Below are positions 1 to 64,000 of a stretch of 64,000 nucleotides of DNA, one piece after another. The stretch is from Eledone cirrhosa. Taxonomy: Eukaryota. Under the pieces are notes generated by a model. That model made no database searches. It had not been told where the DNA came from and saw nothing but the letters and a program-made list of their open reading frames with translations. The stretch spans positions 33,264 through 97,263 of the forward strand of contig CAXHJY010001145.1 of assembly GCA_964016885.1 (NCBI GenBank), written 5' to 3'. The translations under genes and the position numbers were made by a program. The stretch's first letter is position 1, and every line of letters starts with the position of its first letter.

Positions 1-156
1 TATAAATTAGTAAACCTATGACTTTTACGGTAAAAGTTAAATTCCGGGGGAAACATCTGCATTCCCTGTATTTGTGTGAAAATGAGGGAGTATGCATGGA
101 TTTTTCCCCATGATTAATTCATATTGATTTGTTACTTTTATAAATTAGATTCTTAA

Positions 157-325
157 CCCTTCAGCATTTAAACCGGCCAGAATTCTCTTTCTGTTCAAAC
201 TGGCCATAACTAGCCACTCATACTGCTGTTAAAGTATTATTCTCAAAATAAATTACATCAAAATCTCATAGATTCAATATGTGAAAATATAATAGTAAAT
301 ATAGAGTAATGCAAATGCTAAAGGA
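157..325 (-). mobile_element. piggyBac-type MITE, family A (inverted relative to the next copy)
   Basis: TTAA|CCCTTCAGCATTT...AAATGCTAAAGGA|TTAA termini; the interior is the reverse complement of the 361-566 copy. Confidence 0.7.
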
Positions 326-360
326 TTAAAGATTAAAGACCATTTTTGTTTTTGTATTAA

Positions 361-566
361 CCCTTTAGCATTTACATTACTCTATACTTACTATTATATT
401 TTCGCGGTAAAGGCTTTATCTCATAATATCAAAGCTACAAGATTTTGATATTATTTATTTTGAGAACAATACCTCAACATCAGTATGAGCGGCCGGTTAC
501 AACCGGTTTGAACAGAAAGAAGTCAGAGAATTCTAGCCGGATACAGCCAGTTTAAATGCTAAAGGG
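361..566 (+). mobile_element. piggyBac-type MITE, family A
   Basis: Terminal inverted repeats CCCTTTAGCATTTA / TAAATGCTAAAGGG flanked by TTAA on both sides; non-coding; further copies at 14815 and 16154. Confidence 0.85.
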
Positions 567-1054
567 TTAAAAATATTAAAAGATCGAGAAAAAAAACCAA
601 CAAATTTCTATAACATATTTTTTTCACAATTCGAGGAATTTTATAACTAGGAAGTTACCACAATTATGCATGCATAGTCCCGTAACTACTGAGAGTTATA
701 GGGGCGCCGTATCGACATACGGCGTTTCAAGGGCATTTTTTAAAACCTGATGGAGCCCATCTCCTCTCCAGGTCTGAACACGGCAGATTTCTTCATGAGA
801 AGGATAGAGAGTGAGATAAAAGAGGTGAGAAAGAGATATAGAGGAAGAATCGACCCCAGTACTTGACGGATACATTTTTATCGACCATAACTATCGTCAT
901 AAACATACAGATTGATCATATCTATATTAACTGTAGGGACTTTATCCTTTAACACTTTTGGATCATCGTCTTTCCAAATGAGGTTATCAATCTCTATGTG
1001 AAGGACGGGGGTGAATATGAGCTAGACAAAAATGGCTCCTCATATCATTTATTT

Positions 1055-1470
1055 CCTCCTAAGTTCAAAATCCCACTGAAGCCAACTTTGCTTTTCATCT
1101 TTCCGCCATTGATAACATAAAATACCTGTCAAAGTACTATGGTCGATTAAATTGACCCTCCACAAATTGCTGGCCTTGTACTTAAATTAGAAATTATCAT
1201 TTGCAGCATAGATTTATGGCCCTTTACGTTCTGAGTTCAAATCCTTCCGAGGTTAGCTCTGGGGGTCGATTTAATAAACTTTCCCCTTTCAAATTGCTGG
1301 CCTTGTGCCTAACGTAGAACCAATTATTTCTTATTGAACAAGAGTTCAACTGCTATCAGTATTGACTTTGCCTTTTATCTCTCAGGGATCTAGTAAATTT
1401 AATTACCAGAGTCAACCTAATCGACTAACTATTAATTTTATGATCCTCTGTTTATGTTAGAAATAATTAT
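1055..1470 (+). mobile_element. Cluster of old, degenerate tRNA-derived SINE fragments
   Basis: Repeated GTTCAAAT..C B-box-like motif followed by AACTTTGC(C/T)TTT(C/T)ATC and AATTGCTGGCCTTGT, as in the young SINE at 5669. Confidence 0.6.
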
Positions 1471-1559
1471 TAATTAGTGCCGAAATAATTAGATGAAAGT
1501 AATAAAATACTGCAAAACTAATTTGTCGGCGAATTACATTTTTCAGTTGATAGTACATA

Positions 1560-1690
1560 GGATCTTCTAGCGAGCTGGGCTGCTGACAACGAAGTATTAG
1601 GTAATGGCCAAGAGGGCGCTTGGCTGTTGCAGCGCCCCAACATCGCTATCATCTGCGGTAATGCAGTGAGTGTTTTGGGTTGCCTCAATA
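1560..1690 (+). mobile_element. 3' fragment of a CRE-like non-LTR retrotransposon (restriction-like endonuclease end)
   Basis: Translates as EGAWLLQRPNIAIICGNAVSVLGCL, resembling the C-terminal QRLSIAxxRGNAxxxLG motif of CRE-type elements. Confidence 0.45.
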
Positions 1691-1874
1691 TTTTTCTAAA
1701 AAAAAAATAACCTTGTTATCTGTCTCATCATCATTTGTTACCTAGCTGTCTAATTTTGTCTGGCAACAAACTTGTCACTTTTTAAGGGAACATCCCATGG
1801 TAAATAAAGAGACTCCTCGCACAACACAGAAAGGTCGATCACAGCGTCGCTACTACAGTGGACTGATGTTTCCT

Positions 1875-1946
1875 GATGAACGGGACCTAGTATGTTATGA
1901 TCGAAGAATACGATGATGATCGGGACCTAGTATGTTATGATCGAAG
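1875..1946. repeat. Short direct duplication (~31 bp x2)
   Basis: GATGA(A/T)CGGGACCTAGTATGTTATGATCGAAG occurs twice about 40 bp apart. Confidence 0.85.
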
Positions 1947-2088
1947 GAATAGCATTAAGTCCCACAATGCATTATGTTGGCCCTACTCCTATTAATTATT
2001 TACGGTGAATTGGCCTTGTGCCAAAAGCAGAAACAATTATTTACGGTGAATTAGCAGAATCAGCAAATCAGAAACAATTATTTACATT

Positions 2089-2275
2089 AATTGTTTCTAC
2101 TTTTGGCACAAGGCCAGCAATTACCCAGTGCATTACTGGTACTTTATTTTATCGGCCCCGTAAGGATGAAAGGCAAAGTCAACCTCGGCGGGATTTGAAC
2201 TCAGATCGTAAAGGGACGTAACTATGCTGGAAAGCATGGCGTCCGACCCTCTACCGATACTGCCAATCCACCGCC
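2089..2275 (-). mobile_element. Young tRNA-derived SINE
   Basis: Reverse complement has A box TGGCAGTATCGG and B box GTTCAAATCC, and ends GTAGAAACAATT; near-identical to copies at 5669, 5874, 17519, 27284 and 43015. Confidence 0.9.
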
Positions 2276-3680
2276 AAATAAGAATCTTTGCAACTGACTC
2301 AGAAGGTCATCAGCAGAATGGGAGACTGGACATATTTCTCGATGTTATCCAATGGAGAGAAAAAAAAACAACAAAAAAAAAACAACATCAACAATATGTT
2401 GCTAAACGAGAATAAATGTGAGCTAATCTACTTTGGAAAAGAGTATACATTTAAGCTACCCTGTTCTCTTCCCCCAAGAGCATAAAATTAGAGACTTCGA
2501 AGTAACTGTCGATAACTTAAGCTGGAGTGCCCACATATACAACAATGTTGACATTACCCGCATGATGTTCTTGGATCCTTAGAATTTTTCGGTCTCGGGA
2601 TATTCATTACATTAACTGTCTCTTTTCTGTAGCCCACTCTGGTCCCCACACGAATCAAAGTATTATGAAAACTGAAGCACCTCAGAGATCAATTACAAAA
2701 AAGAAAAAAAGATAGACGGCTAGAATATTTTTAATAATAGGCCTACGGGGTGAGGTTGGACCTGGGGTAGAGGGGTGAACATCGTCGAGTATTCCAAATA
2801 TTGATAATAGCTTTAATTTAAATTAATCATATTTTAAAAGATAATGATTAGAAATTCATTCGTATTGATAGATTCCTTATCAACCGTTATTTTGTATATT
2901 GTTTATAGTGAAAGTGGTTGTTGGAAACATACGCCCATTTCTCACACATTTTCGCTTTCACATAAATACACTCACACACTCGCTCCCTTTCTTCTCCGTC
3001 TACTTCTCATTAGCTCTTTTTTCCCCGCACTCTTTCATGCCCCCCCCCCCCATATATATATATATATATATGTATTATGTATTAGTTCGAATATGTGTAG
3101 GTTAATCACCGGTACTTCAGTATATATATATATATGTGTGTGAGGAAAGAGAGATCCCCCTCTTTCCCTCCATACACACACGCCTATAAAATATTACTCC
3201 ACATTCCCCCAACCGTATTTCTCACGTCAAGCCTGGACATGTCTCTGTCAGACCCCACTGTCCTGCTGTCGGAATGTCACATTTTCATGAAGACATTACC
3301 TGAGCTCCTCAACAACAAATTACTTCCGTTGAAGAAGAAATTCAACACCAGATAAGGGAGGTGGGTGGCCAACAGAACTCTAGCTTCTTCTCATCGTTAT
3401 AGCTATTATTCAGTCGTTAAGTTGAGATAACGACCAGAACTGCATCACATCTCATCTGGTCGTCTCATATATTTATTTATATTTACCTTATCGAAACTGT
3501 GTGAATCTTTTGTCTTCTGTGTCAGACTTAACTACAGTCGGCCATTTTCATACATATTTTATCCCCAAACAGACGTGGTGTTTATTCAACTGATTCTTAG
3601 TCGTTTAATAATGCAGTTTTGGTGCTTGACATTTAACATCAGTCATTTTATCAAAAAGAGCGTCCAAATATGCTTAAGGA

Positions 3681-3741
3681 GTTCGCTTCGTAGCTATGTA
3701 CTTTCGGGTTCGCTTCGTAGCTATGTACTTTCGGGTTCGCT
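3681..3741. repeat. 27-bp tandem duplication
   Basis: GTTCGCTTCGTAGCTATGTACTTTCGG x2 plus GTTCGCT. Confidence 0.9.
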
Positions 3742-4274
3742 CCCTCTGCCTCGTACCTTGGGTGTTTTCTACCAATAACCTCGAGATGATTAAAGCATCG
3801 TAAGTGAAATTTGGTTGCCATTATTTTTTTTTTTTACCTCCAGGTCAGCCCTGCTCTAACAGACGTACGTTCCAGTCGTTACCAACGTGTCTTTTCTTCA
3901 GTTATAATGCATCTATGCAATGTTTCTTTACCTTTTAAAGACTGTAGCGCATGATGTGAGGGAAATTTGTGTTTTTTCTTGCAGGTCGAACGATTACATA
4001 GTTTGATCCCCCACCTCCATATTGAACCGTGTCAGATGAACCAGTCCTGTTCTTGAGTAATAGACTCAACCCATTGCTTGGTTTGATACCACAACCTGAC
4101 CCTTGCATATTTTTAGTGGACTCCACTCTGTCACAAACATTCAGACCAGCTCTCTAGTTAAAAGATAAGTTACTGCTTTCTTCCCGCCAATCTCTGAGAC
4201 CCTGAAAAGTGCTTGGAGTACTGCTCTATCTTCTCCAACGATCATTAGAAAATAGAATAAAATCAAATCTCATT

Positions 4275-4865
4275 ACATTCTGAATTCAAACCCTGCTGGA
4301 ATCGGCTTTGTTCCTCGTTGACCTCAATAAGCATCAGTCATATTCTAGGATTGATATAATTGACTGTTTACTCCTACAGATAAATTGATTATGTACTAAT
4401 TACTATTATAACCAAAACGGTGACTTGCTGAGTCGGTAGAGCCTCAGACAAAATACTTTGTGGTATTTAGTCATGTCTTGCAAGCATTGAGTTTACCTTT
4501 TATCCTTCCTGAACCTATAAAATAAAGTACCAGTTAAGTATTGAAGTTGATTTCATCAACTGCACCTCTTATTTGTAACACAAAGAATTATTATATACAT
4601 CTGGAAGGTGTTCATAATAATATAGAAATATTCAAAGTTAATTGATGTGTAATAATGCTATAAAGAATATTTACGGGCAGAGGTAGATTAGCAGTCAGAT
4701 TAGATTGTCCGACAAAATGCTTTGTGGTATTTAGTTACGACTTACTACGTTCTGAATGCAAATCTTGCCACTGTCAACTTTCCCTTTCATCATTCTGGGG
4801 TTGATAAAATAAAGTACCATCCCTTCCGCCAAATTTGCTGGATTCGTGCCTAAATTGGAATTCAA
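4275..4865 (+). mobile_element. Three degenerate tRNA-SINE copies
   Basis: Diverged A/B boxes and GATAAAATAAAGTACC cores of the SINE family seen at 5669. Confidence 0.6.
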
Positions 4866-5074
4866 TATTTACAGTTTCTAGTAGCACTATTTCCTAGAAC
4901 ATACCTTTGTCTATCCTTATAATTAATCTAACAATTCTAGTTGTTCCAGTTAGAAATAGGATGATGGCCATGTTCCTTAACTGCTATCATGTCTTTAATT
5001 CACTTGTTACCAATATTTACAGATCCTAGTATTCTTTTCTGGAACGTGTTTATGCCCTTCCTGACAGGTAATCT

Positions 5075-5480
5075 GATGATCCCGCATGGTAGTCTCACAT
5101 CTACAATTTAACACCCCAAAGCCTGGCATTCCTCTTTAGGGCCAGAAAATACTTCAACTTCCAACAGTTGTTAATCTTCTATAAATCTCAGGTGAGACTC
5201 ACAATGGAGTACTGCTCCCACATCTACGATGGTGCTTAGAGCACACACACACACACACACACACACACTGCTTAACTCATCAATACACTCCAACCTGTGG
5301 CCCTTAGACATACTATCTCTTCTGTTTTTTTTTTTACTTATTATGGCCTCTGCTCATCTAAATTGACTTGTCTTATGTCACTTCCACCTAGGCTCGCCCT
5401 ACACACTTATATTTCCTCTTTGTCACCCATACTCTGTCTACATCTCTCCGCCCCCATCCTCTATACTAATCAGGATTCTT
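5075..5480 (+). mobile_element. Decayed CR1/Jockey-group LINE 3' fragment interrupted by (CA)n
   Basis: Translates as LAFLFRARKYFNFQQLLIFYKSQVRLTMEYCSHIYDGA, matching the post-RT LYKxxxRPxLEYCSxxW region. Confidence 0.6.
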
Positions 5481-5668
5481 GAAGTTTACAAGGTTTACTG
5501 TGGTAACAAACAGTGCCCCTTACATGTTCAGGCAGCCTTTCAGTTAAATTGCATGGTGTGTAAGGCCTATCAAAAATGTTATTGATTTGCGTTAACCTTG
5601 TATTCTATAAGTGTTAAACTAATATACCATAATTGTATTGTATTGTTCTCTGGTACTGTTTTTGATTT

Positions 5669-5861
5669 GGTGAATTGGCAGTATCGGTAGAGGGTCGGAC
5701 GCCATGCTTTGCAGCATAGTTACGTCCCTTTACGGTCTGAGTTCAAATCCCGCCGAGGTTAACTTTGCCTTTCATCCTTACTGGGTCGATAAAATAAAGT
5801 ACCAGTAATGAACTGGGTAATTGCTGGCTTTGTGCCAAAAGTAGAAACAATTATTATTATT
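5669..5861 (+). mobile_element. Young tRNA-derived SINE with (TTA)n tail
   Basis: A box TGGCAGTATCGG, B box GTTCAAATCC, tail TTATTATTAT. Confidence 0.9.
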
Positions 5862-5873
5862 AACACCATTATT

Positions 5874-6059
5874 GGTGGTGGATTGGCAGTATTGGTAGAG
5901 GGTCGGACGCCATGCTTTGACGCATAGAGTTACGTCCCTTTACGGTCTGAGTTCAAATCCCGCCGAGGTTAACTTTGCCTTTCATCCTTACGGGGTCGAT
6001 AAAATAAAGTACCACTAATGCACTGGGTAATTGCTGGCCTTGTGCCGAAAGTAGAAACA

Positions 6060-6098
<39 letters not shown>
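5874..6098 (+). mobile_element. Young tRNA-derived SINE (tandem with previous), long (TTA)n tail
   Basis: Same A/B boxes; (TTA)~13 tail at 6061-6098. Confidence 0.9.
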
Positions 6099-9000
6099 GT
6101 GCTGAATCTCTCGAGACGTGTGTAACTACGACGGAGTAAGTCAGTTAAAATTTATTGGTTTATTGAAACTGTTATATAGTAATTTTTACATTTTTGTCTA
6201 GCTAAAGAACCCCTCTTTCAAAGGAGGTGGTTTTTTAACTGTATCTCGCGTCTTTAAGGGCTGAATTTGTATTTATTTATTTACAATCATACCCCACAAT
6301 TTTTTGTTTTAAAAAAAACATGGCGGACGGAAAAATTGTCCACAGGGAGGAACAGCGGGTTGGTTGTCCGGAGGGAGGGTAGGGTGGGGGGCAGAGGGGC
6401 AGCCGATTCTGTCCAATCACAAGGCAGAAACAAGAACAACAGCAGCAGTCACAGTGGCAGCGGCGGTGACAACAGCAGCAGCAGCAGCAGTAGCCACTTG
6501 AACAGTAGCAGCAGCAGCGTAGCGTCAAACTACCACAAACATTCCCCGACATTAGAAAGATCAACAGGCACCACCTCCACTTCCACCTTAATAACAACAG
6601 CAGCAACAGCCATAAAGAACCCAGGGAGCAACAACTGTAACAGCAGCAACACATGAAAAAAAACAAACTAACAAGACCACCATCACCAACAACAACAACA
6701 ACAACAGCAGCAACAAAGGCAAGACTAGCGATGAGTCAGCACAACAGGCGGAAACGACATCGTTTGCGAAAGCAGCAAAAAATGTAGAACAAGTACACAT
6801 TAGCAACATGGAGATAAAGCAAGCCAAGATCTTGGTTAAAAAGACCGGACACAGGGTAAGTCTCACTCACCCAGCTAATATATTGAAAAACAAGCGTTTG
6901 TGTTCGGTCAGTTATCGCACAATTGGATTAAAAGCAAACGGCAATGGAGTCGCAGGTCCAAAGGGCTATGGGTGCCGTCTGGGCACAAAAAACATACATA
7001 GCCAGAGGATCGAGGTATGGCACTGTGGACGTGCTCTTCGCTACACCGGAAGAAGCCAGAGCACACTCCATTGTGCCACTCCGCAGTGACGAAATAATAA
7101 TGATGCCTACATACTGCGGCCAGAGAGTTTTGAGGGTTCCAGTAACCCAGGTTCCGTCCTCAGTGGAGATCGCGTACACGATGGTAGCCATCCTCACTGA
7201 CGTCGAGGATTCAACAACTATTCTCGACGTCATGCAGATAAGACAGGAGAATTGGACAGGGTTGGGGATGGAGCTAACTTCCATCCTCGATGTGATAGAC
7301 CTGGATGACGGTAGCCATCTACCCGTGACTGTCGAAGGTAGGTGCCCAAGGTGTCATGGGTGCGGTGATGGGACGCACCTTAAGGCCTTCTGCCCCAAAC
7401 TCAACAAAACGAGCACGCGCTCCTCCCTTCTCCCTACGCCATGTCCCACGACTGGAGTGGACAAACCAACCATGACCACAGTGGCAGAAGAAAAATTACC
7501 AGCACCAACAACAAAATCACCATCTCCTCCACCACCAACAGAACCAATGGAGAGCTTGCCCCTTCCCGATATTGCTAAATCGGACAAGGAGTGCGATGAG
7601 GCTGAAGGATGGAAAAACCATCCCGGCCCCCAAAAATTCAACACCACACCAACATCACAGAAACAAACTACGTATATACCACCAAAATTGCACCCCCAGT
7701 CTATGCCCCAACAGGAGCAGGACGGCCTGACTTCTTCCAGCGTCTTTCTTGGAACGTCCCGCTCTTTAGTGTTAGTGGGTGACTGGAACGGGATCTTAGA
7801 TGCACGCTGGGACTGTGTGGGATTAGCAGATAGGGGAGGCGGGTGTAAAAGCCTCGCAAACCTGCTCAGACGTTTTCAACTGTCTGACAGGTACCATTTG
7901 GATTTCCCAAATGTGCCAATGTGGACTTGGACAAACTGTATCGGGTCATCCAGATCATATCTAGATAGGGTATTTTGTAGGAAATAGATAGGTCTAGCAT
8001 AGGCTGTCCACAATTCAAGATAGTTGACTACACAGACCACAAATTCATGATCTGTGTGGTTGACTTAGCTAGGCTTCATAGGCAGGGATTCGGCTACTGG
8101 AAGCTAAACGTGTTGTTAACAGCGCGCAAAGCTTACAGAGACCAGATTTGCGAATTAGTTAAGTGGCCATTGACGGGGGCCATTGTCAACAACAAATGGT
8201 GGTTTGCCCTGAAAAGAGCGTTTAGAATAGAGTCCATTAGGTTTAGTAAGGCGTTAGCAATAGAGAAAAATAGAGCAGAGGGAGAACTAGTTAGAAAATT
8301 AGATGAGGCGCTTAGTAAAGGCATCATGACCGACGTGCTTGCAGCGAAATTGGCCCTCAACCAATTTTTCAATTTAAAGCACGAAGGCTGCGTTGTCAGA
8401 GCTAGGGCGCATGCTCTCAGACGTGAGGGGACGAAAGCCGTTTGATGGGACTGAGTGGCAGAGGAGCATTATGGCAGCAAACCATGATCTGGTCTTTTTG
8501 CGGACCACGATGGCCGCATGTTACTTGATCACGGGCAAATGTGTGCGGCTTTTCAGCGACACTTCAGGGGGCAGCAGCGGGCCGGATTGCAGGATGGACT
8601 TTAGTGCCTACCTTGACAGACTGCCACGGCTCTCAGCCACTGAGGCGGAGTGTTGCGAAAAGCTGATAACAGCCGCCGAAGTACGGGAGGCAATGACTGG
8701 CTGCACAATGGGTAAATCGCCTGGTTTGGATGGTCTGCCCTACGAACTTTACGTACGCATGCCAGACTTGTTCGGCGACCTCTTGGTGGACGTCTACTGC
8801 AACTGGCAGCAGAACGGGACAATTCCCAGCTCTGTGAGCCAAGGAGCGGTGGCGCTGCTGAGAAAGGATCCGAACAAGGGGGATAACATAGATAATTTCA
8901 GACCCATAACTCTGCTAAACACGGAGTTCAAGATTTTGGCCAAGGTGCTAGCAAAGAGGTTGGCGCTTATGATCGATGGTCTGGTGGGAGAGGTGTAAAC

Positions 9001-10953
9001 ATGCGCCGTTCTAGACAGATCCATCCACGACAACCTGCACCTCATGCAATACATCGTGGAGAGGGTAGCTAGGGAACCAACCTGACATGGGTGGGTCCTT
9101 GATCAATTTAGATCAGTCTAAAGCTTTCGATTGAGTCAACCATCGTTATCTGGCAGCAGTCCTGAGGGTGGCTGGCTTTAGGCCCGTCTTCAGAGTCTGG
9201 ATGGCTGCCATGCACAGCGACATCTGCTCTGTGGTGAGAGTGAACGCTCACCTTTCGGAACTGTTCAACATCATGGGCTCGGTCCGCCAAGGACGTCCCC
9301 TCTCAACCATGTTGTATGTATTGACTCTTGAGCCATTACTGCACAAACCGGAGATGTTGAGGGGTGGGTGGGGTGGGTGGAGGGGGTCCCGTGCGAACTG
9401 GGATGCAGAAGAACCGTGTCAGCATATGCCGACGATGTCACCGTAGTGGTGTCGAGCGCCAAACACATCGAGGCGATCGGCACTACACTAAGAGAATAGG
9501 AGGCGGTGACAGGAGCAATGATCAACCAGGAAAAGTCACTGGGCCTGCAGCTCGACATCTGGAGAGGCAGCTTCTTGCCGTCCAACAGCGTCGTCGGGCG
9601 CTGAACGGACGGACCGGTTAAATTGCTAGGGGTCTGGTTCAGTCCAGACCTCTAGACGGACAAAAACTGGGAGGAGGTAACGATCAGGGTGGCTTCTCTC
9701 ACCCAGAAATGGGCAGAGAGGAAGCTATCCCTGAAAGGTCAAGTGGAGGTGGTGAATGCGTACATCGCGTCCATCATCTACTACTGCCTGACCGTCGGGC
9801 CTTGTCCTAAGCCTCGCCTGACTGCACTGAAGCATTTGCTCTTTCGCTTTTTGTGGAAGGAACGTGCTCCAATGGTCAGGCGGTCCATCTGCTGTCAACA
9901 CCCGCTACGTGGAGGGCTGGGCATGACGTGCTGATGATGTGCAGACACGCGCTCAGGCTACGACATCTCCACCTCTTCCTCGACGGTGATCATGAGTGGT
10001 TGCCGTTTGTTAGACGCGTGTTTCCCCAGCTCATCTCCTTGACAGAGTTGCAGTCCTGGGTCAAGTGGAGACTGAGAGGGAGTGCTTGGAGACTAGAATG
10101 TCTTCAGGCGCTTACAGCCCTTGACCAGTCGGGCAATGCGATCGGTGGAAACTCCACCTTGTCGTTCTATAGAGGATTAGTGGAGGGGAAGAGCGACGAC
10201 GTACTTGGGGAAACTCTAGGCGTCGATGAAAATCAACTAGCCAATCTCTTCGGGAGAACTTTAGGGCCGGGGCCTATGGACAACTTCCAGAAATCCCTGG
10301 CCTGGCAGTGATACCGAAGAGCTTTGCCAGTTTTGGATAAACTCTACAGGCATGGAAGTGCCATCAGCCAGGCATGTCCGAGATGTGTGCAGGGCTATGA
10401 AACCGTCCTGCATGCACTTGTCCAATGTCCGAGCATTGCTGACTTGTGGGATCCGGCTATCAGAAGGGCAGGAAGTTTGTATGTGTCTGGTGGCCATAGC
10501 GAAACAGATAGTGTGGTGGATGCATTTGAAAGGGCTGAAGACGAGCACTTACATCTTCGGTGATGCCCTGATTATCTTTTCAAATATCATTTGAAAAGGA
10601 AAATCAGAGTAGAGAGCGAAGTGCTCTCTTCCCAGCATTTTGTTGAAAGATGGGTGAGAGAGGCAAGAATGGCCCGAGTGAATGGGCCTACTCTGAGTAT
10701 GCGCCTGTAAATTGAAGGTGGAAAACTGGGAGAGGGCACTTGCCCTGGTGGTCAGGGTCACCATGGCTTTTTTAATGGGCTTTCTCCATGAATGTCCCTC
10801 GGAAGTCTCCCCCCTATTGGGGAATTTTTCATTGTTTCTTTTTTTGTTACATCCTGTTTTTGTTTTTTTACACACAAAAATGCTCATTTGTACCATCCTG
10901 TATTGTCCTTAATGTTTTACTTTGTGTCAACCCTTGTGGTTAGTAAAGAAAGC
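6099..10953 (+). mobile_element. Near full-length, degenerate Tx1/L1-clade non-LTR retrotransposon (copy 1)
   Basis: ORF1 remnant with CCHC knuckle CHGCGDGTHLKAFC; APE endonuclease motifs VYAP (7699), LVGDWN, SYLDRV, TDH; RT motifs KSPGLDGLP, NFRPITLLNTEFKILAK, RQGxPLS, YADD (9425); C-terminal CPRC..ETVLHALVQC; many stops and frameshifts. Confidence 0.92.
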
Positions 10954-10967
10954 ATTATTATTATTAT

Positions 10968-12537
10968 CATGCGCTTGGTCTGTCAGGGTTGTCCCCTCTC
11001 GTCACTCTCGGACGTATTGGCCCTAGAGCCGTTACTGCACAAATTGGAGGCAATGAGAGACGTCCCGCGCGAACTGGGATGTGGGAGACCCGTATCAGCT
11101 TACGCCGACGACGTCACCATGGTGGTGTCAAGCGCCAGACATGTCCAGATGCTCGGCACCGCTCTCAAGGAATATGAAGCAGTGACAGGAGCAAAGTTAA
11201 ACCTGGAGAGGCAAGTCCATGCTACCCGACTGCGTCACCTGGAGAGGCTAGTCCATGCCACCCGACAGCATCGTGGGGCGCTGGACGGAAGAATCGGTTA
11301 AATTGCTGCGGGTCTGGTTCGGTCCGGACCTGCAGATGGAGAAAAACTGGAGTGAGGTGATGAACAGGGTGGCCTCTTTCACCCAGAAATGGGCTGAGAG
11401 GAAGATATCTCTGAAAGGTCGGGCAGAGGTGGCGAATGTATTCCGGCCCAACTCTGACAAAAATGGAGTGCCTCCTCTTCCGGAAAGGACGTGCTCCCAT
11501 GGTCAGATGATCGATCTGCTGTCAATACCTGTTGCGTGGAGGGCTGGGCATGCCATGGCTGATGATACGCAAACACACGCTGAGTCTGCGATATCTCTGG
11601 TGCTTCCTTGACGGTGAACAGGTGTGGTCACCGTTTGCCAGACGTGTTTTTCCCCAGCTTGTCTCATTAACGGAGTTGCAGTCCTGGATCAGGAAAAGAC
11701 CGAGGGATAGCGTTTGGAAGCTGGAATGTCTCCAAGCGCTCACAGCCTTCTACCAACTGGGCACTAGTATTGGTGGAACATCCACTTCGGCGTTCTATAG
11801 AGGACTAGTGGACAACTTCTAAAAATCCCTGGCCTGGCAGTGCTACCGGGGAGCGCTGCCGGTTCGAGATAAGCTCTACAGGCATGGAAGTGCCGTCAGC
11901 CGAACCTGTCTGAGATGTACACAGAGCGACGAAACTGTTGTGCATGCATTGGTTCAGTGTCCGAGCATTGCTGACTTGTGGAACTATGTCGAACATTTGC
12001 TGTCATGTGTAGGATGGATCCGGTTATCGACTGAGTCCTTTAAGGAGGAGGAAGGGCAGGCAGTTTTCATCTGCCTGGTGGCCATGGCGAAAGAGATTGT
12101 ATGGTGGACAAGGTTGAAAGGGTTGAAGGCAGACACTTTCCTCTTCGGCGAATCCTTGATTAACTTTTTCAAATTTCACTTGAAGAGGAAAATCAGGGTG
12201 GAGGGACAAGTGCTGTCTTCAAATAAGTTTGTTGAAAGGTGGGTGAAAGTGGTGAGTCTGGTCCGAGTGAACAGGCCTGCTCTGAGTATGCGTCTGTAGA
12301 TTGAGGAGTGGAAAACTGAGAGAGGGCGCTTGCCCTGGTGGTCAGGGTGGCCGTGGTCTTTTGTGTGGTTTTCGCCACGAGTGACCCTCGGAAGTTTCCC
12401 CCCTATTGGGGAATTTTTTGTCGTTTGAATTTTTTTGATATTTCTATCTTGTTATAACCTTTTTACACGTCCTGTACCGTTCTGTGCCATCTATAATGTT
12501 TTTCTTCATGTTAGCCCTTGTGTCGAATAAAGAAACC
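10968..12537 (+). mobile_element. 5'-truncated, internally deleted Tx1/L1-clade copy 2
   Basis: QGCPLS, YADD, GGLGMPWL and HALVQC motifs; 3' UTR similar to copy 1; flanked by ATTATTATTATTATCAT at 10954-10970 and 12544-12560 (candidate TSD). Confidence 0.9.
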
Positions 12538-12788
12538 ATTATTATTATTATTATTATCATATATATATATATATATATTATACGTCCATTTTCCACACTT
12601 GTTTGGGTTAGATGGCTCATCAAGTTATGAGACAAGATGGGTCAGGAGATAGTCTTGCTCATACAGACTTGTATTTTGACTTAGTTTCTATAGTTGGATG
12701 CCCTTCTTAACACCAATCAGATTTCAGTATGGATTGGGTGCTTTTTATTGTGGCATATATATATATATAATTATTATTATTATTATTA

Positions 12789-13466
12789 TTATACTTTGAG
12801 AAGGTCATGCTGCCAATAAAAACACACACGCACTTGTTGGTTTCCACTTCAATTTATTATAAATTTCCGGTTGGTTGGTTGGTTGGCTAACCGGATGGTT
12901 GTTTATATATTGTCAAAGTTCTTTCGTCACACATCCTGTGACTTCCTCAGTGACTGTGTTTTTTATGTTGTGTCTCTCCTTTGTTCTGCCCTACACCATC
13001 TTATTTTTGTGTGTTGTGTGCTTAGTTTGTGCATGTGTTACACCCGTGTGTGTGTGTGTTTTTATTTATGTATTTACTTGTCACTAGTTGGTTGGTTGTT
13101 CTATCTCTATGTATCTGATTTTCTTTATTAGTTTAGTTTTTGTGTGTGTCTGTATGTCTATATTTTGTCTTTAATTACTAGTTGTGATGTTGTTATTCCA
13201 CTCATGTTTTCTGTTTAATTTTGGTTGGAGTTCGTTTAAGTTTGTCACCTCTGTGATTTGTCTAAGCATTGCATCTTTTCTGTGTGTGGATATAATTTGT
13301 ATCTCTATGTTCTCTAATGTGCCCCTATGTTCTATTTTGGCAAGTTGGTGGAGTACTGATGAGTTTTTCCCATCCTGGAGTTCTCGCCTTATCCTTCCTC
13401 CTATGCTACGGGCTGTTTCACCTATGCATGTGTTTTTATTGGCAGCATGACCCTCCCAAAGTATAA
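12789..13466 (-). mobile_element. Truncated Penelope-like element (GIY-YIG C-terminal part, 3' region, inverted terminal piece)
   Basis: CIGETARSIGGRIRRE...E...LQPKLNRK on the minus strand; 38-bp inverted repeat 12789-12826 / 13429-13466 (2 mismatches); hammerhead motif inside. Confidence 0.75.
12912..12954 (-). ncRNA. Minimal type I hammerhead ribozyme
   Basis: Minus strand GTCA CTGAGGA A GTCACA-GGATG-TGTGAC GAAA GAAC TT TGAC: intact CUGANGA/GAAA core, 6-bp stem II, 4-bp stem I, minimal stem III, UH site. Confidence 0.75.
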
Positions 13467-13524
13467 CAATATCTGTTTCAACACATGTTTTCAGATAAGA
13501 ATCTTGCAAAATGAATTCAAAAAC

Positions 13525-13574
<50 letters not shown>

Positions 13575-13911
13575 GGGCCTTGATAAAAAAACACCCAGTC
13601 CACCCTGTAAGGTGGTAGAGCTGGTACCATGGTAAAATGCCTCCAGTACACACTATAAAGTAGCTGGTATTAGGAAGAGCATTCAGCCATAGAAACCAAA
13701 TAAAAAATGGAAAATTTGAGCAAGATGCATTCATCTGATTGGTCTAGCCTCAAAATGTGACAACCCATTTAACCCATGCAAATATGGAAAATAGACGTTA
13801 ATTGATGATGATAATGAATATTTCCTCTTGCAGGTGCTTCTACATTTGACAAATCATAAAAGAAGTTGGAACTTATTTATCCGAGCCATTGGTACCCTCT
13901 AAACCACTAAA

Positions 13912-14114
13912 ATGGAAACTATAAAAAGAATTGATGATACCAAAGACACTAGAATGCCTTTACAAAAGACAAAGTCTAGATATTTACAAGAAACTCCCAT
14001 CAAGTTTCCACGGATAAACCCTAAAAAAATTCCCTCTGAACTCACTAACAGTGCTAAAAATCTGATGAATTTTAGACTTGCTAAATACAAACAAGAACAT
14101 TTAACCAAGGAATT
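13912..14114 (+). CDS. First coding exon of an unrecognised host gene (exon 13834-14114 includes 5' UTR)
   Basis: Acceptor TTTCCTCTTGCAG|13834, upstream in-frame stop, AAAATGG start context, 67 codons + TT, donor GTAAGT at 14115; non-repetitive sequence. Confidence 0.65.
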
Positions 14115-14814
14115 GTAAGTATGCCAGGGCAGGGTTTTGTTTTTTTCTTTTGTAATTTTTCATTGTTGTTGCAATTGCACTTTAGCTAAATATTTCCAGG
14201 TGATCAATTAAGTCTACCACCTAAGTGGGTTATGGCAGAGTGCAAATAGATGGAACCAATATCACAAGGTATTTCATTCAATGCTATAAAAGTTCTGCCT
14301 GGCCAGTCACCAAGGAATAGGGAGGGTTGCTAGATGCCCCCTCCCCACTACTTTTCAATGGTGTACCCTCAGATTTACAAAATAGAGTTTATAAAAAAAG
14401 GTTCTGAAAAATGTTCCTTAACGTCTTTGCTTTACTAACAAAGAGAAACAAAGAGAAAAATGGAATTTTTAAAAATAATAAAACAAGTAAAAAATTTCAA
14501 CAAAATGTTCTGAGCCTAGGAGCACCAAAGCTTGGCATTGACCATGGATTCTGCTAATTTAATGCTCTAGATTGGTAATTTATTTATCAACTCCAGAAGG
14601 ATGAAAGGCAAGAATAACATTAGCTGGGTTTTAATTCAGAACATAAAGAGCAAGAATAAACACTCAAAAGCAATATGTCCAATATTCTAATGATTTTTGC
14701 CAATTTAACTTTAGTCAGCTCTAATCGAGCAAACCTATCCCCTAAGATATTCCAGCCATAACTATCTCATCTTTTATTTCAGAGACATTATCCAACATGT
14801 TTTTTTTTCCTTAA

Positions 14815-15025
14815 CCCTTTAGCATTATTCTGTATTTACTATTGTATTTGGTAAAAGCTTTACCTCATATGATTATCTCACATAATATTGAATCTATGAG
14901 ATTTTGGTATTATTTATTTTGAGAAAAATGCCTTAACATAAATATGAGCAGCCAGTTACAGCTGGTTTGAACAGAAAGAGGTGAAAGAATTCTGGTTGGA
15001 TACAGCCAGTTTAAATATTAAAGGG
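14815..15025 (+). mobile_element. piggyBac-type MITE, family A
   Basis: TTAA|CCCTTTAGCATT...ATATTAAAGGG|TTAA; interior homologous to 361-566. Confidence 0.85.
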
Positions 15026-15159
15026 TTAAGATAGTAGGAAATGATTTGAAGGAGATCTGACTGTAATTTCTAGCAGGGCAAGCAACCATATGTAGTTGCT
15101 GACATGGTTTCTTTTTCATATTATTATCCAAAAATCCGTGGACTGCTAAATTAGTATTG

Positions 15160-15790
15160 GTCATCATCATCAAGTCCTCACAACTGGTGCAGGCTGTCGG
15201 TGTACCGTTCTGAATTTTTCTGCAGTCAATAGTTGCCACTAGTTTCTATCCTCCATCATGCATAGAAGGGTCACAGTGTTGGGCCTGTCCAGTTCTCAAT
15301 GTTGTTGAACCAGGATTTTCTTTATCTCCCTCTTCATTCTACTACAAATGTGCCCTGAATCATGGTTTTATACAGGGAATCATGGCAAAATATGTGACCT
15401 TATCAGGAGTGCTTCTATCTTTTTACCACCTCAAGGAGTGGTTTGTTTCTGCCAGCATATTTGTTAACTTGCCTCCTGACAAAATTGTTTGATGTGTGTT
15501 CTGTGTATGGGATACATAGCAACCTTCTGATGCCCTTGTGCTCAAATGCCTTTATTCTTTGTTCCATGTCAGCTGCAAGAGTCCAGCACTCACACCCATA
15601 CAGAAGGATCGGAATCACCATGGACTTGTGCAATTGGAACTTTGTTGGAAAACTAATGGAATTGCTTTCCCATATGATATTCTGCTTCATTATGGCAGAA
15701 GAGGCCAGGCTGAGCCTAGTCATTGTCACTTTTAGTTATTTAGCATTCTTGGTCAAAGTGGATTCTAGGTACTTGAAAGTATCTGTATGA
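15160..15790 (-). mobile_element. RTE-clade LINE 3' fragment
   Basis: KSMVIPILLYGCECWTL...IKAFEHKGIRRLLCIPY; (GAT)n tail at ~15161-15171. Confidence 0.8.
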
Positions 15791-15978
15791 TGTTGGTTAT
15801 TGTATCCTGGTTATGACTATTAACTAGAATCTTACTCTCTTCTGGGATTGGTATTAGTATTATCTGGAAAACTACTAAAGGGAGATCTGTTATTTGTTAG
15901 TATCCATCTTGTTTTAAATGATATTTAACAGTATTTAACAATTTTTAAGTATATTTATCAATGTCACTTTTTCTTCAG

Positions 15979-16066
15979 GATACAAGCAGCTATCAAATCT
16001 AAAATAGCCACTAAAGAATCCAATAAGAAAATTCCAAAAATTTTCCCAGTCTATTATCCTCCTGAG
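15979..16066 (+). CDS. Second coding exon of the same host gene
   Basis: Acceptor CTTTTTCTTCAG|, donor GAG|GTAAGA; the first G completes the upstream TT to TTG, giving open frame IQAAIKSKIATKESNKKIPKIFPVYYPPE. Confidence 0.65.
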
Positions 16067-16153
16067 GTAAGAATGTCGCTACTTTGGTACTGCAATGTTA
16101 CTGGCTATTGAAGCGCAATGGCTGTAAGGTTAAGATACTGGTTAGAGGTTTAA

Positions 16154-16374
16154 CCCTTTAGCATTTTCATTACCCTACATTTACTATTGTATTTTCACAG
16201 TAAAGGCTTTACTTCACATAATTATCTCATATAACATTGAATCTATGAGATTTTGATATTATTTATTTTGAGAACAAAACTTTAACAGCAGTATGAGCAG
16301 CCAGTTATGGCTGGTTTAAACAGAAAGAGGTGAGAGAATTCTGACCAGATACAACCAGTTTAAAGGCTAAAGAG
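16154..16374 (+). mobile_element. piggyBac-type MITE, family A
   Basis: TTAA|CCCTTTAGCATTT...GGCTAAAGAG|TTAA. Confidence 0.85.
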
Positions 16375-17261
16375 TTAAGCCTTACTTCAACAGTCAGTCT
16401 GTTTTGTCCTTTGAGATACTTAGAGATATGCTGGAAAAAAAAACTCCCCAGAAAAAAAGAAGAAAAAATAACTCCAGGTTCCACTCTATAATTTGCAGTT
16501 GAGTGATTAGTGGTAGGAAGTGACATCATCCAGCTATAAAATCAATTGTTTCAATATAATACAGCAGCACAGCAAATGTTTTAAGGCCATTTCGCCACAA
16601 CAGCAGAGGGTAGTCAAGTAGGTTTCATGGTAGGTTTCATACTCACCATTGGGCCTTTTTTGAGGCAATGTTTTATGGCCAGATGCTCTTCTTGTTACCA
16701 ACCCTTTTTGTTGATTGATATGACAAAGAGGGATATGGTGTACCCATTCTAATTAGGAGACAGCAATATACACATATGAATGTGTGTATCTATCTGTTTG
16801 TATTCCAACAAGTACACATATATGTACATTTCACTCATGATTGAGTGGCTAATGTTAGGAAGAGAGATCATCTAGCTGCTAAATTACACTTCTGCCTAAA
16901 GAGATTATCAAATTGCAATTGTTAGTGATTTTCAAAGAGAAGGGGAGATAATTTCAAGAGATCATGAATAAGGTCTCAAATAATTTAATGTGTTGCGGAA
17001 AGAACAGTTTGATCATCGTAGTGTTCAAAAGACAACTACTTATGTTTAAATCTATTAGACCTCATCATCATATATATATATATATATAGGCATTGAAGTT
17101 TCCGTTGAAAATTGAAAAAGTCATAGGAGTGAAGAGTGCTCTATGTAAGTACCAGAGCAAAATTTAATGTATAATAAACAATATAATATAATTACCTCAT
17201 TACCAGAGGTTTCCCGAATAAGACGAATACGAAAGAAACGTCCTCATTCGTTCGTCGGACA

Positions 17262-17455
17262 AGGCAATATATGTGCAACCTGCCCACAATGTAAAGAATA
17301 CTACATTGGTGAAACCGGAACGGGTCTACATGACAGAGTTCGAGTACATAAACAACAAATTAGAAACCCCTCTGTCAGAAACACCACATGCAGTGAACAC
17401 TTTGCAACACGCGGAAAGGGAAATTTCACAATTTTCCCCTTTTTTAAAATATCGT
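17262..17455 (+). mobile_element. Penelope-like GIY-YIG endonuclease fragment
   Basis: ATCPQCKEYYIGETGTGLHDRVRVHKQQI...SEHF. Confidence 0.75.
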
Positions 17456-17518
17456 CGGACACAAACACTTCCGAAAAACTGGATCTACCAACTCATAATA
17501 TTATAATAATATATAATT

Positions 17519-17700
17519 GACAGTATCGATAGAGGGTCGGACGCCATGCTTTCTAGCATAGTTACGTCCCTTTACAGACTGAGTTCAAATCCCACCGAGG
17601 TTAACTTTGCCTTTCATCCTTATGGGGTCGATAAAATAAAGTACCAGTAATGTACTGGGTAATTGCTGGCCTTGTGCCAAATGTAGAAACAATTATATAA
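17519..17700 (+). mobile_element. Young tRNA-derived SINE (5' slightly clipped)
   Basis: Matches the SINE at 5669, including B box GTTCAAATCC. Confidence 0.9.
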
Positions 17701-17800
17701 TAACATTAAATCATAAAATTTTTTAACACTACAAGTGAAGTCATTCTTTTCCTTTTTTTCAAATATACCTAACTGTACCAAGGATCTCACACATTTTCCA

Positions 17801-17833
<33 letters not shown>

Positions 17834-18046
17834 AGTATGTATGTGTGTGTATGTATGTGTGTGTATGTATGTATATGTGTGTGTGTGTATGTATCTCTGT
17901 GTGTGTATATGTGTGTGTGTATGTATGTATGTGTGTGTGTATGTATATGTGTGTGTGTGTGTGTGTATGTATATGTGTGTGTATGTATGTGTGTGTGTGT
18001 ATGTATGTATGTATGTATGTGCGTGTGTGTTTATATATATATATAT
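17801..18046. repeat. Compound (TA)/(TG) microsatellite
   Basis: Direct reading. Confidence 0.95.
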
Positions 18047-18215
18047 TCCAAGAACTCCATCCAGTATTTTACTGGTGCATCACATCTTTCATGTCTTTAT
18101 ATTTACTGCAGATGATGACCCATGTGCGAGCTGTCAGAGTAAGTCTTAAAACTAAAATTAATTAAGTTTTATTTGAAGGATATTTTTGCTCCTCATTATG
18201 CCTTGCATTTTTGTT

Positions 18216-19441
18216 CAACATATCTGTGGTCAACTGAATTTATACATGAAAACTCTCAGAAAATTTCATACATCTCAAATCTGATGTCTTCCATTGCTAA
18301 AAGTTGAACATTAATGTTTAGAATTTATAAGTATCTATAATTTCTGCGTTTAAAATTTGTGTGTTTGTATTTTTCAATTTATCATGAACAGTTTATAAAG
18401 TAATTGACAAATTGTAATAACCACACTATATGGTTGATGATCAGTATATTATCATTTGCAAATAGACATATGTATGTGTGCAGATATATAATCATCATAC
18501 ATTGTACTAATCGTTGTTATAATATATTTATAATATTGGGTATGTATTGAAGTTGTTGCTGCCATATAGCAGGTACTAATTGAGTTGTTTGAGGCAATCA
18601 CAAAGCACTCAATGGATCGAGAAGTTAACTATTATCATCCAGAGTAAAACACAACAGTAAAAAAGTGTGAGACTAAGAAAAATTACTGAATGCAGTGGCC
18701 ATACTTATACCACAACAACGATAAATACAAAAAGGTTGAAGACTAACCTGGACCATCTTGAGTCGATTAGAATCGATAGAAATCAATAAAAATCTTCAAT
18801 AGATTTCTGGGAAACCGGAATTACATCACAACTTACATAATGCATCTGCAAATCCTACATGTATCTCCATGATGGAACTGGAGTTCCCATCTTCAGCAAG
18901 TTTTGTTCTCTTGTATTGATCCAAAATTCTGCCTGTTGACATAGGCATTCAACCATAGTAATAATTCTGCCCGTGTCATCATGTGACCTTTCTTACTAGA
19001 AGAGGTTAAGTTGGCTGAACTTTTGGCAGTATTTTCAGGGTGTGAGAACAAAAGGATACTCACAGCCTCAAAACAAAAACTCTCAACTTGCCTTTGTAAA
19101 CAAAAGTAACTAACATATAGATTGTATTAAAGAAGCCAGGGGGATAATAATATTGGGTATGAACTGAAGTTGTAGCTGCCATATAGCAGGTACTAATCGA
19201 GTTGTTTTGAAGAAGTTATTTAACTGTGGTTTGTTCTTATGCCCCTTTGGAAAACTATTAATTACGAGCATGCGTAATTAATACATGCAAAAACCTGAAT
19301 TTTAAACACAGAAAATATAGATTTTTAAAACATTTTTTATACATTAATGTACAACTTTTAGCAATGATGACAGTCTGTTTTGAGATGTATTAATTTTCTA
19401 ATAATTATCATGTGTACTTTAAATAGTTCCCAGATGTGTTG
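18216..19441. mobile_element. Old non-autonomous DNA transposon-like element with ~150-bp degenerate terminal inverted repeats
   Basis: CATTGCTAAAAGTTGAACATTAATGT (~18292) vs ACATTAATGTACAACTTTTAGCAATG (~19341); ATACATCTCAAA vs TTTGAGATGTAT; internal ~60-bp direct repeat at ~18535 and ~19151. Confidence 0.55.
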
Positions 19442-22439
19442 TATGAAACTAAAAAACCAAGCATACAAAGGTTCACTGCCTGATTGCCTATAACCTGTTT
19501 AATACCAACTCATGAAATCATCCTTGGTTCTATAATTCTAAATAGTTTATTTTAAAGTGTTTGTTTACCTAAACACCTATCATAGCTGTGTATAAGAAAC
19601 TTTCTTAACTCTCCTGAAACTGCCTTGGATTTATGATACAAAATTGCTTAGTTGTATAGTTTATCCTTATATTAAAACCTTTCATTATAATTTTATCATT
19701 GAAATTTTTGTTTAGTGATGCTCCAAATATCAATTTACTAATGAAAAATGTAGTTATTTTATTGAACCCTCCAAATTTTTGGTTAATTCAAAATTGTTTA
19801 AAAATCATGGTCAGTGTCTTTCATTAGAAATACAATTATGAAAGAGTTAAGTTATGTCTCAAATACCAGCTAAATTATGAAATAGTAATATTACTAAATC
19901 CCTTCAAATTCTTGATTATTTTCAAAATTATTTGAAAATTATATGTAGTGTCTTTCGTCAGAAATATGGTAAGGAAATGGTTCAAAGTTTTAAGCTGTAA
20001 CAATATTTGCTCCTGTTGATATATTTGTTACGGGTTTTGTCATCCCTTGAGATATTCCACAAGACAAAATGTAAAAATGTGCTTAGAAATAGCCACATTA
20101 CAATGAGCAGACAGGAGAACCTTCTATATGGATGCTTGAACTTCTAAATGTAGCACCCAAACCACACTTAACTGTCTTAAAAAATGAATGCATTGGATAA
20201 TGGAGCCTGAGGTACACCATATCTCAGGAAAAAAAAAGATGGGATGATCATGGCTGGAAGATCATAGGTTTACTTAATCATAGCTGACCTGAGATTAAAT
20301 ACCATTTACTATCACCACCATGCAAAACATATAGCAATGAAACCTCTTTGTGGTTACTCAACTTGCCAGAAATAACAGATAAATGTCCCTTAAATAGAAA
20401 CCTACTTTCTTAAAAAAGAAAAGACACATTAGAAATTCTAGTCATAGACATATCATGGAGAGGTAATGGCTGGAATGCCTTTGATCATAGGCTGGTGAAT
20501 CAGGGTTGACTTGATGCTCCTGATATCATTGAGGACAGTCATACATTTATAATGATACTCAAGGACAGTCACCCATCAACATGCCTGATTTGATATATCA
20601 CACTAGTGCATAGGATAATTAGAATGGATCTCAGTCAGTTTCAATGATGAGTGTTCCAGCTGTTCAATCAATGGGACAGACTGCTCATGCAATTAATGTG
20701 CAAGCGGCTGAGCATTCCAGAGACACAGGTACCCTTAACATAATTCTCAGGAAGGTCCAGCCTGACAGTGTGTGGCAAGGTTGACCTTTTGAATCACAAT
20801 TACAGCCCATTCAACAGGCTTCAAAACAGTTTCTTTTTATCCAGTTTCACTCTCAAGGCTTGGGTTTATCTGGGGTTATGGTAAATGACACTTACCCAAG
20901 ATGCTATGCAGTGGGATCAAACCAAAGACCTAATGATTACAAAACGCACCTCTTAATCATTCAGCTATGTTGTGTCAACATAGGATAAATATGTCTGTTA
21001 AGTGAGGGAAAATGTTTTCTTGAATATTTGTGAGCCACAAAGTTATCCCTACTGTCACACTCTATAAATGAAAGTGAAATAACTCTCCATTGGAATGGCA
21101 AGTAAGAGAAAATTAAAATTCTGTGTATTCTAACATAGAGGACAATTGAAATGGTCTCTGTAATAAATTGACCTACACAGAATGCAAATACATAGAAGCT
21201 CCTGCATTGACCCATATGGTCCTTATTTTATAGACAGTAGGGTGTTTAACAAAATTTATCTAAAACACTGAATTGCAAATAGATTACAAAGATGCTATTT
21301 CCATTTCTGGCTTATGGTGATCCCTATTTTCTAGACGGTAGACAACCAATGATAATAATATTTATCTACTACACTGAGTTGTAGATAAACATATTAAATA
21401 GATCTTTCTCCACTGACTCATGTAATCTCTATTTTATAGAGAGCAGTTGGGCTGTTTTAACCCCTTTCATGCCAACCCACTCAAAAACACCTCTGTTTCT
21501 ATAAAACAATTTAAAGGGTTCCTACTTAAATTAAAACCTTCCAGTACATTTTTTATTTAAAAACATCTTGTTTTGTTAAAAATACCATCTTAATGAAATT
21601 ATCATTTTAGTGAATCCTTCGCTAATTCTTCTCTAAATAATTAAAATATAAAACTTTTCAAAATGGTTGAACAACATTTATCTACTACACTGAATAGGTT
21701 GACAGAAGTTACCCCACTTCTCCATATTTTTTGCAAAGATGCCACATAAAGCTTTCTCTGATCATCAACAAATAGTGTAAAAAAACAAAGTCCTCAAATC
21801 AAGCAAACCCCATCCATCCCTACAAAAAAAATACAAAAAACGACAGGAAGTCATATTGGATTTATTACAACGACAACAGAATTCTTGTTCAAATGTTGGG
21901 TATCTTATTGACATTTTTTAGTTTTGTTTCAATGCCTCTTTTATTAACAGATATTGCTGTATTTAAGGAATGAACCCCAAAACAAAAAGATGCTTTCTAT
22001 TTTTGTTAATATTTTCCTTATATTTAACTACTACTACTACTACTACTACTACTTACTTTATCAATACTAATACAAAACTAACCATTTTAATTTTAACAAA
22101 AACTGAAAGCTTGTCAAAGCTTGTCATATATGTTTCTATATATATATTGGTGTGTATGTGTTTTTTACTGGTGTAAAATGATATGTCCAGTTGTACCCCT
22201 TTACATCACAGGTAAGTTATCTATTCAATAAATCAAGGTTAATAAAAGTGCCAGATTCAAATAAGTACTGGGGTTGACACATGCATGTATGTGTATTTTA
22301 TCGGTTTCAATCGTAGGACTGTAGCCATGCTGGGGCATCAACTTCAAGAGTTTTTAGTTAATCATATCAACTGGTGATTCCAAATGTGTATTTTTGACAA
22401 TAAAATGTGAAAAAGATGTACCTTCTTCTGAAAACCTAA

Positions 22440-22840
22440 AACTGAACAGCTTGATGATACAACCTCTACAGTCAGGTGACAAATATAAGGTATCTTGGAC
22501 AGGATGAGAATGGCAGATATGGGGAACCCATAAATGAGAGGACCAGGAATTAATACCTCAGATGAGTAAGAAAGTATGACCATTAGAACTCTCAGCGTTC
22601 AACAAGTACATTGCCCATCATACTTTTGCTGTGCCCATCCTAATGCCAACACTCAGCTAGTTGAACTGGTCATAATAATAACTGAGTGAGATGGATTCAA
22701 GAACTTGCAAGCCGCTCAGTGTTACTTAAAACTTAAACATTAATGGTGACATGGATATGCTATATTTCTCATGCAAGAAGGGTGGCCAAGGCCTAAAATC
22801 TATATTAACATCATACGAGATCTGAATAATAACACTGAAG
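22440..22840 (+). mobile_element. Decayed R4/Dong-type non-LTR fragment
   Basis: YRYLGQDE...LSAFNKYIAHHTFAVPIL...LNWS...DMLYFSCKKGGQGLKSI with stops. Confidence 0.6.
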
Positions 22841-22844
22841 CAAT

Positions 22845-23400
22845 ATCATCATCATCATACGTCATTGCATGGGTTGGACACCTCTTCAGTACAGCATTTC
22901 TCCACTTGTCGTATTCCTTTATCATCTCTTCCATGAGTTTTAGTGATCCAAGATCAGCTCCAACCACTTCCATCCAGGTTATCCTTGGTTTTTCTCTACT
23001 GTGGATTCCTTCCACTGAGATTATTTGGCACTTCTTCACCCAGCAATCATCATCCATGCACATCATATGTCTCCTCTCCTACACACTACTTCTGATTCCC
23101 CTTATACCCAGTTTCTCATTCAGTTCATCCATGGTTTATCATACTCACGCATTAACATTGCACATCCATTGAAGCATGCTTGCCTCATTTCTCTCCAGCC
23201 TCCACATGTCCTCTGTGTTTACTGCCCATGTCTCATTACCATACAGTATTGCACTTCACAAACAGGTATCATACATTCGATCTTTCATTTACAGGAAGAA
23301 ACCTTTTGTTATTAGCAGGGGTAGCAGTTCCGTAAACTTGCATCCTGTCTTATTCTAGCCACTATGTTCTCACCATCCTCCACTGTTAATTAGACCACCA
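22845..23400 (-). mobile_element. RTE-clade LINE 3' fragment
   Basis: MDDDCWVKKCQIISVEG..SREKPRITW; (GAT)n tail on the minus strand. Confidence 0.75.
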
Positions 23401-23655
23401 GCATACTTTGCTGGAAGTGTATGAACGATGTAACCCAAATAAACTGAGGGAAAAACTGGGTATAAAAGGAATCATATGTAGTCAGTGTGAAACAGGAAAT
23501 ATAAATTTGTTTACCTTGCCATTCTTGTCCAAAACATTGTTCTTATCTAGTGGCATAAATCCATGAAACTCTACCTATCCAGACTGATCAGAAATTTTTG
23601 GATCTCTATAGCTCATTTAGACATGTCCATACACTATAATTAACAGCTACGAAAG

Positions 23656-24150
23656 AAGTCCTCTGTTAGTCCCCTTCTACTCATGTGATGTCACTCCCCC
23701 AGACTTCATGTAAGTCCTCTGCTAGTCCCCTTCTGCTCATGTGATGTCACTCTCCCAGACTTCATGCAAGTCCTCTGCTAGTCCCCTTCTACTCATGTGA
23801 TGTCACTCTCCCAGACTTCATGCAAGTCCTCTGCTAGTCCCCTTCTACTCATGTGATGTCACTCTCCCAGACTTCATGCAAGTCCTCTGCTAGTCACCTT
23901 CTACTCATGTGATGTCACTCTCCCAGACTTCATGCAAGTCCTCTGCTAGTCCCCTTCTGCTCATGTGATGTCACTCCCCCAGACTTCATGCAAGTCCTCT
24001 GCTAGTCCCCTTCTGCTCATGTGATGTCACTCCCCCAGACTTCATGCAAGTCCTCTGCTAGTCACCTTCTACTCATGTGATGTCACTCTCCCAGACTTCA
24101 TGCAAGTCCTCTGCTAGTCCCCTTCTACTCATGTGATGTCACTGCTCCCA
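23656..24150. repeat. 56-bp minisatellite, ~9 units
   Basis: AAGTCCTCTGCTAGTCCCCTTCT(A/G)CTCATGTGATGTCACTC(T/C)CCCAGACTTCATGC starts at 23656, 23712, 23768, 23824 ... 24104. Confidence 0.95.
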
Positions 24151-24946
24151 ATACTTCTGATACACTACCCATAACTCTACAGTAGGCAAGAAAGAATACT
24201 GAGTTGCTGCAGACGTGTAATGTTCATGGCAGGTGACTAATAGGTGAAGCAGTGTCAAGTGATCCAAGGGGATGGAAACTGTGGAAGAGGAAGATGTAAT
24301 GAAACCTTATCTTTAGCAGCTAAATCTCATGAAGGAGATGAGAAGAGATTGTAAAAATTGATGAAACACTGTGCTGGAGAAAATCCGTCCAACCCATGCA
24401 AGCATGGAAACATGGATGGAAAATGATGGTGATGAGATGCACTTGTATATAAATTATATAAATATACACAAACATAAAGATAAAATTGAGTTATAAATCA
24501 ACAAAATATCAAATTAAATTATAACACCAAATTATTTCAAAGGAAGAGGACAAAATATTTTCTTAGATAATACTAAAAATAATTAAAGTCAACCTCAACT
24601 AAGAGGACTCAAAAAAAAAAAAACGTACTACTAAACATTTTAAAGCATTTATGATAGTGAAATCAAAAGTTGTCTCCCTTACATTCCGTACCATTTTAAT
24701 CTTTTATTGCTCACAGAACATTCAGATAACTTTTGATGTGATTCATTGACTATTGTCAATCATGATTTGTCAAGTTCGATTCCATTGAATGGAACTTTGA
24801 CCTTAGGAAATGATCTTCTACCATAACTTTATGAATCAAATTATGTATATGGAAATTGCACAGCCCATCGAATAGATAGACTCTATATGGGCTAGTCTTG
24901 TCACAGCTAAGTGTAAAAGTACACACACACATACATATATATATAT

Positions 24947-25147
24947 ATAGGAAAATGGTCAAGACCCCGACGGCATGGCTCAAGCCGTTTCGACGGCTAT
25001 TTCTGGACTAACCAGAAATAGTCGTCGAAATGGCTTGAGCTCTGCCGTCGGGGTCTTGACCATTTTCCTATTACCCACTCTACTACCCTAAGTATTGAGT
25101 ACTCTCGTGCGTTATGGTCCATCTGGTTCCTTACCACACTTCCTTTG

Positions 25148-25150
<3 letters not shown>
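24947..25150 (+). repeat. Fold-back element: 60-bp inverted arms, 5-nt loop, unique 3' tail, within (TA)n
   Basis: 24947-25006 vs 25012-25071, 4 mismatches; (TA)n on both sides. Confidence 0.85.
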
Positions 25151-25182
<32 letters not shown>

Positions 25183-25311
25183 AAAGTTATATTTAATTTG
25201 TTGGGATTCAACAAGCTTAAAAGTTTTATAACTGATATAAAGCACTCAACAGTTTACTGGAGTAAATATTCAATATATTAATAAATGGAAACTATATTTA
25301 TAAAACCATAA

Positions 25312-25378
25312 TTATTTTATTATATATATTTCAAGGGCAACCAAGGCAAATTTTGGTGTGCTTTCATCAGATAAAATA
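25312..25378 (-). ncRNA. Hammerhead ribozyme (unit A, left arm)
   Basis: Reverse complement of the 25458-25525 motif with one substitution in stem II. Confidence 0.7.
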
Positions 25379-25457
25379 CAAAATTTGTTTCATAAATGTT
25401 GACATACCCGCAGAAGAACAACCTTGACGGTTGGAGGTTCGCTGTATTCGATATATT

Positions 25458-25525
25458 TTATTTTATCTGATGAAAGCGCACCAAAATTTGCCTTGGTTGC
25501 CCTTGAAATATATATAATAAAATAA
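25458..25525 (+). ncRNA. Hammerhead ribozyme (unit A, right arm)
   Basis: TTATTTTAT CTGATGA AAGCGCACC-loop-GGTTGCCCTT GAAA TATATA TA ATAAAATAA: 9-bp stem I, intact core, palindromic minimal stem III, predicted cleavage after A25516. Confidence 0.75.
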
Positions 25526-25711
25526 TTATGGTTTTATAAATATAGTTTCCATTTATTAATATATTGTATATATATATATGTAGAAGTTATATTTAATTTG
25601 TTGGGATACAACAAGCAAATATTTTTATAACTGATATAAAGCACTCAACAAATTTTTGGAGTAAAAATACAATATATTAACAAATGGAAACTATATTTAT
25701 AAAACCATATT

Positions 25712-25776
25712 TATTTCATTATACATATTTCAAGAACACCAAAGCAAATTATGGTGCGCTTTCATCAGATAAAATA
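25712..25776 (-). ncRNA. Hammerhead ribozyme (unit B, left arm)
   Basis: Minus strand TATTTTAT CTGATGA AAGCGCACC..GGTGTTCTT GAAA TATGTA TA ATGAAATA. Confidence 0.7.
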
Positions 25777-25920
25777 TAATATAGATCAGTTTTATAAACA
25801 AATATTGACATACCCTTAAAGAATGCAACCATGTCGGTTGACTATCTGGGAGATTCCAACCGACATGATTGCATTCTTTAAGGGTATGTCAATATTTGTT
25901 TATAAAACTGATCTATATTA

Positions 25921-25985
25921 TATTTTATCTGATGAAAGCGCACCATAATTTGCTTTGGTGTCCTTGAAATATGTATAGTGAAATA
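25921..25985 (+). ncRNA. Hammerhead ribozyme (unit B, right arm)
   Basis: TATTTTAT CTGATGA AAGCGCACC..GGTGTCCTT GAAA TATGTA TA GTGAAATA; stem I kept through G-U wobbles. Confidence 0.75.
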
Positions 25986-26221
25986 AATATGGTTTTATAA
26001 ATATAGTTTCCATTTGTTAATATATTATATATAAAGGTATGCAGCCTAGTAGTTAGAGGTTTGGGCTGTCCTCTGTTTGATTCCTGGACCACAGAGTATA
26101 TAATGTTCTTGAGCAAACTATCTTGGGAAAAGTCTTGTTCTTTCAGTTGCTTAAGGCTAATGAAACCGGGATAGACTCCAGCCCCATGAGTCACCAAGCT
26201 TGAGACAGACCTTAACATATT

Positions 26222-26257
<36 letters not shown>

Positions 26258-26258
<1 letters not shown>

Positions 26259-26411
26259 ATTGTTTCTACTTTTGGCACAAGGCCAGCAAATACCTAGTGC
26301 ATTACTGGTACTTTATTTTATCGACCCCATAAGAATTTGAACTCAGAATGGCAAGGGCCGTAACTCTATGCGTCAAAGCATGGCATCTGACCCTCTACCG
26401 ATACTGCCAAA
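26258..26411 (-). mobile_element. tRNA-derived SINE with internal deletion
   Basis: Matches the SINE family; lacks the middle segment. Confidence 0.85.
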
Positions 26412-26447
26412 AATGTGTGTGTGTGTGTATCTATCTATCTATATAAA

Positions 26448-27058
26448 TCATCATCATCATCATCATCAACGTTTAACGTCCGTGTTCCACGCTTGCATGG
26501 GTTTGGACGGGGGTAGTCCCACTTGAGGCAAGAGTGATTGTCTTGCTCGCATAGGACTGTCTGGCAGGTTTTCTACAGTTGGATGCCCTTCCTAACACCA
26601 ACCACATTTACAGTGTGGGTCTGGGAGGTTTTTACCGTGTTGCCTACACGGCCACATTACAGCGTGGACTGTGTGTTTTTTTGTCGTGACACCTACACGA
26701 TCTCATTTGTTTCGGCCTCGATGGCGCGGCACCAACATAACTTTACATAGAACGGGGTGGTGTGGATGGGGTGGGGGTGGTGGTGGTGGGACAGGGTGTA
26801 TTTTGTTAGAGATGCCTACTGGCTGGAGTAGGTTTTACTATATATTTAGGTAAGGCGGGTCTTCTCTGTTACTGAGTACCGCCAAAGGTCTCGGTCCAGT
26901 GACATTGTCTTGGAGAGGTGTAAGTGTGTGATGTCGGAGTTTATCAGCTCGTCCCAGGTTTTTCTAGGTCTGCCTATTCCGTGACTACCGTCTATCTTTA
27001 TTGCCTTGCACTTTGTTATACAGCTATCGACTTTCATGCGCATCACGTGTCCATACCA
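26448..27058 (-). mobile_element. RTE LINE 3' end (same family as 35880-39502)
   Basis: WYGHVMRMKVDSCITKC..GRPRKTWDELINSD; 3' UTR homologous to 39100-39500; (GAT)n tail. Confidence 0.9.
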
Positions 27059-27283
27059 ACTATATATATATATATATATATCCGTGTTATGTTGACAAAG
27101 TAGAGTCCAATGTACCTGTGAATACTCAGATGAAACTCTGGAGTCACAGGACTCATCACTTAGCATTAATAAAGAATATTATTTATATATATATATTATA
27201 TATATATATATTATATATATATATATATTATATATATTATATATATATATATTATATATATATATATTATTTATATATATATA

Positions 27284-27475
27284 AGGGCGGTGGATTGGCA
27301 GTATCGGTAGAGGGTCGGATGCCATGCTTTGTAGCACAGTTACGTCCCTTTATGGGCTGAGTTCAAATCCCGCCGAGGTTAACTTTGCCTTTCATCCTTA
27401 CGGGGTCGATAAAATAAAGTACCAGTAATATACTGGATAATTGCTGGCTTTGTGCCTATATAAGAAACAATTATT
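27284..27475 (+). mobile_element. Young tRNA-derived SINE
   Basis: A and B boxes, family match. Confidence 0.9.
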
Positions 27476-27486
27476 TATATATATAT

Positions 27487-29150
27487 ACAATCGGTACAGT
27501 ATATGGAAGGAATATATTAGGTTAACACTTGAAGTAGCAGGAGGGGCTTAACCTTTCGGACATTAACCCTTCATCAGGAGATAGAATGAGAAATTAGAAA
27601 GATTGAAGGGACGGGCATGGCGGAATTGGAGTTAAAGAGTCTAAGAGTATGATTGATGTTGTGGATGTGGGAGGGGAGATTGATGATTAACGGGGCGGGG
27701 ATGGTATCTAAGTATTCTGAGATGATTTCAGTTGCATGCGGAAACGATAGAACGGCCGGGATTATTTGGTTTGTGTATTTTGGGGAAGAAGTAGATAGTG
27801 GGTGTGTGAGGGTTGCATACTACAAGGTGGGTGGCTGTGGGGGTAGGGGGTAGGAGAGATGAGTTGGTGAATGGTGGAGGTCACGAGTTGTTGGTGGCCA
27901 GGAGTGGGGTTAGAGGATAAAGGGCAGTAAAATAGGGTATCATGAAGTTGGCGGAGGACCTCAGCCTTGCAGAGGTCTATGTTCCACACCACCACAGTGC
28001 CACCTTTGTCGGTGGGTTTGATGATAATGTCATCACGGCACCGTAGGTTGTGAAGAGCTCGATCCTCGTAAGGTTAGAGTGACGAGAATGCTGATGGAAA
28101 CGGAACCGGTTCACAGTACATCGGCAAGTATCCACAAATGAATGGAGGGTGCTGAACTGGCCAGAGCATGGTGTCCAGTGTGATTGCTGGCGACTGAGAT
28201 GAGTGAGACGAGCTTTAGTTGATGGAAGAATCCTCCAATCTCGGCACATGTGCAGAACTCATCGCAGGTTGATGTGGTTGGTATAAAACACAAACCCCGG
28301 GCAAGGAGGGAGCGCTCAGCTTTGGAGAGTGGTAGGTCCTGGAATATGGTGACAACAGTGGAGGGGCGTGAGGGAGTGAAGGCGGCGGAGGGGCTAAGGT
28401 GGTTAGGCAAAGCATGTGCAGATTCAGTGGTGGGGAGAGGAAAGGGGGGTGGTAGGTGACAGGATAGTAGTGTTAGGGTTGGAGAGGTGAAATGAGTATG
28501 GGTGGTGATGGTAGGGAGTGGAGTGAGTGAAGTTTGTGGTTTTTGATGGAAGTGAGGAAATTGAAGAGGAAGCGATTGAGGTGAAGGATGAGGGATTGGG
28601 TGAGGATGGGAGAGAACAGATTTGGGTGAGAGTAGATCGGATAGCTGGCAAGAGGAGCGGGTAAGGATGGGCTCAGTGATGGGAGTGGAGTAAGAGGTGG
28701 GGAGGAACTTGAGGTAGAAACCTTGGGGAATGAGGTGGTGGTGGAGACAGCAACTTAAAAATGAGATGTGACTGTTATTTTTTGTTTTGGTGAAGATGAG
28801 GTTGGAGAGATGCAAGGAGGATTGGATGTAAATAGGAGGGAGAGGTTGGAGGAAGCGTTTGAGAGTGGAATGGAGCTGGCGGAGAAAAGATTGCGATTGG
28901 GCATGATGAAGGTACTGGGGTGAGAGAGAAATAGACAGGTGAGAAGAAGAAGGTGGAAGTAAGAAGAGTATAGTGGAGGAAAAGTGATAGAGAGTCGTGG
29001 TGTATTTAAATAATGCAAGAAGCAAAGAAAATATCAGTGATATGAAAAGATTTCCTGGTGGAAGTTCTGGTAAACTCTGGGTGTATATCCAGTTCCAGAG
29101 TGAAAATCCAATTTGAAAATCTAACAAATTTGAGAGGTCCACGTAAGCAT
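27487..29150 (-). mobile_element. Internally deleted Penelope-like element (N-terminal region and RT start joined to the terminal repeat)
   Basis: LSKAERSLLARGLCFIPT, DKGGTVVVW, PKIHKPNNPGRSIVSAC; jumps to the terminal repeat at ~27620; strong strand purine bias. Confidence 0.8.
27547..27580 (-). ncRNA. Minimal hammerhead motif in PLE terminal repeat
   Basis: CTGATGA A GGGT-TAAT-GTCC GAAA GGTTAAG; homologous motifs at 29231-29266 and 29750-29785. Confidence 0.6.
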
Positions 29151-29171
29151 TGATATATATATATGTATGTA

Positions 29172-29340
29172 AAAGGTAAAGAATATGGAAGGAATATATT
29201 AGGTTAATGCTTGAAATAGCAGGAAGAGGATCTTAACATTTTGGACACTAGTCCTTCATCACAAGAAAGAATGAAAAATTAGAAAGATAGTGGAATCGGA
29301 AAAAATGTTTTTAGAGAAAAATAACAGGTCCCTGTGTACA
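29172..29340 (-). mobile_element. Solo PLE terminal repeat with degenerate hammerhead
   Basis: Homologous to 27490-27620 and 29690-29870; GTGATGA A GGAC-TAGT-GTCC AAAA. Confidence 0.7.
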
Positions 29341-29474
29341 TATTCTTCTATAGTATATGTATTTGGTATTTTATGATAGCCCTTTTTCTCTATATATAAA
29401 TATGAGACAGTTGATCAACTTTCGTCAAATCAACAATTGGTCTTTCTAATTGCTAATACTATCTATTGGTTGCA

Positions 29475-29607
29475 ACTCCAGGTAGAAGGAGCAACGTGAA
29501 ATAAAGTGTCTTGCTCAAGGATATAACGCATTGCCCGGTCCGAGAATCGAACTCACGATTGCAAATCTAATTCTCCTACCACTCAGCTCAGCCACATGCC
29601 TTCACTA
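29475..29607 (-). mobile_element. tRNA-derived SINE of a second family (CORE-like TCCTTGAGCAAGACACTT)
   Basis: Minus strand TGGCTGAG..TGG A box and GTTCGATTC B box; related fragment at ~26036-26120. Confidence 0.6.
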
Positions 29608-29633
29608 TGTAAACATCTGTCTTTTAATTTGGT

Positions 29634-29664
<31 letters not shown>

Positions 29665-31188
29665 AAAAAGTAAACAGAAATAACAACACAATCGGTACAG
29701 TATATGGAAAGGATATATTAGGTTAACGCTTGATATAGCAGGAAGAGGGTCTTAATGTTTTGGACGGTAGTCCTTCATCAGAAGAAAGAATGAGAAATAA
29801 GATAGATTGAGGGGACGGGCAGGTTGGAATTGGAAAAAAATGTCTTTAGATAAAAATAACAGGTCCATTCATGTTGACATCTCTTGCAAAACTGTTGGTG
29901 CTGGCGTTTGGTGTATGATTTATTTTCTAGAAAAGTGGATGATGGAGTGCGTCTACCTGAAATGGAAAAAAAAACGTTTTGTAAAAAGAGCTATACTTGA
30001 GCACGTGCGTAAGCATGTGTGTGTGTGTATGTTATTACACGTCTGTAAGAAATGTGTGTGTATATGTGAGTAAGAAGAAATGTGTGTGTATATGTGAGTA
30101 AAAGAGTGTGTTTGCATGTAAGTACGAAGCTATGAACAAAAGTATGTTAATATAAGGGTGTGTATGTGTATATACAGAGCAGTGAAGGGAAAAGTGGAGT
30201 GAGCATATATAGTCGGCATGTATTAGTTGTAAGAGAAGATGTTAATGATCAAGAGAAAGCGATAGGAATCTAAGGGTGTGATAATGGACGGGGTATTAGA
30301 GAAATTGGGGAGGTGAGTTGAGTCCAAGAGGGGAATAGGACCCAAGGCAGTGAATCAGACTTTGTTCAGTCCCGGTGCGCGAGGCCTGTGATCCATGATG
30401 TAAAAGGACACCTAGGACTGAAACATGTAGGGAAGAATGACCAGGAGAACAGAAATGACGGGCGACAGGAGTATCCAAACCGAGTCATATGTCCCTCAAA
30501 TGCTTGGCAAAACGGTCTGCCATACGGCTTCCTGTTTTTATGATATATAAAGACCCATAAAGTGAACACCAGAGGGCATAGACGTGGGTGGATGTGCAGG
30601 TGAAAGAGTGGCGGATACGAAAGACCCGTTAGAGCCTGTAAGAGTAGTGAGGGTGGAAATGAAGGAACAACTGTTGCAGCGGGAACAGGAACAAGGATGA
30701 GAGCCGGGTGGAGTCGTGGGAGAGGATGAGAAGGAACTGCAAACCAGGAGGTTGCGGAGGTTGCAGGTGCACTTAAAAGCAGTAATGGGTGGGTTTGGAA
30801 AAAAGCGAGAAGTGACTGGGTCAGAAGAGAGGATGTGGAAGGAACGGAGGATATGTCGCCGGAGTGGTAGAGTGATGGGGTGGTAGGTGAGAGGGAAAGG
30901 GGTGAGGTGAGAGGGCTGTGGTGCAGTCTGTTTCATGGGCGTGGGTAAGAGCAGCTTGGATCAGGATGGGGGGATATCCATACTGGATGAAGCAGGAAGC
31001 CATGCAAAGGGAATGGGTTTTGAAATCGTCCTGGCTACAGAGCCGATGAAGATGGAGGAATTGGGAATAGGGTATGGAGTGTTTGGTGTGGGTTGGATGG
31101 GAGGAGGTGATGTCGAGGTAAGATTGGGAGTCTGTTGGTTTAATGAAGATGGAAGTAGAGAGGGTGTGGTGAGAGTGATTAATAGATA
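29665..31188 (-). mobile_element. Neptune-type Penelope element, 3' part (RT end, Zn finger, GIY-YIG, terminal repeat)
   Basis: KPTDSQSYL..SSHP.HTKHSIPYSQF; PCSCSRCNSC linker; VYALWC..LYI-KTGSRMADRFAKH..PVARHF..EQSLIHCLGSYSPLGLN; hammerhead-like motif at 29750-29785. Confidence 0.9.
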
Positions 31189-33167
31189 TGTTTCTTTATT
31201 AGCCACAGGGGCACAAAAAAGAAGGGGACAATTACAAAGGTGGGAAGTTTACATACAATAAAAACGTGTAAAATACTATCACAAATGCAAATTAAAAGTT
31301 AATCGATTTTCCCCAATAGGGAGAGACATTACATATGGATAACGCATACCCCCGAAAAAAATGTGCAACCCGCATCTCCAGGAGTACGAAGAGTTTGTAC
31401 CCCTTTCCTCTCCTCCTCTTTTTCCTCAACCTACAGGCTGATATAGAGAGAAGGCCCATTCACTCGGGCCATTCTCGCCACTTTCACCCACCTTTCATAA
31501 AACTTGCTGGGGTACAGCACCTCTCTCTCCATCCTGATTCTTTTTCCAAAGTGGTATTTGAAAAAAAGAATCAGTTGTTGGCCGGAGAGAAAGGTGTCTG
31601 ACCTCAGCCCTTTTAACCTCGTCCACCATACAACCTCTTTCGCCATAGCTATCACATAAAGGAAAACCGCCTCTCCTTCGTTTTTGAAGGAGGGTGGCGG
31701 TTTGATCATGACAATGGACACGGTGGTCAACCGGATTGGTCCCTCCCACGACAATAGTCATTCTACATAGCCACACAGGTCGGTAACGTCCGGGCAGTGT
31801 ATGAATGCGTGCGCAACGGTTTCTTTGTCTGGCACGCATCTCGGACAAATCTTTTTCGAAGGGTCGCTGCTCGGGCACCCATGTCTGTAGAGTTTGTCTC
31901 GAACTGGTAGAGCTCCTTGGTAGCACTGCCAGGCCAGGGACTTTTGGAAGTTGTCCATCGGTCCCGGGCGGAAGGTCCTACCGAACAGACTGGCCAGTTC
32001 GTCTTCCTCCACGCCTAGAGTTTCTCCGAGCGCGTCATCGCACTTGCTGCGGATCAACCCTCTATAGAATGACGAAGTGGAGTTTCCACTGATCGCTGGG
32101 TCCACCTGCCAGAGGGCTGTGAGCGCCTGAGCACATTCGATTTGCCAGTCGCCCATTTTCCTCAGTCTTTGCTTGACCCAGGACTGCAGCTGGGTCAGCG
32201 AGACAAGTCGTGGGAAGGCTTGCCTCACGAACGGGGCCCACACCAGTTTTGCGGTGAGGAATACGTAGAGATGCCACAGCCTGAGTGCGTGTTTGAGCAT
32301 CGTCAACCACGGCATCCCCAGCCCTCCGTTGGAAGGGTGTTGGCAGCAGATGGATCTTCTCACCAAAGGAGCCCGCTTCTTCCAAAGGAATTGGAAGAGC
32401 ACGCGCTCTATTTTGGTGAGTGTTTTGGCTGGACAAGGCACGACGGTCAAGCGGTAATAGATGACGGAGGCTATAAAAGTGTTTGCTACCTCCGTTCGAC
32501 CTTTCAAGGATAGTTTTCACTCGGCCCACTTCTGGGTGAGTGCAAACACCTTGGCCGTCACCTCGTTCCAGTTCTTCTCCCCCTGGATGTCCGCCCCAAA
32601 CCAGACCCCGAGCAGCTTCACCGGTCCTTCTGTCCAGCATCCAACGACGCCATCGGAAGGCATCGGTCTGCCTCTCCACAATCCGAGTTGCAAACCGATG
32701 GACTTGTCCCGGTTCAGCTTAGCTCCTGTGAACCTTTCGTATTCCTTCAGTAAGGTGCCGACTTCCTCGATTTGCGAGGTGCTGGACACCATTACTGTCA
32801 CATCGTCGGTGTAGGTGGACACCACTTTCCGCAGTCCCGGTTCTAGAGGGATGCCCTGCAATAGCTCCAACTTCCGCAGTAGTGGCTCGAGAGTCAGTAC
32901 GTACAGAAGGGAGGAGAGAGGGCATCCTTGTCGGATGGATCGCGTGATATGGAACGGCTCCGAGAGGTAGCCATTCACCTTGACCCTTGAGCAGATGTTG
33001 CTGTTGTGCATTGCAGCAATCCAGCCCCTGAACACGGGTCCGAAGCCTGCCGCCTCGAACACCGCATCTAGTTAACGATGGTCAACCCTATCGAAAGCCT
33101 TAGACTGATCCAAGTTGATCAGGGCCCCACCAAAGCCAGGTTTACACCCAACCCTCTCTATGATGTA
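31189..33167 (-). mobile_element. 5'-truncated Tx1/L1-clade copy 3 (diverged subfamily) inserted into the Penelope RT
   Basis: DQSKAFDRV, RQGCPLS, YTDD, GGLGMPWL, CPRC..ETVAHAFIHC; 13-bp TSD TGATTAATAGATA at 31176-31188 and 33168-33180. Confidence 0.92.
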
Positions 33168-33730
33168 TGATTAATAGATAGAGAGATATCTAGAAAAGCG
33201 AGAGAAGAATTGGAGACGGAGGCGGTGAAATTGAGAGCAGGATGGAAAGATTGGACAAAAGAAAGAAAACAGTCGAGCTGTTCTCGTGATAGAGAGGTGG
33301 CGCCAATACAGTCGTCGATACAACAACTTTATAGCTCAGGAGTCTTTCCAGTATACTGGGAGAAGATCTGGGCTTCGACGTAGCCAACAAACAAGTTGGC
33401 ATAGTTTGGACCCATTCTGGTTCCCATCGCTACCCCAGAGACCTGCTGATAAAATTCACCTGAAAAAGAAAAGCCATTGAGGGTGAGAACAAGCTCAGCC
33501 AGACGGAGAAGAGTGGTAGTGCTGTGGTAAGGGGTAGGGCGTAAGTTAACAAAATGAGGCCGTCATCATGAAGGATGATGATATAGAGAAAGGTGATGTC
33601 CAGGGTAAAGAGAAGGTGAGAGGGACCAGGAGGGAAGGAGAAGGAGTTGAAAAGTCTAAGGGCATGATTTGTATCGTGGATGTGGGAGGGGAGATTGCCG
33701 ACCACGGGGCGAGGATGGTGTCTAAATATT
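33168..33730 (-). mobile_element. Neptune-type Penelope element, upstream RT part
   Basis: LPSHIHDTNHAL, GVAMGTRMGPNYANLF, CIDD, FHPALNFT, AFLDI; continues in frame into 31175 once the Tx1 copy is removed. Confidence 0.9.
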
Positions 33731-33767
33731 CTCTCTCTCTCTATATATATATATATATAAATATATA

Positions 33768-35425
33768 CGGGATAACAGGTTATGGTTATAGGCAGACTAC
33801 TTAGATGTAGTCCAGTTAGAGTACTCCGTGTAGTGGATGGTATTAACGTGTGGCTTAGTTTGATTCAACAAGATGTTTCCATAGTGATGCTGCGAGTTCG
33901 CAGTGATTTCTATGTAGTTTATACTTGGAGTAATAATAATTCAAGAAAGAAGAGTGACATGGTTTGCTATACAATAAGGGCTTTATTCACATTGTTGACA
34001 ATTGTTTCTTTGATCTGGTAGGTCTAGAGTTCGCTACTCGCTTGATTTTGCGTCAATCGATCTCCAATTCTTTGTTTATAACCAGTCGTTTTCATCAGAG
34101 CACGCGAAAGTGAAGAAGATACACAAGGCATGGCTTTTATAGAGGAGTGGTATTAAACCAGAACAATAATATCAATAATAAAATAACTAGATACTGAATA
34201 GTTAAAATAATAACATCAATATCAGTAAGAAATAGAGTATAATAATGAATCTAGCATATTAAACGAACTGATATGATACAGATGTATGAAATTGACATGT
34301 GAAAACTGCTATAGGGTACATTAGATGTAGTGTTAAGGTGGTGAATAGATAACTGATAAAATGTACTTGGAGTCAGGATTTAAGAGGTATATGCGTGTGC
34401 TGTAGGTCTGAAGGCACGCTAGCAATAAACCGGAGATTTATTTATTGTTTGACAGATAAACATTTTCGTTGTATTAATTTAGTGAGAATGATAGGGTGGG
34501 TGCAAAGAAATATATAGTTTTTATGTGGTGTTAAGTGAAGTTGTAGATTCGTTATTTAAGTGGCCTATTCTAAAAATTGGGATTGTTAGTTCGAATCATG
34601 GGGGTTTAGTTTTCACAACATCAATAACAAATAGTGTATAAATAAGACAATAATAACAATAATAGAGACAGTAAAAGTAATAAAATAGTAAAATATGCAT
34701 GGTCGATAGAGAGAACATGATGAATAATATTAGGGATACATTGAGATGATCATAATAATAATAAGAGGAAAATAAGATTTCAAGGAGTGTAGGAGTAATA
34801 AGATAATGTACTTAGAATTAAGTTCATCTGTTCGAGATCATGAGTGCTAATGTGAGATACGTAGATACAATTGTTTGGTACGAAGGAGTAAACAACAGCA
34901 AAGATGGGATTGATTTATGGGCTGATAAGATAGTTGTAGACATTACTGCCCCATCCTAGTGGTATAGAATTAGGGAGGCTAAAAGCTGTTTATAGAAGAT
35001 TATGGTTCTGTAGTGGGCTGTGTGAGAATGTGGATTTCATATGTTAATATAGGGGATGCTGGTTTGAATCAAGGTGGTTTAAATCTCGCGAATTTTGTAG
35101 CAATCCTATGTCTGCAGAAAATTGACCTTTCTATTTTGCTGTTGAGTAGCATTTTATCGTTCCTTAAGATATGTAGCAATTCAAGGCTGCAGAGCCCGCA
35201 ATGGGATATACCGCTGCTATAGGCCTTTGCAGCCGCTAATTTCGATCAGTTAATATTGTAATCAAGGTTTTTGTCCTTAAGTTGCCAGAGTTTATTGGCG
35301 AGGATTGTAGAATTTACCAGCGAGTAGCGAACTCTAGACCTACCAGATCAAAGAAATAATTGTCAGCAATGTGAATAAAGCCTTTATTGTATAGCTAACC
35401 ATGTCACTCTTCTTTCTTGAATTAT
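33768..35425 (-). mobile_element. 5'-truncated Penelope-like element (Naiad-like endonuclease C-terminus) with inverted terminal piece
   Basis: Minus strand 35318-35069: NSTILANKLWQLKDKNLDYNIN*SKLAAAKAYSSGISHCGLCSLE..LLNSKIE..FCRH; 107-bp inverted repeat 33936-34042 / 35319-35425; ATATATATAAATATATA on both flanks. Confidence 0.75.
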
Positions 35426-35879
35426 ATATATAAATATATATATATTATTATTCTAGAATCTTCCTCTCATCACTCCCTCTCATTGTCTATACGCTTGCAC
35501 CTTCTCACCCCCCCCCCCTTCTCTCCTCAAGTATAAAATAAAACTAAGGCCAGAATTTATCTATCTAATCTCTCTTCACGGCCGATTTGTCGATTTGAGA
35601 AATGTAAGCAAAACACTTGTCTTTCCATTTTTCGTAGTCCTTTTGACCAGTGTCATTTAAACTTTTATTTATGCCCGTTTAAAATCTAATCTCTCTTTTT
35701 TCTCTTGGATTTTCAATTAATATTTCACATGTTTTTAATAATATGCCTCATTCTGTTTGGACCCTTCCTAAAAACTAACCTTCTCCTAAAGTTACCCATT
35801 TCATAACTCAGCGGTTTACCGTAAGTTCTCTTACAAATCTGTATAGCAAAGCTACCACCTCGGTTATTACTTCTTAAGT

Positions 35880-38800
35880 TTAGACCTGGTTGTTTTTCGG
35901 TTTGCTAGGTGGACTGCGGAATTTGGAAAGTTTGAACACTCAATGACAATGTCACAGATAAAGATAAATTCACATCCCACTGCAGGACGAGAATGCAAGG
36001 ACCCCTCTTTATTTCAAACATGGATGACCAACATGATTCCGTCTCCCACACCCCTCCCTGCCCCTCCAACCCATCCATTCCACCCAACTTCAGAGTCGGT
36101 ACCATGAACATAAGCACATTGAAAGGCTGCTCAAATGAGGTTGTAGAGATGCTTGAACATAAGGAAGTTGATGTTTGTTGAGTTCAAGAGACTAGGTGGA
36201 GAGGTGGGTCTGCTAGATTCAGTGTGGGTAAAAAATGATGCTATAAACTTTTCTGAGTGGGAAATGACAACGGACTGGGTGGAGTAGGAATTATGTTAGC
36301 AGAAAAATGGGTAGATAAGGTAATTGCTGTAAATAGAGTGAATGACAGAATAATTAAAATAAGACTAGTTGTAAATAGAACTATTGTGACAATAATATCC
36401 ACTTATGCACCCCAATCTGGTCTACCTGATGTTATAAAGGACAGGTTCTATGAGTCGCTAATGCACACTACCTCCCAAATAACCGACAGCGACTACTTAA
36501 TTATTGCTGGCGACCTAAATGGTCACGTTGGACAACATAGTGATAGCTATAATAGAATCCATGGAGGCTATGGGTTTGGTAATAGAAATGAGGAAGGCTT
36601 CATAATCCTGGAATTCTGTGACGCTAATAACATAACTATCTGTAACATAAACTTAAAAAAATGAGACAATCACTTGATCACCTATAGATCAGGGGAACAC
36701 ACCAGCCAGATAGATTATATCCTTACTAGAAGATGTGACAAAGTGTAAACACTAAATCCCTCCCCCATGAAGAATGCACCTTCCAACATAGCCTAGTAGT
36801 TAGTGACCTCATAGTCACGAATAGACGTACTCGACGACAGAGCAGGACTACCTTGAGGAGAAGAATATGGAAGTTGAAGGACCCCACAGTCAGTGACAAA
36901 TTAAAAAGCTTATTACTTGATGCTTTTGACAATAAGGAAGAGCAATTAGAGACGTACAATATAGAGGAACAGTGGGAATTCTTGAAAGTTAACCTACTGA
37001 AGGTGAGGGATGAAATCTGTGGCTGGAGCAGACCTATTGGCAGGAGGGGAGTAACTTGGTGGTGGAACAGTAAGGTGGAGGAGACAATCAAGGCCAAAAA
37101 GCAGGATGGCAGGGTGGGAGAAATAGAGAACACTATCAAGTGGCCAGGAGAGAAGCTAGGAGACAAGTGTACTTTGCAAAAAGGGAAGCAGAGGATAGAA
37201 AGTTCAAGCATGTTCTACAATGTGAGGTGTTCGGATTGCTAGACAATGTGTCAAGGAAAACATTGATATTGTCGGGGAGAAGTGTGTCCGTAATGATAAT
37301 AGTGTACTTGCCCTCACTGATACTGATAAGAAGGTAGCTTGGAAGTGTCACTACGAGAGACTACTAAATGAGGAGAATAAATGGGAAAAAGATAGTCTGC
37401 CCTAAATCGATCCAATAGAAGGACCAGCGGTGCAAGTTAAAGGTAGTGTAATAAGTAAGGTAATCAAAGATATAAAGACAAGCAAAGCAGCTGGGCCTTC
37501 GGAGATAGTTGCTGAGATGTTGAAAGCATCTGGAATGGTGGGATATACTATGGTCACCCGGATAGTAAATCAAGTAATACAGAATGGGGTCATACCAAAA
37601 GACTGGCGTAGCAGCATCATCATTAATTGCTACAAGGGTAAAGGGGATGTTCTAGATAGGGGAAACTATAGAGGTATTAAGTTAGTTGACCAGGTCATGA
37701 AGGTCACAGAAAGAGTTATAGCACAACTAATCAGAGATCAAATTGATCTAGATGAAATGCAGTTTGGGTTTGTGTCAGGTAAAAGTACAACAGACGCTCT
37801 TTTCCTTGTACGACAACTACAAGAGAAGTACCTAGCTAAAAGTAAACCTCTCTACTTAGCTTTTGTAGACCTGGAGAAAGCCTTTGACAGAGTCCCCCGC
37901 TCCATTATCTGGTAGGCTCTTAGAAAACTAGGTGTAGATAAATGGCTTGTGAGAGCTATACAAGCCATGTATAAAGAAACAGTCAGTAAGGTTAGAATTA
38001 ACAATGAATATAGTGAAGAATTTAGCGTAAAAGTTGGTGTTCATCAAGGCTCTGTCCTTAGCCCCCTTCTGTTTATTATTGCCCTTCAGGCTATAACAGA
38101 GGAGTTTAAGGCCGGCTTCCCATGGGAACTTCTATACGCAGATGATCTAACTCTCATAGCTGAATCTATGGCTGAACTAAAGAAGAAATTCCAATCATGG
38201 AAGCATGGCCTAGAATCAAAAGGCCTTAAAGTTAACTTGTCTAAGACTAAAGTTCTAGTATGTAGAAAGGAAAATAGGGCACAGGTGCCTTCTGGGAAAT
38301 GGCCATGTTCAGTGTGTAGGAAAGGAGTAGGTAGAAATTCCATTTTATGTCCCAAATGCAAACTATGGGTACATAAAAGATGTAGTGGGATCACAGGTAA
38401 ACTATCTAAGAACGTAGATTTTATATGTGGCCGATGCTCAGGTGCAATAAGTAGCAAGTGCCCACAGGATACTAGCTCCTTCTATTGCCCAGATGGTTCT
38501 ATAGAAATAGTGGACACTTTCCGTTATCTGGGTGATAAAATCAGCAGTGGTGGAGGGTGCTCTGAAAGTACAGTAGCTAGAGTCAGAACGGGATGGAAAA
38601 AGTTCAGAGAGCTTATACCGCTGTTGGCCACAAAAGATTTCCCTTTAAAAATGAAAGGCAGATTGTATGATGCCTGTATACGAACAGCAATGTTACATGG
38701 CAGTGAGACATGGGCATTGCGTGAAGAGGACCTGCGCAGACTGGAAAGGAACGAAGCATGCATGCTCCGTTGGATGTGTAATAGTAATATTAAACATCCA

Positions 38801-39502
38801 AAACACATAAATGAACTAAGTGAGAAATTAGGAATAAGAGGGATCAGATGCTGTTTACTTGAGAGAAGACTACGTTGGTATGGTCACGTGATGCGCATGA
38901 ACGACGACAGTTGTATAAAAAAGTGCAGGGCGATTAAAATTGATGGAAGTTACGGAGTTGGTAGACCCAGAAAAACCTGGGATGATTTGATAAATTCCGA
39001 CCTTACACACTTGCATCTCTCTAAGACAATGTTACTGAACCGAGATCTTTGGCGCCACACAGTAACACAGAAGACCCACCTTGCCTATGTACAAAGCGAA
39101 ACCTACAGTCAGTAGGCACCTCCTAACCAAATATACACCCCACTCCACTACCCCTACTCCATCCTCCCACTCCCACCAACACCACTCTTTCTCTGTAAAG
39201 TTGGTACCACAACATCCAGTCCAAATTAATGAGATAATGGGATCGAGATCATGTAGGTGTCATGACAAAAAAACACAGTCCACGCTGTAATGTGGCTGTG
39301 TAGGTAACACGGTAAAAAGTTCCCAGTCCATACTGTAAATGTGGTTGGTGTTAGGAAGGGCATCCAGTCGTAGAAAACCTGCCAGATAATCCTATATGAG
39401 CGAGACATGGTCACCCGACCAACCTTGCGTCAAATTGAGACAACTCCCGACTAACCCATGCTAGTGTGGAAGATAGACATTAAACGATGATGATGATGAT
39501 GA
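35880..39502 (+). mobile_element. Near full-length RTE-clade LINE with PHD finger (inactivated by several stops and frameshifts; 5' boundary uncertain)
   Basis: APE motifs VGTMNI, VQETRW, YAPQ, GDLNGHVG, SQIDY; RT motifs NYRGIKL, FVDLEKAFDRVP, GVHQGSVLSP, YADD (38135); WYGHVMR..GRPRKTW; (GAT)n tail. Confidence 0.93.
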
Positions 39503-40169
39503 TATAAAGTGTATGTATTGATTTTGTACACACACATACATACTGTCACATATTTTGAGTACCTCAATTTATTTTATCCATTTTTCTGATGATGATTTGC
39601 CTAACCCACCAATCCCAATACTGTTATTCACACAGATGAATTTGTGAGGTGTCTGGTGTGGCTCCCCTTTATCTTATTTATTGTACCTACTACCCATTCA
39701 CTCGTCTCTGGTTTAGCATCTTTACAATCTCTTCAGCTGTATCATTCATCATACACTTCTGGTGGCAGCCCCGATGTTTTCTACTTGATAGTATGGGAAG
39801 AGTTCTGGTCATAAGTTGGTTGTTTAATGTCTGTTTTCTTCAAAGGAAAGGAAGATAGTTTATGTAATTATTTGTGGACAGTTGATGAGTTCTCATACAT
39901 TGTCAGATGTTCCTACTAAACCACCACTCTACTATGCAGATGTATTTGTTTTGCATATGTATTTGTTTTTCATTGTAATTTTTTCTCTCTCCCCCTCTTT
40001 CTCTCTATGGAAGCCGCAAACCAGGCATGCAGCTGGTGCAAGATCCCAGAAAAATGGAGGGTGACATAATGAGATGATAAGGTAGATAGAGCCATAAAAA
40101 CAAAAAGATAAGCTTGGAGAAAAAGTCGGGGACAGAAATACCAAATAGCTAGAAGAGAGACTAGGCACC

Positions 40170-40666
40170 AGGCATACCTAGCAAGGGCAGAGGCAGAAAA
40201 GATGAAGTTTGCTCATGTTCTGTATCATGAAGATCAGAGGCATGAAGTGGTTCGGATTGTGAGACAGTATGCTAGAGATAATCGTGATGTGGTTGCCCTG
40301 TCTGATGTTGAAAAGAATGAAGCAAGGAAGACTTACCATAAAGGACTGCTGAATGAAGAGAAGAAATGAGACAGCAAGGGCCTAACCTATGCAGACCCAC
40401 CTATAAAAGTTAATAACAGTGTGATAGATAAAGCAATTAAAGACATGAAAGTAGGGAAGGTAGCTGGGCTATCTTGTATAGTTGCTGAGATGCTAAAATC
40501 ATCTGGCATGGTAGGATATGAGTGAGTCAGACTCATAGTTAATCAAGTAGTACAGGATGGAGTCATACCCAACGACTGGCATAGTAGTGTCATTGCAAAT
40601 TGCTACAAGGGCAAAGGGAATGTACCAGAGAGAAGTAACTACAGAAGCATCAAGTTGATTGACCAG
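40170..40666 (+). mobile_element. Old RTE fragment (linker and start of RT)
   Basis: Homologous to 37150-37690 (IVAEMLK.SG.VG, NCYKGKG..NYR.IKL). Confidence 0.8.
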
Positions 40667-41475
40667 GTATTTATGAACAATACCACAGCTGTCGAAAAAA
40701 ATGACAATCATTGTTTTCACCCTGGATCTGCTCAAGCATGTTTTCTTCAGATAAAGAGAATTTTTTCTCTGCTACTCTTCACTTTGACATTTTGACTCAG
40801 GATTGTACATGAACAGCCATGATTCATCTCCGGTTATTACTTTATTCAAGAAATTTGACTCAATTTTGAGTCTTTCTAGCAAATCCTGACAAATTAACCA
40901 CAAATTTGCTTTTTTGCTCCACAGATAAGTGTTTAGGCGCTAGTTTTGCACACATTTTTCATATATGCAAATGGTTTGTTAAAATTCTGTGAACAGCATT
41001 TTAATCTAATCCTGTTCCCTGTGCAATCATCCTAACACTTAATTGCCAATGTTTTGCCATCAGTGTTCACACCACTTCCACATTTTGTTCATTTGTTGAC
41101 AAGATTGGCCTTCCACATTTCTCAGCCCTCTTTGAAAGTTTTGTGCCATTTAAAAAACATTGCATTTTGATAGAGTGACATCTCCATAAGATTGTGTTAA
41201 AGAATAAAATGTTTCGGTGGCAGATTTGTTGAGTTTCATACAAAATTTGATTGCATATTATTGTTTGATATTTTCCTGAATCGCAAACATAACAGAGGTT
41301 ATGAACATGTCTTTACATAAACAACAATAGCTCATGACTGACTCAATTGATAATGTTGAAATAAGTATGTACATGCAGCCAAGGCCATAACCAACATGCT
41401 TGTACACATCGAGGTGCTGCATTACCATGTCATACATAGGAAAATCGGTACCCTTCTTTTGGGACAGACCTCGTA
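40667..41475 (-). mobile_element. Truncated mariner transposon relic
   Basis: TA|CGAGGTCTGTCCCAAAAG end; AIKFCMKLNKSATETF..SYGD..KWHKTFKEG HTH region; VITGDESWLFMYNPE; SRVKTMIVIFFDSCGIVH; stops present. Confidence 0.85.
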
Positions 41476-41559
41476 TGTATATAACTTAAAGTTTTGCATT
41501 AAAGTTGTAATTGCATCGCAGCCACACAAGTCTGCTTTATCTTCTTTACCTACATATTC

Positions 41560-42770
41560 TTGGGATGGCTGTTGGGGCAGAGTCCCAAAATATGTCATTC
41601 AGTGGGTCCTGTCAGAAGCAACTGGACTGGAAACTTTATAATTTTAATTCAGCAAGGTTAAAATTAATAATGACTATAGTGAGGAGTTCAGTGTGCAAGT
41701 TGGGGTCCACCAAGGCTCCACCCTTAACCCCCTCCTGTTCATTATTTTCCTCCAGGCTATAACAGAAGAGTTTAAAACAGGATGCCCTTGGGAACTCCTG
41801 TATGTTGATAATCTCATAGCTGAATCTATGGCAGAACTAGAGAAAAAGATTCCTGACCTGGAAGCATAACCTGGAATTTAAAGGTTGCACAGCAGCAGTA
41901 AGCAGTAAATGCTCACAGGAAACAAGTGTTATCAAATATTTGGAAGGTTCCATAGAAGCAGTTGACTGCAAGCTACAAAAGGTTTTCCCTTTAAAATGAA
42001 GGGCAGATTGAATGATGCATGTCTATGAGCAGCCATGTTGCATGGTAGTGAAACCTGAGCTCTGAGTGCGGAGGATCTGCGAAGATTGGAAAGAAATTAA
42101 GCTGGCATGCTTTGTTGGATGTATAATAATAATATAGATGAACAGCAAAGCATAAATGAACTGAGAGAGACACTAGACATAAGAGGGTTCACATGCAGTG
42201 TGCAGGAGAGGAAATTGCATTGGTATGGACATGTGATATGTATGAAGGGTGACAGCTGTATAAAAGGGTGTAGGGTGCTCAAAGTTGAAGGTAGCTATGG
42301 AGAAGGAAAACTTTTGATGAGGGGATAAAAGCTGACCTTGCACAATTGCACCTCTCTAAGATGATGACTCAGGATCGAAATCTCTGGTGTTATGAAGTTA
42401 TACAGAAGACCCGCCTTCCCCTATGCACAGGTTGAAGCATGCATTCAGTATGCACCAATTTCCCTTACCTTCCTCATTCATGTCCTAACACCCCCACCCT
42501 TCACCCACGTCTCCTCACTTGAAAAGTCCCTAGATCTATTTCCCCCATCCTCATGCACCCCCACCAGCCCACACTGTAAAGTGGTTGTGTAAGTGTCACA
42601 ACAGAAAGCACCCAATACACACTGTAAATGAGGTTGACATTATGAAGGGCATCCAGCCATAGAAACCAAGCCAAAATCAGTTCTGTAGGAGCAAGACATG
42701 GTCATCTTATCTGGCATGTTTTATAATGGGACAACTTGTCTAACCCACACTAGCGTGGAAAAAGATATTA
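41560..42770 (+). mobile_element. Old RTE fragment (RT to 3' UTR, with deletions)
   Basis: VGVHQGS.L.PLLF, CPWELLYVD, LHWYGHV; probably the continuation of 40170-40666. Confidence 0.8.
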
Positions 42771-43014
42771 GCATCAACCAGTTTCTTGATTGCTTGTGCT
42801 ACTTTTGTGTCATTAGCTATGTTGCTGGGTGTATTCTTCACCCATGGAAGACTTAGCATTCATAACCATCTGTCTATCCTATTTCTTAGTGAGTATTGAG
42901 TGTATCTAGCTTGTATGTTCACCTGTCTATTAGGTGATCAGATTGCTAGCTACCTCCATGTGTTTGAAATAGTCCAAAGCCTTTCATATGCATCTCATTA
43001 ACCATTTTAATGTC

Positions 43015-43224
43015 CTTTAAACTGCCAAGTCATTATAATTGTCTCTACTTTAGGCACAAGGCCAGCAATTACCCAGTGCATTACTGGTACTTTATTTTAT
43101 CGACCCCCTAAGAATGAAAGGCAAAGTCAACCTCGGCGGGATTTGAACTCAGATCGTAAAGGGACGTAACTATGCTGGAAAGCATGGCGTCCGACCCTCT
43201 ACTGATACTGCCAATCCACCGCCA
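43015..43224 (-). mobile_element. Young tRNA-derived SINE with candidate TSD
   Basis: Family match; AAGTCATTATAAT occurs on both sides (~43027 and ~43224). Confidence 0.85.
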
Positions 43225-43592
43225 AGTCATTATAATGACATCACTGTTATCTCATTGAGGTAGTCTGCAAGTGAGCTCCATAGAAATTATCATTTGCTCA
43301 TCTTTCCATCCGGAGGGTAGCTCATGTTGCTTATGTCCTGTCTAAACATTATTATTCTGTCATATATGTTGGTTACTTCAATTATGAGCCAGTTAGCGAA
43401 ATTTCTACATGGTCGCTCAACCTGCTAGACATAGCTAAATCTTCCCCAAATAACACACTACACTAAGAAGAAATAGAAGGATTCATTGGTTAATCTAGTC
43501 TTAGATACACAATATCTTAAAATAAGATGAAATGTTTACAGCTGGAATGCTCAATTCTTTGCTCTCCCCACCGCTCAATCTGTTTTTTTAAT

Positions 43593-46500
43593 AATATATT
43601 TCCTCTACCCCCTATTTCCTTCCTACAATATATTCTCTCTAACCCTTATTTCATTCCTACAATGTATTTTCTCTAACCCTTATTTCATTCCTACAATGTA
43701 TTCTCTCTAACCCTTATTTCATTCCTACAATGTATTCTCTCTAACCCTTATTTCATTCCTACAATGTATTCTCTCTAACCTTATTTCATTCCTACAATAT
43801 ATTCTCTCTAACCCTTATTTCATTCCTACAATGTATTCTCTGTAACCCTTATTTCATTCCTACAATGTATTCTCTCTAACCCTTATTTCATTCCTACAAT
43901 ATATTCTCTCTAACCCTTATTTCATTCCTACAATGTATTCTCTCTAACCCTTATTTCATTCCTACAATGTATTCTCTCTAACCTTATTTCATTCCTACAA
44001 TATATTCTCTCTAACCCTTATTTCATTCCTACAATGTATTCTCTCTAACCCTTATTTCATTCCTACAATATATTCTCTCTAACCCTTATTTCATTCCTAC
44101 AATGTATTCTCTCACCCTTATTTCATTCCTACAATATATTCTCTCTAACCCTTATTTCATTCCTACAATGTATTCTCTCTAACCCTTATTTCATTCCTAC
44201 AATATATTCTCTCTAACCCTTATTTCATTCCTACAATATATTCTCTCTAACCCTTATTTCATTCCTACAATATATTCTCTCTAACCCTTATTTCATTCCT
44301 ATAATGTATTCTCTCTAACCCTTATTTCATTCCTACAATGTATTCTCTCTAACCCTTATTTCATTCCTACAATATATTCTCTCTAACCCTTATTTCATTC
44401 CTACAATGTATTCTCTCTAACCCCTATTTCATTCCTACAATATATTCTCTCTAACCCTTATTTCATTCACAATGTATTCTCTCTAACCCTTATTTCATTC
44501 CTACAATGTATTCTCTCTAACCCTTATTTCATTCCTACAATATATTCTCTCTAACCCTTATTTCATTCCTACAATGTATTCTCTCGAACCCCTATTTCAT
44601 TCCTACAATATATTCTCTCTAACCCTTATTTCATTCCTACAATGTATTCTCTCTAACCCTTATTTCATTCCTACAATATATTCTCTCTAACCCTTATTTC
44701 ATTCCTACAATGTATTCTCTCTAACCCTTATTTCATTCCTACAATATATTCTCTCTAACCCTTATTTCATTCCTACAATGTATTCTCTCTAACCCTTATT
44801 TCATTCCTACAATGTATTCTCTATAACCCTTATTTCATTCCTACAATATATTCTCTCTAACCCTTATTTCATTCCTACAATGTATTCTCTCTAACCCTTA
44901 TTTCATTCCTACAATGTATTCTCTCTAACCCTTATTTCATTCCTACAATATATTCTCTCTAACCCTTATTTCATTCCTACAATGTATTCTCTCTAACCCT
45001 TATTTCATTCCTACAATGTATTCTCTCTAACCCTTATTTCATTCCTACAATATATTCTCTCTAACCCTTATTTCATTCCTACAATGTATTCTCTCTAACC
45101 CTTATTTCATTCCTACAATATATTCTCTCTAACCCTTATTTCATTCCTACAATGTATTCTCTCTAACCCTTATTTCATTCCTACAATGTATTCTCTCTAA
45201 CCCTTATTTCATTCTTACAATATATTCTCTCTAACCCTTATTTCATTCCTACAATGTATTCTCTCTAACCCTTATTTCATTCCTACAATATATTCTCTCT
45301 AACCCTTATTTCATTCCTACAATGTATTCTCTCTAACCCTTATTTCATTCCTACAATGTATTCTCTGTAACCCTTATTTCATTCCTACAATATATTCTCT
45401 CTAACCCTTATTTCATTCCTACAATGTATTCTCTCTAACCCTTATTTCATTCCTACGATGTATTCTCTCTAACCCTTATTTCATTCCTACAATGTATTCT
45501 CTCTAACCCTTATTTCATTCTTACAATGTATTCTCTCTAACCCTTATTTCATTCCTACAATGTATTCTCTCTAACCCTTATTTCATTCCTACAATGTATT
45601 CTCTCTAACCCTTATTTCATTCCTACAATGTATTCTCTCTAACCCTTATTTCATTCCTACAATGTATTCTCTCTAACCCTTATTTCATTCCTACAATGTA
45701 TTCTCTCTAACCCTTATTTCATTCCTACAATATATTCTCTCTAACCCTTATTTCATTCCTACAATGTATTCTCTCTAACCCTTATTTCATTCCTACAATG
45801 TATTCTCTCTAACCCTTATTTCATTCCTACAATGTATTCTCTCTAACCCTTATTTCATTCCTACAATATATTCTCTCTAACCCTTATTTCATTCCTACAA
45901 TGTATTCTCTCTAACCCTTATTTCATTCCTACAATGTATTCTCTCTAACCCTTATTTCATTCCTACAATATATTCTCTCTAACCCTTATTTCATTCCTAC
46001 AATGTATTCTCTCTAACCCTTATTTCATTCCTACAATGTATTCTCTCTAACCCTTATTTCATTCCTACAATATATTCTCTCTAACCCTTATTTCATTCCT
46101 ACAATGTATTCTCTCTAACCCTTATTTCATTCCTACAATGTATTCTCTCTAACCCTTATTTCATTCCTACAATATATTCTCTCTAACCCTTATTTCATTC
46201 CTACAATGTATTCTCTCTAACCCTTATTTCATTCCTACAACATATTCTCTCTAACCTTTATTTCATTCCTACAATATATTCTCTCTAACCCTTATTTCAT
46301 TCCTACAATGTATTCTCTCTAACCCTTATTTCATTCCTACAATGTATTCTCTCTAACCCTTATTTCATTCCTACAATATATTCTCTCTAACCCTTATTTC
46401 ATTCCTACAATGTATTCTCTCTAACCCTTATTTCATTCCTACAATGTATTCTCTCTAACCCTTATTTCATTCCTACAATATATTCTCTCTAACCCTTATT

Positions 46501-49500
46501 TCATTCCTACAATGTATTCTCTCTAACCCTTATTTCATTCCTACAATGTATTCTCTCTAACCCTTATTTCATTCCTACAATATATTCTCTCTAACCCTTA
46601 TTTCATTCCTACAATGAATTCTCTCACCCTTATTTCATTCCTACAATATATTCTCTCTAACCCTTATTTCATTCCTACAATGTATTCTCTCTAACCCTTA
46701 TTTCATTCCTACAATGTATTCTCTCTAACCCTTATTTCATTCCTACAATATATTCTCTCTAACCCTTATTTCATTCCTACAATGTATTCTCTGTAACCCT
46801 TATTTCATTCCTACAATGTATTCTCTCTAACCCTTATTTCATTCCTACAATATATTCTCTCTAACCCTTATTTCATTCCTACAATGTATTCTCTCTAACC
46901 CTTATTTCATTCCTACAATGTATTCTCTGTAACCCTTATTTCATTCCTACAATGTATTCTCTCTAACCCTTATTTCATTCCTACAATATATTCTCTCTAA
47001 CCCTTATTTCATTCCTACAATATATTCTATCTAACCCTTATTTCATTCCTACAATGTATTCTCTCTAACCTTATTTCATTCCTACAATATATTCTCTCTA
47101 ACCCTTATTTCATTCCTACAATGTATTCTCTCACCCTTATTTCATTCCTACAATATATTCTCTCTAACCCTTATTTCATTCCTACAATGTATTCTCTCTA
47201 ACCCTTATTTCATTCCTACAATATATTCTCTCTAACCCTTATTTCATTCCTACAATATATTCTCTCTAACCCTTATTTCATTCCTACAATATATTCTCTC
47301 TAACCCTTATTTCATTCCTATAATGTATTCTCTCTAACCCTTATTTCATTCCTACAATGTATTCTCTCTAACCCTTATTTCATTCCTACAATATATTCTC
47401 TCTAACCCTTATTTCATTCCTACAATGTATTCTCTCTAACCCCTATTTCATTCCTACAATATATTCTCTCTAACCCTTATTTCATTCACAATGTATTCTC
47501 TCTAACCCTTATTTCATTCCTACAATGTATTCTCTCTAACCCTATTTCATTCCTACAATGTATTCTCTCTAACCCCTATTTCATTCCTACAATATATTCT
47601 CTCTAACCCTTATTTCATTCCTACAATGTATTCTCTCTAACCCTTATTTCATTCCTACAATATATTCTCTCTAACCCTTATTTCATTCCTACAATATATT
47701 CTCTCTAACCCTTATTTCATTCCTACAATGTATTCTCTCTAACCCTTATTTCATTCCTACAATGTATTCTCTCTAACCATTATTTCATTCCTACAATGTA
47801 TTCTCTCTAACCCTTATTTCATTCCTACAATATATTCTCTCTAACCCTTATTTCATTCCTACAATGTATTCTCTCTAACCCTTATTTCATTCCTACAATG
47901 TATTCTCTCTAACCCTTATTTCATTCCTACAATATATTCTCTCTAACCCTTATTTCATTCCTACAATGTATTCTCTCTAACCCTTATTTCATTCCTACAA
48001 TATATTCTCTCTAACCCTTATTTCATTCCTACAATGTATACTCTCTAACCCTTATTTCATTCCTACAATGTATTCTCTCTAACCCTTATTTCATTCCTAC
48101 AATATATTCTCTCTAACCCTTATTTCATTCCTACAATGTATTCTTTCTAACCCTTATTTCATTCCTACAATATATCTCTCTAACCCTTATTTCATTCCTA
48201 CAATGTATTCTCTCTAACCCTTATTTCATTCCTACAACGTATTCTCTCTAACCCTTATTTCATTCCTACAATATATTCTCTCTAACCCTTATTTCATTCC
48301 TACAATGTATTCTCTCTAACCCTTATTTCATTCCTACAATGTATTCTCTCTAACCCTTATTTCATTCCTACAATGTATTCTCTCTAACCCTTATTTCATT
48401 CTTACAATGTATTCTCTCTAACCTTTATTTCATTCCTACAATGTATTCTCTCTAACCCTTATTTCATTCCTACAATGTATTCTCTCTAACCCTTATTTCA
48501 TTCCTACAATGTATTCTCTCTAACCCTTATTTCATTCCTACAATGTATTCTCTCTAACCCTTATTTCATTCCTACAATGTATTCTCTCTAACCCTTATTT
48601 CATTCCTACAATATATTCTCTCTAACCCTTATTTCATTCCTACAATGTATTCTCTCTAACCCTTATTTCATTCCTACAATGTATTCTCTCTAACCCTTAT
48701 TTCATTCCTACAATGTATTCTCTCTAACCCTTATTTCATTCCTACAATATATTCTCTCTAACCCTTATTTCATTCCTACAATGTATTCTCTCTAACCCTC
48801 ATTTCATTCCTACAATGTATTCTCTCTAACCCTTATTTCATTCCTACAATATATTCTCTCTAACCCTTATTTCATTCCTACAATGTATTCTCTCTAACCC
48901 TTATTTCATTCCTACAATGTATTCTCTCTAACCCTTATTTCATTCCTACAATATATTCTCTCTAACCCTTATTTCATTCCTACAATATATTCTCTCTAAC
49001 CCTTATTTCATTCATACAATGTATTCTCTCTAACCCCTATTTCATTCCTACAATGTATTCTCTCTAACCCCTATTTCATTCCTACAATATATTCTCTCTA
49101 ACCCTTATTTCATTCCTACAATGTATTCTCTCTAACCCTTATTTCATTCCTACAATATATTCTCTCTAACCTTATTTCATTCCTACAATATATTCTCTCT
49201 AACCCTTATTTCATTCCTACAATGTATTCTCTCTAACCCTTATTTCATTCCTACAATGTATTCTCTCTAACCCTTATTTCATTCCTACAATATATTCTCT
49301 CTAACCCTTATTTCATTCCTACAATGTATTCTCTCTAACCCTTATTTCATTCCTACAATATATTCTCTCTAACCCTTATTTCATTCCTACAATGTATTCT
49401 CTCTAACCCTTATTTCATTCCTACAATGTATTCTCTCTAACCCTTATTTCATTCCTACAATATATTCTCTCTAACCCTTATTTCATTCCTACAATGTATT

Positions 49501-52500
49501 CTCTCTAACCCTTATTTCATTCCTACAATGTATTCTCTCTAACCCTTATTTCATTCCTACAATGTATTCTCTCTAACCCTTATTTCATTCCTACAATATA
49601 TTCTCTCTAACCCTTATTTCATTCCTACAATGTATTCTCTCTAACCCCTATTTCATTCCTACAATATATTCTCTCTAACCCTTATTTCATTCTACAATGT
49701 ATTCTCTCTAACCCTTATTTCATTCCTACAATGTATTCTCTCTAACCCTTATTTCATTCCTACAATGTATTCTCTCTAACCCTTATTTCATTCCTACAAT
49801 ATATTCTCTCTAACCCTTATTTCATTCCTACAATGTATTCTCTCTAACCCTTATTTCATTCCTACAATGTATTCTCTCTAACCCTTATTTCATTCCTACA
49901 ATATATTCTCTCTAACCCTTATTTCATTCCTACAATGTATTCTCTCTAACCCTTATTTCATTCCTACAATGTATTCTCTCTAACCCTTATTTCATTCCTA
50001 CAATGTATTCTCTCTAACCTTATTTCATTCCTACAATATATTCTCTCTAACCTATTTCATTCCTACAATGTATTCTCTCTAACCCTTATTTCATTCCTAC
50101 AATGTATTCTCTCTAACCCTTATTTCATTCCTACAATATATTCTCTCTAACCCTTATTTCATTCCTACAATGTATTCTCTCTAACCCTTATTTCATTCCT
50201 ACAATATATTCTCTCTAACCCTTATTTCATTCCTACAATGTATACTCTCTAACCCTTATTTCATTCCTACAATGTATTCTCTCTAACCCTTATTTCATTC
50301 CTACAATATATTCTCTCTAACCCTTATTTCATTCCTACAATGTATTCTTTCTAACCCTTATTTCATTCCTACAATATATTCTCTCTAACCCTTATTTCAT
50401 TCCTACAATGTATTCTCTCTAACCCTTATTTCATTCCTACAACGTATTCTCTCTAACCCTTATTTCATTCCTACAATATATTCTCTCTAACCCTTATTTC
50501 ATTCCTACAATGTATTCTCTCTAACCCTTATTTCATTCCTACAATGTATTCTCTCTAACCCTTATTTCATTCCTACAATGTATTCTCTCTAACCCTTATT
50601 TCATTCTTACAATGTATTCTCTCTAACCCTTATTTCATTCCTACAATGTATTCTCTCTAACCCTTATTTCATTCCTACAATGTATTCTCTCTAACCCTTA
50701 TTTCATTCCTACAATGTATTCTCTCTAACCCTTATTTCATTCCTACAATGTATTCTCTCTAACCCTTATTTCATTCCTACAATGTATTCTCTCTAACCCT
50801 TATTTCATTCCTACAATATATTCTCTCTAACCCTTATTTCATTCCTACAATGTATTCTCTCTAACCCTTATTTCATTCCTACAATGTATTCTCTCTAACC
50901 CTTATTTCATTCCTACAATGTATTCTCTCTAACCCTTATTTCATTCCTACAATATATTCTCTCTAACCCTTATTTCATTCCTACAATGTATTCTCTCTAA
51001 CCCTCATTTCATTCCTACAATGTATTCTCTCTAACCCTTATTTCATTCCTACAATATATTCTCTCTAACCCTTATTTCATTCCTACAATGTATTCTCTCT
51101 AACCCTTATTTCATTCCTACAATGTATTCTCTCTAACCCTTATTTCATTCCTACAATATATTCTCTCTAACCCTTATTTCATTCCTACAATGTATTCTCT
51201 CTAACCCTTATTTCATTCCTACAATGTATTCTCTCTAACCCTTCTTTCATTCCTACAATATATTCTCTCTAACCCTTATTTCATTCCTACAATGTATTCT
51301 CTCTAATCCTTATTTCATTCCTACAATGTATTCTCTCTAACCCTTATTTTATTCCTACAATATATTCTCTCTAACCCTTATTTCATTCCTACAATATATT
51401 CTCTCTAACCCTTATTTCATTCCTACAATGTATTCTCTCTAACCCTTATTTCATTCCTACAATATATTCCCTCTAACCCTTATTTCATTCCTACAATGTA
51501 TTCTCTCTAACCCTTATTTCATTCCTACAATGTATTCTCTCTAACCCTTATTTCATTCCTATAATGTATTCTCTCTAACCCTTATTTCATTCCTACAATG
51601 TATTCTCTCTAACCCTTATTTCATTCCTACAACGTATTCTCTCTAACCCTTATTTCATTCCTACAATGTATTCTCTCTAACCCTTATTTCATTCCTACAA
51701 TATATTCTCTCTAACCCTTATTTCATTCCTACAATATATTCTCTCTAACCCTTATTTCATTCCAAGAATGTATTCTCTCTAACCCTTATTTCATTCCTAC
51801 AATATATTCTCTTTAACCCTTATTTCATTCCTACAATGTATTCTCTCTAACCCTTATTTCATTCCTACAATATATTCTCTCTAACCCTTATTTCATTCCT
51901 ACAATGTATTCTCTCTAACCCTTATTTCATTCCTACAATGTATTCTCTAAAACCCTTATTTCATTCCTACAATATATTCTCTCTAACCCTTATTTCATTC
52001 CTACAATGTATTCTCTCTAACCCTTATTTCATTCCTACAATATATTCTCTCTAACCCTTATTTCATTCCTACAATGTATTCTCTCTAACCCTTATTTCAT
52101 TCCTACAATGTATTCTCTCTAACCCTTATTTCATTCCTACAATGTATTCTCTCTAACCCTTATTTCATTCCTACAATATATTCTCTCTAACCCTTATTTC
52201 ATTCCTACAATGTATTCTCTCTAACCCTTATTTCATTCCTACAATGTATTCTCTCTAACCCTTATTTCATTCCTACAATGTATTCTCTCTAACCCTTATT
52301 TCATTCCTACAATGTATTCTCTCTTACCCTTATTTCATTCCTACAATGTATTCTCTCTAACACTTATTTCATTCCTACAATGTATTCTCTCTAACCCTTA
52401 TTTCATTCGTACAATGTATTCTCTCTAACCCTTATTTCATTCGTACAATGTATTCTCTCTAACCCTTATTTCATTCCTACAATGTATTCTCTCTAACCCT

Positions 52501-55500
52501 TATTTCATTCCTACAATGTATTGTCTCTAACCCTTATTTCATTCCTACAATATATTCTCTCTAACCCTTATTTCATTCCTACAATATATTCTCTCTAACC
52601 CTTATTTCATTCCTACAATGTATTCTCTCTAACCCTTATTTCATTCCTACAATGTATTCTCTCTAACCCTTATTTCATTCCTACAATGTATTCTCTCTAA
52701 CCCTTATTTCATTCCTACAATATATTCTCTCTAACCCTTATTTCATTCCTACAATGTATTCTCTCTAACCCTTATTTCATTCCTACAATGTATTCTCTCT
52801 AACCCTTATTTCATTCCTACAATGTATTCCCTCTAACCCTTATTTCATTCCTACAATGTATTCTCTCTAACCCTTATTTCATTTCTACAATGTATTCTCT
52901 CTAACCCTTATTTCATTCCTACAATATATTCGCTCTAACCATTATTTCATTCCTACAATGTATTCTCTCTAACCCTTATTTCATTCCTACAATGTATTCT
53001 CTCTAACCCTTATTTCATTCCTACAATATATTCTCTCTAACCCTTATTTCATTCCTACAATGTATTCTCTCTAACCCTTATTTCATTCCTACAATGTATT
53101 CTCTCTAACCCTTATTTCATTCCTACAATGTATTCTCTCTAACCCTTATTTCATTCCTACAATATATTCTCTCTAACCCTTATTTCATTCCTACAATGTA
53201 CTCTCTCTAACCCTTATTTCATTCCTACAATGTATTCTCTCTAACCCTTATTTCATTCCTACAATATATTCTCTCTAACCCTTATTTCATTCCTACAATG
53301 AATTCTCTCACCCTTATTTCATTCCTACAATATATTCTCTCTAACCCTTATTTCATTCCTACAATGTATTCTCTCTAACCCTTATTTCATTCCTACAATG
53401 TATTCTCTCTAACCCTTATTTCATTCCTACAATATATTCTCCCTAACCATTATTTCATTCCTACAATGTATTCTCTCTAACCCTTATTTCATTCCTACAA
53501 TGTATTCTCTCTAACCCTTATTTCATTGCTACAATATATTCTCTCTAACCCTTATTTCATTCCTACAATGTATTCTCTCTAACCCTTATTTCATTCCTAC
53601 AATGTATTCTCTGTAACCCTTATTTCATTCCTACAATGTATTCTCTCTAACCCTTATTTCATTCCTACAATATATTATCTCTAACCCTTATTTCATTCCT
53701 ACAATGTATTCTCTCTAACCCTTATTTCATTCCTACAATGTATTCTCTCTAACCTTATTGCATTCCTACAATATATTCTCTCTAACCCTTATTTCATTCC
53801 TACAATGTATTCTCTCACCCTTATTTCATTCCTACAATATATTCTCTCTAACCCTTATTTCATTCCTACAATGTATTCTCTCTAACCCTTATTTCATTCC
53901 TACAATATATTCTCTCTAACCCTTATTTCATTCCTACAATGTATTCTCTCTAACCCCTATTTCATTCCTACAATATATTCTCTCTAACCCTTATTTCATT
54001 CACAATGTATTCTCTCTAACCCTTATTTCATTCCTACAATGTATTCTCTGTAACCCTTATTTCATTCCTACACTATATTCTCTCTAACCCTTATTTCATT
54101 CCTACAATGTATTCTCTCTAACCCTTATTTCATTCCTACAATGTATTCTCTCTAACCTTATTTCATTCCTACAATATATTCTCTCTAACCCTCATTTCAT
54201 TCCTACAATGTATTCTTTCACCCTTATTTCATTCCTACAATATATTCTCACTAACCCTTATTTCATTCCTACAATGTATTCTCTCTAACCCTTATTTCAT
54301 TCCTACAATATATTCTCTCTAACCCTTATTTCATTCCTACAATGTATTGTCTCTAACCCTTATTTCATTCCTACAATATATTCTCTCTAACCCTTATTTC
54401 ATTCCTACAATATATTCTCTCTAACCCTTATTTCATTCCTACAATGTATTCTCTCTAACCCTTATTTCATTCCTACAATGTATTCTCTCTAACCCTTATT
54501 TCATTCCTACAATGTATTCTCTCTAACCCTTATTTCATTCCTACAATATATTCTCTCTAACCCTTATTTCATTCCTACAATGTATTCTCTCTAACCCTTA
54601 TTTCATTCCTACAATGTATTCTCTCTAACCCTTATTTCATTCCTACAATGTATTCCCTCTAACCCTTATTTCATTCCTACAATGTATTCTCTCTAACCCT
54701 TATTTCATTTCTACAATGTATTCTCTCTAACCCTTATTTCATTCCTACAATATATTCGCTCTAACCATTATTTCATTCCTACAATGTATTCTCTCTAACC
54801 CTTATTTCATTCCTACAATGTATTCTCTCTAACCCTTATTTCATTCCTACAATATATTCTCTCTAACCCTTATTTCATTCCTACAATGTATTCTCTCTAA
54901 CCCTTATTTCATTCCTACAATGTATTCTCTCTAACCCTTATTTCATTCCTACAATGTATTCTCTCTAACCCTTATTTCATTCCTACAATATATTCTCTCT
55001 AACCCTTATTTCATTCCTACAATGTACTCTCTCTAACCCTTATTTCATTCCTACAATGTATTCTCTCTAACCCTTATTTCATTCCTACAATATATTCTCT
55101 CTAACCCTTATTTCATTCCTACAATGAATTCTCTCACCCTTATTTCATTCCTACAATATATTCTCTCTAACCCTTATTTCATTCCTACAATGTATTCTCT
55201 CTAACCCTTATTTCATTCCTACAATGTATTCTCTCTAACCCTTATTTCATTCCTACAATATATTCTCCCTAACCATTATTTCATTCCTACAATGTATTCT
55301 CTCTAACCCTTATTTCATTCCTACAATGTATTCTCTCTAACCCTTATTTCATTGCTACAATATATTCTCTCTAACCCTTATTTCATTCCTACAATGTATT
55401 CTCTCTAACCCTTATTTCATTCCTACAATGTATTCTCTGTAACCCTTATTTCATTCCTACAATGTATTCTCTCTAACCCTTATTTCATTCCTACAATATA

Positions 55501-58500
55501 TTATCTCTAACCCTTATTTCATTCCTACAATGTATTCTCTCTAACCCTTATTTCATTCCTACAATGTATTCTCTCTAACCTTATTGCATTCCTACAATAT
55601 ATTCTCTCTAACCCTTATTTCATTCCTACAATGTATTCTCTCACCCTTATTTCATTCCTACAATATATTCTCTCTAACCCTTATTTCATTCCTACAATGT
55701 ATTCTCTCTAACCCTTATTTCATTCCTACAATATATTCTCTCTAACCCTTATTTCATTCCTACAATGTATTCTCTCTAACCCCTATTTCATTCCTACAAT
55801 ATATTCTCTCTAACCCTTATTTCATTCACAATGTATTCTCTCTAACCCTTATTTCATTCCTACAATGTATTCTCTCTAACCCTTATTTCATTCCTACACT
55901 ATATTCTCTCTAACCCTTATTTCATTCCTACAATGTATTCTCTCTAACCCTTATTTCATTCCTACAATGTATTCTCTCTAACCTTATTTCATTCCTACAA
56001 TATATTCTCTCTAACCCTCATTTCATTCCTACAATGTATTCTTTCACCCTTATTTCATTCCTACAATATATTCTCACTAACCCTTATTTCATTCCTACAA
56101 TGTATTCTCTCTAACCCTTATTTCATTCCTACAATATATTCTCTCTAACCCTTATTTCATTCCTACAATATATTCTCTCTAACCCTTATTTCATTCCTAC
56201 AATATATTCTCTCTAACCCTTATTTCATTCCTATAATGTATTCTCTCTAACACTTATTTCATTCCTACAATGTATTCTCTCTAACCCTTATTTCATTCCT
56301 ACAATATATTCTCTCTAACCCTTATTTCATTCCTACAATGTATTCTCTCTAACCCCTATTTCATTCCTACAATATATTCTCTCTAACCCTTATTTCATTC
56401 ACAATGTATTCTCTCTAACCCTTATTTCATTCCTACAATGTATTCTCTCTAACCCTTATTTCATTCCTACAATATATTCTCTCTAACCCTTATTTCATTC
56501 CTACAATGTATTCTCTCTAACCCCTATTTCATTCCTACAATATATTCTCTCTAACCCTTATTTCATTCCTACAATGTATTCTCTCTAACCCCTATTTCAT
56601 TCCTACAATATATTCTCTCTAACCCTTATTTCATTCACAATGTATTCTCTCTAACCCTTATTTCATTCCTACAATGTATTCTCTCTAACCCTTATTTCAT
56701 TCCTACAATGTATTCTCTCTAACCCTTATTTCATTCCTACAATGTATTCTCTATAACCCTTATTTCATTCCTACAATGTATTCTCTCTAACCCTTATTTC
56801 ATTCCTACAATGTATTCTCTCTAACCCCTATTTCATTCCTACAATATATTCTCTCTAACCCTTATTTCATTCCTACAATGTATTCTCTCTAACCCTTATT
56901 TCATTCCTACAGTATATTCTCTCTAACCCTTATTTCATTCCTACAATGTATTCTCTCTAACCCTTATTTCATTCCTACAATATATTCTCTCTAACCCTTA
57001 TTTCATTCCTACAATGTATTCTCTCTAACCCTTATTTCATTCCTACAATGTATTCTCTATAACCCTTATTTCATTCCTACAATATATTCTCTCTAACCCT
57101 TATTTCATTCCTACAATGTATTCTCTCTAGCCCTTATTTCATTCCTACAATGTATTCTCTCTAACCCTTATTTCATTCCTACAATATATTCTCTCTAACC
57201 CTTATTTCATTCCTACAATGTATTCTCTCTAACCCTTATTTCATTCCTACAATGTATTCTCTCTAACCCTTATTTCATTCCTACAATATATTCTCTCTAA
57301 CCCTTATTTCTTTCCTACAATGTATTCCCTCTAACCCTTATTTCATTCCTACAATATATTCTCTCTAACCCTTATTTCATTCCTACAATGTATTCTCTCT
57401 AACCCTTATTTCATTCCTACAATGTATTCTCTCTAACCCTTATTTCATTCCTACGATATATTCTCTCTAACCCTTATTTCATTCCTACAATGTATTCTCT
57501 CTAACCCTTATTTCATTCCTACAATATATTCTCTCTAACCCTTATTTCATTCCTATAATGTATTCTCTCTAACCCTTATTTCATTCCTACAATGTATTCT
57601 CTCTAACCCTTATTTCAGTCCTACAATATATTCTCTCTAACCCTTATTTCATTCCTACAATGTATTCTCTCTAACCCTTATTTCATTCCTACAATGTATT
57701 CTCTCTAACCCTTATTTCATTCCTACAATGTATTCTCTCTAACCCTTATTTCATTCCTACAATGTATTCTCTCTAACCCTTATTTCATTCCTACAATATA
57801 TTCTCTCTAACCCTTATTTCATTCCTACAATGTATTCTCTCTAACCCTTATTTCATTCCTACAATATATTTCCTCTAACCCTTATTTCATTCCTACAATG
57901 TATTCTCTCTAACCCTTATTTCATTCCTACAATGTATTCTCTCTAACCCTTATTTCATTCCTATAATGTATTCTCTCTAACCCTTATTTCATTCCTACAA
58001 TGTATTCTCTCTAACCCTTATTTCATTCCTACAATGTATTCTCTCTAACCCTTATTTCATTCCTACAATATATTCTCTCTAACCCTTATTTCTTTCCTAC
58101 AATGTATTCCCTCTAACCCTTATTTCATTCCTACAATATATTCTCTCTAACCCTTATTTCATTCCTACAATGTATTCTCTCTAACCCTTATTTCATTCCT
58201 ATAATGTATTCTCTCTAACCCTTATTTCATTCCTACAATATATTCTCTCTAACCCTTATTTCATTCCTACAATGTATTCTCTCTAACCCTTATTTCATTC
58301 CTACAATATATTCTCTCTAACCCTTATTTCATTCCTATAATGTATTCTCTCTAACCCTTATTTCATTCCTACAATGTATTCTCTCTAACCCTTATTTCAG
58401 TCCTACAATATATTCTCTCTAACCCTTATTTCATTCCTACAATGTATTCTCTCTAACCCTTATTTCATTCCTACAATGTATTCTCTCTAACCCTTATTTC

Positions 58501-61500
58501 ATTCCTACAATGTATTCTCTCTAACCCTTATTTCATTCCTACAATGTATTCTCTCTAACCCTTATTTCATTCCTACAATATATTCTCTCTAACCCTTATT
58601 TCATTCCTACAATGTATTCTCTCTAACCCTTATTTCATTCCTACAATATATTCCCTCTAACCCTTATTTCATTCCTACAATGTATTCTCTCTAACCCTTA
58701 TTTCATTCCTACAATGTATTCTCTCTAACCCTTATTTCATTCCTATAATGTATTCTCTCTAACCCTTATTTCATTCCTACAATGTATTCTCTCTAACCCT
58801 TATTTCATTCCTACAACGTATTCTCTCTAACCCTTATTTCATTCCTACAATGTATTCTCTCTAACCCTTATTTCATTCCTACAATATATTCTCTCTAACC
58901 CTTATTTCATTCCTACAATATATGCTCTCTAACCCTTTTTTCATTCCTACAATGTATTCTCTCTAACCCTTATTTCATTCCTACAATATATTCTCTCTAA
59001 CACTTATTTCATTCCTACAATGTATTCTCTCTAACCCTTATTTCATTCCTACAATATATTCTCTCTAACCCTTATTTCATTCCTACAATGTATTCTCTCT
59101 AACCCTTATTTCATTCCTACAATGTATTCTCTAAAACCCTTATTTCATTCCTACAATATATTCTCTCTAACCCTTATGTCATTCCTAAAATGTATTCTCT
59201 CTAACCCTTATTTCATTCCTACAATGTATTCTCTCTAACCCTTATTTCATTCCTACAATGTATTCTCTCTAACCCTTATTTCATTCCTACAATGTATTCT
59301 CTCTAACCCTTATTTCATTCCTACAATGTATTATCTCTAACCCTTATTTCATTCCTACAATATATTCTCTCTAACCCTTATTTCATTCCTACAATATATT
59401 CTCTCTAACCCTTATTTCATTCCTACAATGTATTCTCTCTAACCCTTATTTCATTCCTACAATGTATTCTCTCTAACCCTTATTTCATTCCTACAATGTA
59501 TTCTCTCTAACCCTTATTTCATTCCTACAATATATTCTCTCTAACCCTTATTTCATTCCTACAATATATTCTCTCTAACCCTTATTTCATTCCTACAATG
59601 TATTCTCTCTAACCCTTATTTCATTCCTACAATGTATTCTCTCTAACCCTTATTTCATTCCTACAATGTATTCCCTCTAACCCTTATTTCATTCCTACAA
59701 TGTATTCTCTCTAACCCTTATTTCATTCCTACAATGTATTCTCTCTAACCCTTATTTCATTCCTACAATATATTCTCTCTAACCCTTATTTCATTCCTAC
59801 AATGTATTCTCTCTAACACTTATTTCATTCCTACAATGTATTCTCTCTAACCCTTATTTCATTCCTACAATATATTCTCTCTAACCCTTATTTCATTCCT
59901 ACAGTGTATTCTCTCTAACCCTTATTTCATTCCTACAATGTATTCTCTCTAACCCTTATTTCATTCCTACAATGTATTCTCTCTAACCCTTATTTCATTC
60001 CTACAATATATTCTCTCTAACCCTTATTTCATTCCTACAATGTATTCTCTCTAACCCTTATTTCATTCCTACAATGTATTCTCTCTAACCCTTATTTCAT
60101 TCCTACAATATATTCTCTCTAACCCTTATTTCATTCCTACAATGAATTCTCTCACCCTTATTTCATTCCTACAATATATTCTCTCTAACCCTTATTTCAT
60201 TCCTACAATGTATTCTCTCTAACCCTTATTTCATTCCTACAATGTATTCTCTCTAACCCTTATTTCATTCCTACAATATATTCTCTCTAACCCTTATTTC
60301 ATTCCTACAATGTATTCTCTCTAACCCTTATTTCATTCCTACAATGTATTCTCTGTTACCCTTATTTCATTCCTACAATATATTCTCTCTAACCCTTATT
60401 TCATTCCTACAATGTATTCTCTCTAACCCTTATTTCATTCCTACAATGTATTCTCTGTAACCCTTATTTCATTCCTACAATGTATTCTCTCTAACCCTTA
60501 TTTCATTCCTACAATATATTCTCTCTAACCCTTATTTCATTCCTACAATATATTCTCTCTAACCCTTATTTCATTCCTACAATATATTCTCTCTAACCCT
60601 TATTTCATTCCTATAATGTATTCTCTCTAACCCTTATTTCATTCCTACAATATATTCTCTCTAACCCTTATTTCATTCCTACAATATATTCTCTCTAACC
60701 CTTATTTCATTCCTACAATGTATTCTCTCTAACCCCTTTTTCATTCCTACAATATATTCTCTCTAACCCTTATTTCATTCACAATGTATTCTCTCTAACC
60801 CTTATTTCATTCCTACAATGTATTCTCTCTAACCCTTATTTCATTCCTACAATATATTCTCTCTAACCCTTATTTCATTCCTACAATGTATTCTCTCTAA
60901 CCCCTATTACATTCCTACAATGTATTCTGTCTAACCCTTATTTCATTCCTACAACGTATTCTCTCTAACCCTTATTTCATTCCTACAATGTATTCTCTCT
61001 AACCCTTATTTAATTCCTACAATATATTCTCTCTAACCCTTATTTCATTCCTACAATATATTCTCTCTAACCCTTATTTCATTCCTACAATGTATTCTCT
61101 CTAACCCTTATTTCATTCCTACAATATATTCTCTCTAACCCTTATTTCATTCCTACAATGTATTCTCTCTAACCCTTATTTCATTCCTACAATATATTCT
61201 CTCTAACCCTTATTTCTTTCCTACAATGTATTCTCTCTAACCCTTATTTCATTCCTACAATATATTCTCTCTAACCCTTATTTCATTCCTACAATGTATT
61301 CTCTCTAACCCTTATTTCATTCCTACAATGTATTCTCTCTAACCCTTATTTCATTCCTACAATATATTCTCTCTAACCCTTATTTCATTCCTACAATGTA
61401 TTATCTCTAACCCTTAATTCATTCCTACAATGTATTCTCTGTAACCCTTATTTCATTCCTACAATGTATTCTCTCTAACCCTTATTTCATTCCTAAAATA

Positions 61501-64000
61501 TATTCTCTCTAACCCTTATTTCATTCCTACAATATATTCTCTCTAACCATTATTTCATTCCTACAATATATTCTCTCTAACCCTTATTTCATTCCTACAA
61601 TGTATTCTCTCTAACCTTATTTCATTCCTACAATGTATTCTCTCTAACCCTTATTTCATTCCTACAATATATTCTCTCTAACCCTTATTTCATTCCTACA
61701 ATGTATTCTCTCTAACCCTTATTTCATTCCTACAATGTATTCTCTCTAACCCTTATTTCATTCCTACAATGTATTGCCTCTAACCCTTATTTCATTCCTA
61801 CAATGTATTCTCTCTAACCCTTATTTCATTCCTACAATGTATTCTCTCTAACCCTTATTTCATTCCTACAATATATTCTCTCTAACCCTTATTTCATTCC
61901 TACAATGTATTCTCTCTAACCCTTATTTCATTCCTACAATGTATTCTCTCTAACCCTTATTTCATTCCTACAATATATTCTCTCTAACCCTTATTTCATT
62001 CCTACAATGTATTCTCTCTAACCCTTATTTCATTCCTACAATGTATTCTCTCTAACCCTTATTTCATTCCTACAATGTATTCTCTCTAACCCTTATTTCA
62101 TTCCTACAATGTATTCTCTCTAACCCTTATTTCATTCCTACAATGTATTCTCTCTAACCCTTATTTCATTCCTACAATGTATTCTCTCTAACCCTTATTT
62201 CATTCCTACAATGTATTCTCTCTAACCCTTATTTCATTCCTACAATATATTCTCTCTAACCCTTATTTCATTCCTACAATGTATTCTCTCTAACCCTTAT
62301 TTCATTCCTACAATGTATTCTCTCTAACCCTTATTTCATTCCTACAATATATTCTCTCTAACCCTTATTTCATTCCTACAATGAATTCTCTCACCCTTAT
62401 TTCATTCCTACAATATATTCTCTCTAACCCTTATTTCATTCCTACAATGTATTCTCTCTAACCCTTATTTCATTCCTACAATGTATTCTCTCTAACCCTT
62501 ATTTCATTCCTACAATATATTCTCTCTAACCCTTATTTCATTCCTACAATGTATTCTCTCTAACCCTTATTTCATTCCTACAATGTATTCTCTCTAACCC
62601 TTATTTCATTCCTACAATATATTCTCTCTAACCCTTATTTCATTCCTACAATGTATTCTCTCTAACCCTTATTTCATTCCTACAATGTATTCTCTCTAAC
62701 CCTTATTTCATTCCTACAATGTATTCTCTCTAACCCTTATTTCATTCCTACAATATATTCTCTCTAACCCTTATTTCATTCCTACAATGTATTCTCTCTA
62801 ACCCTTATTTCATTCCTAAATTATTCTCTCTAACCCTTATTTCATTCCTACAATGTATTCTCTCTAACCCTTATTTCATTCCTACAATGTATTCTCTCTA
62901 ACCCTTATTTCATTCTACAATATATTCTCTCTAACCCTTATTTCATTCCTACAATGTATTCTCTCTAACCCTTATTTCATTCCTACAACGTATTCTCTCT
63001 AACCCTTATTTCATTCCTACAATGTATTCTCTCTAACCCTTATTTCATTCCTACAATATATTCTCTCTAACCCTTATTTCATTCCTACAATGTATTCTCT
63101 CTAACCCTTATTTCATTCCTACAATGTATTCTCTCTAACCCTTATTTCATTCCTACAATGTATTCTCTCTAACCCTTATTTCATTCCTACAATGTATTCT
63201 CTCTAACCCTTATTTCATTCCTACAATATATTCTCTCTAACCCTTATTTCATTCCTACAATATATTCTCTCTAACCCTTATTTCATTCCTACAATGTATT
63301 CTCTCTAACCCTTATTTCATTCCTACAATGTATTCTCTCTAACCCTTATTTCATTCCTACAATGTATTCTCTCTAACCCTTATTTCATTCCTACAATGTA
63401 TTCTCTCTAACCCTTATTTCATTCCTACAATGTATTCTCTCTAACCCTTATTTCATTCCTACAATATATTCTCTCTAACCCTTATTTCATTCCTACAATG
63501 TATTCTCTCTAACCCTTATTTCATTCTACAATGTATTCTCTCTAACCCTTATTTCATTCCTACAATGTATTCTCTCTAACCCTTATTTCATTCCTACAAT
63601 GTATTCTCTCTAACCCTTATTTCATTCCTACAATATATTCTCTCTAACCCTTATTTCATTCCTACAATGTATTCTCTCTAACCCTTATTTCATTCCTACA
63701 ATGTATTCTCTCTAACCCTTATTTCATTCCTACAGATGTATTCCTCTAACCCTTATTTCATTCCTACAATGTATTCTCTCTAACCCTTATTTCATTCCTA
63801 CAATGTATTCTCTCTAACCCTTATTTCATTTCCTACAATATATTCTCTCTAACCCTTATTTCATTCCTACAATGTATTCTCTCTAACCCTTATTTCATTC
63901 CTACAATGTATTCTCTCTACCTTTTTCAGTCCTACAATATATTCGCTCTAACCTTATTTCATTCCTACAATTGTATTACTCTCCTAGACCCTTATTTCAT
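43593..64000. repeat. 34-bp satellite array, ~600 units, running to the window end
   Basis: Unit TATTCTCTCTAACCCTTATTTCATTCCTACAAT(G/A); degenerate first unit at ~43593; sequence becomes ragged after ~63720. Confidence 0.98.

What the first reader, a model, noticed from the sequence alone, without database searches (positions are those of the whole stretch)
25180..26026. Two fold-back non-coding elements, each carrying intact hammerhead ribozymes on both strands
Seen: unit A has 108-bp arms and unit B has 170-bp arms. Arms within a unit are almost identical, while A and B differ visibly, so each fold-back probably formed independently; both outer arms stop at the same point (AATATATTAA). Each arm holds a type I hammerhead: stem I TATTTTAT, CUGAUGA, stem II AAGCGCACC/GGT(T)G(C/T)CCTT, GAAA, AU-rich minimal stem III, UA site. 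A-to-B differences spare the core and keep pairing (stem I ATAAAATA becomes GTGAAATA through G-U wobbles). Established: PLE terminal repeats and retrozymes carry minimal hammerheads, and PLE insertions often have an inverted truncated repeat at the 5' end. Inference: this is a small non-autonomous ribozyme retroelement family targeting (TA)n. A transcript from either strand would form a long rod containing one sense and one antisense ribozyme, so it could self-inhibit, give dsRNA/siRNA, or yield retrozyme-like circular RNA.
Basis: partly seen in the sequence, partly recalled or inferred. Interest (0 to 1): 0.82.

Follow-up and report, generated by a model that had tools for sequence, protein, structure and literature searches.

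The report
Fold-back Penelope retroelement ends with hammerheads
Two short hairpin-shaped repeats, each with a hammerhead-ribozyme motif on both strands, are likely the dead, cut-short ends left by a Penelope-type jumping gene, a known pattern, and their tails share a small hairpin that may mark where the element's reverse transcriptase starts.

Summary
There are two fold-backs (arms 111/115 and 167/170 identical), each arm with a type I hammerhead motif; 0 of 20,000 shuffles match it. This inverted-copy-plus-tail layout is the published insertion form of Penelope-like elements (PLEs), hammerheads on both strands included. Reads show a very abundant family whose copies end at the same short site, and a subfamily with two compensatory stem II changes. 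Target, hammerhead-to-end spacing and a bulged tail hairpin point to the (TA)n-targeting Hydra clade. The hairpin lies 4-8 nt past the short end in four window elements and appears in 3 of 6 published consensuses. No ORF link was obtained, so clade membership is inferred. In a read-through RNA each ribozyme is predicted to be fully paired with its antisense arm, so circular RNA is unlikely. A fixed-length non-autonomous family is not excluded: three longer arms start within 4 nt of each other. Mostly ordinary; the tail hairpin is a modest new lead.

The parts
25149..25179 (.). (TA)n target tract between element C and unit A
25180..25270 (-). Unit A tail (91 nt), present on the left arm only; long 3' end at 25180 abuts (TA)n
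25244..25263 (-). Bulged tail hairpin of A (RCTC-stem-TT-GAGY), 7 nt past the short end; candidate RT start signal (inferred)
25271..25452 (-). Unit A longer arm; 25385-25452 continues upstream and forms the loop; 5' end about 17 nt upstream of a small 5-bp hairpin at 25419-25433
25313..25378 (-). Type I hammerhead motif, A left; core 25370, H17 25321; one private mismatch in stem II
25453..25566 (+). Unit A inverted, tail-less arm; short 3' end at 25566 abuts (TA)n
25459..25524 (+). Type I hammerhead motif, A right; core 25467, H17 25516; 8-nt A-U palindrome at helix III
25567..25579 (.). (TA)n tract between A and B
25580..25670 (-). Unit B tail (90-91 nt); long 3' end at 25580
25643..25662 (-). 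Bulged tail hairpin of B, 8 nt past the short end
   Evidence: variation
25671..25840 (-). Unit B tail-bearing arm, 5'-truncated at the small hairpin
25712..25776 (-). Type I hammerhead motif, B left; core 25768, H17 25720
25841..26026 (+). Unit B tail-less arm; here it is the longer at the 5' end, since the 16-nt loop 25841-25856 reads as upstream sequence on +; short 3' end at 26026 followed by TA repeats
   Evidence: table 5c
25921..25985 (+). Type I hammerhead motif, B right; core 25929, H17 25977; two G-U pairs in stem I
24950..25148 (+). Element C: third fold-back of an unrelated family in the same (TA)n cluster. Arms 24950-25006 and 25012-25068 (53 of 57), 3' half of a hammerhead, 77-80-nt tail with the same bulged hairpin at 25077-25100

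Best explanation
Units A and B are likely two separate, 5'-truncated insertions of the 3' end (pLTR) of a Penelope-like retrotransposon, probably of the (TA)n-targeting Hydra clade, each with an inverted arm and a one-sided ~90-nt tail. Inferred steps: the element's GIY-YIG endonuclease nicks both strands of a (TA)n tract. Its RT starts cDNA at two internal sites of uncleaved RNA, about 41 and 132 nt past the hammerhead and flanking a conserved bulged hairpin. Both cDNAs run through the hammerhead, stop early and are joined head to head. The hammerhead is carried along from the parent element, where it would likely need a dimer or protein help. At this locus it is predicted to be inactive, because each copy pairs with its antisense arm.
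For: Shown: the head-to-head layout, one-sided tail and (TA)n flanks; unit-specific differences 8, orientation-specific 0. Family-wide short end: 6 of 24 displayed loose-end rows show (TA)n joined at 25667-25679, in 3 of 4 runs laid. 9 of 15 displayed joints change strand, at different places. Published: an inverted 5'-truncated copy plus tail is the typical PLE insertion; dual minimal hammerheads 100-700 bp apart on opposite strands are described; in vitro a PLE protein nicks and extends both strands and starts at two internal sites bounding the tail on uncleaved RNA, and its hammerhead needs the protein. For the Hydra clade: (TA)n target, universal hammerheads, presence in molluscs, and an inverted 5' copy with hammerheads on both strands in Penelope-13_HM. 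Hammerhead-to-end distances in 24 Hydra families are 25-42 nt (10) or 80-148 nt (11); A and B have 41-42 and 132-133. The tail hairpin lies 4-8 nt past the short end in A, B, C and D and, by eye, is in 3 of 6 File S7 consensuses. Neighbour D has the same layout behind an endonuclease end with the CxxC and CxH motifs given for Hydra. Neighbour E has a hammerhead and an inverted end behind a GIY-YIG C-terminus.
Against: No ORF is linked to A or B, and all three frames have stops. No significant sequence match of A or B to D or the other PLE ends (best p 0.019 of 21 comparisons). Four exact motifs from the locus were absent from the PMC8557442 supplement. D's Hydra-type endonuclease rests on motifs read by eye; three searches found no relative. 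The tail is ~90 nt against the published 30-40. The hammerhead lacks the G10.1-C11.1 pair and the inserted base of the PLE consensus, and the C15.2-G16.2 pair that all Hydra rows show. Three longer arms begin within 4 nt of each other, which random truncation does not predict. The hairpin descriptors were written after seeing the hits; single hairpins fold weakly (z -0.55 to -2.8); 4,787 of 12,455 reads of one run lack a base in the hairpin stem. Strand-changing joints in raw reads can be library chimeras.
Confidence: 0.72

Rival explanations
1. A short (~275 nt), fixed-length non-autonomous element that borrows a Hydra-type PLE protein. The insertion chemistry is the same as in the best reading, but the template is a small non-coding RNA with its own 5' end.
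For: The longer arms of A and B and one assembled contig start 17, 16-17 and 13 nt upstream of the same small hairpin (table 5c). Depth stays high from the tail to ~25815. No upstream loose end among the 6 displayed for run X1. Non-autonomous PLE derivatives are known (Chlamys MRC1; retrozymes).
Against: n = 3. The laid stretch ended there, so longer copies could not show; 368 of 392 loose ends were not displayed. An RT stall at the hairpin would give the same boundary. Neighbours D and E with the same layout are plainly truncated coding elements.
Confidence: 0.2
2. A non-LTR retrozyme locus whose same-strand hammerheads (462 nt apart on +, 398 on -) release a circular RNA.
For: Type I motifs with a palindromic helix III; spacing within the range of retrozyme monomers.
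Against: No head-to-tail array in the window, and no tail-to-head joint among 15 of 24 joints displayed. Arms end 41 or 132 nt past the ribozyme, not at the cut site. Predicted stem pairing is 0.00 in whole-unit context, and helix III pairing is 0.00 even in the monomer.
Confidence: 0.04
3. A fold-back DNA transposon (MITE), or an assembly fold-back artefact with a chance hammerhead look-alike.
For: Long inverted repeats in TA context; no Rfam hammerhead hit. B's own junction is covered only in run X1, which may be the sample the window came from.
Against: The ends are asymmetric, junctions differ between units, arms carry 3-4 differences each, the motif beats shuffles, a subfamily shows compensatory stem II changes, and strand-changing joints also occur in a run of another study.
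Confidence: 0.04

Closest known systems
Complex insertions of EN+ Penelope-like elements: inverted 5'-truncated pLTR plus one-sided tail (PMC3846280, PMC8557442, PMC11167929)
   Same: Head-to-head inverted arms, tail on one side, two discrete 3' ends, hammerhead inside the repeat, AT-rich or microsatellite target.
   Different: Tail ~90 nt against the stated 30-40. No ORF start beside the hammerhead, unlike Anolis Poseidon. No coding part is left.
Hydra-clade PLEs (PMC8557442; Penelope-13_HM, Hydra-2_Amil, Hydra-2_Ajap, Hydra-1_Crog, Hydra-1_Obim)
   Same: (TA)n target, hammerhead near the 3' end with an 8-9-nt palindromic helix III and often U before GAA and A at H17, similar end spacing, same bulged hairpin in the long consensuses, inverted copy with hammerheads on both strands.
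   Different: No sequence identity shown. U15.2-A16.2 instead of C-G, A10.1-U11.1, longer stem II with a C-C mismatch. RT and endonuclease not seen.
PLE minimal hammerheads (PMC4209133)
   Same: Full core, long helix II, palindromic helix III suited to a dimer, pairs on opposite strands 100-700 bp apart.
   Different: No inserted base between 9 and 10.1, no G10.1-C11.1, and an 8-bp or longer A-U-rich helix I.
Metazoan non-LTR retrozymes (PMC7229834; bioRxiv 10.64898/2026.07.22.740005)
   Same: Non-coding, type I hammerhead, unit of a few hundred nt, PLE-related.
   Different: Not in head-to-tail arrays; inverted arms and PLE tail present; no circular RNA shown.

Membership tests
EN+ Penelope-like element | Belongs to an element with one RT + GIY-YIG ORF | tested here: inconclusive
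   No ORF in A or B, but the copies stop ~105 nt upstream of the hammerhead; no genome held; upstream sequence not retrieved
EN+ Penelope-like element | Hammerhead motif in the terminal repeat | tested here: met
EN+ Penelope-like element | Inverted 5'-truncated copy adjacent at the 5' end | tested here: met
EN+ Penelope-like element | Tail on one end, two discrete 3' ends | tested here: met
   length ~90 nt rather than 30-40
EN+ Penelope-like element | Variable 5' truncation | tested here: inconclusive
   Shorter arms and joints vary; three longer arms start within 4 nt
EN+ Penelope-like element | Target-site duplication | tested here: inconclusive
   Flanks are (TA)n
Hydra clade of PLEs | RT placement in the clade; endonuclease with CxxC and CxH, without CCHH | not testable with these tools
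   No protein in A or B; motifs seen by eye only in neighbour D; searches blank
Hydra clade of PLEs | Insertion into (TA)n | tested here: met
   also true of Naiads, so not diagnostic
Hydra clade of PLEs | Hammerhead close to the 3' end | tested here: met
   41-42 and 132-133 nt against 25-148 nt in 23 of 24 families
PLE minimal hammerhead | Core CUGANGA, GAAA, UH with helices I and II | tested here: met
PLE minimal hammerhead | Palindromic helix III region for dimer formation | tested here: met
   8-nt palindrome; predicted duplex only -3.2 and -2.2 kcal/mol
PLE minimal hammerhead | Inserted base between 9 and 10.1 and G10.1-C11.1 pair | tested here: not met
   A-U pair directly after the core against the consensus; hence an atypical variant
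PLE minimal hammerhead | Self-cleavage | not testable with these tools
   needs an in vitro assay
Non-LTR retrozyme | Head-to-tail tandem monomers, each with a hammerhead | tested here: not met
   none among 15 of 24 joints displayed
Non-LTR retrozyme | Accumulates as circular RNA | not testable with these tools
   needs RNA reads
MITE or fold-back DNA transposon | Terminal inverted repeats form both ends and the interior is fixed | tested here: not met
   One-sided tail; junctions differ

The most novel reading that the evidence does not exclude
A very abundant, fixed-length (~275 nt) SINE-like parasite of Hydra-clade Penelope elements, with a selected atypical hammerhead, that inserts as fold-backs by priming both target strands. 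Its tail hairpin is the clade-wide RT start signal, which sets the two 3' ends and gives this clade 80-165-nt tails.
Probability: 0.2. Interest if true: 0.5.

Novelty: new member of a known kind. Interest (0 to 1): 0.27.

Why it matters
The layout and the two-strand hammerheads are known by-products of PLE insertion, so the finding as framed is ordinary. The useful part is small. A conserved bulged hairpin sits just past the short 3' end in families with no other detectable similarity, and tails are two to four times the stated length. I found neither described (searches; subscription journals and Repbase are not covered). If the hairpin is the RT start signal, it gives a ready template for testing how PLEs choose two start sites and make inverted repeats. 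Unit B, where the tail-less arm is the longer at the 5' end, argues for two cDNA syntheses rather than one cDNA folding back on itself.

Tried and rejected
No whole genome is held. Rfam: no hit at gathering; at E up to 10, 21 hits, hairpin-type RNA families and no hammerhead, dismissed as shape matches. Motif scans: one metagenome hit, a chance match inside a microbial ORF; none in viral or prokaryote contigs. No RNA holder listed. Word-based homologue searches for the E and D endonuclease ends were blank, as was the atlas. An apparent likeness of the A tail to the D tail was not significant (p 0.13). The hammerhead-like motif at 19961 is not a copy. The structure string was off by one column, so model R1 and those counts were dropped and redone. 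Core conservation in reads: 0 of 12 displayed variant positions in 25712-25776 fall in 13 core positions, p 0.05 with 29 of 69 rows hidden; not counted as support. Read ends at 25598 and 25747 in the RAD run are likely restriction sites (inferred) and were ignored. Summed contig depth was not used as a copy number. The small shares of organisms B-E were not read as habitat. Naiad origin considered: Naiads lack canonical hammerheads and are remnants in cephalopods. Earlier notes for this place and sequence: none.

Full report
Setting. The first 43.6 kb of the window are AT-rich animal DNA full of SINE, LINE and PLE fragments; the rest is a 34-bp satellite. It looks like a cephalopod genome to me; that is recalled and was not tested. 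No whole genome is held.

Observation. Both fold-backs are real. A has arms 25271-25384 and 25453-25566 (111 of 115 columns identical); B has 25671-25840 and 25857-26026 (167 of 170). A and B share 220 of 264 columns. In the 107 columns common to all four arms, 8 differences follow the unit, none follows the orientation and 3 are private. The junctions also differ, so each fold-back formed separately. With stem I of 8 bp or more it occurs in 0 of 20,000 shuffles of the monomer, and 4 times in 43.6 kb against 0 in each of 40 shuffles; thresholds were chosen after seeing it. Rfam has no hammerhead match. Among the four arms 75 of 76 cells pair, but no pair changes on both sides, so they give no covariation evidence.

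The arms point head to head. Only the left arm of each unit runs on for a 90-91-nt tail to a long end; the right arm stops at a short end. All ends abut TA repeats. A third, unrelated fold-back, C (24950-25148), sits in the same TA cluster with the 3' half of a hammerhead and a 77-80-nt tail.

The family. I laid 4 of the 11 listed runs on the B monomer. Run X1, which may be the source sample, gave 7,522 contigs, with summed depth 2e5 to 3.8e6 over 25578-25827 against 12 over 25848-25860 at the junction. That means very many copies but is not a count. RAD reads from another study under the same species label gave 32,134 reads. Six of 24 displayed loose-end rows (392 in all) show TA repeats joined at 25667-25679 in three runs, so the short end is family-wide. 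Nine of 15 displayed joints (24 in all) change strand, at different places; in raw reads some may be chimeras. One subfamily (loose end behind 25732; 13,438 reads in X9, likely inflated by a restriction site; 3 contigs in X5) shows two compensatory changes in stem II with the C-C mismatch kept; only 30 letters were shown, so its core was not seen. None of the 40 displayed variant rows (69 in all) falls in the core, which is not significant (p 0.05).

Comparison with print. An inverted 5'-truncated copy plus a one-sided 30-40-bp tail is the typical PLE insertion (PMC3846280, passages; PMC8557442, passages). Pairs of minimal hammerheads 100-700 bp apart on opposite strands were reported, with low activity and only as dimers (PMC4209133, parts 1-2 of 4). 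In vitro, Anolis Poseidon protein nicks and extends both strands, starts at two internal sites bounding the tail, uses uncleaved RNA, and its hammerhead cuts only with protein (PMC11167929, parts 1-2 of 4 and passages). Retrozymes are tandem arrays (PMC7229834, passages; bioRxiv 10.64898/2026.07.22.740005, parts 1 and 3 of 5, supplements closed). Octopus has recent Penelope families (PMC13282606, passages). AUA is a natural cleavage triplet (PMC1636495, search listing only). Two earlier scan notes on other genomes judged the same pattern ordinary; they are leads, not support.

Which clade. Hydra-clade PLEs insert into (TA)n, all carry hammerheads and occur in molluscs, and Penelope-13_HM has an inverted 5' copy with hammerheads on both strands (PMC8557442, section 11 and supplement parts 1, 2, 52, 53). 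From those tables the distance from stem I to the element end is 25-42 nt in 10 of 24 families, 80-148 nt in 11, 58-65 in 2 and 350 in 1. I left out one family whose motif lies at the 5' end, one antisense row and two families without a row. A and B have 41-42 and 132-133 nt, as if curators had stopped at either the short or the long end. A bulged hairpin (RCTC, short stem, two-base bulge, GAGY, then RCT) starts 7, 8, 5 and 4 nt past the short end in A, B, C and D; in D it encloses ~100 extra nt. A strict descriptor hits A, B and C only (shuffle mean 0.135 in 200). A wider one adds 17158 and 18645 (mean 0.017, maximum 2 in 300). Both were written after seeing hits. The 17158 site is the best independent check: it follows a decayed hammerhead that model R2 finds at E 0.016 and precedes (TA)n. 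By eye the hairpin is in the three long consensuses of the six in File S7, loosely in a fourth, and the other two end before it. In reads, 4 of 4 displayed substitutions in 25640-25662 are in bulge or loop (nominal p 0.002), but one run often lacks a base in the stem, and single hairpins fold weakly. D (33768-35425) has the same inverted arm and tail behind an endonuclease end with the CxxC and CxH motifs given for Hydra; this is by eye, and searches were blank. E has a hammerhead at 12950 and a 43-nt inverted end behind a frame with 41 relatives; 4 of 10 scanned match Pfam GIY-YIG, 2 above the cut-off, and two printed ones show RT motifs that I recognise from recall. Against the assignment: no ORF in A or B, no significant match to D or other ends, no exact motif in the supplement, and atypical pairs 10.1-11.1 and 15.2-16.2.

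Mechanism. Shown: layout, two ends, target, independent formation, abundance. Inferred: the endonuclease nicks both strands of (TA)n; RT starts at the long and the short site around the hairpin; both cDNAs pass the uncleaved hammerhead, stop early and are joined head to head. In A the tail-bearing arm is 68 nt longer at the 5' end. In B the tail-less arm is 16 nt longer, as judged by likeness to A's upstream sequence and to one contig. A single cDNA that starts at the tail and folds back cannot give B, so two syntheses are likelier. The ribozyme is predicted to be poor: the active shape costs 7.1 and 4.5 kcal/mol over the best fold, helix III pairing is 0.00 in monomers, and the dimer helix is worth 2-3 kcal/mol. 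In whole-unit transcripts stem I and II probabilities are 0.00, and the rods fold at -181 to -275 kcal/mol. Such RNA could feed RNA silencing, but nothing here shows transcription.

Unexplained. The longer arms of A, B and one contig start 17, 16-17 and 13 nt upstream of the same small hairpin. A fixed-length non-autonomous template or an RT stall would both do this. The data cannot decide, because the laid stretch ended there.

Verdict. The feature is real and works like a PLE insertion of the inverted-copy-plus-tail kind (best reading 0.72; 0.92 with the non-autonomous rival, which shares the mechanism). Hydra-clade membership is likely but untested on protein. Novelty: a new member of a known kind; interest 0.27, mainly for the tail hairpin and the long tails.

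Noticed in passing
window 24950-25148: Third fold-back element C of an unrelated family in the same TA cluster; it folds back inside stem II of a hammerhead and has a 77-80-nt tail with the shared hairpin.
   Followed up: yes
window 33768-35425 (-): Truncated PLE with an endonuclease end of Hydra type by motif, ~1 kb AT-rich UTR, TATA-like box, decayed hammerhead, 107-nt inverted arm and ~165-nt tail.
   Followed up: partly
window 12790-13471 (-): GIY-YIG C-terminus, UTR, near-canonical hammerhead at 12950 and a 43-nt inverted end; both arms end at the same point, with no tail and no tail hairpin.
   Followed up: partly
window 17085-17270 (-): Single PLE 3' end with a decayed hammerhead, the tail hairpin at 17158 and (TA)n, back to back with a GIY-YIG fragment at 17270-17520 (+).
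   Followed up: partly
window 18530-18650 (-) and 19147-19207: Tail hairpin with a longer stem, and a partial direct repeat of what follows it; no clear hammerhead nearby.
   Followed up: no
window 27478-27630, 29154-29331, 29660-29866 and 30366-31195 (-): Pieces of another PLE family with hammerhead-like motifs at 27577 and 29781 and decayed coding fragments with a cysteine linker.
   Followed up: no
window 149-574, 14796-15031, 16149-16379: Copies of a ~230-nt repeat with short inverted ends, likely a MITE.
   Followed up: no
window 2088-2277, 5668-6072, 17516-17697, 26243-26410, 27286-27487, 43032-43225: Copies of a ~190-nt SINE-like repeat, two of them in tandem at 5668-6072.
   Followed up: no
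window 43603-64000: 34-bp satellite, about 600 copies at 96% match, strongly strand-skewed; the unit holds a telomere-like hexamer (recalled).
   Followed up: no
window 36257-39115 (+): Largely open LINE frame with an RT domain and a PHD finger inside it.
   Followed up: no
window 23656-24150: 56-bp tandem repeat, about 9 copies.
   Followed up: no
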